This document shows positions 1 to 43,377 of a stretch of DNA of 43,377 bases, piece after piece (position 1 is the stretch's first letter; every line of letters begins with the position of its first letter). The translations under genes were made by a program, and so were the position numbers. The stretch is from Rhizaria sp. SCN 62-66. Its lineage: Eukaryota. Under the pieces are notes generated by a model. That model had not been told where the DNA came from, did no database searches, and was given only the letters and a program-made list of their open reading frames with translations. The stretch lies in NCBI GenBank assembly GCA_001724265.1, contig MEDY01000264.1:1-43377 (forward strand), given 5' to 3'.

Positions 1-509
1 CGATGGTCTGGTCGGAGGGCATCTGGCCGTCGGGCTGGATGCCGTGCTCCAGGCAGTAGAGCTCCCAGCAGGCGTTACCGACCTGGATACCGGCCTGTGA
101 TTGTGAAAAAGACAAGCGAGTGGTTCAAAAGCAAATAAAAAGCCGAGGGTCAGGGGAAGTTCGAAGAGGAAATTTGAATTGGCAGGCAGACATGGAGAGA
201 AACGGTCGAGGCAACGGTCGTTGGAAAAGTGCATGTTCCTTTATGACGTTCATAAAGATTACAGTTTAAAACAAAACTATCATATTCGTATAGGCGGCTC
301 CCTTGCGCATCCCATGAATGCTTTGCGTTGTGACTTTGACGGAAACTAAAGGTGGTAAAGTCCTTCAAAGTAACGGCAGAGCAAAAACGGTAGCGGTTGG
401 AGGAAGGGTGATTCTTACGAGGCAGAAATGACAAGCAAAAAGCGCGCAATAGCGCGTAAGAAAAATAAAAACGTACCTGGCCGATGTGGATAGAGATAAC
501 CTCGCGCAT
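1..509 (-). CDS. TUBA: Alpha-tubulin, 5' part (exon 1 509-477, exon 2 94-<1; continues beyond the window)
   Basis: Spliced translation [42 protein letters not shown] is the canonical alpha-tubulin N-terminus. Phase-0 intron 476-95 has a GTACGT donor and TCACAG acceptor. Confidence 0.97.
95..476 (-). other. Spliceosomal intron of alpha-tubulin (382 nt, phase 0 after Q11)
   Basis: GTACGT...CAG boundaries; removal restores the conserved HIGQAGIQVG sequence exactly. Confidence 0.93.
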
Positions 510-1551
510 GTTGTTTGATTTAGATCCTGTTATGGAACCTAGGCAGAAATCTTGTGATTCGCCAGGTCTCCTCATCTCGCTCCCCCAGCCCCCCTAGCCA
601 CCTCTACCCTTAGCCGCAGTTTAAGGGTCCACAGTCAGTGACCGGAAGGAAATTTGCATTTGTTGCGTGTACTCTTTTTATAATTATTTTTTTCTTTGCT
701 TTCAGTCTAACAATTGGTGTGTCTTATTCGGTGCCACAACGGTTTTGTCTTTGGGGCGTATGATGTGTGTCAAAAGTTGTGAAATGTGGTCAGCCTTTTA
801 TAACCTTTCAATTTTATACATCAATATTTTTGTATTAAGAAACAAAAATTCTTAAACCATGTACAAATCTAATTTTACAAACATAATCTGCCATTTTATT
901 TCGGATATCCAGAGAAGTACGACTTTGGCCCCACCTGAAACAGTTTCTGGCGATCGAAAAAAAGATCGCCCATAATTGATATGCAACAAAAACAATGATC
1001 AACACAAACTGCCGCGGCGATGACTCCAAACACAGAATGAAAGAGAAAACTTTTCGTTGAAAATTGGAATGAAGCTTTAGTTGTGGCGTGCAGACATGGT
1101 TTACATGCATATGATATTAGTATCAGGTATAACAGCGTCACAGCGCATACTGCACACTTGACGTAGTCACAGACAGTCATGATGAGGGAGTTACCAGCTG
1201 GGATTTACTTATATACTGCCTTGGTGACTTGTGTTGCGTACTTTGATGTAGATTTCAGCTTTGATTGCTTTGTCAAGTCGTTGCAGGACTCGAAGATACA
1301 ACTTTCGACAGCGACGCAAGTCGCCGCAACGAGGATCCAACAAGGATAACAAACACTCACGAAAAAAATATACCCAGGAAAGATTCAAGCAACTCAAGGA
1401 AAGACATTTTAAGTTGTCTCACTACCATAGTCGATATTTTTCATGAGATAGCCCTTCTTTAGTGCACATTTGGAGTCCACGACCACACTGTCTTTCGGTC
1501 GGTCCTTCGGGCCGCTGTGTTGACCAACAAGAGTGCTCTGAGGCTCTTTTG

Positions 1552-1621
1552 ATGTATGCCTTATTGAAGAGGTCCAAAGCTGTATTTAACAGCGGAAGCC
1601 CAGTTTCTCCACAGTTACCAG
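1552..1621 (+). CDS. Putative upstream coding exon of the ThiI-desulfurase gene (MYALLKRSKAVFNSGSPVSPQLP-G)
   Basis: ATG at 1552 opens 23 codons + 1 nt up to CAG|GTACGT at 1621/1622. Splicing to GACAG|GA at 1812/1813 gives GGA followed in frame by ATG 1815. Confidence 0.6.
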
Positions 1622-1812
1622 GTACGTCTTTCTAACCGTTTATTTTTGTATTGTTTCCTCGATAAGATTGTCTTAGCCGACCTGTTTTGCGCGCCCCCCC
1701 AACACCCTGCTTTTGCGCATAACTTTACGCTAACCTCACCCTTCCCCACCGCTCTGTTTCGCTTCTGCTTCACGCTACCCCACCCCTGACCCCGTCCGAT
1801 CACGCGAGACAG
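1622..1812 (+). other. Putative intron (191 nt) upstream of the main ThiI-desulfurase exon
   Basis: GTACGT donor identical to other introns in the window, pyrimidine-rich body, CTAAC/CTGAC branch-like motifs, CAG acceptor at 1810-1812. Confidence 0.7.
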
Positions 1813-1814
1813 GA

Positions 1815-4800
1815 ATGTACAGTCACGTTTTTGTGCGACTCAAGTCGCGTTTCGGGCAGAAGCCCTCCGAGGGTCTGGCTAACCGCAAGAGCGTGGACGC
1901 CGACGCCAGCGCCAAGCTCCAGGGTTACATCTCCGAAGTCATGAACTTCTCCCACTGCCCCAACAGCTTCGCGTGGAAGCTTGCGCACCCGGTCAACAGC
2001 CCCGCCGAGATGCCCGCGGCTGTGCGCGACGTGCTCGTCACCTCTGCCAAGGTCGAGTCCTTCTCCCCGGCCATCGTCACAGTGCCTGCGGGCGTCGCTC
2101 CGCCCGTCGCGGCTCCAGGCGCCGCCGCGCCCGTGTTTCCCGACCCCGCGGTGCCGCTGCCCGCGTTCACCGCGGCGCCCACGGACGAGACGCTGCCCGT
2201 CCCGACCTTCGACGAGATCATGGCGGGCTTCGAGCGCCTCGTCCAGTCTCTGCCGGCCGACTCGTTTACGTCGTTCTCACTCAAGCTCAACCCTTTCCGC
2301 ACAGGCTGCATGCCCGCGCGCGAGCTTGCCGTGGCGCTGCGCGACGCGATCATCGCGCGCATGGAGAAGGACGACAAGTGGTATGACCGCTCCTTCACCG
2401 CCAAACGTCTCACGGAAGAGCTGCAGCAACGTCTCACCGCAGAAGCTGAGGCGCGCGGCGCGTCGGCCGCCGAGATCGCCGCCGCCAAGGCCGCGAAGCT
2501 GCCCTCGACGCCGTTCTACCTCGATATGACGCGCGCGATCGGTTTCTGGTCTCCCGTCTCCGAATCGGGCGGTTCCGTCGCCGCCGCGATCGCCAACGAG
2601 CCCTTCTCGGCCAAGGGCCGCGCGCGGTCAGACGCTGAGAAGCGCGTCGCTGCGGGCAAGTCGGACCCGCGCACACGCGTCGCGGACCGCGTGGTTGCGG
2701 TCAAGATTGGCGAAGTGTTCCTCAAGAAGGGCAATCGCTCCAAGTTCGTGATGCAGCTGCAGAACAACATCCAGCACAAGCTCGGCGGCCGCGGCCAGGT
2801 GAAGCGCGAAAACCACAACTTCCTCGTCGTGCCGCCCGCCGCCGCTCCGGAGGGGTACGTGTTCACTGACGACGACTTGGAGTTCATCATCGAAGCCGTC
2901 AAGTGCGTCGCCGGCGTCGATACCGTGTCCCCTGTGATCCGCACCGGCACGGACATGGCTTCGCTGGTGACGGCGTACCAGTATCTCTGCGCCGTCGCGG
3001 GCGCCAACAACGAGCACCCCGTCACCGCCGCGGCGCCCGTCGCCTCGCCGTCGATCCTGTACACGCCGGCCGACGCGCGCGCCGCGGCCGCGATGCTTTT
3101 CGCGCCCGCCTCCGCACGCTACGCCGCCGGTGTGACACCCCACGAGCTCGAGCTCCGCGCCGCCGCCGCGGACTCGCTGCTCAGCGTCACACGGCTCGGC
3201 GCGCGGCTCGACGTGCACCTGCACTCGTCGCCGCTCTACACGTCCAAGACCACGCTTGCGCGCGAGCTGGCGGTGGCGGCGCGCAAGGAGACCTCAGTGC
3301 TCGTTGGCGGCTCTGTCTTCATCCCGCACCCCGGTCGCGTGTACGCTGAGGAGCAGGAAACCGCGGCCGCCGAGCGCGCCGCACGCCGCGAGGCTTTGCT
3401 CGCGGACTACACTGCGCAGCGCGCGAAGCTGCTGGCGGCCGAGTCTGGTGTGTCTGCCGAGTCCGCGGCGGAGGAGGCCGCCAAGGACGCCGCCGCCGCG
3501 GTCGCCGCGCAGGCCGCCGCCGACGCCGCCGCGGCCGCTGCGGCCGAGAACGCGTCCACGTGGGTTGCCCCGCGCTCCGGCGCCCACCTGCGGCTCGATG
3601 TGACGGAGCACGTCGCGTACTTGGGCTTCAGCAGCGGCCCGGATTACATCGACGCGATCGGTGGCCAGCCCACGGCGACGGGCGGTGAGACGCAGACCGT
3701 TGTCGCGCTGCTCTCGGGCGGGATGGACTCCCCCGTTGCGGCGTTCTCCATGATGCGCCGCGGCATGCGCGTCATTCTGGTCCACTTCCAGAACGCGAAC
3801 CTCGCCGACGAGGACACGGTCAAGCACAAGATCGTGCAGCTTGCGGAGCGTCTGTCGCGGTACCAGATCTCCACAGTGCTCCACATCGTGCCTTTCAGCG
3901 CGATTCAAGACGCGATCATCATGGAGGTACCGTCGCCGGCGCGCATGCTCGTGTACCGGCGCTTCATGTTCCACGTCGCCGCGCTCGTCGCGAACAAATA
4001 CAACGCGCGTTTTCTTGTGCTGGGCGACGCGCTCGGTCAGGTCGCGTCACAGACTGCGTCGAACATGTTCGCGTCGTACATCAACACGCCGCTGCCTATT
4101 CTGTCCCCGCTCGTCGGCTCCAATAAGCGCGACATCATGGCGACGGCGGAGAAGATCGGCACGTACGCAATCTCCGCGCTGCCGTACGGCGACTGCTGCT
4201 CGTATTTCCTCGCCAAGCACCCGCTGACCAAGATCAAGCCTGAGGTGCTGTCCTCGTACGAGGCCGCGGTGGGCGCCAAGTCCCCCGGCGGCGCGCTCCA
4301 GCTGGTGCGCTCGGCCTTCATCGCGTCTGCGATCTTGCGTTGGGAGCGCGCCGACGGCTCGCAAGAGGTGTTGCGCGAGGTTCAGCCCGTGCAGTCGGTG
4401 TACCACGAGCAGGTTGCGAAGCTGCTTGAGTCGTGCCCGATGCGGCCCCGTGACGCTGATGACGACGATGAGGGCGGCGACGACGCCGCGGACGACGAAG
4501 ACGGCGCTGCTGAGGGCAAGGGCAAGGGTAAGGGCAACAACAAGAAGGACAAGAAGGGCGGCGACAGCGCTGCTGCTGCAGTAGTGGAGATGAGTGACGA
4601 CGCCGTCCTCGCCGGCGCCAGCGCGGCCGCCGACGACGCCGGCGCGGTCATCGACATCAACAGCGCGCGCGACGCCTGTAGTACCGAGGCGGGCGACGCC
4701 GCGGGCCCGCGTGTGAAGCGCGCGCGCGGACTGCACGGCGGTGAAGTTGAGGTTCCCGGTCAGCTGCGGCTCGGTTCTGCTCTGCGCCACACCGGCCTCT

Positions 4801-6821
4801 CTGTGTACAACCCCAACTTCCTTGCCTCGCTCAACAACGGCACCAACGCCTCTGCTGGCGGCCACAACAACAGCAGCGCTTCGTCTGCGTCTGCCCGTGC
4901 TGCCGGGATGACTGACGGCGAGGATACCACGACCCCGCTGACCGCGCTTGCCGACATGGCGTCTTCGACCGCAGTTTCAACCGGCGCCGCGCTGCCCGCC
5001 CCGCGCGCCGCGACGACGCGCGCGTACTTCGACAACGCGGCCACCACGCCGCTGCTGCCGCGCGCGCTGGCCGCGATGCTGCCGTTCCTCGGCGGCGCGG
5101 CGTTCGCGAACCCGTCCTCACAGCACTCTGCGGGCCAAGGCACCGCGGCTATAGTCGATGAGGCGCGCCGCGTGCTGCTGGGTCTGCTCAACGCCCCCGT
5201 GGCCGCCGCAAGCCAGGTCTCGCACGAGGCCGCCGCGGCGTCCGCTGCGGCCGAGACCGGCAAAGTCGGGCTCGCGGGCAAGAAGGGCAAGGACCAGCTG
5301 CTCGCCTTCACCTCCGGCGGCACCGAGGCCAACAACATGGCCATCATCGGCGCCGCACGCGCTGCCGTCGAGCGCGCGGTCAGCGACGTGCGCGACGCCG
5401 GTATCGCCGTCGCCGGCGCCCGCGCCAGTGCAGCGGGGACGGCGACCGCGCTCGCGGCCACCGCGTACACGCACCTGCGCGTGCACCTGGTGACGTCGGG
5501 GCTGGAGCACAACGCCGTGCTCGAGGTCGTGCGCGCGCTGCAGACGTCGCCACAGCTCCTTGCGGGGGGCACGAACCGGCCTGCGAGCAACGTGACACTG
5601 GACCTCAACGTCAAGGTCTCGGTCGACGTGACGTACGTGCGCAACAACACCGCTGGCGTGGTCGATGTCTCGCACGTCGAGTATATCCTCGCGCAAGACA
5701 ACCAGCGGCTCGCCAGCGCGCGCGCCGTGTCGGCCGCCGCGGGGTATCTTAACAGCGCGCCTATGTCCGAGACCGGGTACCCGTCGGTCGCCACGCCTGT
5801 CCTCACACTCGTGACGCTGATGCACGGCAACAACGAGGTCGGCACGCTCCAGCCGCTGGCGCGCATCGGCGCAGCGCTGGCGAAGCACCGCGCCGCCGGG
5901 GCCGCGGCCGTGCCCACGGTCTTCCACACCGACGCGTGCCAGTCGTTCGGCAAGGTCCACCTCGACGTGCGTGAGTGCGCGCTGGACCTGGTCTCGATCA
6001 ACGGACACAAGCTCCACGGCCCCAAGGGCGTCGGCGCGCTCTACGTTCGCCCCGGCGTCGCGCTTAGTCCGCTCGCGGTTGGCGGCGGCCACGAGGGCGG
6101 GGTGCGGCCCGGCACGCTCAACGTGCCTGCAATCGTCGGGTTCGCCGCCGCCGCCGCGGACACCTTCGGCGTTACGACGTCGCTGCTGGATCCAGCACTG
6201 GCGCCGCTGCCGGTCACCGCGCCGCTCGTCCGCGCCGTCGCGCCCCTGCCGACGTCGCACTTGGTGGCGTCGCGCCCCGGGATGCCGCTGCCGAGTCTCC
6301 GCGGCGCGCTGGTCGATATCGCGCGCTTCGTCAAGACGGTGTTCCCCCGCGCGCATATCAACGGGCCCTTCGCCACCGCCGTGCCATTCGCTGCCTCGTC
6401 CCCTGCCTCAGCGGCAACGGCTGCGACGGACAGTGACGAGGCCGAGGCCAAGACTGCTGCGAGCGCTGCTGAGGCCGCGACGGCGCAGGAGCAGGAGCAG
6501 GAGCAGGGCGTCCAAAGCGCTCTGCCCAACATTCTCTCCGTCACTCTCGACCGCTCCGGCTGGCTCGACGCGTCGACTCTGATCAAGTTCATGTCTTCCC
6601 GCGGTGTCGCTGTGTCATCGGGCTCGGCCTGCGCGTCCAACGCGGAGCCCGCGCCGTCGCACGTGCTGCTGGGTATGGACGTGCGTGCCGAACAGGCCAA
6701 CGCCACGGTCCGTCTTTCGCTGGGGCGCATGACTACGCCCGAGGAGGTGGAGCACCTTAAGAAGGTGCTGGGCGAGGTTAGCGCGCTCAAGGAGAGCCGC
6801 TTCAAGCCCCTTAGCCGGTAA
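1815..6821 (+). CDS. thiI: Fusion protein: ThiI-type tRNA 4-thiouridine (s4U8) synthase (two NFLD/THUMP modules + PP-loop catalytic domain) joined to a C-terminal PLP-dependent group I cysteine desulfurase (NifS/IscS/NifZ-like)
   Basis: ThiI motifs: KIGEVFLKKGNRSKF (~2703), PP-loop LLSGGMDSPVA (3714-3731), GDALGQVASQT, KIGTYAISALPYGDCC (DCC at 4191-4199), KHPLTK. Desulfurase motifs: YFDNAATTP (5025), NPSSQH, FTSGGTEANN, EHNAV, MHGNNEVGTLQP, FHTDACQSFGK, PLP lysine in GHKLHGPKG (6009), catalytic SSGSAC (Cys 6630-6632), PSHVL, VRLSLGR. One uninterrupted 1668-aa ORF ending TAA. Confidence 0.93.
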   Translation: MYSHVFVRLKSRFGQKPSEGLANRKSVDADASAKLQGYISEVMNFSHCPNSFAWKLAHPVNSPAEMPAAVRDVLVTSAKVESFSPAIVTVPAGVAPPVAAPGAAAPVFPDPAVPLPAFTAAPTDETLPVPTFDEIMAGFERLVQSLPADSFTSFSLKLNPFRTGCMPARELAVALRDAIIARMEKDDKWYDRSFTAKRLTEELQQRLTAEAEARGASAAEIAAAKAAKLPSTPFYLDMTRAIGFWSPVSESGGSVAAAIANEPFSAKGRARSDAEKRVAAGKSDPRTRVADRVVAVKIGEVFLKKGNRSKFVMQLQNNIQHKLGGRGQVKRENHNFLVVPPAAAPEGYVFTDDDLEFIIEAVKCVAGVDTVSPVIRTGTDMASLVTAYQYLCAVAGANNEHPVTAAAPVASPSILYTPADARAAAAMLFAPASARYAAGVTPHELELRAAAADSLLSVTRLGARLDVHLHSSPLYTSKTTLARELAVAARKETSVLVGGSVFIPHPGRVYAEEQETAAAERAARREALLADYTAQRAKLLAAESGVSAESAAEEAAKDAAAAVAAQAAADAAAAAAAENASTWVAPRSGAHLRLDVTEHVAYLGFSSGPDYIDAIGGQPTATGGETQTVVALLSGGMDSPVAAFSMMRRGMRVILVHFQNANLADEDTVKHKIVQLAERLSRYQISTVLHIVPFSAIQDAIIMEVPSPARMLVYRRFMFHVAALVANKYNARFLVLGDALGQVASQTASNMFASYINTPLPILSPLVGSNKRDIMATAEKIGTYAISALPYGDCCSYFLAKHPLTKIKPEVLSSYEAAVGAKSPGGALQLVRSAFIASAILRWERADGSQEVLREVQPVQSVYHEQVAKLLESCPMRPRDADDDDEGGDDAADDEDGAAEGKGKGKGNNKKDKKGGDSAAAAVVEMSDDAVLAGASAAADDAGAVIDINSARDACSTEAGDAAGPRVKRARGLHGGEVEVPGQLRLGSALRHTGLSVYNPNFLASLNNGTNASAGGHNNSSASSASARAAGMTDGEDTTTPLTALADMASSTAVSTGAALPAPRAATTRAYFDNAATTPLLPRALAAMLPFLGGAAFANPSSQHSAGQGTAAIVDEARRVLLGLLNAPVAAASQVSHEAAAASAAAETGKVGLAGKKGKDQLLAFTSGGTEANNMAIIGAARAAVERAVSDVRDAGIAVAGARASAAGTATALAATAYTHLRVHLVTSGLEHNAVLEVVRALQTSPQLLAGGTNRPASNVTLDLNVKVSVDVTYVRNNTAGVVDVSHVEYILAQDNQRLASARAVSAAAGYLNSAPMSETGYPSVATPVLTLVTLMHGNNEVGTLQPLARIGAALAKHRAAGAAAVPTVFHTDACQSFGKVHLDVRECALDLVSINGHKLHGPKGVGALYVRPGVALSPLAVGGGHEGGVRPGTLNVPAIVGFAAAAADTFGVTTSLLDPALAPLPVTAPLVRAVAPLPTSHLVASRPGMPLPSLRGALVDIARFVKTVFPRAHINGPFATAVPFAASSPASAATAATDSDEAEAKTAASAAEAATAQEQEQEQGVQSALPNILSVTLDRSGWLDASTLIKFMSSRGVAVSSGSACASNAEPAPSHVLLGMDVRAEQANATVRLSLGRMTTPEEVEHLKKVLGEVSALKESRFKPLSR

Positions 6822-6867
6822 GCACTTAGATGTGCTGCGCTGTGCTGTGCTGGGCGAGGTCAGCGCG
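6765..6867 (+). repeat. 21-nt direct repeat spanning the CDS end and 3' UTR (GTGCTGGGCGAGGT[T/C]AGCGCG at 6765-6785 and 6847-6867)
   Basis: Two copies with one mismatch read directly from the sequence. Confidence 0.75.
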
Positions 6868-7381
6868 ATATATATTGTCTGATGGGGGGTGAGGTTGAGA
6901 GCCACCTGTCGTAATTATTGTATGTTTGAGAGATTTTGTTGTTTCTGTATGATGTTGTGTGTTGGTTGATCGTTAAGCTCGCACACACACGCACAGATTA
7001 CGTATGGCGATGAATTTGCTGTAGTCCTAGTTGTTGTTCTAAAACAATTTTCAAGACCTTTTATTTTAAAAAAAAGGTTGTTCGTTATTTGGTTTTCATA
7101 TTTTATTTGTTGCAATCGCACGTATACTCAGTAAACTTAACATAATACAAGTTGTCTTCAAGCAAAACACGTATTATTACTTTGCTTTGTACATGTATTG
7201 CTTTGTATTGCTATTGTTTTGCCATTGGCCTGCTGCATAACCCAGTCCAACACTGCACTGATTAGAATAATATTAATAAGAGCAACGTGAGAGCATTTAC
7301 TTGCTTCCACACAGATTCACATTGCACTTTCCGGACAAGAGCACTAAACTAGCGGCGTAACGAGAACACCTATCGCACAAC

Positions 7382-8306
7382 TCATTTGTTCTTACCTGCC
7401 GCCTCATATGTAGCCCAGTCAAACGCGGCCAGCCTCTCCTCCTCCGACATCTGTCCCGCGCGCGCGGCCTCAATGGCGTCAGCCTCGGCGCGCTCCCGAA
7501 GCGACGGCCCCGTCCCGCGCGGCAGCAGCTTCATGTGCGTCGGGGGGAAGATGACTGCGCGCGCTGCGCCGAGGACGAGGTGTGCGTAGGTGGAGCCGAA
7601 GTCGCGCGAGTCTTGCGATGCGGGGCCGTTGTCGCCCTCCAGCCACACGCGATTCGCCGGGACCGTGCCCTATGATAATCCGCGAACAAAGCAAGAATGA
7701 AGCAAAGAGCAAGTGAGTTTGAAGGAGGTGGCATTGATTTGACGACAGTGAGGCGAGGTAGACACGAGATAAAACAGGAAATGAGCAATACACGGATGAT
7801 GATAACGTACGGAGATAGCAGTGCCGGAACGAAGACGCGAGTGAACAACGTCACCAGCGATGCCGAGAACGCGCTTCACAAGCGTAACGTTGGGGTCATA
7901 CGGCGCTGAAATGCATACGATGTCACCCACGCGCACGTCGGCCGGCGGTATGCGCTCCAGGAGGAGCAGATCGGGCAAGCGTGCGTCCGGGTCGGGATTC
8001 AGCGTCGGTGCCATTGACTGGCCAACGACTGGGGGCGCGTGACAGCGTGCAAAGGGTGCGCAGAGAGGGAACAGTGTTGAGTTTCGCACATGAGCCCAAG
8101 ATAAGAGAAGGGTTGAGTGAGCGAGATATCGAGCAAGCAGAAAGCAATGCCACTAAAACACATTAGAAAATAACCAGATTCAAACATAACATGCATGAGA
8201 ACGTACCAACGGTAGGAACAACGAAGTGTGTGGAGAAAACAGTGGCTGCCATGAACGGGACAGCGACACTGCCAACCACCTTTAGGAGCGAGCTGAATTG
8301 AGACAT
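7382..8306 (-). CDS. Mitochondrial inner membrane peptidase subunit (peptidase S26, IMP1/IMP2 family, IMP2-like); exons 8306-8207, 8028-7811, 7669-7382; 201 aa
   Basis: Spliced protein MSQFSSLLKVVGSVAVPFMAATVFSTHFVVPTVVVGQSMAPTLNP...GDIVCISAPYDPNVTLVKRVLGIAGD...GTVPANRVWLEGDNGPASQDSRDFG...IFPP. Catalytic Ser (GQSM) and Lys (VKRV) present. Both introns are GTACGT..AG with matching phases (1 and 0). Stop TGA. Confidence 0.9.
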
Positions 8307-8905
8307 GGTATGTCACTTATACGCTTTATAATAACAACAACTAGCTCTCGAGTCAAGATGATATCACTTCAAGCTAGTGTTGTATCTATTGACGGACGAT
8401 GTGCGACTCTATGGTCTTACAAAGTTGGACTTCCCAAAGTCCTGTTCACATCAAGGAGTGCTAGCCGCAGCAACAGTCACGCTGACTGGTGACAACTTCA
8501 ATCAGTTTCAACATTAGGGACGAATCAGCACTTACTTAAAGTAAAGAGAAGTATAAAAGAAATGGGTTTGTATTTAAAACATGTGTCTACAAAGGCGAAT
8601 ATAATCTGTACAACCACGAAAGCACGCGCATTTTGCGAAGGCGTACTCACACTTGTTTAAAAGTAAACTAAACGGTTATTTTCTGTTTTTGCATTTTTGT
8701 TTTGTCTCCTGGTTATTCGTGTTCTTGACGTTGATGTGTTATCTTTTTCTTTGTTTTTGTCTTGCTTTTTTTCCCGTTATCTTCACGTCGCTGATTGATA
8801 TCTCTCCGATGCGATCCTATCTCTCTGGCACACCAACAGCTCCAAGAACATAACAAACCAGCAGCTCACACACACAATTCCTCCTCACAGCACCGAGTTC
8901 TGCGT

Positions 8906-11900
8906 TTAGAACTTGACGTACGCGTAGAGGTCGGCCACGGTCTCAATCTTGTCCCAGCCGGCCATGGAATCGTTCCAGCAATACGTCTCGCCAGTCAATC
9001 CCTGCGCCTTGTACGCGGCGCGGAACTGCGCCTTATCAAGCGGACCCTGCTGCGCGCTGGCGCCGTCGATGTAGTACCACTGCAGGTGGTCGGGCGGGCC
9101 CGCGGGCATGACGGGCACCGGCGCGGGGGCCGGCATCGCGGGCGCCGGGATCGGCGGCGGCGGCGCGGCGATGACGTGCGAGCTCGGCCGGCGCGGCACT
9201 GCGGGGCCCGGGCCAGCAGTGAGGTACGACCCAGCCGGAGCAGGCGCGGGGGCGGGGGCGGGGGCAGCGGCGGGCTGGAAGGAGCCGAAGCCGGGCTGCG
9301 CCGGCTGAGGGCGCGCGCCGGTGGGAGGACCGGGGTACGCAGTGGCGCCGGCGCCGGCACCGTAGCCGGCACCGTAGCCAGGCTGCTGCTGCTGGAAGCT
9401 GTTGGAGCCGAAAGGCGCGGCGAGCGCGGCGCGCGGGTTGGCCTGCATCTGATTGGCGTGCTCCTTCATCCGCACCTCGGCCTTGGCGAGCTTGGTCTTG
9501 TAGTCATCGCAGTCGAGCGAGTCCTGCTGCGCAATCCACATGTTGATGTCCGACTCGGTGGGGAACGAGTTGCGCATGCCGAGGTACATCGTCTTGTGCA
9601 TGAGGTTGATGAACTTGCGCGGCACGCGCGCGCACTGACGGAAGAACATCTGGAGGTAGTTCTCAAGCATCTGCGACGGCGGGAAGCAATGCAGACAGCA
9701 CAGCATGAGGTTCCAGCCGCGGGCCACGGAGTCGGGGTTCTGACTCTTGTTCTCGCGCAGCTGCTTGATGATCTGGCAGTAGGCTTCGTCGCGGAGCTTC
9801 TCAGAGCGGAGGCAGTCGGTAAGCATCTCAACCGCGAGCATGACGGGCGCCTGCTGCTTCTTGTCGCCCATGAAACCGAGAACGTTCTTGAACATGCGCT
9901 TGGCGTGCGAGTACGTCTCCTTGTCCATCTTCTCGTCGATCTGCGTCAACGGGGCGTGGATCGTGGAATCGGTCCAACGCAGCATGCCAGCCGCCAGCTC
10001 GTCACGGTCCCACGCCAGCAGCTTGATATCGGCCCACACGGCGGGCGGGAAAAGCTGGGGGAAGTTGACAAACTCGAACATGTTGCCCGACTTGTCGAGG
10101 AACAGGTCCTTGATGCGCACGGTGCGAGCCTGGATGAGCTCGGGGTCCTTGAGCAACACGGCCTTCTTGAGCTGCAGCTTGACGAAATCGTCCTCGGAGG
10201 TGTTGTAGAGCAAACGACGCAGGTTCTCGACGCGCTCGCAGGTGAAGTTAGGCAGCGCATCGGCGCGCTCGATGATGGCCTTCATGTGGACTTCGTCGAG
10301 GACCTTCTCCTGCTTCTCCGCGTCGGCCGTCACGGCGTCGCGCACAGCCTTGGCCTGGTAGTAGAGCTGGCGCACCTGGTTCGCGGCCGCCGACTTGAGC
10401 TCGATGTCATCGGCCGAGGCCACGGCAGCCTGGAACTCAGAGTACGACTCCTGCACGTCGTAGGTGACGAGCACAAGGAACAGCGCCTCGAGACGCTTCT
10501 CTTCGCGGAACACGAACTTCATGCGCTGCGCCTGCTTGAGCTCGTAGATGGGGAAACCAATGGCGCCGGCCTGCGCGATCGCGGCGTCGATCTGCTCGAT
10601 CGAGCGCGAGTCCACCGCGGCCTTGAGCAGAGGACGGAACTTGAGGCAGCGCTCGCGCAGGTAACGCGTCAGCACGCGGCGGCAGTACTTCTGCGCAAAA
10701 GTCGTGACTTCATCGACGGCGAGGTTACGCTTGAGCTCCATCTCGCGGTGCTGCTCGGCGCGGTACAGCACGCGCGTGGCGCCGATCTGCACGTCGGTGA
10801 GGTTAAGCCCCATGAGCTGGATCAAGTACTTGCAGTTCTCGATCACGCGACCGTCCCACTGGCGGTCCTTCTGCAGGCACTTGTAGCGCTTGAAGAACTC
10901 GGTGTGCGTGTACCGGAACGGGAAACCCTGCTTGCGGATCGTCACAGCCTCGAACACACCGGCGTACTGGAGCTGCTCGAGCGTCATCTGACCGTAGAGC
11001 TGCATCGGCGCCTTGTTCGGGTTCGGCTTGACGCAGCGGATGTAGTGCGGCTCGGTGGCGTTGAGCGCAGTCATGAGCTCGTTGAGCTGGCGGGCGAACT
11101 TGGTGCCTAGCGTCGCGCGCGTCGCCTGCGTGCCGTCGTTGAACAGCGTGTTAAGGAAGCTAAACTGCGAGCGCTGGAGGATGGCGTGTGCGTCGTCGTT
11201 AAGCTTGTCACGGTTCTTCTCCAGGAAGCCCGTCGAGTCGTAGCGGACCGTGCCGGCGTAATGCTCAACGATGAACATCTTGGGGTCCTTCATGAAGGGC
11301 TTGAAGTAGTCCTTGTTCTTGCTCTGCGCAGAGACGAGCTTGTCCACGAACGTCTTGTCGGAGCCCTTGGGCATGCGGATCTCTTCGTCGACCATGGGCA
11401 GGATACCGTAGGGGCGCATCTCGATGAGGTCAAGCACGGGCTGGTTATCGATGTAGTTGACGTGGGTGAAGTTGATGCCTTCGAAGCGGTACAGCTCCTC
11501 TTCCTTCTTGAACGTGTGCTGGTTGAAGAACTGCTGTAGCTTCTCGTTGGTGAAGTTGATGCAGAGCTGCTCGAACTGGTTGTGCTCGAAAATCTCAAAG
11601 CCGAAGATATCAAGAATGGAGATGGTCTGCGGGCGCGCGTCGTTGCCCTTGCCGATAGACTGGTTAATACGCTGCACAATCCAGTCAAACATCTTCTCGT
11701 AGATGAACTTAGCAAGCGCATCACGCGCGGCATCGGCCTCCTCCTTGGAGAGGAACACGTCGATGTCCTGCTGGCCCGTCACGCGCATGACACGCGTGGT
11801 GACAGCTTTGGCGAAGCCAACGGGGTCGAGCTGAAGCAGCGCGCAGGCAGTCTGCAGCGGAGCCTGGGACACGACCTCGCACTGGCGGTCGCCAGTGGCG

Positions 11901-13669
11901 CGAAACTGCAGGTTACCGAGGTGGAGGATACCGGCGAGCGTGCGCTGCAGGTTCTCGATCTCGTTCTGCGCCCAGCCGAGCTCGCGCATGGCGTTGAGCA
12001 CTTCCTCGTAGTCGGCCACGTCGTCGACGTCGTCGACGCTGTCACAGCCGGACTGCGAGAGGTACCAGTAGTCAGAGACCTGGCCGATCGACAGCTGCTG
12101 GCGCAGCGCGGCGGGCGCGCCGCGGCAGAGCTGGTAGAAGGCGTGGTAGTTACGCTCGCCCTGGGACTGGGTCACGACGCGGATCTTCTCGAGTAGGTAG
12201 TTTGTGTTGGTGGAGCCGGAGATCTGGGCGCGCTGGTCAAAGTAGATCTCAACGTACTTGCCGAACCGGGACGAGTTGTTGTTGCGCACCGTCTTGGCGT
12301 TGCCAAAGGCTTCAAGAATGGGGTTCGACGCCAGGATCTTCTGCTCGACGTTGGAGGTCGACGAGCCGGCGATTTCGGCGATATACTGGAGTGCCTGCTT
12401 CGTGCACTCGGTCTTACCGGCACCGGACTCGCCGGAGATGACGATCGACTGGCCCTGTCCGGTCTCGAGCAGCTGCTTGTACGCGTCGTCGGCGACGAGG
12501 AACACGTGGGGCGGCAGCTTGCGGTTGCCACGCCGGATGTACTCCTCCATCACACCGGGCGTGTAGAGCGGGAGACGCTTATACGGGTTGATAGAGATCA
12601 AAATGGTGCCAATCGCGGTGTAGATCTCGTTGGACTCAAAGCGCTTGGTGAGGTTGTAGAGAATGAGCGGCTTGTTCATGACATCGAGCATGACGAGATC
12701 CTGCTGCAGCCGCTTGAGCTGGAGCCACTTCATCTGATCCAGCTCAGCGGCCTGCTTGGCCGTGAACGTGAGCTGCTGGCCCTGCTCCGTCTCGACCACC
12801 ATGCGGCCACCGGCGTTGGACACGACGCGCGCGGGCACGTAGCCGTGCATCTCGTGCGGCGCCCACACCCAGTCGCCAGCGCGCTCGTAGTCGTCCTGCG
12901 TCTTGAGCTCGTTGGGCTTCTCCCACTGCGTCTTCTGCGTCTTGATGTTGTAGTAGTACTCCTGCCCGTCGGCGGACTTGAGCGCCTTCCACCCGTGATC
13001 GGGCTCCGCGCGGCGCTGGATCTGCAGCGGCTGGGAGAAGTTCTGTCCCGACGACACGGGCTCGGGCGCGCCGAGCTTTTCGACGCCCATGTGCTGGCGT
13101 GCACCCTGTTGCTGCGAGGCGGCCGAGATGGCCGCGCCAAGGCCCATCGACGACGCGGGCGCTGCGGCGGGTGCGGGCGCGGACGCGGGCGCGGGAGGCG
13201 AGTAAGGCGCTGAGTACGGAGCGGCGGCGGGCGCGGGGGCGGGGGCAGAGGCGGGCGCCGGGGCAGCGCGCGGGGCGCCGCCACCGACGCCGCCGGCCAT
13301 GCCGCCCGCGGCGCCGCGGTTGGCGGCCATGGCGGCGAGCTTGGCGGCGAAGTCTGAGTTGCCGCCCATGGGGCCGCCCATGCCAGGCAGCGCGCGCGGG
13401 GCAGCGGCGGCAGCGGGCGCCGCGGTGGCGGCGGGCGCGGCCATCGGCGCGGGGGCGGGCGCGGCGACGGGAACGGGTGCGGGAGCCGGGCGGAGACTGT
13501 CGACGAGACCAGCGACGTTGGAGATCATGTCCCAGTTGGCCATGTTGGCGTTCCAGCAGTAGGAGCCCGTGTTGACGCTGTTAGACTGGAACAGCTGGGC
13601 AAACTGGGCCTGTGTGACAGGACCCTGCTGGCCTCCCTGAGCGTCCATGTAGTACCATTCGTCACTCAT
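8906..13669 (-). CDS. Unconventional myosin, class-IV-like: GYF_2 - Pro/Ala linker - WW - SH3-like N-term - motor - IQ-like - MyTH4 - Pro-rich - GYF_2; 1587 aa, no CDS introns
   Basis: Motor motifs GESGAGKTE, LEAFGNAKTVRNNNSSRFGK, LDIFGFE, FEQLCINFTNEKLQQFF, HYAG, PHYIRCVKPN. WW: GWKALKSADGQEYYYNIKTQKTQWEKP. MyTH4: LRDEAYCQIIKQL...GWNLMLCCLHCFPPS. GYF_2-like WYY..QQGP...YCWN..M..W at both ends. Stop TAA. Confidence 0.95.
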   Translation of the reverse strand: MSDEWYYMDAQGGQQGPVTQAQFAQLFQSNSVNTGSYCWNANMANWDMISNVAGLVDSLRPAPAPVPVAAPAPAPMAAPAATAAPAAAAAPRALPGMGGPMGGNSDFAAKLAAMAANRGAAGGMAGGVGGGAPRAAPAPASAPAPAPAAAPYSAPYSPPAPASAPAPAAAPASSMGLGAAISAASQQQGARQHMGVEKLGAPEPVSSGQNFSQPLQIQRRAEPDHGWKALKSADGQEYYYNIKTQKTQWEKPNELKTQDDYERAGDWVWAPHEMHGYVPARVVSNAGGRMVVETEQGQQLTFTAKQAAELDQMKWLQLKRLQQDLVMLDVMNKPLILYNLTKRFESNEIYTAIGTILISINPYKRLPLYTPGVMEEYIRRGNRKLPPHVFLVADDAYKQLLETGQGQSIVISGESGAGKTECTKQALQYIAEIAGSSTSNVEQKILASNPILEAFGNAKTVRNNNSSRFGKYVEIYFDQRAQISGSTNTNYLLEKIRVVTQSQGERNYHAFYQLCRGAPAALRQQLSIGQVSDYWYLSQSGCDSVDDVDDVADYEEVLNAMRELGWAQNEIENLQRTLAGILHLGNLQFRATGDRQCEVVSQAPLQTACALLQLDPVGFAKAVTTRVMRVTGQQDIDVFLSKEEADAARDALAKFIYEKMFDWIVQRINQSIGKGNDARPQTISILDIFGFEIFEHNQFEQLCINFTNEKLQQFFNQHTFKKEEELYRFEGINFTHVNYIDNQPVLDLIEMRPYGILPMVDEEIRMPKGSDKTFVDKLVSAQSKNKDYFKPFMKDPKMFIVEHYAGTVRYDSTGFLEKNRDKLNDDAHAILQRSQFSFLNTLFNDGTQATRATLGTKFARQLNELMTALNATEPHYIRCVKPNPNKAPMQLYGQMTLEQLQYAGVFEAVTIRKQGFPFRYTHTEFFKRYKCLQKDRQWDGRVIENCKYLIQLMGLNLTDVQIGATRVLYRAEQHREMELKRNLAVDEVTTFAQKYCRRVLTRYLRERCLKFRPLLKAAVDSRSIEQIDAAIAQAGAIGFPIYELKQAQRMKFVFREEKRLEALFLVLVTYDVQESYSEFQAAVASADDIELKSAAANQVRQLYYQAKAVRDAVTADAEKQEKVLDEVHMKAIIERADALPNFTCERVENLRRLLYNTSEDDFVKLQLKKAVLLKDPELIQARTVRIKDLFLDKSGNMFEFVNFPQLFPPAVWADIKLLAWDRDELAAGMLRWTDSTIHAPLTQIDEKMDKETYSHAKRMFKNVLGFMGDKKQQAPVMLAVEMLTDCLRSEKLRDEAYCQIIKQLRENKSQNPDSVARGWNLMLCCLHCFPPSQMLENYLQMFFRQCARVPRKFINLMHKTMYLGMRNSFPTESDINMWIAQQDSLDCDDYKTKLAKAEVRMKEHANQMQANPRAALAAPFGSNSFQQQQPGYGAGYGAGAGATAYPGPPTGARPQPAQPGFGSFQPAAAPAPAPAPAPAGSYLTAGPGPAVPRRPSSHVIAAPPPPIPAPAMPAPAPVPVMPAGPPDHLQWYYIDGASAQQGPLDKAQFRAAYKAQGLTGETYCWNDSMAGWDKIETVADLYAYVKF

Positions 13670-14342
13670 GGGGAGAGCTAACAGGATCGGAAAAGAAGCG
13701 CAAGAAAAGCGGAACGGGCAAAGGCGGAAGCGGGGGCGATGGGTGAGCGACGGAGGAGGGAGAGACGAGGAGCAGGGACAAAAGATATTTCAGGCGTCCA
13801 TACTGTGAGGTTGGCAAGGCATGTGGACGCGCTAGCAGCGTAATTTGAGTACAAATGACACCAAGCTCGCGTGAGATACTTGTCTAACACGTCCACAGTG
13901 CTTTCCAGACCGGCCGGGAGCACCCGGAAGGAAGTCCAGAAGCACAGAAGTGGTGACGAATCGAAGCAGTTTCATCCTCTATCGACAAGAAGAAGACTCC
14001 ATGCACAAATGTCTAAATCAAAAGCACTAGAAATCACCAGGAGAACATCATTTAATAAAGATTTAACTCCTCAAATTTTAACATATGCTCACAAATCGCC
14101 GTGCAAGCTCGGCGCGAGGCGATGAATCGCTCGACCACGAAACTAAGCCGCACTGGACCGGCTCACAGTCACCGCAGAGCGTGCCGCTCTACCACAAACC
14201 CGTGTGCCCGTCTTTGCGCAGCCGTCGTGACATGGAGTGTTAGTATAACTGCAAATTTATTGCTTTTACAAAAATTATCATGTGTGATATATTGTTAAAA
14301 AATAAAATTGGTTGACATAGTAACGAAGAACATGATATATCT

Positions 14343-17300
14343 TCAATATTCAAGTAACGAGTCACGCTTCTCATTACCGTCCGGCGTCCGGCTGCCCTTG
14401 CTAGCCCCCTTCTTGCCGTGCTTGTCGACCGTCACGGCAGCCTTGGTGCCCCGTGGCGCGTTTGCGTCCGGTACCGGCGCAAACAGCGTCCCCGCACCCA
14501 ACGAATCGCCCCTCGACGACGGCGCATCCCCTGCACCTGTGTCGACTTCCTCCCGCGCCCAGTCTCCGAGGTCACGGTCAATCAGCCCACGGTCACGGTC
14601 ATGGTCACCGTGCTGCTGCTGCTCACGGCCACGCTGCTCTTGCTTGTCGCGGTTGTGCTGCAGCAGAGCGCGCGTCTCTGGCTCGGACGTGTCGTCGCTA
14701 GCGCCTTGTCCGTCTTCGCCACTGGCGCCACGCTGCTGTTGTTGTTGCTGTTGCTGGGGAGGATGTTGCTGGTCAGGCGAGCTGTCGTGCTCACCGTAGC
14801 GGCTGCTGCTGCGCTCGCGTCCCTGCGGACGGCTCCCTGGTGACGTCACGGTCACAGTGTGCCAAGGGTCTTGGCCGCCGCCGCCGCCGATATCTGTGGC
14901 GCGCGACTGCAAATGTGGCGGCTACTGCTGAGGCAGCGAGCCGGAACCAGTTCCAGTTCCGGGGGCGACGGAGACTGCGGGTGCGGGCGCGGCTGCCGGC
15001 ACGATTGCTGTTGCTGCTGCAGTTGACTGTGGTGCTGTTGACTCTGAGAAGGGGACAGCAACGCGCAGTGCACCGACCGGCGCTGCGGCTGTTTGCGTCG
15101 ACACTGGCGCTGACGACAGCAGCTCAGCGAGCGGTGACACCGGCGACTCGGTCGCAAACGGGTTCGCCGTCTTCGCGCTGGCAGCGCTTGCACTGATACT
15201 CGCGGTGTTGTCGTCAGCAGCGCTGTCGCGAGTGGCGAGGAGAGCGTGAATCCCGCTATCCGCGGAGCTCTTGACAATGTCGAGAGGCGGGGAGATTGTG
15301 GGAAGACGCTGGTACAAGCGTTGCTGCTGCAGCTGACCATAACTAGCGTCGGCACCTGCAGCCGCGCCACTGCGACTGTGCCCTTGACCGCGGGCAGCGG
15401 CGGCACGAGGCTGGCTGTGCGGCTCTGGGTAGACGCGTGAAGGGCTCTCCCAGCCCAGTCCGTCGCTGCGCGCATTGCCGCGAACGCTGTCGCTGCCACT
15501 GCCGCTGCTAGATCCGGTGCTCGAGCGGCCGCAGCTGGTCGTGGTGCTGACGCCGTCTTCCTCCTCCTCCTCGTCGCCTGCATAGGTCGCAGCGGCCACG
15601 GTGGCGCGCGCCATGCTGCCGTACTGCCCGCGCTGCGGCTGGCCGCGGCCTGCGCCCGCCTTCTGCGCGGCGATGGCAGCAGCGGCGGCTGTAGCGAGGC
15701 GGCGGGCGGTAGAGCGTGAAAACGGCACACCGTGTTCGTCCACGTCGACGCTGTCATCGCGGTCACTGCGGTCACGTGGGAGATAGCCGTTGGCGGCGCC
15801 GCCGATGCTCTGGTTGCCGCTCAGGCTGCCGTGGCCGTTGCGCAGGGCGTCGTCATCGTAGTCGGAGCCGAAGAACGGGGGACTGCCATGCTGCTGCTCG
15901 CGGTGACCATGAGCACCAGATGGTCCCGGCGCCGCAAAGTAGTCCGTCACAGTTACAGGCGCCGCCCCCGTGGTCTTCTCGCCGGCGCCCGCACTGACTT
16001 GGCCGGGCCGCATTTGAAGCGGCTCACCGTGCGCCGTGTAGCCGCCCACGGTAAGCTCGTTCATCGGCGTGAGCACAGTGACCGCCGGGCCGGGTCTCGT
16101 TGCTGCGCCAGTCACATTCACCACCGGCGGCACAGGGCGGCCTTCGGCACGCGCGCGCATGCGCGCGGCGTCTGCCTCCGCTGCGCGGCGCGCTTCGGAG
16201 ATGCGCACCATCTACAGTGCGCGCCGATACGCCGCCTGCACGGGGTCGCTATCGAAACCGGCGCTGTCGGGGCCGGCCTCAAGCCGCAATGCGCCGTCGT
16301 CGCGGTCGTCGCCGCTGCCGCTGCTGCTGCCTTTAGCGAAGCCTCTGCGCGCACGGCGCTCCTAATCGGTGTCGCGGTCGCGCTCGCGGTCACGCTCGCG
16401 GCCGCGGCCGAGCAGCGGGTCCGTGCTTGACGGCGGGTAGCAGCGGACGCCCTCGCCGCCGATGGCCGCGGCGTCGGCGCTCGCGGCGGCGGCGGCGCCT
16501 GGGCTGAACTCGGCCGTGCGCGGCATGTAGCGCAGGAAGCGGCCTGTGCCGGCCCAGAGACAAGCGCTGGCGACGGTGCCGACAGCGATGGCGAGGAACA
16601 GATCGGCAGTAAATGCTGTAATAAGCGCAGTAAACGCGGCGGGCACGGCGGCATAGAGAAGATTCCAGTCAACGGCGTCGGCGTGACCGAGCATCGTGGT
16701 GCCCACAGTCAGCAGCACTGGCGCAGAGCAGAGCTAAGAGATATAAAACAAAAGCGACATTTGTTGAAAATTATAAGAGTACTTTAATCATAACAGTAAC
16801 ATTGTGTTAAATTATTTTTACATCAAAATTAGCTGATATTCAAGTTATTCATTCATGTTTCCATGAAGTTCGAGTTGTCATTTCGTACCCGAGGGAGTGC
16901 GGCGATTCCAGGTGCAGCGAAAGAGGTGAGCAGAAATAGCATAGCGGCAGTCACGGCAGCAAGTCCCGTGCGCGCGCCACGCTGGACACCAAGCGCAGAC
17001 TCGACAAGAATCACAGTCGGCGGGCAGCCCAGGGGCGCGGCAGCCGCTGTCGCGAGTGCAGGCGCCAGAGTCACCCAGATCGGCGCAGACTGCGATACAA
17101 GAAACAAGGAGGAAAAAACAGGTTGGGCATATAAGTCTAGAATATATTTGTTGATTCAAATTGAAGTATTGTTATTTTGAGTCTAAACGCACCTTTTCAT
17201 GCTCTGGCGCAACGCCGTGTCCGTGGGCCGACACGCGGCGATACGTCGGTAACAGGCCACACATGCGACGCAGTCCGTAAGACGCGGCCAACACATCACT

Positions 17301-18410
17301 TGCACCTGCAATAATCATAGCAAGGACCACCAGCGCGGCGCCCGCGGCCAGCTCGCCGAAGGCGAGACTGTGGAAGACTGTCCCCGCGGCCACAGGTACT
17401 CCGCTGTTAGTGGCAGCAACAATGTCGCTGTACGCGCCGGGCTTGGCGCTCCAAGGCAGGCGGAAGGTCTGCGTCCACGCGGGCGCGGCAGCGCGGGCGG
17501 CGGCTGCGGCGGCGTCGCTGGCTCCGGCTCCCGCCGCTGCGGCGCCAGTTGAGAGCGCGGCGGCGGCTGCGGCAGGATCAGGGAGCAGCGGCGTCAGCAG
17601 AGCGATCAGTGCAATCCCACCCAGCAGCGCGCCGGGCACGCGCGCGTGCAGCAGCGCGGCAGTGACAATAACGGCTGCAAACGTTGCGAGTGCGTGTTGC
17701 GCCGAAGCTGATGAGCCGCGCACTAGCGTGGCGGCGTCAAGCGCGAGAAAGCGGCCGATGAGGAGTCCAAGAAAGCAGAGCAGCAGTCCGAGGCCGAGGA
17801 CGAGGCCGACGCGGACGCTGCGCGGAACAGGCTTAAGGCTCCACTCCAGCGCTCCTGCAAACGAGAGCGCAGTGAATGCGAGTCCCGTGAGGAGGACGCA
17901 GGCGTTTGCGGCCGCGAAGGAGTATCCCATGTGAGTCACAACATGGTAAACGAAGTAGGCTCCGAGTCCAAGCCCGGGGGCAACCACAAAGGGCAAGTTT
18001 GCACCAAAGCCGATAAGCAAAGAGCCCAAGCATGCGGCCAAGCAGTTGCTCACAACGGCGGCCTCGCGCGGGAGTCCAGCGTAGCTGAGGAGCTCGGAGT
18101 TGATAACGATCAAGTAGACAGTCGAGAGGAAGCTACGCGGATGGATATAGCACATTAAAGATCAAATGAGTCGCAATTATAGAAATTGTTTTATAAATTC
18201 GCAAACTTAAATTATACTAGCAATATAATGGTAAGCTTATTTGTTGAGAATATTGAGTTGGACGGACTTGAAGAGGCCTCCCATGAGCTCGGTCGAGACG
18301 GATGACCCACGGGAGGAAATGGCGAAGAGGGAGTCAATCTTCCCTGATGCGGACGAGCGGCGCATGAATTGCCCCCATCGAGACTCTTGATGAGACTCTT
18401 CGTTGAGCAT
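14343..18410 (-). CDS. AzgA-like (NCS2 family) purine nucleobase permease; exons 18410-18268, 18132-17193, 17089-16889, 16733-14343. 551 aa if TAG 16364-16362 terminates; 1224 aa if the three in-frame TAGs are read as sense
   Basis: AzgA motifs across exons: LFAISSRGSSVSTELMGGLFN|FLSTVYLIVINSELLSYAG, ANLPFVVAPGLGLGAYF, GLGLLLCFLGL, ESALGVQRGARTGL, APVLLTVGTTM, VDW...VPA. Three AT-rich introns with GT..AG ends and consistent phases (2, 0, 0). The frame continues past TAGs at 16364, 16214 and 14924 to TGA 14345-14343, where sequence turns AT-rich. The family call is firmer than the C-terminal extent. Confidence 0.85.
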
Positions 18411-18740
18411 TTTGAATGAGAACGACGGTGGGTTCAAGCGAGAACACGTCTCACGATAGGACGAGGTCAAGGTTGAGTCAAGCAGCCGCCTCCGTTGCTC
18501 ACAGTCCCTTGCTGCGCCATCATTCAACACACCAAAACATTTTTTCGCTAGCAATCTTGATTCAAAGATGTTCTATGTATATAAGATGTCAACAATAAAG
18601 AATAAACACTTCTGGCCCGATGTCGCTGCCAAATGCAGAGATCTTCAAGTCACAGGAGTGAGCTGACAGAGTGTAAAGGAGAGCAAAGATTTGCGCACAC
18701 TGACTGATACAGCAGACGCACGGATTCACACAATCCTCGT

Positions 18741-21155
18741 TCACTTGCGGCCACCACGCGTCTTGGCACCAACAACCAGCGTCGCACCGGGCGCGAAGTT
18801 GTACGCTGCGAGCGAGCTTGCGTCCTTGTTCAAGTACACGCCGTTCGAACTCACCTTCATCTTCTTAGCCGGGAACCCGCCCAGCAGCCCCTCAATCAGC
18901 GTCTTGACGTCGCCCGCCGTCGTCGCGAGGCCCTGCGGCAGCTCGAGCTCCACGCGCTGGCCCGCGCAGCCGAACTCGTCCGCGCCCTCGCCCGCCGCGG
19001 GCGCCTGTACAGTGAACGTGACGGGGCCGGGGTGCTGCGCCAGCCAGTCCGCCTCCGACACCAGCGCCGCCGCCGCCGCCGCCGCCGCCGCCATCGATCC
19101 GCTGACGTAGTTCGCGGGGGCGCCAATGACAGGTCCGGAGACGATCGCGGGGCCCAAGCCGTGCGGCAGCGGGGGAAGCGACACCTCCGCGGCCGCGGCG
19201 GCGGTGTTGGCGGCCGTCTGCTGGCTGATGGCATCAGCGGTGCGCGCGCGCTTCATAGCCTGCGACAGCGCCTCTGCGCCACCGGCGATCGCGGCCGCGA
19301 CGGAGCCCACGCCACCAGGCAGCGGGGGCGCGAAACCCTGCGCAGCCGCGGCAGTCACGGGCACTGCCCCCGCTGTCCCCGCAGTCCCGGCAGTCGCTGC
19401 GGTCGATGCGGAGGCAGTGGAGACGCCGGGGCCGAGTGCGGGGCCGGCAATTGCGCCCGCGGCGGCGAGCGGTACCGCGGACTTGGTGACGTTGATCGGC
19501 AGCCCCGTCGCCGAGGCGAGCGACGCGGCCACGGCGGCAGCAGCGGCCTCGGCGGGGGCGGAGACCGCCGCCGCGGGCGCGGGCGCGGCGCCGGCCTTGC
19601 GTTGCTGGCTGCCCTTGGCAAGCGCGGCGGCGATGGCCTCGCCCGTGGCGAGCGACGAGTCGGCCTTGCGCGCCTCGATGGCCTGCTTCTGCTCGCGCCA
19701 CCGCGGGTCGAGCAGCTCGATGCGCATGTGCTCCTGCAGCTGCGCGGTCGGCACCAACGTCTTGCAGATCGGACACACCTGTGTCTGCGCGGCCGCCAGC
19801 ACGGCTGCGGTCGTCGACGGCGCCACGGCGGCCACCGCAGCGGCGGCGGCGGCGGTCGCGGCAGCGGCGGCGGCGGCGGTGAGCACGGCCGCGGGCGCTT
19901 CCTCTCCGCGCATGGCGCCCGTGACGGCGTCGAGCTCGCCCGCGGCCGCGCCGGCCCCCGCGGCCGCGGCGGCGGCGTCGGCGGCGTCGGTGGCCACACC
20001 CATCTCTGCGGCCAGCGCGGCCTGGCGTTCGGCCTCGGCTTCCGCGGCGGCCTCTGCGGCGTCGCGTGCGGCGGCGGCGCGGAGTGACAGCGCACGCACG
20101 ATGGCGTCGATGCCCTGCTGCGGCTCGGGCAAGTATGCGTCCTCCTCGGGCGCGAAGTGGACCGTCTCGACAACGGCGAAGTCGTGCCAGTCGACCTGCA
20201 GCATGCGCACGGCCTCGGCCTCCTCCTCGGCGGCGCCGGCGGCCGCGGCGGCCTTGAGCGCGCGCGCGCGGTGCGCATGCCGCCGTAGCAGCGCGACCAG
20301 GTCTGCGCCGCCCAGCCCGAGGGCCTCGTGCGCGCGCTCTAAGTCGGCGAGCGTGGTCGCGATCTGACCCGCGGTGCCGGCGGGCGGGACGAGGACCGAC
20401 TTGTAGGACTCGACAAGGGCTTGGAAGTAGACGAAGTTCGGGTGCGTGGGCTGGAGGAAGTCGAACGCAGCGGGCGGCAGCGGCCACCAGTCGGCCTCGG
20501 TGCCTTCGCCGGGGCCGGGCGCGCGGCCGTGAGCGCGGCGGCGCGCGGCGTCGGCGAGCGCGGCGAGGAAGCGGCGACCGTTGCGCGCTACAGTGAGCGC
20601 GGTGAGCTTCACGATGTCCAGGTCAACCGCGGGCGCGGTCGGGGGGTGGCGCACGGCAAAGCGGGATGGCAGCACGGGCGGCGCGGGCAGCGCGGCGGAC
20701 TCGGCCACGGCGGCGCTGGCGGCAGCGGCAGCGGCGGGCGGCGCGGAGGGAAGGTCAGGCAGAGCGGCGCGGTGGACCGAGGCCATGAGACGCTCGTACA
20801 GAGTCGGAGGCTTCGCGGGCGCGACGGGCTCGGCCGCCGCGGGGGGCTCGGCGGACTCCGCGGCGGCGGAGGCGGTGGCGGCTGTTGCGGAGTCGGGGAG
20901 CACGAGAGCGTCGCCGTGGAGGATGCGCTGGCGATAGTAAACATGATACGGGTGCGAAGGCTGCAGGAAGCCGAACTGGGGGACGTCCTTCTTGGCGGCC
21001 ATGATCTTTGCCTCAAAGGATGGGCCCTTGGTTTTAACGCTATCCGCGGTGAAGTCAATCGTCTTGCGCTCTTCGATCGAAGGGACAATCATCGGCGCAT
21101 CAGGCGCGCCTGCTGCGGGAGGCACACCGGATGCGCCTGCAACGGTTGTCGCCAT
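18741..21155 (-). CDS. SF3A1: Splicing factor 3A subunit 1 (Prp21/SF3a120), 804 aa
   Basis: Two SURP domains (IDFTADSVKTKGPSFEAKI...FGFLQPSHPYHVYY; DLDIVKLTALTVARNGRRFL...FDFLQPTHPNFVYF), VDWHDFAVVETVHF, CPICKTLVP..LQEHMRIELLDPRWREQK, C-terminal ubiquitin-like domain ending RGGRK. ATG 21155 follows a CCGCAG acceptor-like site at the AT/GC boundary. Stop TGA. Confidence 0.95.
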   Translation of the reverse strand: MATTVAGASGVPPAAGAPDAPMIVPSIEERKTIDFTADSVKTKGPSFEAKIMAAKKDVPQFGFLQPSHPYHVYYRQRILHGDALVLPDSATAATASAAAESAEPPAAAEPVAPAKPPTLYERLMASVHRAALPDLPSAPPAAAAAASAAVAESAALPAPPVLPSRFAVRHPPTAPAVDLDIVKLTALTVARNGRRFLAALADAARRRAHGRAPGPGEGTEADWWPLPPAAFDFLQPTHPNFVYFQALVESYKSVLVPPAGTAGQIATTLADLERAHEALGLGGADLVALLRRHAHRARALKAAAAAGAAEEEAEAVRMLQVDWHDFAVVETVHFAPEEDAYLPEPQQGIDAIVRALSLRAAAARDAAEAAAEAEAERQAALAAEMGVATDAADAAAAAAGAGAAAGELDAVTGAMRGEEAPAAVLTAAAAAAATAAAAAAVAAVAPSTTAAVLAAAQTQVCPICKTLVPTAQLQEHMRIELLDPRWREQKQAIEARKADSSLATGEAIAAALAKGSQQRKAGAAPAPAAAVSAPAEAAAAAVAASLASATGLPINVTKSAVPLAAAGAIAGPALGPGVSTASASTAATAGTAGTAGAVPVTAAAAQGFAPPLPGGVGSVAAAIAGGAEALSQAMKRARTADAISQQTAANTAAAAAEVSLPPLPHGLGPAIVSGPVIGAPANYVSGSMAAAAAAAAALVSEADWLAQHPGPVTFTVQAPAAGEGADEFGCAGQRVELELPQGLATTAGDVKTLIEGLLGGFPAKKMKVSSNGVYLNKDASSLAAYNFAPGATLVVGAKTRGGRK

Positions 21156-21485
21156 CTGCGGATAAAGCGATAAAAAAAGACAGAACGTACATTTTGAGAA
21201 TGAGAAAATAGATTTCAATGGAAAGCAAGGTTAAAATATCAAATTCAAAACGATAGATCTAACATACGATTTTAGATGTGACAATCCTTGTTGAAAGATT
21301 CGATCCTTGGAGGGCTCGATCGATCGAGCAACTCAGATTCGGACCGCAACTGTGTCACGCTCAAAAGCAGAACTGTTTTTCAAGTGTACAACAAGCAACA
21401 CAAGGTCTTCAAGTGAAGAATAAAAAACTCTGTATTTATCTGGTTAATAATTAAGTGCTAGATATAAATTAATCAGTGCTTGTTT

Positions 21486-24400
21486 TCACTGTGGGCCGTG
21501 GCCCTGTCCCGAGCGCCCATACATCGCGGGGTACTGCATCATATGCATCCCTTGTGGCATCCCCTGTGGCATGCCCGGAGGCATCGTCGCCTGCGCGCTC
21601 GGCGCCATCAGCTGTCCGGGCGTGGAGTACCCCGCGCGTGATCCGAGGGACGGTGCCCCAGACAGGAAAGTCGGCATGCCCCCAGTCGCGGGCTGACCAT
21701 AGCCGTGCGGGACAAACATCTGCTGTTGCACTTGCACTGGCGTCTGCGCACGCTCTTGCTGCACCGCTTGTTGCGCGAGCAGCTCTTGCTGTTGCTGCAG
21801 CATCTGCTCCTGCTGTTGCTGCTGTTGCGCGATCAGAACTTGCTGCTGCTGTATATGCTGCTGCTGGAGCTGCTGCTGCTGCAACTGCTGCTGCTGCTGA
21901 ATCTGCTGCGCAACGAGATATTGCTCAATCAGATTCCCTTGCGCCGCTTCGAGCCCGACGCCTCCGAGCGCCGACGCGCCGTACACGCCATACGGCCCCG
22001 CATTGAGGTCGTCAAGAGCACTGACGTCAGCAAGCCCAACACTGCCGAGCGCGCCGAGTCCCGGGCCGTAGCCCGCCGCTGCCGCTGCGGCGGCTGCGGC
22101 GACGGCGTTCATGTCGACCTGGGGCAAGCCCGAAGCGCTGAGCGGGAGCGAAAGCCCTACGCTCGCGGCAACCTCGGCCGCCACGGCATCCGCAACCGCC
22201 AAACCACCACCTGCGGCAGCGGCGGCTGCGCGCGCGTTGGCGTCCGCGGAGTCTGCGTCGGGGCCGAACTCGCCGCCGTTACCTCCAGAGCCCGCGGCGG
22301 CGGCTGCGGAGGGCAGCGCCGGGTACTCCGACCCCGCGACGCCGAGAGCAGAGACGAGATGCTGTGACATCCCGGGGGGCGCAAGCACACCTTCGCGCTG
22401 CGCCTGGAGCAGCTGCGCCACGGACTGAGCCGCGAGCCCGTCTGCGAGCCGCTGCACGCGCAGGTTCGCGTTGTGCGCCGCCAAGAGCGTCTGCGCAAGC
22501 TGTTGCTGCAGTGCGACGTGCATGGACCCGATGCGCTCGGCGTAAGAAGCGAGGAGCTGCACGAGCTCAGCCGCGCCGGCGACACCGCCCGCGCCATCAC
22601 CGCCGCCACCGAGGCCGAGGCCGTTGTTGTCATGTGCCACGAGTCCGCTGGGCCCGGGGCCGGGGCCGTAGCCACCGCCGAGCATTCCGCCCAGACCGGC
22701 AGCGCTGAGACCGGCGGCGCCAAGTCCACTGGGTGCGCCGAGCCCCCCAGGGCCGCCGAGACTACCGGCGCCAAGGCCGCCGGCGAGCCCTTGCGGCGTG
22801 AGCCCCTGTTGCGGGATTCCTGGCGGCTGGAGCCCGGGCTGCTGCTGCTGTTGTTGTTGTTGCTGCTGCTGCATAAGGTTCGCCAGCGGGAGCCCGCCGG
22901 GCATGTTATGCGGCAACAATCCAGCGGCGGCGCTCTGCATCTGCATGCCGGGCGGCATCAGACTCGGCGATGGGAGCCCGCCGTGCTGCACTCCGGGCGA
23001 CTGCAGTCCATGCGAAGGCAGACTCGCCGCCTGCATGCTGGGCGGCTGCAGACTGACGCTGTGCGACGCCATGCTCGGCGGCTGCAGGCTCGGCGGCTGC
23101 ATACTGCGCGAGGGCAGACTCGGCGGCAGCAGACTCACCGGTGTGCGCGCCTGGCCCTGCGAGTGTGGCAACTGCGGCACGCGCATCACGCCCGGAACGC
23201 GTGGGGTACCCGCGACCGGCTGCGGCTGCGATGGCGGGCCAGAGGGCCAGTTCGCGAACGCCTGAGGCTGCGGCTTCTGTTGCTGTTGCTGTTGATGTTG
23301 TTGTTGCTCTTGCTCTGGCTGTGGTTGCTGAAGCTGTGCAGCGGCATCATTGTCGTTTTTGCCGCCGCCGTCGGCGTCCGCCGCAAGAGGTGGCACATCC
23401 CCATCGTAGTCCGTGTCGCCAGGCTGAGGCTTACGCTCAGGATCGTCGAGTGCGTCGGCCTTCTCAGACGCTCCATTATCGCCTTTAGGACCGTTATTGG
23501 ACGCAGTGTCAGCGTTGGCCGCGTCACCGGCGGCATTGTCGCCGCCCTTGCCGTCATTGTCACCATCGCCGTGGTCTTGATCATGATCTGGCTCTGGACC
23601 CTGCTCTTGGTCGAGATCGAGCCCCACTGCAGGTTTGGGCAGGTCGTCAACTTCACCGTTGCCTTGCTGCCCACGGTCACCCTGCTCACGGTCACCAGAG
23701 GCGACGCTAGCCGCATCAGTCCCAGCAACCTGCGCCTGGCTTGCCGTCAGAGCATCAGCAGCAGCCTCAGCTTGCTTCGCTGCAAGCGCGGCTTCCTGCG
23801 CAGCAGCCTCCCTGGCGCGCGCGATCGCCTCCCGGGCAGCCTCTTTCGCGGCGGTGTCCTTGGCGACCGCGAGCGCAGAAGGTGCGTTGAGCGCCAGCGG
23901 TCCGCCGGGGCCGGACACACCAACGACGGGGGACATAAAGCCGGCGTCGCTGGCTACGCTCGCCATGTACGACAGCGGCGGCCGGGAGCCAACGCCGTTC
24001 GCGCCCGCGTTTCCGTTCGCTGTGGCTGCATTTGTGGCGGAGGAGACGGACGCGGCCGCCAAGGCCGGCGCTGCGGGCGGCAACGCCCCCACACCCCCGA
24101 CGCCGCCGAGGCCCGCATTGCTGCTGAGCGCGAAGCCGCCGGGCGCGGAGCTCGCGCTGGAGCTAGCGCCGGCGCCCGCGAGACTGGGCGGCACGGGGGA
24201 AAACGTCACCGCTGACGCAAACGGAGGCGCGGCGAGCGGCGCAGCGGAGAGGGCCGCAGGGGCCTTGCGTTCACCGATCTTGCGGTAACCGCCGCCGCCG
24301 CCGCTCGCACCCACTGCGACGCTCGCGCTGATGCTGGCGGTGGCGCTTGCGCTGGCGGTGCTGGGTGACGGAGTGCCGAGAGCAGGCTTCGCATTGCCTG

Positions 24401-27400
24401 CGGCGATGTCTGCGGCCGACGGGACTGCGGTGACGGCGGCGGCGGCCCCGGAAGCCTTAGCTGCGGTGGCCGCCGCAGTGCGGGTGAGCCCCGGTGGGAG
24501 CGCGAACGCTGCGCCAGTGCGGCCTGAGGCGAGGACGCCGAACGCGCCCTCCGCGATGCCGCGCTGGGGCATCATGACCGTCGCGGCCGTCTTAAGTGCA
24601 GTGTGAGCGAGCACGGGGGGCGGCGCTTGAGCCGCCGTCGCAGCGGAGACAGCGGCGGCGGCGGGCGGGGACAGCGCGGGCGGGACGACGGCCGCAGGCG
24701 GGATGACCGCGGAGGGCGGTACGATGGCGGGGGCGGGCGGCACGGCGGCCGGGGGCAGCACGGCGGCCGGCGGCGCGGCTGAGACGGTGGCGGCGGAGTG
24801 AAAGCCCGGCGGCGCGAGGGGCAGCGACACCGCGCTGGCGCCGGCGCTGACTGCGCTGCTAGATCTATTGTGTGCGGACAGCGGGCCCGCCGGCAGCTGC
24901 GCGAGGTTTATGCCCGCAGCCGCGCCAGCGCTCGCGGCAGAGCCAGTGCCGGGGCCAGTGCTAGGGCCGGAGGCGGGCGCGGTGGACGCGGAAGCGGCTG
25001 TACTGGAGGCCTGGGGGCTGAAGGCGCTGGGCATCGGTGTAGGCATGAGTGCGGGCACTATGGCGCCGGGAGAAGAAACAGTCGTTGTATGAGGCTGTCC
25101 ACTGCGTCCGTGTCCGTGTCCGTGTCCGTGATGGCCGTGCTTTTGACTGTGGCCGTGTCCATGCCCGTGGTGGCCGTGGCCGTGAGCAACAGAGTGACCG
25201 TGAGCGGCGAGGTGGTGTCCGGACGAGGCGTGCGCGGCCGCCGACCCCGATGAGTGGTGACTGTGAGCTGAGTGACTGTGAGCGGAGTGGCTGTGAGCAA
25301 GTGCACTGTGCGGCGGCATTGGGTCGGCGCCGCCTTCTTCTTCCTCTTCTTCCTCGCCTCCGGGCACCGGCAGTCCGCCCTTGTTCGCACCGCCACTGCC
25401 ATTTCCGCCGCCGAAGCCAACGCCGCCGCCGAAGCTGAGTCCAAGTCCGCCCGGCACGGCCGCCACGCGCGCGGGCGACGGAACCGGCCCTTGTCCCGCC
25501 ACAAACGCGGCCCCCGGCGGCTGCAGCGCTGTCCCGGGCGGCTGTAGCGCGGCGGGCGGCGCGGCGAGCCTTGCGGCCGACAGCGCAGACGCAGGAGCTG
25601 TGCGCGCGGCCGAGACGGCGGCTTGCGTGTGCGCGCGCGGGCGCAAGCGCGGACTGCCCTCCGCTGCTGAGGCGGCGGCTGCTGCTGCTGCTGCTGCTGC
25701 TGCAATGGCGGCGGCGTGTGCGGCGGCGGGGTGCATGATGAGGTCGGAGCCGGAACTGAGGCCCGAGGGCGCGGGGCCAGACTGCATCACGGCCATCGCG
25801 GGCGGGGACAGTGCAACACTCGCGCCGCCGCCGCCGCCACCGCCTGCAGCGTCGAGACCGTGAGCCGGGCTGTCGCTGGCGCCGCCGTCGCCGCCATAGG
25901 GTGCGGTGAGGCCGAGTGTGCCGCTGGCGCTGGTGCTTATGCTCGCGTGCAGCTGCGCTGACTCAGTCGCATCGCCCGTTGCAGCAGCAGCAGCGGCGGC
26001 AGCGTTGGAGGCGGTAGCAGCAGAGGCAGCGGCGGCGGCAATAACGGCAGCGGTCGCGGCAGTCCCGGCGTCGTTGTCGTCACCGCGGCCGTCCTCCGCG
26101 TCCTCAGGTGCATCGCTGGCACTGTCTGCCGCGTGGAGGGCCACCAGAGACGGCGACGCCGCCGGGGACGCCGAGGGCGAGCCCTGGAGCGAGGTTTCAC
26201 CGGACGACGGCTCCGCGAACGTCGCGCGGCGCTGCACCGCGCTGAAGCCACCGCGCTTCGACGCGGAGGAAGCGTCGGTCTCGTGCGCGTGCGCAGCGGA
26301 GAACGGGAGCGAGCCCAGATGGCGCAGCGCCGCCGGGCCGCCGGAGGGAAACGACTGCGCGGCTGATGAGGCTGCGGTGGGCGCGGCGGAAAGCGTGACG
26401 GAGCGGCCGCGCGGGGCGACTGAAGCCAGCGCAGTCGTCGTCGCTGTCGCGGTGGTCACGGCAACGGGCACGATCGGTGTCGCCCGTGGCGCCGCCATCG
26501 CTACACTCCCACTCCCAGTCCCAGTCGCAGAGCCTGTCACCGTTGCGGACTCAGTGCCCCCTGGTGACGGCCCGCTGGTTGAGGGGCCGCCGGTGGGAGC
26601 GAGCGGCGCGGGCGACTCTGACTGCGAAAGCGCCAGCGCCGGCGACGGCGAGTCCGCAGCACCCGCGAGCGCCTGGGCCTGCGAGTGCGGCCGCGACTGC
26701 TGCACGGAGGCGAGGCCGGGCGGTGTGGCGGTCGACCTCGGCAGCGGACTCGGACTCGGACTGCCACCACCAGTGCCAGTTCCAGCGCCCGCGCCCGCGC
26801 CCACAGCTCTTGCGCCACCGAGACCAAGACCCATTGCACCGTTGCCGCTGCCGTGACCGCTGGAGCTGGTGACGAGCGGCGCGTGACCGGGGGGCGCAAA
26901 AGCGAGGCCGTGCGGCGACCCGTGGCTGCTGCTGTAGGCGTGGCCCGGCCGCGGCATCGGTCCCTGCGTTTGCGTCTGACTCGGAGCCTGACTCTGTTGG
27001 AGGTAGGGACCTTGGCTCTGCGTCTGCGCCTGGCTGCGGCCTGCGGTGCCGTTGACAGCGCCACCCGCGGTGTTGTTGTTGCTGGCAGTCGCGGTCAAGA
27101 GCCCCGGCGAGCCCCGCGTAAGCCCTCGGCCCGCGGCCCCGATGCTGTGGAGGCTCGGCGCATGACTGTGGGCCGTGGACGGCGCCGGACTGGAGCCCCC
27201 CAGGCCCATGCCACCGGGCGCTGTGGCGATAAACCCGCTCGGCGCTGGCGCGAGCGACGGCTGCTGCGCTAAAGCAGGCGCGGACACCAGCACAGGCACG
27301 GGCGCTGGCGCAGGCGCTGAGACGAGCGACACCGGGACCGTGCCGTTGGCAACCGCAGCGGCAGCGGCGGCGGCCATGTACGCGGAGGACGACGGGCTCA

Positions 27401-30400
27401 TTGGCGACGCGGGCGGATACCCAGCGGTACCAGGGGTACCGGTGGTGGCGCCAGCTGCGAGGCCGAGCCCCAGCCCCAGACCTAGGCCAGGACTGAGACC
27501 GGAGCCGGAGCCTTGCGCTTGCAGTGCCTGGACCTGCGACTGGGGAGTCTGTGCTTGCGGGTGCGGCGGCGTGAGCGCCTTGGCCGAGGCACCCCCGGGG
27601 GCCGCGGCGGGCGGCGGGAAGTCAAGCCGCCTGGGCGACGCGTCCCCGGTGTCGGCGAACAGCCGCGTCGCCGCCCCGGGCGCGCCCACCAGGGCCGTCG
27701 TGTTGCTGGACAGGGCGAGGGGCGGGAGCGGCGGCGCGCCGGCGGGCGGCAGCGTCGGCGCGGGGGACAGCGACGACGACTGCGGCAGCCCCGACTGCAG
27801 CGGAGACTGCGAGTGCGCGGACTGAGAGAGCAGTGAGTGCGACTGCGGCAGCGCTGGTGACGACTGCGGCGGCGCCGGTGACGACGGGGGCAGGCCCGGC
27901 GACGACGGCGGGAGGCCGGGCGACCCCCGCGACACGCTGCCACTACCGTTGCCGTTGCCGTTGCTGTTGTTGGCGAGTGCGGCGCTGAGGAAGCCCGAGC
28001 CGGCGCTGACAGGGGTGCGCGACAGCGGCTGGCCTCCGCGCCCCCCCGCCAGCGGCGGCGGCTGCAGCGCCGCGTTCAACCCCGAACCCGCGCCTGAGCC
28101 TACGCTGGCCCCCGCAGCCGCCGCCGGCGATGCCCCCAGTCCGAGGCCGAGCGCGGGGATGGGGGGGTGCTGCAGCGCGGCGGCGGGGTGCAGCACGGGC
28201 GAGTGCGCCGCGGACGCCGCGGCCGAGACGGGCGCCGACACTGGGGCGCCGCCGCCGCGCTGGCCCGCGAGCCCATCGCCAGCGCCAGAGCCAGCGATTT
28301 TGACCGCGGCCGAGGGGAGAGCAACCCCCCCTCCGCCGCCGCCGCCGCCCCATCCTGGCCCCCCCGGTCCGCCGGGTCCGGCCGCGCCCCCGGGGACGGC
28401 GACGGAGACCTGGAGCGAGCCCGCGGCCGAGACGGCGTCTGATCCCCCCGACGCCGCCGACGCGGCGGAGGCGGCGGAGGCGCCAGACATGGCGCCGGTG
28501 AGCGGGTGAGGCGACAGCGCGGGGCCAGGCCGCGTCGCTCCGGGGGGAGTGGCCGCCGAGAGCGAGCGCGACGCAGCGACTGAGCCGGGTGCAGACACTG
28601 GCAGAGACGCTGGCACTGGCACTGGCACGGGCGCGGGCGCGGGGGCAGGCGGGACGGGGAGGGCGGGCGCTGCGGGGCTCAGACCGGAGCTGGCGAGCGG
28701 GGGCCGCGAGTGGTACTGTTGCTGCTGTTGCTGCTGCGGCTGGGAAGGTGGGAGAGTGGCGGCCAGAGGCAGCGTGGGCCGCGGCGACGACGACGGCGAG
28801 GGCGCAAGAGACTGCGGTCTCGACAGACCACCCACCGGCCCTGGCCCTGTTGCTGGTGCGACACCGGTCACGGTCACCGAGGCGGCCGCGTTCGCAGGAG
28901 CAGAAGGTCCGCCAGCGCCCGGGATGGCGGAGAAGGGCAGCTAGGCGCCGCTGCCCGCGGACAGCCCCGGCGTGTGGGACGGGGACAGCGACGCGAACAG
29001 CGGTTGCTGCGATGATGATAGCTGCTGCTGCAGCTGCTGCGGCTGCGAGAACTGGGACTGAGACGGCTGGGGCGAGTGGTGCTGCGCGCGGCCATGCGCG
29101 CCCATGCTCACTGGCGCCGGCGGTGGCAGCGACACTGCGGAGGCTTCGCGCGAGATCGCGCGCTGCATTAGCATGGCGGCGGCACCTGTGACCCCGCTGA
29201 CAGAACCCACGGGACCCGCGCCCCCAGACGCGGACAGCGGCGAGCCTGTCGCCGAGGCAGACGCCGCGGACACCGCGTGAAGTGACTGCGCCTGCGTCTG
29301 CAATTGTGAGTGGGAAGGGGACGAACGTACGTCGAAATTGGCCGCGCCGGGCGGCATCGCGCAGGGGGGCAGCACCACGGCTGGCGCCAGCGCAGGCGCC
29401 GGGGGCTCTGCGTCACCGTCGACATCAGCGGCGTTGACGGCGTTCTTGGCTCTGCCAGCCTCGGGCGCGGGCGCAGGCGCGGGTGTGGCGAGGACGCAGC
29501 CAGTCGGCGCACTGGTCGGCTCGGCGGAGGCACGCACTGGTGTCTGCACCTCAGTCTGTGGTTCAGTCTGCGGCCGTGTCTGAAGTGACCGAGTGTGCGT
29601 TTGCTGCTGCGACGCTGCGGCGGCTGGGGCGGCTGCGGCGGCGGCGGTTGCGACAGCGGCGGTGCGGCGGCGCGCCGGCGTGGCCGCGGGCGACAGCGCA
29701 TGCGCTCTACTGATACTCAAATTGGCACTGTCATTGTGACTGATATTGTTGTTATATATGTGTGCAGCCGCGCCGCGGTTTGGCGACTGCGACACCGACG
29801 GCGACGTGTTGAGCATGGGCTGAGCGTCTAGCACGCGCACGGGCTGCTGCGGCGACTGCACCTGCGACTGCGGACGCGGCTGCGCGTGTGTCGGGGGCAG
29901 CACCACCGCGCTCGAGACACTGACGTCGCTAGCGTTGCCGTCGGCGTCGCTGTGTGACTGCGACTGGATTAGCTGCGCCGTCGAGGAAGAGGCGTTCGGG
30001 GCGGCAGCGCGACTGCTGTAGTGGCTTGACTGCATGTAATTCAGCGGCGAGCTGAATGCAGCCAACCGCGCAGACTGAGGCGCGGGCGCAGCGCCGCTCA
30101 TTGCAGTTCCCGCGTTTGCGTTCACGGAGGCAGTCGACTGCGACTGCAGAGGCGCGGGCGAATGCGAGTATGCGGCAAGCGGGGGCGGCATGATGTCAGC
30201 GGGCAGCGTGAAGGTCACGTCGTCGTCGCTGCAGTCGCTGTTGCGGCCGCTGTGGCCGCCGGTGCCAGAGCTTCCTTCGCTGGCCCCGCGCTGGAGCCGC
30301 GGCGCCGCGGGCAGGCGCGGGCCCGCGGAGACGGCGGACATCTTGGGCGTGTGCGCGGCGGAGGACGCGGCGGAGATAATCGACTGCGCGCCCGTGACGG

Positions 30401-30797
30401 AGGCGCCGGGCAGCACTGCGAGGGCGAGGGAGGCGGCCGCGTGGGGCGGTGACGCTGCGGCTGCTGCGGCGTTGGAGGAGACTACAGCAGCGGCCGCGGA
30501 GGCAGACTGCGCAGATAGGAGCGGGAGGGGGTGCGACAGCGCCGAAGGGACAAACATGTTCTCAACAGGCGCGGCGCGAGCGGCGACGACGGGAGACCGG
30601 CCGTCGAGAACGGCGCCTGAGAGCAGCGAGACTGACGGGGACAGTGGGGAGAGCGGTTGCAGCAGGCTGCCGGACGAGGCGACGGTTGGTGCGGACAGAG
30701 ATGTGTCTGATTGGGCCTTAAGTGGCGCCAAGTTGGCGAGCCCATCGCGGGGCGCGTTGAGGGACGCACCCGACGGCGATGACTCACGAGCAGACAT
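21486..30797 (-). CDS. Giant low-complexity (Ala/Ser/Pro/Gly/Gln-rich) protein of unknown function; 3103 aa if the single in-frame TAG at 28943-28941 is read through
   Basis: ORFs 28941..30797 and 21486..28877 are in the same frame, separated only by one TAG. Uniform GC-rich composition bounded by AT-rich flanks. ATG 30797 has an upstream in-frame TGA; terminal TGA at 21488-21486. No recognised domain; a short predicted helical segment (ELVQLLASYAERIGSMHVALQQQLAQTLL) and a Gln-rich C-terminus. Confidence 0.7.
27841..27921 (-). repeat. Degenerate 21-nt tandem repeat (4 units) encoding PGLPPSS-PGLPPSS-PAPPQSS-PALPQS
   Basis: Plus-strand units such as gacgactgcggcggcgccggt / gacgacgggggcaggcccggc / gacgacggcgggaggccgggc. 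Confidence 0.75.
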
Positions 30798-32298
30798 TGG
30801 GTTGACGCGCGAGGACGCGATGGCTCAGACCGGCTTCCGACGTGAGGCTGGGTCGATCGAAAAAGAGATGCAGCACACGTAAAGAAACACATGTTTGAAG
30901 GAGGTTAGGATATTATATTATAAATAAATAGTTATCCAGACGGGTTAAGTCGTGAAGCTCATTTACGATGTAGCTGGCGAGAATCACATTCTTAAACGAA
31001 TGCTGCAGCCCGACTCCGAACCACCACAAACCAAAATCGAGGCCTCGTCACAGTACCAACCATCCCAAGCGAGTTATAATGAGATTTTCTCTCTTAATCC
31101 TTTTATTTTCCGAGTAATTTTTGGGTATAACAAAGGTGCAACCTAAAATATTAGCATATCCTTCTGAAGCTTGCTTTAAGCTTGATGCTGACTATGTTTA
31201 GTCTTTGATTTGTTCGAAAGCAACTTTCGTAACCCACGTCGCAGATTGGTGTTCGCTTCATCTCTCAAGGCCCGAACAATTTTACATCTGCACATCTTTG
31301 CGCGAGCATATATACACTGATGTTTTCATGCATTTTTATGACATGGCGCACTCTTAACGCTACCTCTTGAGAGTATCTTGCCGATAGAACTTCTCATTCT
31401 TCAAGTTTCTCAGGTACGTGCAGCCACGGGTGCTTCGCAGTCATAAACAGGTTAGTTCACAGTATACAGGTGACATAAGCGTTTTCACTCTACCTTAATT
31501 CATAATAGGCAATTGGTCACTCTTGTCGTTCCTTCTGAGTCGCGCCTACATCATTCTCCATACCTGCTCGATTGTGCGCTCATTGGTACATTATATCAGT
31601 GCAGCTATGGAGAGTTGCGTTTGTTTCTATGGTGTTATATCTAGGTACAATACATATTATTTTGGATGAGAGTTAAATTACATGCAAATACGTTTGTTTT
31701 CACATCAATAAATAGTTTCTTGTGTGTAAACTATGGAAACGTGTTCGCCAATCATAGCCAGTGCATCAACTAAAAACACAAAGCTTGAGACGCAAATGTA
31801 CAAGGTTGAAGTGCAACAATACACATTATTACATTAATTTGAGTCAAATTCTTTAACTTTCACTACTCTATCCGTAAATTTGAAAGATCAGGTTGGGTTC
31901 AAGTGCGTAACTGTGCCTGAGGAGCAACTAGTGATGAGGATAGGGCTATATCAGACACCAACTTGAATAAATACCACCACAATAATATACAATACACATG
32001 TGATGTTATATTCAAAATTTGCATTCGTTGCGCTGCGACCCGCGTCGTATCAATGTGTTTTGGTCGGCTGTAACGCTTATACTCGTGATCTGACTGGGCG
32101 AACGGAGTCGGAGGAGCAAAAACGGCCAACAAGAGACTAACATGTTCAGTATCTCGATAGAAATTCCGTTAATGAAAGTGCCGACACATATTTCAAAATT
32201 TAGAGTAACTTTGAACGATTATTTATTGTATTATATTTCGCAGCACTCTTTTTAGAACCTGTGCAAACAAGTTTAGTGGAGCAACGCTGTTCCTTCCG
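30798..32298. promoter_or_regulatory. AT-rich spacer between two divergently transcribed giant genes (probable promoters and 5' UTRs, possibly with UTR introns)
   Basis: Head-to-head ATGs at 30797 (-) and 32299 (+). Orphan CAG|GTACGT donor at 31414 and TTTTTAG acceptor ending at 32255. No recognisable protein or core promoter motif. Confidence 0.4.
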
Positions 32299-35200
32299 AT
32301 GTCCAGCGTCGCTCCGCCGCCTGAGGGCGGCCACAACTCCAAGGTTGTTTCCTGGTCGACTCCGCGCAACCACTTCGGACCTGAGCCGCCGATTCCCCCG
32401 GCGCAGCTCCCTCCTCTTCACCCGACCTCATCGTCGTCCTCCACAGTGCCCCCCGCCCAAGCGCCCGCGCCCCTTGGCCCGATCGCGGTTGTGTCTCAGC
32501 TCGCGGTCGCCGAGGCTGCCCGCGACATCACCGCGTTCCAGCAGCGCGCCCTTGGACACGTCACGCGCGCTGCTTTTCCCCGCGCCGCGCAACAGAGCTC
32601 ATCCCGCGTCCCCGGAGGCGCACACGATGCTCGCAATATTATTGGCAATCTAGGTCGTGGCGGCGGTAGTGTTGGAGGTTCTCCGCTGACTCGGCCGGGC
32701 GCGCTGCCCGCTGCGCTTACCCGCCGCTGGGCACAGGCCTGGCGCGAGCGCGCAGCGGCGTTTCCGTTACCGCCGGCCTCCGTGCAGCAATCTCAGGGCG
32801 TGAATGCCGATCTCACAACAACCGCGTTGGTGGAGGCTGTTGATGCCGAGGCCGCTGAGGCCGCACGGACCAAGGCTGCGCGTGCGCGACTGCAACGCTT
32901 GCTTCACGACCTCGAGACGCTGACGCGCTTTAGTACCGCACCGGGCGCGTCTTACGCCGCGCTTGCGACGGCCGCTTCCCCCGAGGCGGCTGCGAACGCC
33001 GCTGCGACGACGACCACTGACCCTGCGGCGTCTGCAGCGGCCGCGGATACACTGCTCGCGCTCGCCGTCGCCGTGTCGCAGATGGCCGCCATTGCGCCCC
33101 CGCCGCTGCCGCCGTCTCTGCGTGTTGCCGGTGTTTCCTCTGACGCGTCCGCGTCGAGTGCGACGTCGGTCACACCCGCCGCGCTCGCAGTGCCGCCGCT
33201 CTCGGCCTCGCACGCCGCGGCCGTGTCGTCTCTGGCGGCCCTGCGCGCGGACGCCGCCCGCCGCAGCGCGCGCGCTCGCTCTCTTGCCGCCTCATCCTCC
33301 GAGCTGGCAGCGACAGGCGCGCACAGGGACGCGCAGTGCCTTGCCGCCGACCGCGCCGCCGCAGCGCTCCAGTCGCAATACGCTGCGGCGCGGCGTGTCG
33401 TGTTGCGCCACGACGCTGAGGTCGCCCACGCGCGCGCCGTCAACGCCGCGCTGACGTCCTCGGAGGGCCGTGAACGCCGGCGCCGTTTCGAGCAGGTCGG
33501 CGCCGCGCAAGAGCAGGCGTACGCGCACGCTCACGCGCTGGCCTTCGCGCTGGGCCGTGCGGACGGAGTGTGCGCCGCGACGCGCGCGCGCGTGCGCATG
33601 GTCGTCGCGGAGACGCGCGCGCTTGCCCGCGCCGTGACGGCGATGGAAGCGGGCGCGGACGCAGTGCGCAGGGGCGCGCCCGCGCTCGCGGCGTCTGCTG
33701 CGACGCTGCAGCAGCAGACTCAGCAGCAACAGCATCACCTCTCCAGCGCCTCAGTGTTTGCGCCCGGTGCAGTGGACGTCGAAGGCGACGCCGTCTACCG
33801 CGTCAGCAACGCTACCGATAGCAAAAACAGCGTTCACGGTATGACTGACGACGAGAGTGACCGCAGCAGCGACGGCGACGGCGAGGGCGAGTCTGCCTGG
33901 GCCAACCCCGCCGTTGACACAGACACATTCCCTTCGACGCACACCGGCGCGAGCCACAGCTTTATGGCGACCGCGAACAACCGCGCGGCCGGCGGCTTCC
34001 GCGGCGGGTTCATGCTCACCGTCGACGCCCCGACCCCACTCTCGAATAACAACAGTGGCGCCACGGTGGCTTTGGCGACCCCGCAAGCGCTGGGCGGCTC
34101 TTTACCCTCCGGCGGGTCCCCGGGCGGGCCTGTGACACCGGCGCCGCGCCGGCCGCCGCTGCTGCAGCCGCTGTCACTGGGCACGCCTTCCAGCCCCGAG
34201 GCACCCACTTCACACCACGCGCGCGCAAACGCGCCTCACACCAGCTCGCACCACGCCAATGCGTTGACCGCTGACGCGTTGGGCGCCGGTGCGCGGGCCG
34301 AGAGCGCCGCGCGCGCCGCCGCTGCGGAGACGGCTGCTGTGGTGTTCCCATCGCCTTTGCTGTCGTTCCCGGGGCTGGCGCCGCTGCTCACGGTCTCCAA
34401 CCCCGTCCTCGCGGCTGTCGCGCCGCTCGCCACGGGCGGCGCCGCCGTCGCGCCTTCGGTCGCGGCCGCGGCGGTGCTGGGCGCGGGCGCGACGTGGGGC
34501 GCCGGCCAGCGCGCGTGGCGCGCGTGTCGCCGTCGGCAGCAGCGCCGGCGCCGCGCGGTGCTGCTCGTTGCGGCCGCCGCGCTCGCGCAGGCGTGGTGGC
34601 GCGCGCAGACGCTGCCGATCCCGCTGCCGCCGCCCGCGCCGACTGCCACCGCGTTGGCGTCGGAAGACGCCGACGCTGACGCGGGCGTCGACGCGGATGA
34701 CGGTGACGTCGACGGCGAGGATGCGGCAGCGGAGGGGGAAGACGGCGACGCTGAGGCGGATGTGGACCCTGCTGTGGCCGCAGAGCGGGCGGCGGCGCGG
34801 CGGGCGCGCGCGGCTGCGGCTGCCGAGGCCGCAGCTACTGCCGCTGCCGTCGCGGCCGACGCTGCGGTCGCGACGTCGCTGGAACCCTGGCTGCCCACAG
34901 GCGCTGCCACGGCCGCTGCAGCCGCGGTTTCAGCCGCGAACGCGCGCGCCGCCTCCGCTGCCGCTGCAGCCGCCGCGGCCGCCTCTGCTGCTGCCGCAGC
35001 CACCGCCGCACCGTCGTCGAATGCCGCCGCGATGGCCCAGCACGAGCTTGTACACGCAGCCTCCGCCGGTTCGCTGCCCGTCTCATCCTCCGGTGTCGGC
35101 CTGGCTCCACTTAGCGGCCTGTCTGCTCTCGGTGGACTCGCCAACATCGACGAATCCTCTGGCCGCATCCCTGCTACCGCTACCAACGCTAATACCACTG

Positions 35201-38200
35201 CGGCTGCGGCTGCCAACGTAACCCCGTCGCCTGTCGTTGCGATGTCCGCCGCTGCTGCCGCGGGCGCGCGCCTGGACGCGCACGGCGTCGCTGTGTACGC
35301 GGTGCTTATTGCAGCGCTCGCCGAGGCCGTCTCGCGTCTCAACGCGCTGCTGCCGCCAGAGACCGCAGCGCCAGGATTTGCGCTCCTTGGAGGCGCTGCG
35401 GGCCGCGGGCTCAAGAGCTCGCGCGCCGCGCGCCGTGCCGCGTCTGCCGCCGCCACCGCGACCGCGACGTCCGCGACGGCTGCGGAGGCGGTCGCTGACG
35501 GCGAGCCGCAAAGCAGGTCTGCGCTGTCAACGGCCCCCGGTACGGCGCAGGCCGGCGCGCGGCAGGGGCTGGCCGCGGCGACGATGGCGCTCGCACAGGG
35601 CTCGGGCTCTGTCTCGGCAGCTGCGACGCTGGCGAAGCGCTTTGCGGCCGCGCTGGCGGGCGCTGTCAACCCAGGCGCGCCCGCGCTGCCGCAGCCGCTC
35701 GTGGCAGTGCCCGGCGGACTGGCGGCCGCGGCGGGGCGCGCGCTGGCGACCGTCTCGGGCCCCGCGGCCGCTGCGGAGCCCGCTGCTGTGCCCAGCGCAG
35801 TCGCGACTGCGGGCCCGACTACCGAGGGCGATGCGATTGATGCGACCGCTGCGATGTTTGCGCCGGCGGGAGTGGCCGGCTCCGCCGCGACGCCGATGAA
35901 TGGGACGGGCACTGTGTCTGCGCACGTTCCGCCGCCGTCACTGTCGCCCGCTGCCGTGGCCGCCGCGGCGCGCGCGATCACGACAGTGCTGCTGCCGGCT
36001 CTGACGGCCGCGCACCACTCGCTCGCTACGCCCGCAGCCGCTGCAAACACGAGCGCTGGTAGCACTAATAACGGTGCGCAACCAGCGCAGTCTGGGCAAA
36101 CACAATCACCGCAGCCGCCGCAAGACAGCTTCACAGCACTGTGCGTTGACGTGCGCTCGTCTGTGCTTGCAGCGCTGGCGGCCACCGAGGCCCGCGAGGC
36201 GCGTGCGCTTGCCCGCGTTATGCTCAAGAGCTCCCTGCGCCCGCTGCCGCTGCCCGCACACTCAACTGCGACCGCGCCGGCCACTGGCGCTGCTGCTGCT
36301 GCGCCTGCAAGCGTGAGCACAGTGGCGCCGCTGGAAGAAGTCCTGACTCTGTACCCGTCGATTTTGGCGGGCACAAACGGTTCGATGCTGACATCATGCG
36401 TGCCGCCCACGCCCGCGCAACAGCTTGCCATTGCGGCCGCTGGCGCTCCCGCCGCGGGCGCCGCGGTTCCAGGCTCACTGGTTGGCGCCAGCGTCGGCTC
36501 GGGCACGGGCGCGCTGATCCCCAGTGCGCCGCTGTCGCCCGCGCTGCTGGCGCTGCTGCTTGCGGACTTTTCGGCCGCCACTTACGCGCGCACGGCGGCG
36601 CTGCGGACGGCGCGCGCGCGGGCTGCGGTCGCCGCGGCCTCGGTCGCCGTCCCCGCGCTGCACACTGCACCCGCCGCATCAGCGCCTGCGGCCGCGTCGG
36701 CGACAGGTCTCACGGCCGCCTTGCCGTCGCCTGGCACGTCCGCCGCGGCTGGAGCGGCTGGGAAGGACAAAGGCGCGTCGCTGGCCGGCGCCGCTGCTGC
36801 TGCCGCTGCGACTGTGGCCGGCGCCGCTGCGACGCCTGCCGCAACTGCTGCGGCCGCTGTGGCCACGGCGGGCGCCGCGCTGGCGCTGACGACGTCCGCC
36901 GCTGCCGTCGCAACTGCACTGCGCCGCTTTGCGCGCCGTACGCACCGCGCGCCTCCGTGGGCCGCCGCCGCCGCCGCTGCAAAGACTGCTGACGATGCAG
37001 GCGCGCGCCGAGGCCGCCGCACGCTGTCTCCGTCGCCCACCTCGGCCGGCTCTCACGCCCCCGTCGTCGTGCTATTCAACGATCACAAGACCAAGCCGAG
37101 CGCTGACACCAGCGCCACCGCCCCAAGTGGCGATGTCGCTGATGGCGAGGAGGATCCCGCAGCGACGACGCGGCGTCTGTTGCAACAGCGGGCTGCGGAC
37201 CTGCGCGCGCGCCGCGTGTCGCTCAACGCCCCGCTGCCGCAGCCGTCCGTTGCTGTCTCGATCACGGTCGTGACAGGCGCGGAAGACGACGATGGCGCTG
37301 CGCCGCCGCGGTCGGGCGCTGTGTCGCCGCGCACTTTATCGCCGCGCAATCTGTCCCCGCGCAACGTCTCGCGCTCGCCGCTGGCGCCGCACCGCGTTGT
37401 TTCCGGCTCGGGCACGACGAGCAGCCGCAGCAGCATGCGCAGCATCAGCAGCAGCACGTCCAGCTCGCCGTTTCCCGCGCCTGCACACACGCTGATGCCG
37501 CCGCAGCCCGCGCACAGCGGGGATGTTGACGGCGACTTGCTGCTGGCCACGCGCGACGGTGACGACCGCGTTGGCGGTGACGGCGATGGCGAAGCTGCGA
37601 CGCCACGCGCGCCGTCCGCGCTGCGCATGGCGCTGGACGCACAGGCCATTCTGGCCCAGGCCGCCGCGATACGCGCGTCCCGTCTCGGCACAGCGTCACT
37701 CACTGGACCCGGCGCAACGCCGTCGGACGCCGACGATGACGACGCCGCTCTTGCGGCAGCTGCCGCCGAGGCGGAGGAGGCGGACGAGAGCGACATCGCG
37801 CGGCGCCGGCGGCTGCGTGCGCTGGCCCGCCGCGAGCGCGAGCGCGGCCGCCAGCTGCGCGAGCGCGCCGGCGCCAGCGCCAGTGCCAGCGCCAGCGAGA
37901 GCGAGAGCGACAGTGCTGGCAGCAGCAGCGAAGGCAGCGACTGCGAGGAGCCCGCTGCGGGCGTTGCGCCGCACTTGCAGCTTCAGCTCGTGCACCAGCA
38001 CTACCAGCACCAGCTGACACCCGCCGCCGCTGCCGCCGCCGCTGCTGCCGCTGCGACCGCTGCGGCCGCCGCATCGCCGGCCGCTGCGGGCCGGGGCGCT
38101 GTTGCGCGCGCGTCGGCGAAGGCAAGCGCTGCCGCTGCAGCTGCCGCGAGCGCCGCTGCGCTGGCCTCGCGTTGTGTGCTGCGCGCGCGTACGTACGCCT

Positions 38201-41200
38201 TGTTCCCGCCTGTTCCGCAGCTTTGGAGCCGTTCACAGCCGCACGCGCTTGCTTCGTATCTCTCAGACCTGCTCTCTCCGACGACTTCCACAGCAGCTTT
38301 TGCTTCTTCACGCAGTTCTCCTGCCGCGTCTTCTGCCGCCGCGCCGCAGCAGGTTCCGAGCTTTGGCGAGCTTCTGCGCAGCGTCCTTGCCAGCGCCGCC
38401 CGCGGCCCGCTGCGCCCCTTCGCCGCCTCCACGGCGTCCGCGTCCGGGTCTGTTGTGTCACCTGTGCCGCTTATGTACTCTGTGCTCTTCGCAGCTCGGC
38501 AGTACGCGCAGGGCCTCACGCCACCTGCGGCGTCGTCCTCGGCCGCCACCGCTGCGGTCGCCGCTGCAGTTTCAGCCGCGCCCGCACTCTCATCCACAAG
38601 CGACGCAACGGCGTCTGCTGCAGGTGTCAAGAGCGCCACGACTACGGATACGCCTGCCGCCGCTGCTGCTGCTGCTGCTGCTGGTCCCAAAACGCGCCCG
38701 ACTCCGGCTGCGAGCGCTGCTGCTGCCGCAGCCGCCGCGGCGACAGCCGCCGCGAACGCGCTGGGAGAACTTTCGCGTGCTGGGGCGGTGGCGATGCTGG
38801 GCGGCACGGGGCACACCAGTCTCTCTGCCGCTGCGGCCGCGCTTGTGGCAACGATGTCCTCAGCTTCAGCGTCAGTGGCGGCGCCGGCCTCCGCCGCCAC
38901 GACCGTGTCCGCGGCCGCCGCGCACGCGACATCGACAGCGTCCGACGGCGCCACCACTGATGGCACCACGGCCGACTCCGGCGCGAACACATCGGCCGGA
39001 TCAAACGCCGGTCTGTCTCTGTGGGGCCCCAACGCGCCTGCCCAGGGCCACTGCATCGCACTCGCGACAGCGCGCGCTGAGGCGCTGCTGGTGCTGCACT
39101 GGCGCACCGCGCTGACGCGCCTCGAGGCCGCCGCCGCCGCCGCGCGTAAGCGTGAGGCCGCTGACGTCGCTGCCGCACTAACGGCCGCAGTCGCCGCAGA
39201 CGCCGCCGCGGCCGCTGCTGACAACACCAACCCCAGCAGCACCAGTAGCGTTGGCGCGAGCGGTGCTGACGCTGACCGTGAGCACGGTGTGTCCGGCGGG
39301 GACGCTGCAGGCGTGTGTCTGTGGTCACAGTCGCTGCCAAAGCCGGTGTTCCTGGAGGCGCTGCGGCTGGTGTTCCCCACGAAGCGCGAGGACCGCGTGC
39401 AAGCGCTGCAGGAGGCCGCGCTGGCCGCCGCTGTGGTTCCTGTCAACGCGTCATCGCTGCGGCCCATGCGCGGCACTGGCGCCGCCACGCGCACGCTTGC
39501 TGTCACATCAGCAGTGGCGAACAACGCAGCCGCGGCGAACAGTGCAGTAGCAGTTGTTTTTGGCGGCGATGGTGAGGCTGATGAGGGCAATGAGGACGTT
39601 GGCGCCGGCGCACTCACGCTGCTGCCGCTGCCACCAGTCCGCATTGCTTCCACAACCAAGTCTGTCGCCGCCCGCGCCCGCGCCGCCGTCGCTGCGAAGG
39701 CCGCTGCGAGCGAGGCCCGCCGCCGCGCCCGCGCTGACGCCGCTGCTGCCGAAGGTGACTGCTGCAGCTGCCACCGCGACTGTGTGTCCACCGACGCCAC
39801 GTCACAGTCCCAGGACGCTTCTGGCTTGAGTGCGACCGGAACAGTCGCTGGGAGCACTGCGGCGGCGCAGCGGCGCGAAGAACGTGCGCGCGCGCGCGCC
39901 GTTGCCGCGGCGACGCAGCGCGAGCACCGCCGTCGCCGCCGCGCGCGCCTGGCGCTCGTGCCCTCCCGCGACGCCGCTGCAGCCGGCGCTAACGGCGAGG
40001 ATGACGACGGCGCCGAGCCCCGGTCCGGCGGCGACACAACCGATGACGACTGTGCGCCCACTGCCACCGCTGCGGGCAACGCGGCGACCGCGTCTACCGG
40101 TGACGGCGGCTACGGTGACGACGATTTAGATGTTGACGTCGTCGCCGCGTCCGCCGCTGCGATGGCCGTTTCCGCAGCGACCCACACCGGCCGTGACGCG
40201 CTCAGCGACGGCGAGGGCGACGACGACGCCGCCGGCAGTGGCACTGACAGCGACACCAGCGCTGATGAGGCCGCGAGCGACGACGACGCGGTTGCTGATG
40301 ACGCTGATGCAGCTGAGGCCGACGCTGCCGTCGGCAGCCGCCGCGCACGTGCGCGCGCCCGTCGCCGCACAATCACTAAAGCCGCTGCAGGCTTTATGGA
40401 CGCGGTGGATTTCCGCAGTGACTGCGCTTCTAAGTGCGGTCGCACATGCGGACCCCGCTGCGTCCGCGCTCCGTGTGTTCGCGCACACGCCTTTGGCGCT
40501 GCACCTGCTCCTTGCGCACCGTCGCTTTGGCTGCCGCCGCCAACTGTTTCGACGTCTGCTGAGGTCACCGCACCCGCTAGTGCAGCCAACAGAGACGCTT
40601 TGTCTGCTGCGACGAAGAGTTGTAGCAATAGCGGCAGGAACAGCGCCAACCCCGGCCCCAACGCGCTCACGCACCACATCGACCTGGCGCGTTTGCGCGA
40701 CCCGGCGTGCGGTTTCGAGGCGTTGCTGCGCTCGCAGATGCTGGCTGAAATCAAGGAGTTCCCTGCCGCCATCGCGGATGCGCTCGCGTTCGCTTCGAAC
40801 GCGCACGCAAGCGCCAAGGCTGGCGCAAAGACGGCCACACCGGGCGCCGCGGCAGCTGCGGCGGCTGCAGCGGCGGCGGCCGCGGCGGCCAGTGGCAAGA
40901 GTGCCGCTGCGGCCGCGGCTGCACTCGTGCTGCCTGTCGGTCAGATTCCGGCCGCACTGCGCGCTGCTGACCCGTACATCTCACAAGGTGCGTTCCACGA
41001 CATAATATATATAACTTGTCTTGTTCTGTCTTTCGTGTAATTTTCACATGTTTAAACCGGCCTTTATCCTGCTAACACCAATATTTTATTCTTCTTTCTT
41101 GCTTTTTTTCAGTGACAATCGCGCGGTACATTGCGCACGGCATGGGTCTGTTCGACCTCTACACGCCCCAGGGCTCTCTCGCGCTTATGCCCCCCGTGCG

Positions 41201-43113
41201 CACGCCCGCCGCGGCCGCAGCCGCAGCGGCCACCGCGGCTGCCGTGGCGGCCGGCGTGTCTGACGCGCCCAGCAGCAGTCTGCCCCACGGCCACGGCCAC
41301 TACGGCTACGGCCACGGACACTTCCACGGGCGCCCGATCGCGGGCGCCACGGCCGACGCTGACGCGCTCTATTCCGCTGACGGCGACGGCTCCCCCGAGG
41401 CCTCGCAGTCCGCGTCTTCCTCAGCGTCGGCATCTGCCTCGGCGTCCGCGTCTGCGTCGGCCGCAGCGTCGCCCGTCACCTCGCCGACCGCGGCGTCGGA
41501 CGCCCACAAGCTATCGCCGACCGCGCCCGCGACTGCAACTGCGACAATGACCATGACGGTGAGCGTCACCGGCTCCGGCACTGGTTCCGCGGGCGCCCCG
41601 ACCTCGCCGTCCGCCGCCGCCGCCGCCGCCGCGTTCGCCGCCGCCGCGAGTGCCGCCGCGACTGCTGCCGCGCTGTCCGCAGCCGCGTTCGCCGCGTCGT
41701 CGCCGTTTGCGCCGAGCGAGACCGCACCACCGCTGGCCGCGCGCTGGCCGCTGCGCGCGCTGCTGCTGGCGCCCGCGCAGGGCACGGCGGAGCTCGCCGC
41801 CCCGCTGCTGCCGCCCGCGCTGCCGTTGCCGCCGATGCTCGCCGCCGCGGCCGCGATCGCCGCTGCATCGCCCCAGCAACAGCAACAACAACAGCAGCAG
41901 CAGCCACATCAGCAGAGCGCAGCGGCGGCGACAGGGACGGTGGCGCCGAGCGTGGTTGGCACGCCGATGGCCACTTCTGGCAGTCTAGCGCATCTGCACA
42001 GCCACGGCCACGGCCACGGCCACGGTTTCTTGCACGGCCACGGCCACAGCAGTCTCCACAGCCACAACGGCGCATCCTCAGGCTTCGGCCTCGGCGTTAG
42101 CCTCAGCCCGCGAATCGCTCCCGGTGCGCCGCCGCTGACCGCGTCTGCTGCGCTTGCCGCGACGCTGGCCGTGACGTCCGCGGTCCGCACCGGCGCCGCG
42201 GGCGTACCGTCGGCGGTCGAGGCGGCGCTCTTCCCGACCGCGTTATCGCCGCAGCCCCTGTTCGCGCCGCCCACGGCCGCCGCCGCCGCCGCCATGGCCG
42301 CCGCCGCCGCCGCGTCCGCCGCGAGCGCCGCCGCGGCCGCCGCGGGGGGCGAGCAGGGCCCACAGGCACATGTGCAGTTGCAGCTACACCAGCCGCAGCA
42401 ACAACAAGGTCAGGCGTGGCAGGGCGGGCAGGGCGCGCTGGGCGGCGTTGGCGCGTGGGCCGAAGGGCTCTCGCTGTTCCCGGCGCACTACACCGCGCCC
42501 GACGCCGCTGCGGCCGCTGCGGTGTCGGCTGCGACGGCCGCGGGAGTGCCGGGGCTCGCCCCTGTGGCGCCCGCCGCGCTTGCTGCGACCGGCCACGACG
42601 GCGGCGGCGCGGACTCGGCCGCGACAGCGCATAACACTTCTAGCGGCTCGAGCAATGGCAGCGGCAGCAGTGGAAGCGGGTGGGACGCGGCCGGCGCGGG
42701 GCTTTCGCTGCTGCCGCTGCTGCCGACCACGCTTGTTTCTGTGCCGGTTTTCATGGCGCGGCTCTCCGCGTCGCTGCTCCTCGCGCCGTCGGTGCTGTGC
42801 GACTGTGACGCGCTGGGACCCGCTGCGGCCGCCGCGGCCGCTGCCAACGCCGCCGCGGCCGCCGCCATGGGCTCGGGCGGCCCCGCCAGCGCGGGCTCCG
42901 GCGCCGGCGCGGGCGGCTACGTCGCGGGCGCGGGCGCCGTGCGCGTTGAGCACCTCGTCGCGGGCACAGGCGCGCTGGCCGGGGTGTGGCAGGAGTATCA
43001 GCAGCGGCGCGCGCGGCGGGCGCGGGCGGCCGAGCAGGCCGCTAAGGCCAGGGCGGCGGCAGCGCTCGCGGCGGACGTTGAGGCGGGCGTCGCAGCGGTG
43101 CTGGGGACCGCGA

Positions 43114-43149
<36 letters not shown>

Positions 43150-43217
43150 TGGGGACTGGATCGAGTGCGAACGCTGGCGTGACTGCAGTGAATAGTAGTC
43201 GCTCGAGGTTGATGTAA
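32299..43217 (+). CDS. Giant Ala-rich protein with dispersed TSNAXIP1 (translin-associated factor X-interacting protein 1)-like motifs; exons 32299-40987 and 41113-43217; about 3597 aa
   Basis: Two long ORFs joined by an AT-rich phase-1 intron (AAG|GTGCGT ... TTTTTTTCAG|TG). Non-repetitive islands FLEALRLVFPTKREDRVQALQEAAL, FEALLRSQMLAEIKEF and IPAALRAADPYISQ|VTIARYIAHG resemble, from memory, protist TSNAXIP1 C-terminal segments. Gene model fairly firm, family call tentative; the TAA at 43215 overlaps a possible GTAAGT donor. Confidence 0.6.
40988..41112 (+). other. Spliceosomal intron (125 nt, phase 1)
   Basis: GTGCGT donor, GCTAAC branch-like motif, T-rich tract, CAG acceptor; joins the two ORFs in frame. 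Confidence 0.88.
43116..43148 (+). repeat. (CAG)11 microsatellite encoding polyQ
   Basis: Eleven perfect CAG units in frame near the C-terminus of the last gene. Confidence 0.9.
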
Positions 43218-43377
43218 GTAAGAACTTGCGAAATATTGAAACAACTGGAATTGAACTAGCACGCATACGAGATCATTCATTACCATCGGTCCGTCGTAGG
43301 ATGGCGCGCCGACGATTTTCGCTCCGCGCGGGCCCGTCGGAAATTCCCGGAACTTTTCTTTGCCTAATAAAGACCAT

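Follow-up and report, generated by a model that had tools for sequence, protein, structure and literature searches.

The window, by which we mean the whole stretch of DNA analyzed (43,377 nucleotides), came from a metagenome, and its source is a microbial eukaryote from wastewater. According to the ORF list and its translation, a single gene at positions 1815..6821 of the + strand (stop codon included) encodes a fusion of ThiI and a cysteine desulfurase (CD) of 1668 amino acid residues, hereafter termed P0001. The reading frame is uninterrupted, running for approximately 5 kb without an internal stop, and both the start (MYSH...) and the end (...RFKPLSR) of the protein were also found in P0003, an orthologue that is colinear with P0001 over 100% of its length at 61% identity. 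The neighbors are eukaryotic, namely a myosin (Myosin_head, MyTH4, WW, and GYF) at 8906-13669 (-) and a PRP21/Surp splicing factor at 18741-21155 (-). A fragment ORF of Peptidase_S26 at 7673-8089 (-) was the only hint of introns among the neighboring genes, and no tRNA gene was found in the window. The GC content of the fusion gene (0.66-0.72) lies inside the range of the other GC-rich, ORF-dense kilobase windows (0.59-0.78). Alanine accounts for 18% of the residues of P0001, and comparison with the compact homologues identifies the Ala-rich stretches as insertions. The preliminary description, made from the sequence alone, had pointed to eukaryotic neighbors, a host-like composition, and Ala-rich insertions, all of which held.

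Catalytic residues and class assignment

Pfam detected ThiI (PF02568) at residues 626-816 with an E of 2.8e-57, ThiI_fer (PF22025) at residues 294-372 with an E of 1.4e-08, and Aminotran_5 (PF00266), split into three stretches, with an E of 2.7e-36. The Pfam listing contained no rhodanese family, and THUMP (PF02926) was not called at E<=0.01. The motifs GEVFLKKGNRS (299-309, in module 2; see below), SGGMDS (634-639), GQVASQT (741-747), GDCC (792-795), GHKLHGPKG (1397-1405), and SSGSAC (1601-1606) were located, and no C-x-x-C motif occurs in the entire sequence, the cysteines of which are at positions 48, 165, 364, 392, 794, 795, 874, 955, 1375, 1388, and 1606. In the alignment through purpose-built HMMs, Cys344 of Escherichia coli ThiI corresponded to Cys794 of P0001, and His104, Lys206, and Cys328 of E. 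coli IscS corresponded to His1232, Lys1399, and Cys1606, respectively. S-G-G-x-D-S, Q-V-A-S-Q-T, and D-C-C of the PP-loop domain were invariant among the aligned members of the family sharing the ThiI-to-CD order (14/14), and the H-K of the CD was nearly invariant. P0001 is confirmed as a genuine single-chain protein of ThiI and group I CD, in which all of the catalytic residues checked are present. Altogether, the preliminary description was right in reading one ORF for the two enzymes, in the places of SGGMDS, GQVASQT, DCC, the PLP Lys, and the Cys of SSGSAC, in the absence of rhodanese and CxxC, and in placing the CD at the C-terminal position where E. coli ThiI has rhodanese.

P0001 scored 213 bits against the ThiI model TIGR00342, below the NCBIfam cut-off (264.5 bits), and, on account of the insertions, only profile positions 161-364 were matched. 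Among the compact relatives, P0044 passed (303.2), and P0007 (215.6) and P0046 (241.9) were below the cut-off. The features of the ThiI class, namely an SGGxDS PP-loop, the equivalent of Cys344, and NFLD plus THUMP (the latter by structure), were all found in P0001, and the CxxC plus a third Cys in the catalytic domain, by which archaeal [4Fe-4S] TtuI is defined, were absent. Likewise, the PLP Lys, the acid-base His, and the Cys in an SSGSAC-type loop of group I CDs were present. Against the IscS model TIGR02006 (cut-off of 643.2 bits), P0001 and four compact relatives scored 180.5 and 276-302 bits, respectively, and the IscS scores of the four relatives were always lower than their NifS scores. 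The NifS model TIGR03402 (cut-off of 530.75) was the top-scoring CD model, yet the scores of P0001 (226) and the compact relatives (325-380) stayed below its cut-off.

Domain architecture

Residues 1-260 (1815..2594, +) are assigned from the structural model, VIA-align, and hhalign as an extra N-terminal NFLD-THUMP-like RNA-binding module (module 1), the fold itself spanning residues 2-259. In the model, a beta-alpha-beta-beta-alpha-beta unit is followed by an alpha-beta-alpha-beta-beta unit. VIA-align superposed residues 3-258 on residues 1-143 of Trm11 (6zxv) with a Z of 10.7, and the other matches were TrmN (3tma; Z 9.9), CDAT8 (3g8q; Z 9.4), and Trm14 (3tm5; Z 9.2). In hhalign, the N-terminal extension of the family matched the N-terminal profile of stand-alone ThiI with a probability of 95.3% and an E of 2.1e-08, and the family's own second module with a probability of only 12%. 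The duplication of NFLD-THUMP is backed by the structure and by the resemblance to the stand-alone ThiI profile rather than by direct similarity of one module to the other.

Residues 285-625 (2667..3689, +) comprise module 2, the canonical NFLD and THUMP of ThiI with Ala-rich helical insertions, as recognized by ThiI_fer, the GEVFLKKGNRS motif, and VIA-align. Residues 285-621 superposed on residues 3-174 of Thermotoga maritima ThiI (4kr7) with a Z of 13.9 and an rmsd of 3.3 over 164 aligned residues, and residues 291-629 on residues 3-194 of Bacillus anthracis ThiI (2c5s) with a Z of 12.8. The model of residues 1-640 (mean pLDDT of 74.7) contains two NFLD-THUMP modules, and the ThiI structures 2c5s, 4kr6/4kr7, and 1vbk each cover one module of P0001 only. 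P0001 thus has two modules in tandem, against one in the preliminary description, which had regarded the ThiI as complete with NFLD and THUMP; both are present by structure, and the ThiI part is more than complete. Of the families named there, PF02568 and PF00266 were hit, but THUMP was seen by structure rather than by PF02926.

The PP-loop (adenylation/thiolation) domain of ThiI spans residues 626-824 (3690..4286, +) and was assigned by PF02568 and a match of 160.8 bits to B. anthracis ThiI (2c5s), the best sequence match to the ThiI of P0001 among the solved structures. Its sites, all on the + strand, are SGGMDS at 3714-3731, GQVASQT at 4035-4055, and Cys794-Cys795 at 4194-4199. The C-terminal tail of ThiI and a low-complexity linker rich in acidic residues, Ala, and Gly follow at residues 825-1065 (4287..5009, +), where no domain was hit. 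The group I (NifS/IscS-like) CD occupies residues 1066-1668 (5010..6818, +), bears three insertions, and was assigned by PF00266 and NifS TIGR03402; its sites, again on the + strand, are His1232 (5508-5510), the PLP Lys1399 (6009-6011), and the catalytic Cys1606 (6630-6632).

All of the PDB matches of the CD half were CDs, among them 9wep (169 bits), Archaeoglobus fulgidus IscS2 (161), human NFS1 (152), and E. coli IscS (143-145), and these pairwise scores do not discriminate the origin of the CD. The identity of the CD half to every reference group was likewise within 33-46%, and the CD of P0044 was 38-39% identical to human NFS1, as near as to any other solved desulfurase. P0044 is a EukProt transcript with a complete ORF of 1028 aa and the same architecture as P0001. 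In its model (mean pLDDT of 80.1), the CD part matched human NFS1 (TMt 0.88), the ThiI part matched 4kr6 (TMt 0.88) and 2c5s (TMt 0.84), and the stretch equivalent to the linker was disordered, with a pLDDT below 50 at 575-644. The predicted complex of the CD domain (644-1028) and the PP-loop domain (340-565) of P0044 scored 0.00, which is evidence neither way.

Contiguity and transcription of the fusion gene

A DNA contig of 6356 nt from a separate study (run X3) covers 3562-7300 with one difference and runs through the PP-loop domain, the linker, the CD, and the 3' flank. Contigs of a polyA metatranscriptome (run X5) cover 1500-2156, 2410-2816, 3277-3866, 4363-5051, and 5808-6213. The contig at 4363-5051 joins residues 850-1079 and thereby the ThiI tail, the linker, and the start of the CD. 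DNA can be present in an RNA library such as X5, which gave no cover over 4158-4354, 5143-5339, and past 6325. Contigs from all four runs break at GC-rich repeats of Ala codons at about 2976-3562. We considered the joints in this region as introns and rejected them, because all of their sides are 20-23 nt long and lie in the GC/Ala-codon repeats, and several of them replace sequence instead of skipping it. With P0003, the X3 contig, and the X5 contig bridging the linker, the fusion is not an assembly artefact, and the doubt about a chimeric contig raised in the preliminary description is settled in favor of the gene.

Two families of fusion proteins

We term proteins in the ThiI-to-CD order type A and those in the CD-to-ThiI order type B. 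Type A comprised at least 22 distinct proteins (23 were labelled, one being an identical copy of P0001), and the sources included EukProt transcriptomes and a Cercozoa MAG. The members with a named source were protists, a range that rests on few named members. Compact members are approximately 1030 aa long. Type B accounted for 25 of the 48 two-domain proteins and occurred in both bacteria and eukaryotes, including P0066 labelled Rmarinus in EukProt. The top Atlas cluster of type B (804 aa, 76 members) was labelled Bacteria, and its members carried Aminotran_5 (88%), ThiI (68%), and ThiI_fer (58%); of nine type B proteins run through Pfam, seven received a THUMP call. Type B, like P0001, has both enzymes in a single chain but in the opposite order, and its halves group with or near the Bacillota operon genes, unlike those of P0001. 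We regard type A and type B as independent fusion events.

The preliminary description knew of no such fusion in eukaryotes, and our full-text literature searches found no description of a ThiI-desulfurase fusion; the presence of ThiI homologues in eukaryotes, by contrast, had already been stated in reviews. The search by architecture recovered the fusion, but as a family rather than as a one-off. The tandem modules, the ThiI-to-CD family, and an origin other than a Bacillus-type gene pair are new relative to that description.

Phylogenetic origins of the two halves

In the ThiI phylogeny, type A grouped with nine stand-alone ThiI sequences (including Iainarchaeota L002 and P0012, which is named Woesearchaeota) with an SH-aLRT of 87, and this group was nested in a larger one containing Aenigmatarchaeota and CPR with an SH-aLRT of 97. 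Subclade A1 of type A was not separated from the DPANN-like clade, and E. coli ThiI formed a very long branch. In the CD phylogeny, all of the 15 type A sequences grouped together with six unnamed stand-alone CDs with an SH-aLRT of 90. They were placed outside the clade of E. coli IscS (SH-aLRT of 98) and as the sister, with an SH-aLRT of only 80, to the clade holding the NifZ-like CDs of Bacillota and type B, not within this clade, which received an SH-aLRT of 96. The key groupings received moderate support (SH-aLRT of 80-90) in short searches, and the E. coli IscS clade served as the proxy for eukaryotic Nfs1 in the trees.

Both halves are of prokaryotic type as far as the trees can tell, ThiI being probably nearest to DPANN-archaeal and CPR-type sequences and the CD to unnamed NifS-like enzymes. 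Thus, separate trees upheld the expectation that the nearest stand-alone relatives are prokaryotic, but these relatives are not of the NifZ/ThiI lineage of Bacillota. The claim that the CD is distinct from Nfs1 agreed with its position outside the proxy clade and with its low IscS score. No support was obtained for one DPANN donor of both halves, because the CDs of the genomes with DPANN-like ThiI (L097-L102) were apart from type A in the FastTree analysis and formed a set of their own with a support of 99.

Proposed function and comparison with known systems

We put the probability at about 0.6 that the P0001 gene is authentic, nuclear, and transcribed in an uncultured microbial eukaryote and that it encodes a self-contained 4-thiouridine (s4U) synthetase. 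We observed the gene as a contiguous unit, RNA contigs derived from it, the folds of its domains, its catalytic residues, and its place in the family; the sulfur relay, the substrate, the product, and the cellular compartment are inferred. The C-terminal PLP-dependent desulfurase would withdraw sulfur from free cysteine as a persulfide on Cys1606 in the mobile SSGSAC loop and pass it to Cys794 of the PP-loop domain, either within the single chain or across the dimer of group I desulfurases. The PP-loop domain would adenylate a uridine (most likely U8) at its C4 in a tRNA gripped by the NFLD-THUMP modules, and thiolation of the adenylated uridine would yield s4U. The fused CD would thereby replace the rhodanese domain and IscS of E. 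coli, as well as the separate NifZ of Bacillus. The function is thus likely the self-sufficient synthesis of s4U8, and no role in thiamine synthesis is expected. The tandem THUMP could build the cross-subunit tRNA binding of ThiI dimers into one chain. P0001 has no N-terminal presequence, because its fold begins at residue 2.

A close parallel is found in B. subtilis and B. anthracis, in which a dedicated group I desulfurase feeds a rhodanese-less ThiI with NFLD, THUMP, PP-loop, and the Cys344 equivalent. According to the account of B. subtilis (PMC5372745), NifZ and ThiI are two proteins sufficient for s4U8, a precedent for direct transfer from CD to ThiI without rhodanese, albeit the transfer of persulfide between the two is treated there as an unsettled matter. 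P0001 differs from this pair in being one polypeptide that begins with ThiI and ends with the CD, opposite to the gene order of the operon, and in the extra NFLD-THUMP module, the linker of approximately 240 residues, the non-Bacillota clades, and the eukaryotic host. P0001 shares with E. coli ThiI and IscS the PP-loop chemistry and a sulfur-delivering module C-terminal to the PP-loop domain, but this module is a whole PLP desulfurase, not a rhodanese persulfide carrier. The archaeal [4Fe-4S] TtuI/ThiI of Methanococcus and Pyrococcus are also rhodanese-less proteins of NFLD-THUMP-PP-loop; they are described as dependent on a cluster site of CxxC and Cys (PMC9825150, PMC5372739), and P0001 is without C-x-x-C.

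A further comparison is offered by 'IscS-TtcA' of Aplysia, in which a class-V desulfurase-like domain is combined with a bacterial-type PP-loop tRNA thiolase; its linker is described as poorly conserved and the protein is suggested to serve a single thionucleoside only (bioRxiv 10.64898/2026.09.27.754811). Clusters of CD-TtcA in Atlas were from Oomycota and Arthropoda. IscS-TtcA belongs to a different PP-loop family from P0001 (TtcA; s2C32, Fe-S dependent), has the CD first, and, as the preprint reports, lacks the canonical catalytic Cys in its desulfurase (bioRxiv 10.64898/2026.09.27.754811), which the CD of P0001 retains. ThiI and s4U go unmentioned in this preprint.

Alternative explanations

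That a prokaryotic ThiI and CD were chimerically joined to eukaryotic DNA, or that the gene is a decaying pseudogene, is extremely improbable. The metagenomic source of the window and the contig breaks with many short-sided joints around 2976-3562 fit such an artefact, but sides of only 20-23 nt in repeats, as in every joint, are typical of other organisms or repeats. The stop-free ORF with intact catalytic residues, the colinear orthologue, the contig of the separate study, and the recurrence of the same order in type A, some members of which are from transcriptomes of eukaryotes, argue against it, as does the absence of any fusion among 80 prokaryotic ThiI loci. The same loci bear on the origin proposed in the preliminary description, namely horizontal acquisition of a NifZ/ThiI-like pair and its fusion into one enzyme, here taken as a nifZ-thiI gene pair of the Bacillus type that came from bacteria and was joined by read-through. 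Such an origin accords with the dedicated NifZ encoded beside the rhodanese-less ThiI in B. subtilis (as given in PMC5372745), with the CD gene adjoining thiI in 22 of the 80 loci, and with the sister position of the type A CD described above. However, the CD gene was upstream of thiI in 22/22 of these loci, the reverse of P0001, the ThiI half was placed in the DPANN/CPR-type group outside the clade of the Bacillota operons, and the CD half was outside the NifZ-like clade. P0001 therefore departs from the NifZ-ThiI operon lineage of Bacillota in CD clade, ThiI clade, and gene order, and we disfavor this origin as quite improbable. It fits the type B fusions instead: the bacterial P0047 paired with Desulfoscipio in the ThiI tree and fell within the NifZ-like clade of Bacillota in the CD tree.

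The more serious rival, in our view still unlikely, is that the enzyme is active but its product is not s4U8, the second THUMP and the long insertions having redirected it toward a different uridine or RNA, or toward a sulfur acceptor other than RNA. As the doubled THUMP and the linker are without a characterized precedent, tRNA U8 may not be the substrate or the site. The tandem NFLD-THUMP was absent from every ThiI structure matched, and module 1 is similar to the THUMP modules found in methyltransferases (Trm11, TrmN, and Trm14) and a deaminase (CDAT8) acting on other tRNA positions. Furthermore, s4U has never been reported from eukaryotes according to the reviews (PMC5372739, PMC7694415), and a THUMP review mentions ThiI paralogues, PH1313 among them, whose activity is unknown. 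In contrast, the PP-loop domain retains all of the ThiI-specific motifs together with the Cys344 equivalent, module 2 can be overlaid on the NFLD-THUMP with which T. maritima ThiI binds tRNA, and the role of E. coli ThiI in thiamine synthesis is stated to require the rhodanese domain (PMC9825150), which P0001 does not have.

Implications

On the evidence of P0001, some protists may make a tRNA modification that eukaryotes were thought to lack. The type A enzyme has its own sulfur donor and conserved, intact active sites, and it is represented in polyA-selected RNA libraries. We only tentatively propose, at somewhat less than even odds, that diverse protists possess a dedicated s4U synthase, a single chain with THUMP modules doubled in tandem, and that the tRNAs on which it acts are nuclear-encoded. 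If so, 4-thiouridine, regarded as bacterial and archaeal, would be present in eukaryotic cytosolic tRNA and be installed without Nfs1. If the enzyme is active, the tRNAs of these protists would bear a thionucleoside sensitive to near-UV, and labelling methods that take endogenous s4U to be absent, such as 4sU tagging and PAR-CLIP, would require controls there. After CD-TtcA, the fusion is a second case in which eukaryotes link a CD directly to a PP-loop tRNA thiolase of bacterial type.

The ThiI-to-CD family gives a concrete and testable form to an older remark on eukaryotic ThiI homologues. Kotera et al. 2010 is said to be the source of the statement of 'two protists out of 60 eukaryotes'. 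As the reviews put it, ThiI homologues exist in a few eukaryotic genomes (PMC5372739, PMC7694415). The compact members of type A are convenient for studying direct persulfide transfer from CD to ThiI. The linker of P0001 contains a basic patch, KRAR, at residues 968-971 (4716-4727, +), and a patch of the form [KR][KR]x[KR] was present in 8 of the 13 linkers of subclade A1; from its sequence, the KRxR patch may be a nuclear localization signal.

The fused gene and its product

The ThiI-cysteine desulfurase (CD) fusion gene consists of a single open reading frame, 1668 codons long, on the plus strand (window 1815–6821). In its product, P0001, Pfam detected the ThiI ferredoxin-like domain (residues 294–372), the ThiI PP-loop domain (residues 626–816; E = 2.8e-57), and a class-V aminotransferase split into three stretches, and no rhodanese family was matched over the whole protein. 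The motifs listed in the preliminary description were located at residues 634–639, 741–747, 792–795, 1397–1405, and 1601–1606, and a motif scan found no C-x-x-C anywhere in P0001. In custom HMM alignments, Cys794 is equivalent to Cys344 of Escherichia coli ThiI, and His1232, Lys1399, and Cys1606 to His104, Lys206, and Cys328 of E. coli IscS. P0001 scored higher against the NifS model of NCBIfam (226 bits) than against the IscS models (199 and 180.5 bits), with 213 bits for ThiI (TIGR00342), albeit under every one of these cut-offs because long insertions interrupt the matches. Altogether, the preliminary description was correct at the domain level: a single frame joins a ThiI, devoid of rhodanese and of the archaeal-type CxxC, to a group I CD.

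We predicted the structures of P0001 residues 1–640 (mean pLDDT 74.7) and of P0044, a compact relative of the same domain order (1028 aa; mean pLDDT 80.1). Both models contain two successive beta-alpha-beta-beta-alpha-beta plus alpha-beta-alpha-beta-beta units. In VIA-align, residues 285–621 of P0001 superpose on the tRNA-binding NFLD-THUMP module (N-terminal ferredoxin-like plus THUMP) of Thermotoga maritima ThiI (4kr7 residues 3–174; Z 13.9), and residues 3–258 on the NFLD-THUMPs of Trm11 (Z 10.7), TrmN (9.9), CDAT8 (9.4), and Trm14 (9.2). In profile-profile comparisons, the N-terminal extension of the family matched the N-terminal profile of stand-alone ThiI (95.3% probability, E = 2.1e-08) and, weakly (12%), the family's own second module. 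Superposition of the P0044 model aligns the CD with human NFS1 (TMt 0.88) and the ThiI part with 4kr6 (TMt 0.88) and 2c5s (TMt 0.84). As modeled, the architecture of P0001 is thus two NFLD-THUMP modules, the PP-loop domain, an acidic Ala/Gly linker of ~240 residues, and the CD; the predicted fold begins at residue 2, leaving no presequence.

Genomic setting

The window derives from a bioreactor/wastewater metagenome, and whether the fusion is an assembly chimera has to be considered. Every assembly is broken in the Ala-codon repeats near window 2976–3562. The 'joints' reported in the contig alignments are not credible as introns, their sides being just 20–23 nt within repeats. On the other hand, the orthologue P0003 (1595 aa, JGI record) is colinear with P0001, sharing 61% identity over the full length and identical first and last residues, and a 6356-nt contig from a run of a different study spans window 3562–7300 with one difference. 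PolyA metatranscriptome contigs are distributed along the gene, and one (4363–5051) crosses the linker, joining the ThiI tail to the CD. The RNA contigs over the gene are fragmentary, and polyA libraries may contain DNA. From the orthologue, the independent contig, and the linker-bridging RNA contig, we conclude that the fusion gene is real and not a chimera.

The gene is, as previously described, surrounded by eukaryotic genes (Pfam), namely those for a PRP21/Surp splicing factor and a myosin of 1587 aa (window 8906–13669, minus strand) with GYF-type domains, WW, Myosin_N, motor, and MyTH4. This domain set is unusual, with two GYF-type stretches of which the C-terminal one scores best. The host-like composition was also borne out: the GC content of the gene (0.66–0.72) falls within the values seen where the window is otherwise GC-rich and dense in ORFs. 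An ORF of 139 aa with a partial Peptidase_S26 signal-peptidase domain (window 7673–8089, minus strand; profile positions 27–87 of 168, E = 2.9e-08) probably represents a single exon of a gene with introns. No Pfam family was matched at E ≤ 0.001 by four very long GC-rich ORFs, two of 2334 and 618 aa on the minus strand (21486–28490 and 28941–30797) and two of 2913 and 691 aa on the plus strand (32299–41040 and 41142–43217).

Two fusion families and the origin of their halves

Residues 600–1668 of P0001 were searched against 1.84 billion representatives, and the best 150 matches included many long two-domain proteins. Both domains were found in 21 of the 25 relatives scanned with Pfam (12 in the order ThiI-CD, termed type A; nine in the order CD-ThiI, termed type B), and custom HMMs found both in 48 fetched proteins, 23 of type A (P0001 and P0002, an identical copy of it, being counted) and 25 of type B. 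Wherever a type A source is named, it is a eukaryote (two EukProt records, one of them a transcript with a complete ORF, plus a MAG of Cercozoa). EukProt entries, one labelled Rmarinus, are also among the type B records that have a name. The CD-ThiI order (P0066, P0172, P0199, and others) occurs both in Bacillota and in eukaryote transcriptomes. In the Atlas, the best cluster (804 aa, 76 members) bears a bacterial label.

The preliminary description derived the gene from a fused pair resembling Bacillus-type nifZ-thiI. No fused ThiI occurs in the 80 best prokaryotic ThiI loci, whereas 22 of them have a separate CD gene (Bacillota and one Nealsonbacteria locus), which lies upstream of thiI in all 22; the type A order is therefore reversed relative to the operons. 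The trees, in which key supports are moderate, place the halves as follows. The ThiI tree was built from the PP-loop region with IQ-TREE (LG+C20+F+G4, short search). In it, all 18 type A sequences grouped with nine stand-alone ThiI, among them one from an Iainarchaeota MAG and P0012 (named Woesearchaeota), with an SH-aLRT of 87, nested in a group with Aenigmatarchaeota and CPR bacteria (support 97). ThiI of the Bacillota operons and of the bacterial type B proteins were placed apart from type A, as they were by FastTree. In the CD tree, all 15 type A sequences grouped with six unnamed stand-alone CDs (SH-aLRT 90), sister (support only 80) to a clade of Bacillota NifZ-like CDs and type B (96); the E. 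coli IscS clade (98), which served as the proxy for eukaryotic Nfs1 in this tree, was separate. The type A CDs scored higher with the NifS model than with the IscS models in every case, far under the IscS cut-off, and share 33–46% identity with all reference CDs. The CDs of DPANN genomes are placed apart from those of type A.

The two halves thus point consistently to a single fusion, separate from the nifZ-thiI lineage, that gave rise to type A from parts of prokaryotic type; the nifZ-thiI ancestry was not supported. Fusion of an operon fits type B, as judged from these sequences, and not type A. Type B is a second, independent fusion family, and its halves fall with or near the Bacillota operon genes; therefore, eukaryotes appear to have acquired the machinery for 4-thiouridine (s4U) at least twice.

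Predicted function and related fusions

We propose that the CD would form a persulfide on Cys1606, that Cys794 of the PP-loop domain would accept or resolve it, and that the THUMP modules would grip the tRNA while the PP-loop domain adenylates U8, yielding s4U. In B. subtilis, according to the available text of PMC5372745, rhodanese-less ThiI can take sulfur directly from its dedicated CD, NifZ. P0001 has the same pairing but differs in the single chain, the reversed order, the doubled THUMP module, and the protist host; it is best described as a variant, in protists, of the ThiI plus dedicated-desulfurase system. A [KR][KR]x[KR] patch, found in eight of the 13 linkers of the type A subclade A1 (KRAR at residues 968–971 of P0001; window 4716–4727), may be a nuclear localisation signal; together with the lacking presequence, it is a hint, rather than evidence, of cytosolic or nuclear action. 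The patch stands within an otherwise acidic, unconserved linker.

In the available text of PMC5372739 and PMC7694415, s4U is unreported in eukaryotes, yet some eukaryotic genomes have ThiI homologues. No description of a ThiI-desulfurase fusion was found in the text returned by a full-text literature search. The novelty is tempered by the presence of the fusion in sequence databases and by those earlier remarks on eukaryotic homologues, and the interest rests on the predicted s4U in eukaryotic tRNA. Eukaryotic Atlas clusters of 1026–1339 aa (Oomycota, Arthropoda) combine Aminotran_5 with the PP-loop ATP_bind_3, a CD-TtcA fusion family analogous to the ThiI-CD fusion; the accessible part of a 2026 Aplysia preprint on it mentions neither ThiI nor s4U (bioRxiv 10.64898/2026.09.27.754811).

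Other fusions were seen among the homologues. Many proteins of ~870–900 aa (P0223–P0299) carry ThiI with PF08013 and PF01116 (fructose-bisphosphate aldolase class II family); where the organism is named, it is from Acidobacteriota or Vicinamibacterales. ThiI is fused to NUDIX PF00293 in P0205, P0210, and P0225, and to PF01791 in P0267 and P0293. In four bacterial proteins (P0004, P0005, P0167, and P0164), a molybdopterin oxidoreductase (PF00384/PF01568) bears a C-terminal CD, and one such record is named Gemmatimonadota.

Follow-up and report, generated by a model that had tools for sequence, protein, structure and literature searches.

Four in-frame TAG codons on a contig of an uncultured microbial eukaryote: a lead towards a possible UAG-only stop-to-sense change

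To our knowledge, nuclear reassignments of UAG alone are known from few lineages, and those described are all mature: UAG is frequent in them and stands at conserved positions. For Iotanema spirale (Fornicata), UAG is reported to encode glutamine while UAA and UGA serve as stops; UAGs occupy conserved Gln positions of many conserved genes, eRF1 carries T32G, and all 81 of the 81 first-in-frame UAGs examined were judged to be sense codons (PMC5304391). The same report describes the rhizarian exLh, in which UAG encodes leucine and the only terminators are UAA (56) and UGA (15). Conserved Leu positions hold most of the 384 in-frame UAGs counted there across 71 genes, and the lower UAG frequency in highly expressed genes suggests inefficient decoding (PMC5304391). 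Several independent UAG reassignments are described for phyllopharyngean ciliates (PMC11687900), and one ciliate reads UAA as Lys and UAG as Glu (PMC10553269). Ambiguous codes, in which a codon may act as stop or as sense, are mentioned for Condylostoma, Parduczia and Blastocrithidia in the Background of PMC5304391.

The source of the contig studied here is an uncultured microbial eukaryote that belongs to wastewater and bioreactor communities. The window, by which we mean the whole stretch of DNA that was analysed (43,377 nucleotides), carries four in-frame TAG codons in about 12,000 modelled codons, and the earlier statement that neither TAA nor TGA interrupts any modelled frame was borne out (0 and 0). 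We regard translation of TAG in this organism as the likeliest of the readings considered, with slightly less than an even chance. Overall, the locus may be a lead towards a code change and is not a demonstrated one, for a single 43-kb contig is insufficient as proof. The features concerned are as follows.

18410-18268, 18132-17193 and 17089-16889, minus strand: permease exons 1-3, in an exon model of 551 aa to TAG1.
14343 to 16733, minus strand: last permease exon, TGA end at 14345-14343, comprising the final membrane segments (to about 16530) and a disordered orphan tail of 673 codons.
16362 to 16364, minus strand: TAG1, codon 552 of the permease model, between RDRDTD and ERRARRG in an Arg/Asp-rich low-complexity stretch.
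16212 to 16214, minus strand: TAG2, directly followed by ATG 16211-16209.
14922 to 14924, minus strand: TAG3, in the context CAG CAG TAG CCG.
21486 to 30824, minus strand: giant Ala/Ser/Pro/Gln-rich ORF of 3112 codons, TGA end, no Pfam family.
28941 to 28943, minus strand: TAG4, codon 628 of this 3112-codon low-complexity ORF.

All four TAGs of the original prediction were confirmed on the minus strand, as was the single frame that runs from 16733 to TGA 14343 broken only by three of them. Only three exon models of the permease keep the frame, and the chosen one gives 551 aa; its introns (135, 103 and 155 nt, the last of these preceding the last exon) are of the GT..AG type with GC of 0.26-0.33. 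Over its residues 32-168, exon 2 is similar to the solved AZG2 (E 1.4e-14) and also to AZG1 (E 2.9e-11), by which the product is identified as an AZG-type (AzgA-like) purine permease; its last membrane segments have matches in 14 further representative proteins. No match to Pfam or NCBIfam was obtained at the thresholds used. The remark that stopping at the first TAG already yields a normal-sized permease holds, since 551 aa compare with 615 for plant AZG1 and 530 for plant AZG2 (solved structures 8irl and 9j12).

AZG permeases differ from this gene in its 673-codon tail, which matches nothing among 1.84 billion representative proteins: the only matches that a HMMER scan of this set gave were the tail's own pieces and C-termini of permeases, which align with residues 1-120 of the last exon. 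These pieces stand in public protein collections as separate entries of 118, 429 and 189 residues. A word-indexed search in the near length range returned only the window's own 429-aa ORF, and the last exon with its tail had no match among solved structures. A search of shorter proteins gave no match and missed the tail's own 118- and 189-aa pieces as well, probably because the low-complexity query filled up the limit of 8000 candidates, so that its empty result is no evidence of absence.

In the giant ORF, TAG4 lies at 20% of the length and is followed by 2484 codons. No relatives were found around it (residues 380-880), nor were internal repeats that place a sense codon opposite any TAG. The neighbouring gene encodes a WW-head-MyTH4 myosin, an arrangement that fits class IV as judged from its domains, and its relatives, at 58-73% identity, have long ORFs without in-frame stops. 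A metagenome scan with this myosin gave five loci (L001-L005). Two of them are fragments of the same strain; the other three, with myosin identities of 58-73%, belong to AT-rich organisms (36-39% GC). The only locus with sizeable flanks, L001, has different neighbouring genes, and the five loci include no syntenic orthologue for a comparison of the TAG sites. No further contigs of the organism were found among the prokaryote genome contigs scanned. Neither the window nor any of the five loci carries a tRNA gene, there were no Rfam matches, and eRF1 is not encoded in the window. Class IV myosins are described as widespread (PMC3942036).

Coding signal continues across the TAGs. The claim that coding-like GC content persists to the TGA was upheld and can be extended, as GC, three-base periodicity and stop avoidance run in the same frame through all four TAGs. 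After TAG1, the permease frame has no TAA, two TAG and no TGA in 672 codons; each of the other five frames has 9-27 stops, and the probability of two or fewer stops in 672 codons ranges from 0.006, at the lowest of the other-frame densities, to 7e-10. Periodicity is present between TAG1 and TAG2 (p = 0.0014), TAG2 and TAG3 (4e-13) and TAG3 and the TGA (6e-8), as well as on both flanks of TAG4 (8e-8 and 1e-5); introns and intergenic DNA show none (p 0.39-0.74). The 429 codons from TAG2 to TAG3 reach a codon score of 0.23, higher than any of 190 wrong-frame windows of similar length (at most 0.15) and inside the range of 38 true-frame windows. The score is 0.30 upstream of TAG4 and, in the same frame, 0.24 past it. 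Codon score leaves the 49 codons from TAG1 to TAG2 ambiguous, and the 192 codons after TAG3 score only 0.02, their frame being the best one yet borderline. No frameshift is needed in either the 2-kb tail or the 9.3-kb ORF. From these signatures, we infer that ribosomes may read through the TAGs.

The same region may also be read under the standard code, with the TAGs as genuine recent stops in dispensable disordered sequence. The permease would then end at TAG1 with 551 aa, and the 2-kb tail together with the 2484 codons past TAG4 would be former coding sequence that has not decayed. We consider this unlikely, although well worth keeping in view. It agrees with the normal size of the permease at TAG1 and with the aligned relatives, which stop at residue 120 of the last exon, and the codon score drops along the tail (0.27, 0.19, 0.03, 0.01). 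On the other hand, three neutral nonsense changes in 2 kb would imply about 100 substitutions plus indels, given a nonsense share of 2.1-3.1% of all mutational paths; yet 672 codons are free of frameshifts, TAA and TGA. The tail also diverges from strain X4 less than introns do (3-4 differences in about 1330 nt versus 5 in 393 nt, P 0.02-0.03). Downstream of TAG4, where a synonymous share of about 0.33 is expected, eight synonymous and eight non-synonymous variants were counted, or eight and seven without site 26015, which was set aside because many contigs of other organisms also show its variant. For the tail and the giant ORF combined, the proposed frame makes 11 of 21 variants synonymous, where a share of 0.33 would be expected, a weak excess (P = 0.055). 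Finally, truncation would require fixed premature stops in two of about eight genes.

Gene ends were then compared with the TAG sites. None of the six secure ends is a TAG: ThiI/NifS and the myosin end with TAA, the latter 6 residues past its last domain, while the S26 peptidase, the permease, PRP21 and the giant ORF end with TGA. The original prediction had listed seven ends (three TAA, four TGA, no TAG). Its point holds for the six secure ones, and two TAA were corrected: TAA 41038-41040 is internal to a 125-nt intron, and TAA 43215-43217 overlaps GTAAGT, a possible splice donor. If TAG is assumed to make up about a quarter of terminators under the standard code, none in six has a probability of about 0.18 (n = 6). 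For each of the six TAA or TGA ends, an AT-rich island is no more than 70 nt away. The permease TGA is inside one (14219-14382), whereas the distance to the next island is about 1980 nt for TAG1, 1830 for TAG2, 540 for TAG3 and 5600 for TAG4. As had been predicted for the surroundings of the TAGs, no AT-rich intron is present, and no AT-rich island occurs between 16593 and 14383. A change from GC to AT thus accompanies the TGA and none of the TAGs, which argues against recent truncation.

Other statistics favour truncation. Of the single-base nonsense paths from this GC-rich codon usage, 59-72% lead to TAG, so four of four nonsense changes would be TAG with a probability of about 0.13-0.25. 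Because of this channelling, the claim that only TAG occurs in frame, correct as an observation, carries little weight as evidence. By the same token, TAA and TGA could be readable too; four TAGs out of four would be compatible with this since TAG is the expected majority. The distribution of the TAGs is also uneven: three fall in the 673-codon tail versus one in 11,390 codons (p = 0.0007), and relative to CAA/CAG the counts are 3:41 in the tail and 1:531 elsewhere (Fisher p = 0.0016). Clustering like this would not be expected for an established Gln codon, whereas a first truncation would permit it. In addition, TAG is far below the level expected of an established Gln codon, with TAG:CAG at 4:474 compared with TTG:CTG at 61:381.

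Consistent with the earlier statement that no TAG is at a conserved position, all four lie outside conserved domains, in orphan low-complexity sequence without relatives, as truncation would also have it. The conserved genes (ThiI/NifS, myosin, PRP21, S26 peptidase and the permease core) contain no TAG in about 4,870 codons, the summed lengths of the five genes with family support, though one window is a small sample and the four TAGs, having no relatives, offer no residues to align. Both the clustering and the absence from conserved domains weaken the reading of TAG as a reassigned codon. Of the proposal that UAG is reassigned to sense, the signal through the TAGs and the lack of TAG ends therefore stand in favour, and the clustering, the mutational bias and the lack of a TAG at a conserved position against. 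The further proposal that Gln fits best lost ground, as it goes back to one CAG CAG TAG context and neither alignment nor internal repeat supports Gln.

Splicing could remove three of the TAGs under the standard code if GC-rich, frame-keeping introns ended at them. Two candidates were considered.

16212 to 16448, minus strand: candidate intron GTCCGC…CTGTAG, 237 nt, in-frame, which would remove TAG1 and TAG2.
28941 to 29330, minus strand: candidate intron GTACGT…GCCTAG, 390 nt, in-frame, phase 0, which would remove TAG4.

TAG3 would then be a true stop and the permease would have about 950 residues. We find this improbable. The four modelled introns measure 103-155 nt, have pyrimidine-rich 3' ends and use TAG as acceptor in two of four; the local type is a GT[ACG]CG[TA] donor, a YAG acceptor and GC of about 0.3. 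Both candidates start in phase 0 with a sequence matching the local GT[ACG]CG donor and end with TAG, and apart from these ends they depart from the local pattern. Their lengths (237 and 390 nt), their GC content (0.71-0.73, with 0.73 for 16448-16212) and a pyrimidine share of about 0.5 before the acceptor, without a pyrimidine tract, are unlike the modelled introns. The GTACGT 390 nt upstream of TAG4 is the only one of the 9.3-kb ORF and is in phase 0, a placement with an estimated chance of about 0.014, but real coding sequence contains many looser GT[ACG]CG motifs (8-42 per ORF). The interval before TAG4 resembles coding sequence no less than its flanks do (codon score 0.23 versus 0.20 and 0.18; periodicity p = 8e-8).

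For 16448-16212, the codon score of -0.07 is the lowest of the exon, and 0.4% of 243 true-frame windows go as low. Since Arg codons drive this low score, it was not retained as evidence of an intron. The segment past TAG3, at a score of 0.02, would suit a true stop there, but these 192 codons are open (P 0.0004-0.08 by chance) and periodic (p = 6e-8). No joint at 16448/16212 or 29330/28941 was seen among the 15 joints listed of 15 + 949.

Gene-specific readthrough of UAG, programmed or leaky, would yield C-terminally extended isoforms under the standard code. The conserved frame past the TAGs is in line with this, as is the concentration of TAGs at the C-terminus of the permease, in an extension beyond an already complete protein; nevertheless we judge it quite improbable. 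The original prediction saw no shared readthrough motif, and we agree: the codons after TAG1-TAG4 are GAG, ATG, CCG and CTG, the mean column identity is 57%, and no 3' motif is common to the four contexts. Downstream RNA structure is likewise nothing unusual, with folding z of -0.30, -1.24, -0.27 and +0.12. With three leaky stops in a row, hardly any full-length product would be made, in poor agreement with a 673-codon open frame, and TAG4, at 20% of a 3112-codon ORF, precedes no terminal extension.

The TAGs themselves are real. Run X3, a DNA run independent of the contig, bridges TAG3 (14000-15281) and TAG4 (28031-30837) with no differences, and the 429-aa ORF ending at TAG3 is on record from five contigs. 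TAG2 is covered only by the X5 piece 15932-16232, which has no differences and ends 18 nt beyond TAG2. Among the pieces listed, TAG1 has no cover in the four other runs, the repetitive Arg/Asp-coding interval 16233-16434 is uncovered in all four of them, and X4 and X7 cover none of the TAG sites, gaps that count neither for nor against. Within the tail, run X7 has polyA-RNA contigs at 15453-15738 and 15746-16105. No alternative letter was reported at any TAG in the compared runs. Assembly or consensus errors in low-complexity GC-rich sequence, which would most likely concern the unspanned TAG1, are thus a very improbable source of one or more of these codons. The start of one X4 contig falls exactly at 14925, immediately next to the first base of TAG3, as a site polymorphic within the sample would cause; such a polymorphism would point to truncation.

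If TAG is translated, an amino acid would be inserted at UAG with a frequency sufficient for selection to preserve the reading frames downstream, and UAA and UGA would remain the terminators. The permease would then have about 1224 residues, namely the 551-residue transporter core and a 673-residue disordered tail to TGA 14343, and the giant ORF would encode one protein of about 3100 residues. By analogy with what has been proposed for known UAG-only codes, decoding would putatively involve a CUA-anticodon tRNA together with an eRF1 that recognises UAG less well. Gln, one C-to-T step from CAG, would be the simplest guess for the amino acid. The rarity of TAG, with four in about 12,000 codons and all in fast-evolving orphan regions, would suggest a young or inefficiently decoded sense codon.

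A more specific version, possible but rather doubtful, is that the organism is a GC-rich non-ciliate protist in which a stop-to-sense change of UAG alone is still in its early phase. Ciliate macronuclear genes are unlike the combination of GC-rich exons, 103-155-nt introns and no in-frame TAA found here. At such a stage, UAG would no longer end genes and new UAGs, probably derived from CAG, would appear only in the fastest-evolving disordered regions; conserved, codon-biased genes would still be UAG-free, giving a snapshot of codon capture. If this is true, the few sense UAGs and their absence from gene ends would make the first steps of a code change visible, and codon capture versus ambiguous decoding would become testable on a living lineage. 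A sense TAG would also mean that standard gene callers cut the proteins of this organism. If the code is standard, the locus is instead an example of GC-rich codon usage steering nonsense mutations towards TAG, and of long disordered tails that go on looking like coding sequence once they have been cut off.

Compared with the described systems, the locus resembles I. spirale (PMC5304391) in that UAG alone occurs in frame, genes end with UAA or UGA, and Gln is proposed. It differs in having only four TAGs in about 12,000 codons, none of them at a conserved position, and in belonging to a different, GC-rich lineage. Among 15 of the 18 papers returned by a literature search, none was relevant to in-frame UAG in Amoebozoa. 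The UAG scarcity described for highly expressed genes of exLh has a counterpart here in the conserved, strongly codon-biased genes, which lack TAG; unlike in exLh, however, UAG density is far lower and nothing suggests Leu. The ciliate cases (PMC11687900, PMC10553269) show that the meaning of UAG can change alone and has done so repeatedly. As in the ambiguous codes, the codon could be sense internally and stop at a gene end, but in the organisms described with such codes all or several stops are frequent inside genes, whereas in-frame TAA and TGA are absent from the codons modelled here.

The window is eukaryotic, with exons of 65-78% GC and AT-rich introns and spacers along its length, and among public runs its contig recurs in metagenomes of bioreactors, wastewater and activated sludge, 11 studies in all.

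Gene models of the window
1734-6821, + strand: ThiI and class-V aminotransferase fusion; stop TAA
about 8306-7382, - strand: S26 signal peptidase, three exons; stop TGA
13789-8906, - strand: WW / SH3-like / myosin head / MyTH4 / GYF myosin; stop TAA, 6 residues past the last domain
18410 downward, - strand: AZG-type permease; frame broken by TAGs
21230-18741, - strand: PRP21/SF3a-like splicing factor; stop TGA
30824-21486, - strand: 3112-codon low-complexity ORF (giant ORF); stop TGA
32215-40987 and 41113 onward, + strand: second giant low-complexity gene, two ORFs and a 125-nt intron; end uncertain

The ThiI fusion is a single 1695-codon ORF with a long N-terminal extension, the ThiI ferredoxin-like and ThiI domains at residues 321-843 and the NifS-like class-V aminotransferase around 1355-1474; in this fusion a sulfur donor and a tRNA thiolation enzyme would share a single polypeptide. 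Between it and the myosin gene sits the peptidase gene (7382-8306, -), of which two exons match Peptidase_S26 (Pfam PF10502, E 1.6e-08 and 7.6e-05) and both introns start with GTACGTT. The myosin, with two C-terminal GYF stretches, has a class-IV-like architecture described as widespread (PMC3942036). Metagenome loci found through it (among them L001, 2969-7303, and L003, 1487-6538) share this architecture at 58-73% identity on contigs of only 36-39% GC, so the GC content of close relatives lies about 30 points apart. F_actin_bund_C, a Pfam family based on an amoebozoan protein, is matched on one related AT-rich contig, and an amoebozoan link is only a lead.

Six gene ends are secure, two TAA, four TGA and none TAG. 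The original prediction had counted seven (three TAA, four TGA); its statement that the inferred gene ends are TAA or TGA held, with corrections at two TAA codons. In the second giant gene (32215-43213, +), TAA 41038 lies within the intron at 40988-41112 (AAG/GTGCGT…TTTCAG) and is not a gene end. TAA 43215-43217 is doubtful: it overlaps GTAAGT, a possible donor with a candidate acceptor at 43299, and therefore the gene may extend beyond the window end.

The permease exons (18410-18268, 18132-17193, 17089-16889 and from 16733 onward, -) are separated by introns of 135, 103 and 155 nt with a GC content of 0.26-0.33. Exon 2 matches the solved structures of AZG2 (E 1.4e-14, 530 aa) and AZG1 (E 2.9e-11, 615 aa), while Pfam and NCBIfam gave no permease match at the thresholds applied. 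As originally predicted, the frame from 16733 to the TGA at 14345-14343 is interrupted solely by TAG at 16364-16362 (TAG1), 16214-16212 (TAG2) and 14924-14922 (TAG3), with no AT-rich island, and hence no AT-rich intron, in 16593-14383; the 551 residues before TAG1 make a normal-sized permease beside AZG2 and AZG1; and a fourth TAG (TAG4, 28943-28941) is the sole internal stop of the giant ORF. These in-frame TAGs and the open frame are correct and exceed chance.

Several independent measures indicate that the sequence past the TAGs is coding, or was so until very recently. In the 672 codons after TAG1 the predicted frame holds no TAA, two TAG and no TGA, against 9-27 stops, most of them TGA, in each of the five remaining frames; at the lowest stop density of those five, P(≤2 stops) is 0.006. 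Three-base periodicity is significant for TAG1-TAG2 (p = 0.0014), TAG2-TAG3 (p = 4e-13), TAG3-TGA (p = 6e-8) and either side of TAG4, and the same test finds none in introns and spacers. The remaining genes of the window served to train a codon log-odds score, with stop codons neutral. On it the 429 codons of TAG2-TAG3 reach 0.23, above all 190 wrong-frame windows of about equal length (maximum 0.15), and the TAG4 flanks reach 0.30 and 0.24; the 192 codons past TAG3 are borderline at 0.02, though best among six frames, and the 49 codons of TAG1-TAG2 are ambiguous. An AT-rich island lies within 70 nt of every TAA or TGA gene end (6/6) and encloses the TGA of the tail, the 673-codon disordered stretch after TAG1; the next island is 540 to about 5600 nt away from the four TAGs. 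Translation of TAG is the single best explanation, at slightly less than even odds.

A standard code with disordered regions recently truncated by TAGs is unlikely, though to be taken seriously. It accounts for a permease that has already reached normal size at TAG1, for the restriction of TAGs to orphan disordered sequence and for their clustering, with 3 per 673 tail codons vs 1 per 11,390 others (p = 0.0007) or, per Gln codons, 3 per 41 in the tail vs 1 per 531 elsewhere (p = 0.0016). Under window codon usage 59-72% of single-base routes to a stop yield TAG, giving four of four by plain nonsense mutation a P of about 0.13-0.25. Both the clustering and this mutational bias weaken the case for TAG as a reassigned codon. 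However, recent truncation poorly matches the intact frame, as the tail has no frameshift, TAA or TGA: nonsense represents only 2-3% of mutational routes, and for three such changes to arise within 2 kb, roughly 100 neutral substitutions along with several indels would be expected. It also demands fixed premature stops in two of about eight genes. Strain variants are a weak hint of purifying selection, with synonymous/non-synonymous counts of 2/1 in the tail, 6/1 in the permease core and 9/9 in the giant ORF (tail and giant ORF pooled, 11/21 synonymous vs 0.33 expected, P = 0.055). By approximate counts, a diverged strain (run X4) differs at 3-4 of about 1330 tail sites, 7/1356 core exon sites and 5/393 intron sites (tail vs introns, P 0.02-0.03). 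A 737-nt contig of this strain, about 0.3-0.5% diverged, starts exactly at 14925, adjoining the first base of TAG3, where within-sample polymorphism would cause such a break.

Atypical GC-rich introns ending at TAG are improbable. One candidate (16448-16212, -; phase 0, GTCCGC start, CTGTAG end) would delete TAG1 and TAG2, and another (29330-28941, -; phase 0) starts at the sole GTACGT of the 9.3-kb ORF and ends at TAG4. Both depart from the four modelled introns, whose length, GC content and share of 3' pyrimidines are all different; the second is coding-like by score, as are its flanks, Arg codons account for the low score of the first, and TAG3 could not be deleted by any intron that keeps the frame and begins like a donor. 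The GTACGT at 29330 has AATTGCAG 33 nt after it, which would make a 33-nt in-frame mini-intron-like interval of the giant ORF (29298-29330, -), much shorter than the modelled introns, that would leave TAG4 in place. Gene-specific UAG readthrough is very improbable: the compared TAG contexts share no motif, as had been stated, and downstream RNA folding is unremarkable.

In X3, an independent DNA run, contigs read across TAG3 and TAG4 with no differences. Among the pieces listed, TAG2 is covered by a single one, from run X5, stopping 18 nt past it, and TAG1, in a repetitive Arg/Asp-coding stretch, by none; sequence error is very improbable and would mainly concern TAG1. PolyA-RNA contigs (run X7) at 15453-15738 and 15746-16105 place the tail in RNA, as would equally be expected of a long 3' UTR.

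If TAG is translated, its amino acid is not inferable, because the tail and the TAG4 region align to nothing and no internal repeat overlaps any TAG. No tail relatives were found in the near length range of a word-indexed protein collection or among 1.84 billion representative proteins, of which AZG relatives align within the last exon to its residues 1-120 only, and the protein search gave zero alignable relatives around TAG4. The TAGs do lie off conserved positions, as had been noted, with none in the about 4,870 codons of five family-supported genes. The proposal that Gln fits best was not upheld, with neither alignment nor repeat behind it; Gln is a guess that draws on the single CAG CAG TAG site and on the one transition that separates CAG from TAG. 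With TAG:CAG at 4:474 and the comparable T/C pair TTG:CTG at 61:381, TAG would be far from equilibrium as a Gln codon.

UAG-only reassignment is established for Iotanema spirale (Gln) and the rhizarian exLh (Leu) (PMC5304391), and additional cases are reported in ciliates (PMC11687900, PMC10553269). For exLh, the account describes 384 in-frame UAGs spread over 71 genes that end in UAA or UGA only, with UAG scarce in ribosomal-protein genes, and its authors implicate eRF1 changes (PMC5304391). In contrast to these systems as described, the window comes from a different, GC-rich organism and has a very low UAG density, with none at conserved sites; like them, it has UAG alone in frame and genes that end in UAA or UGA.
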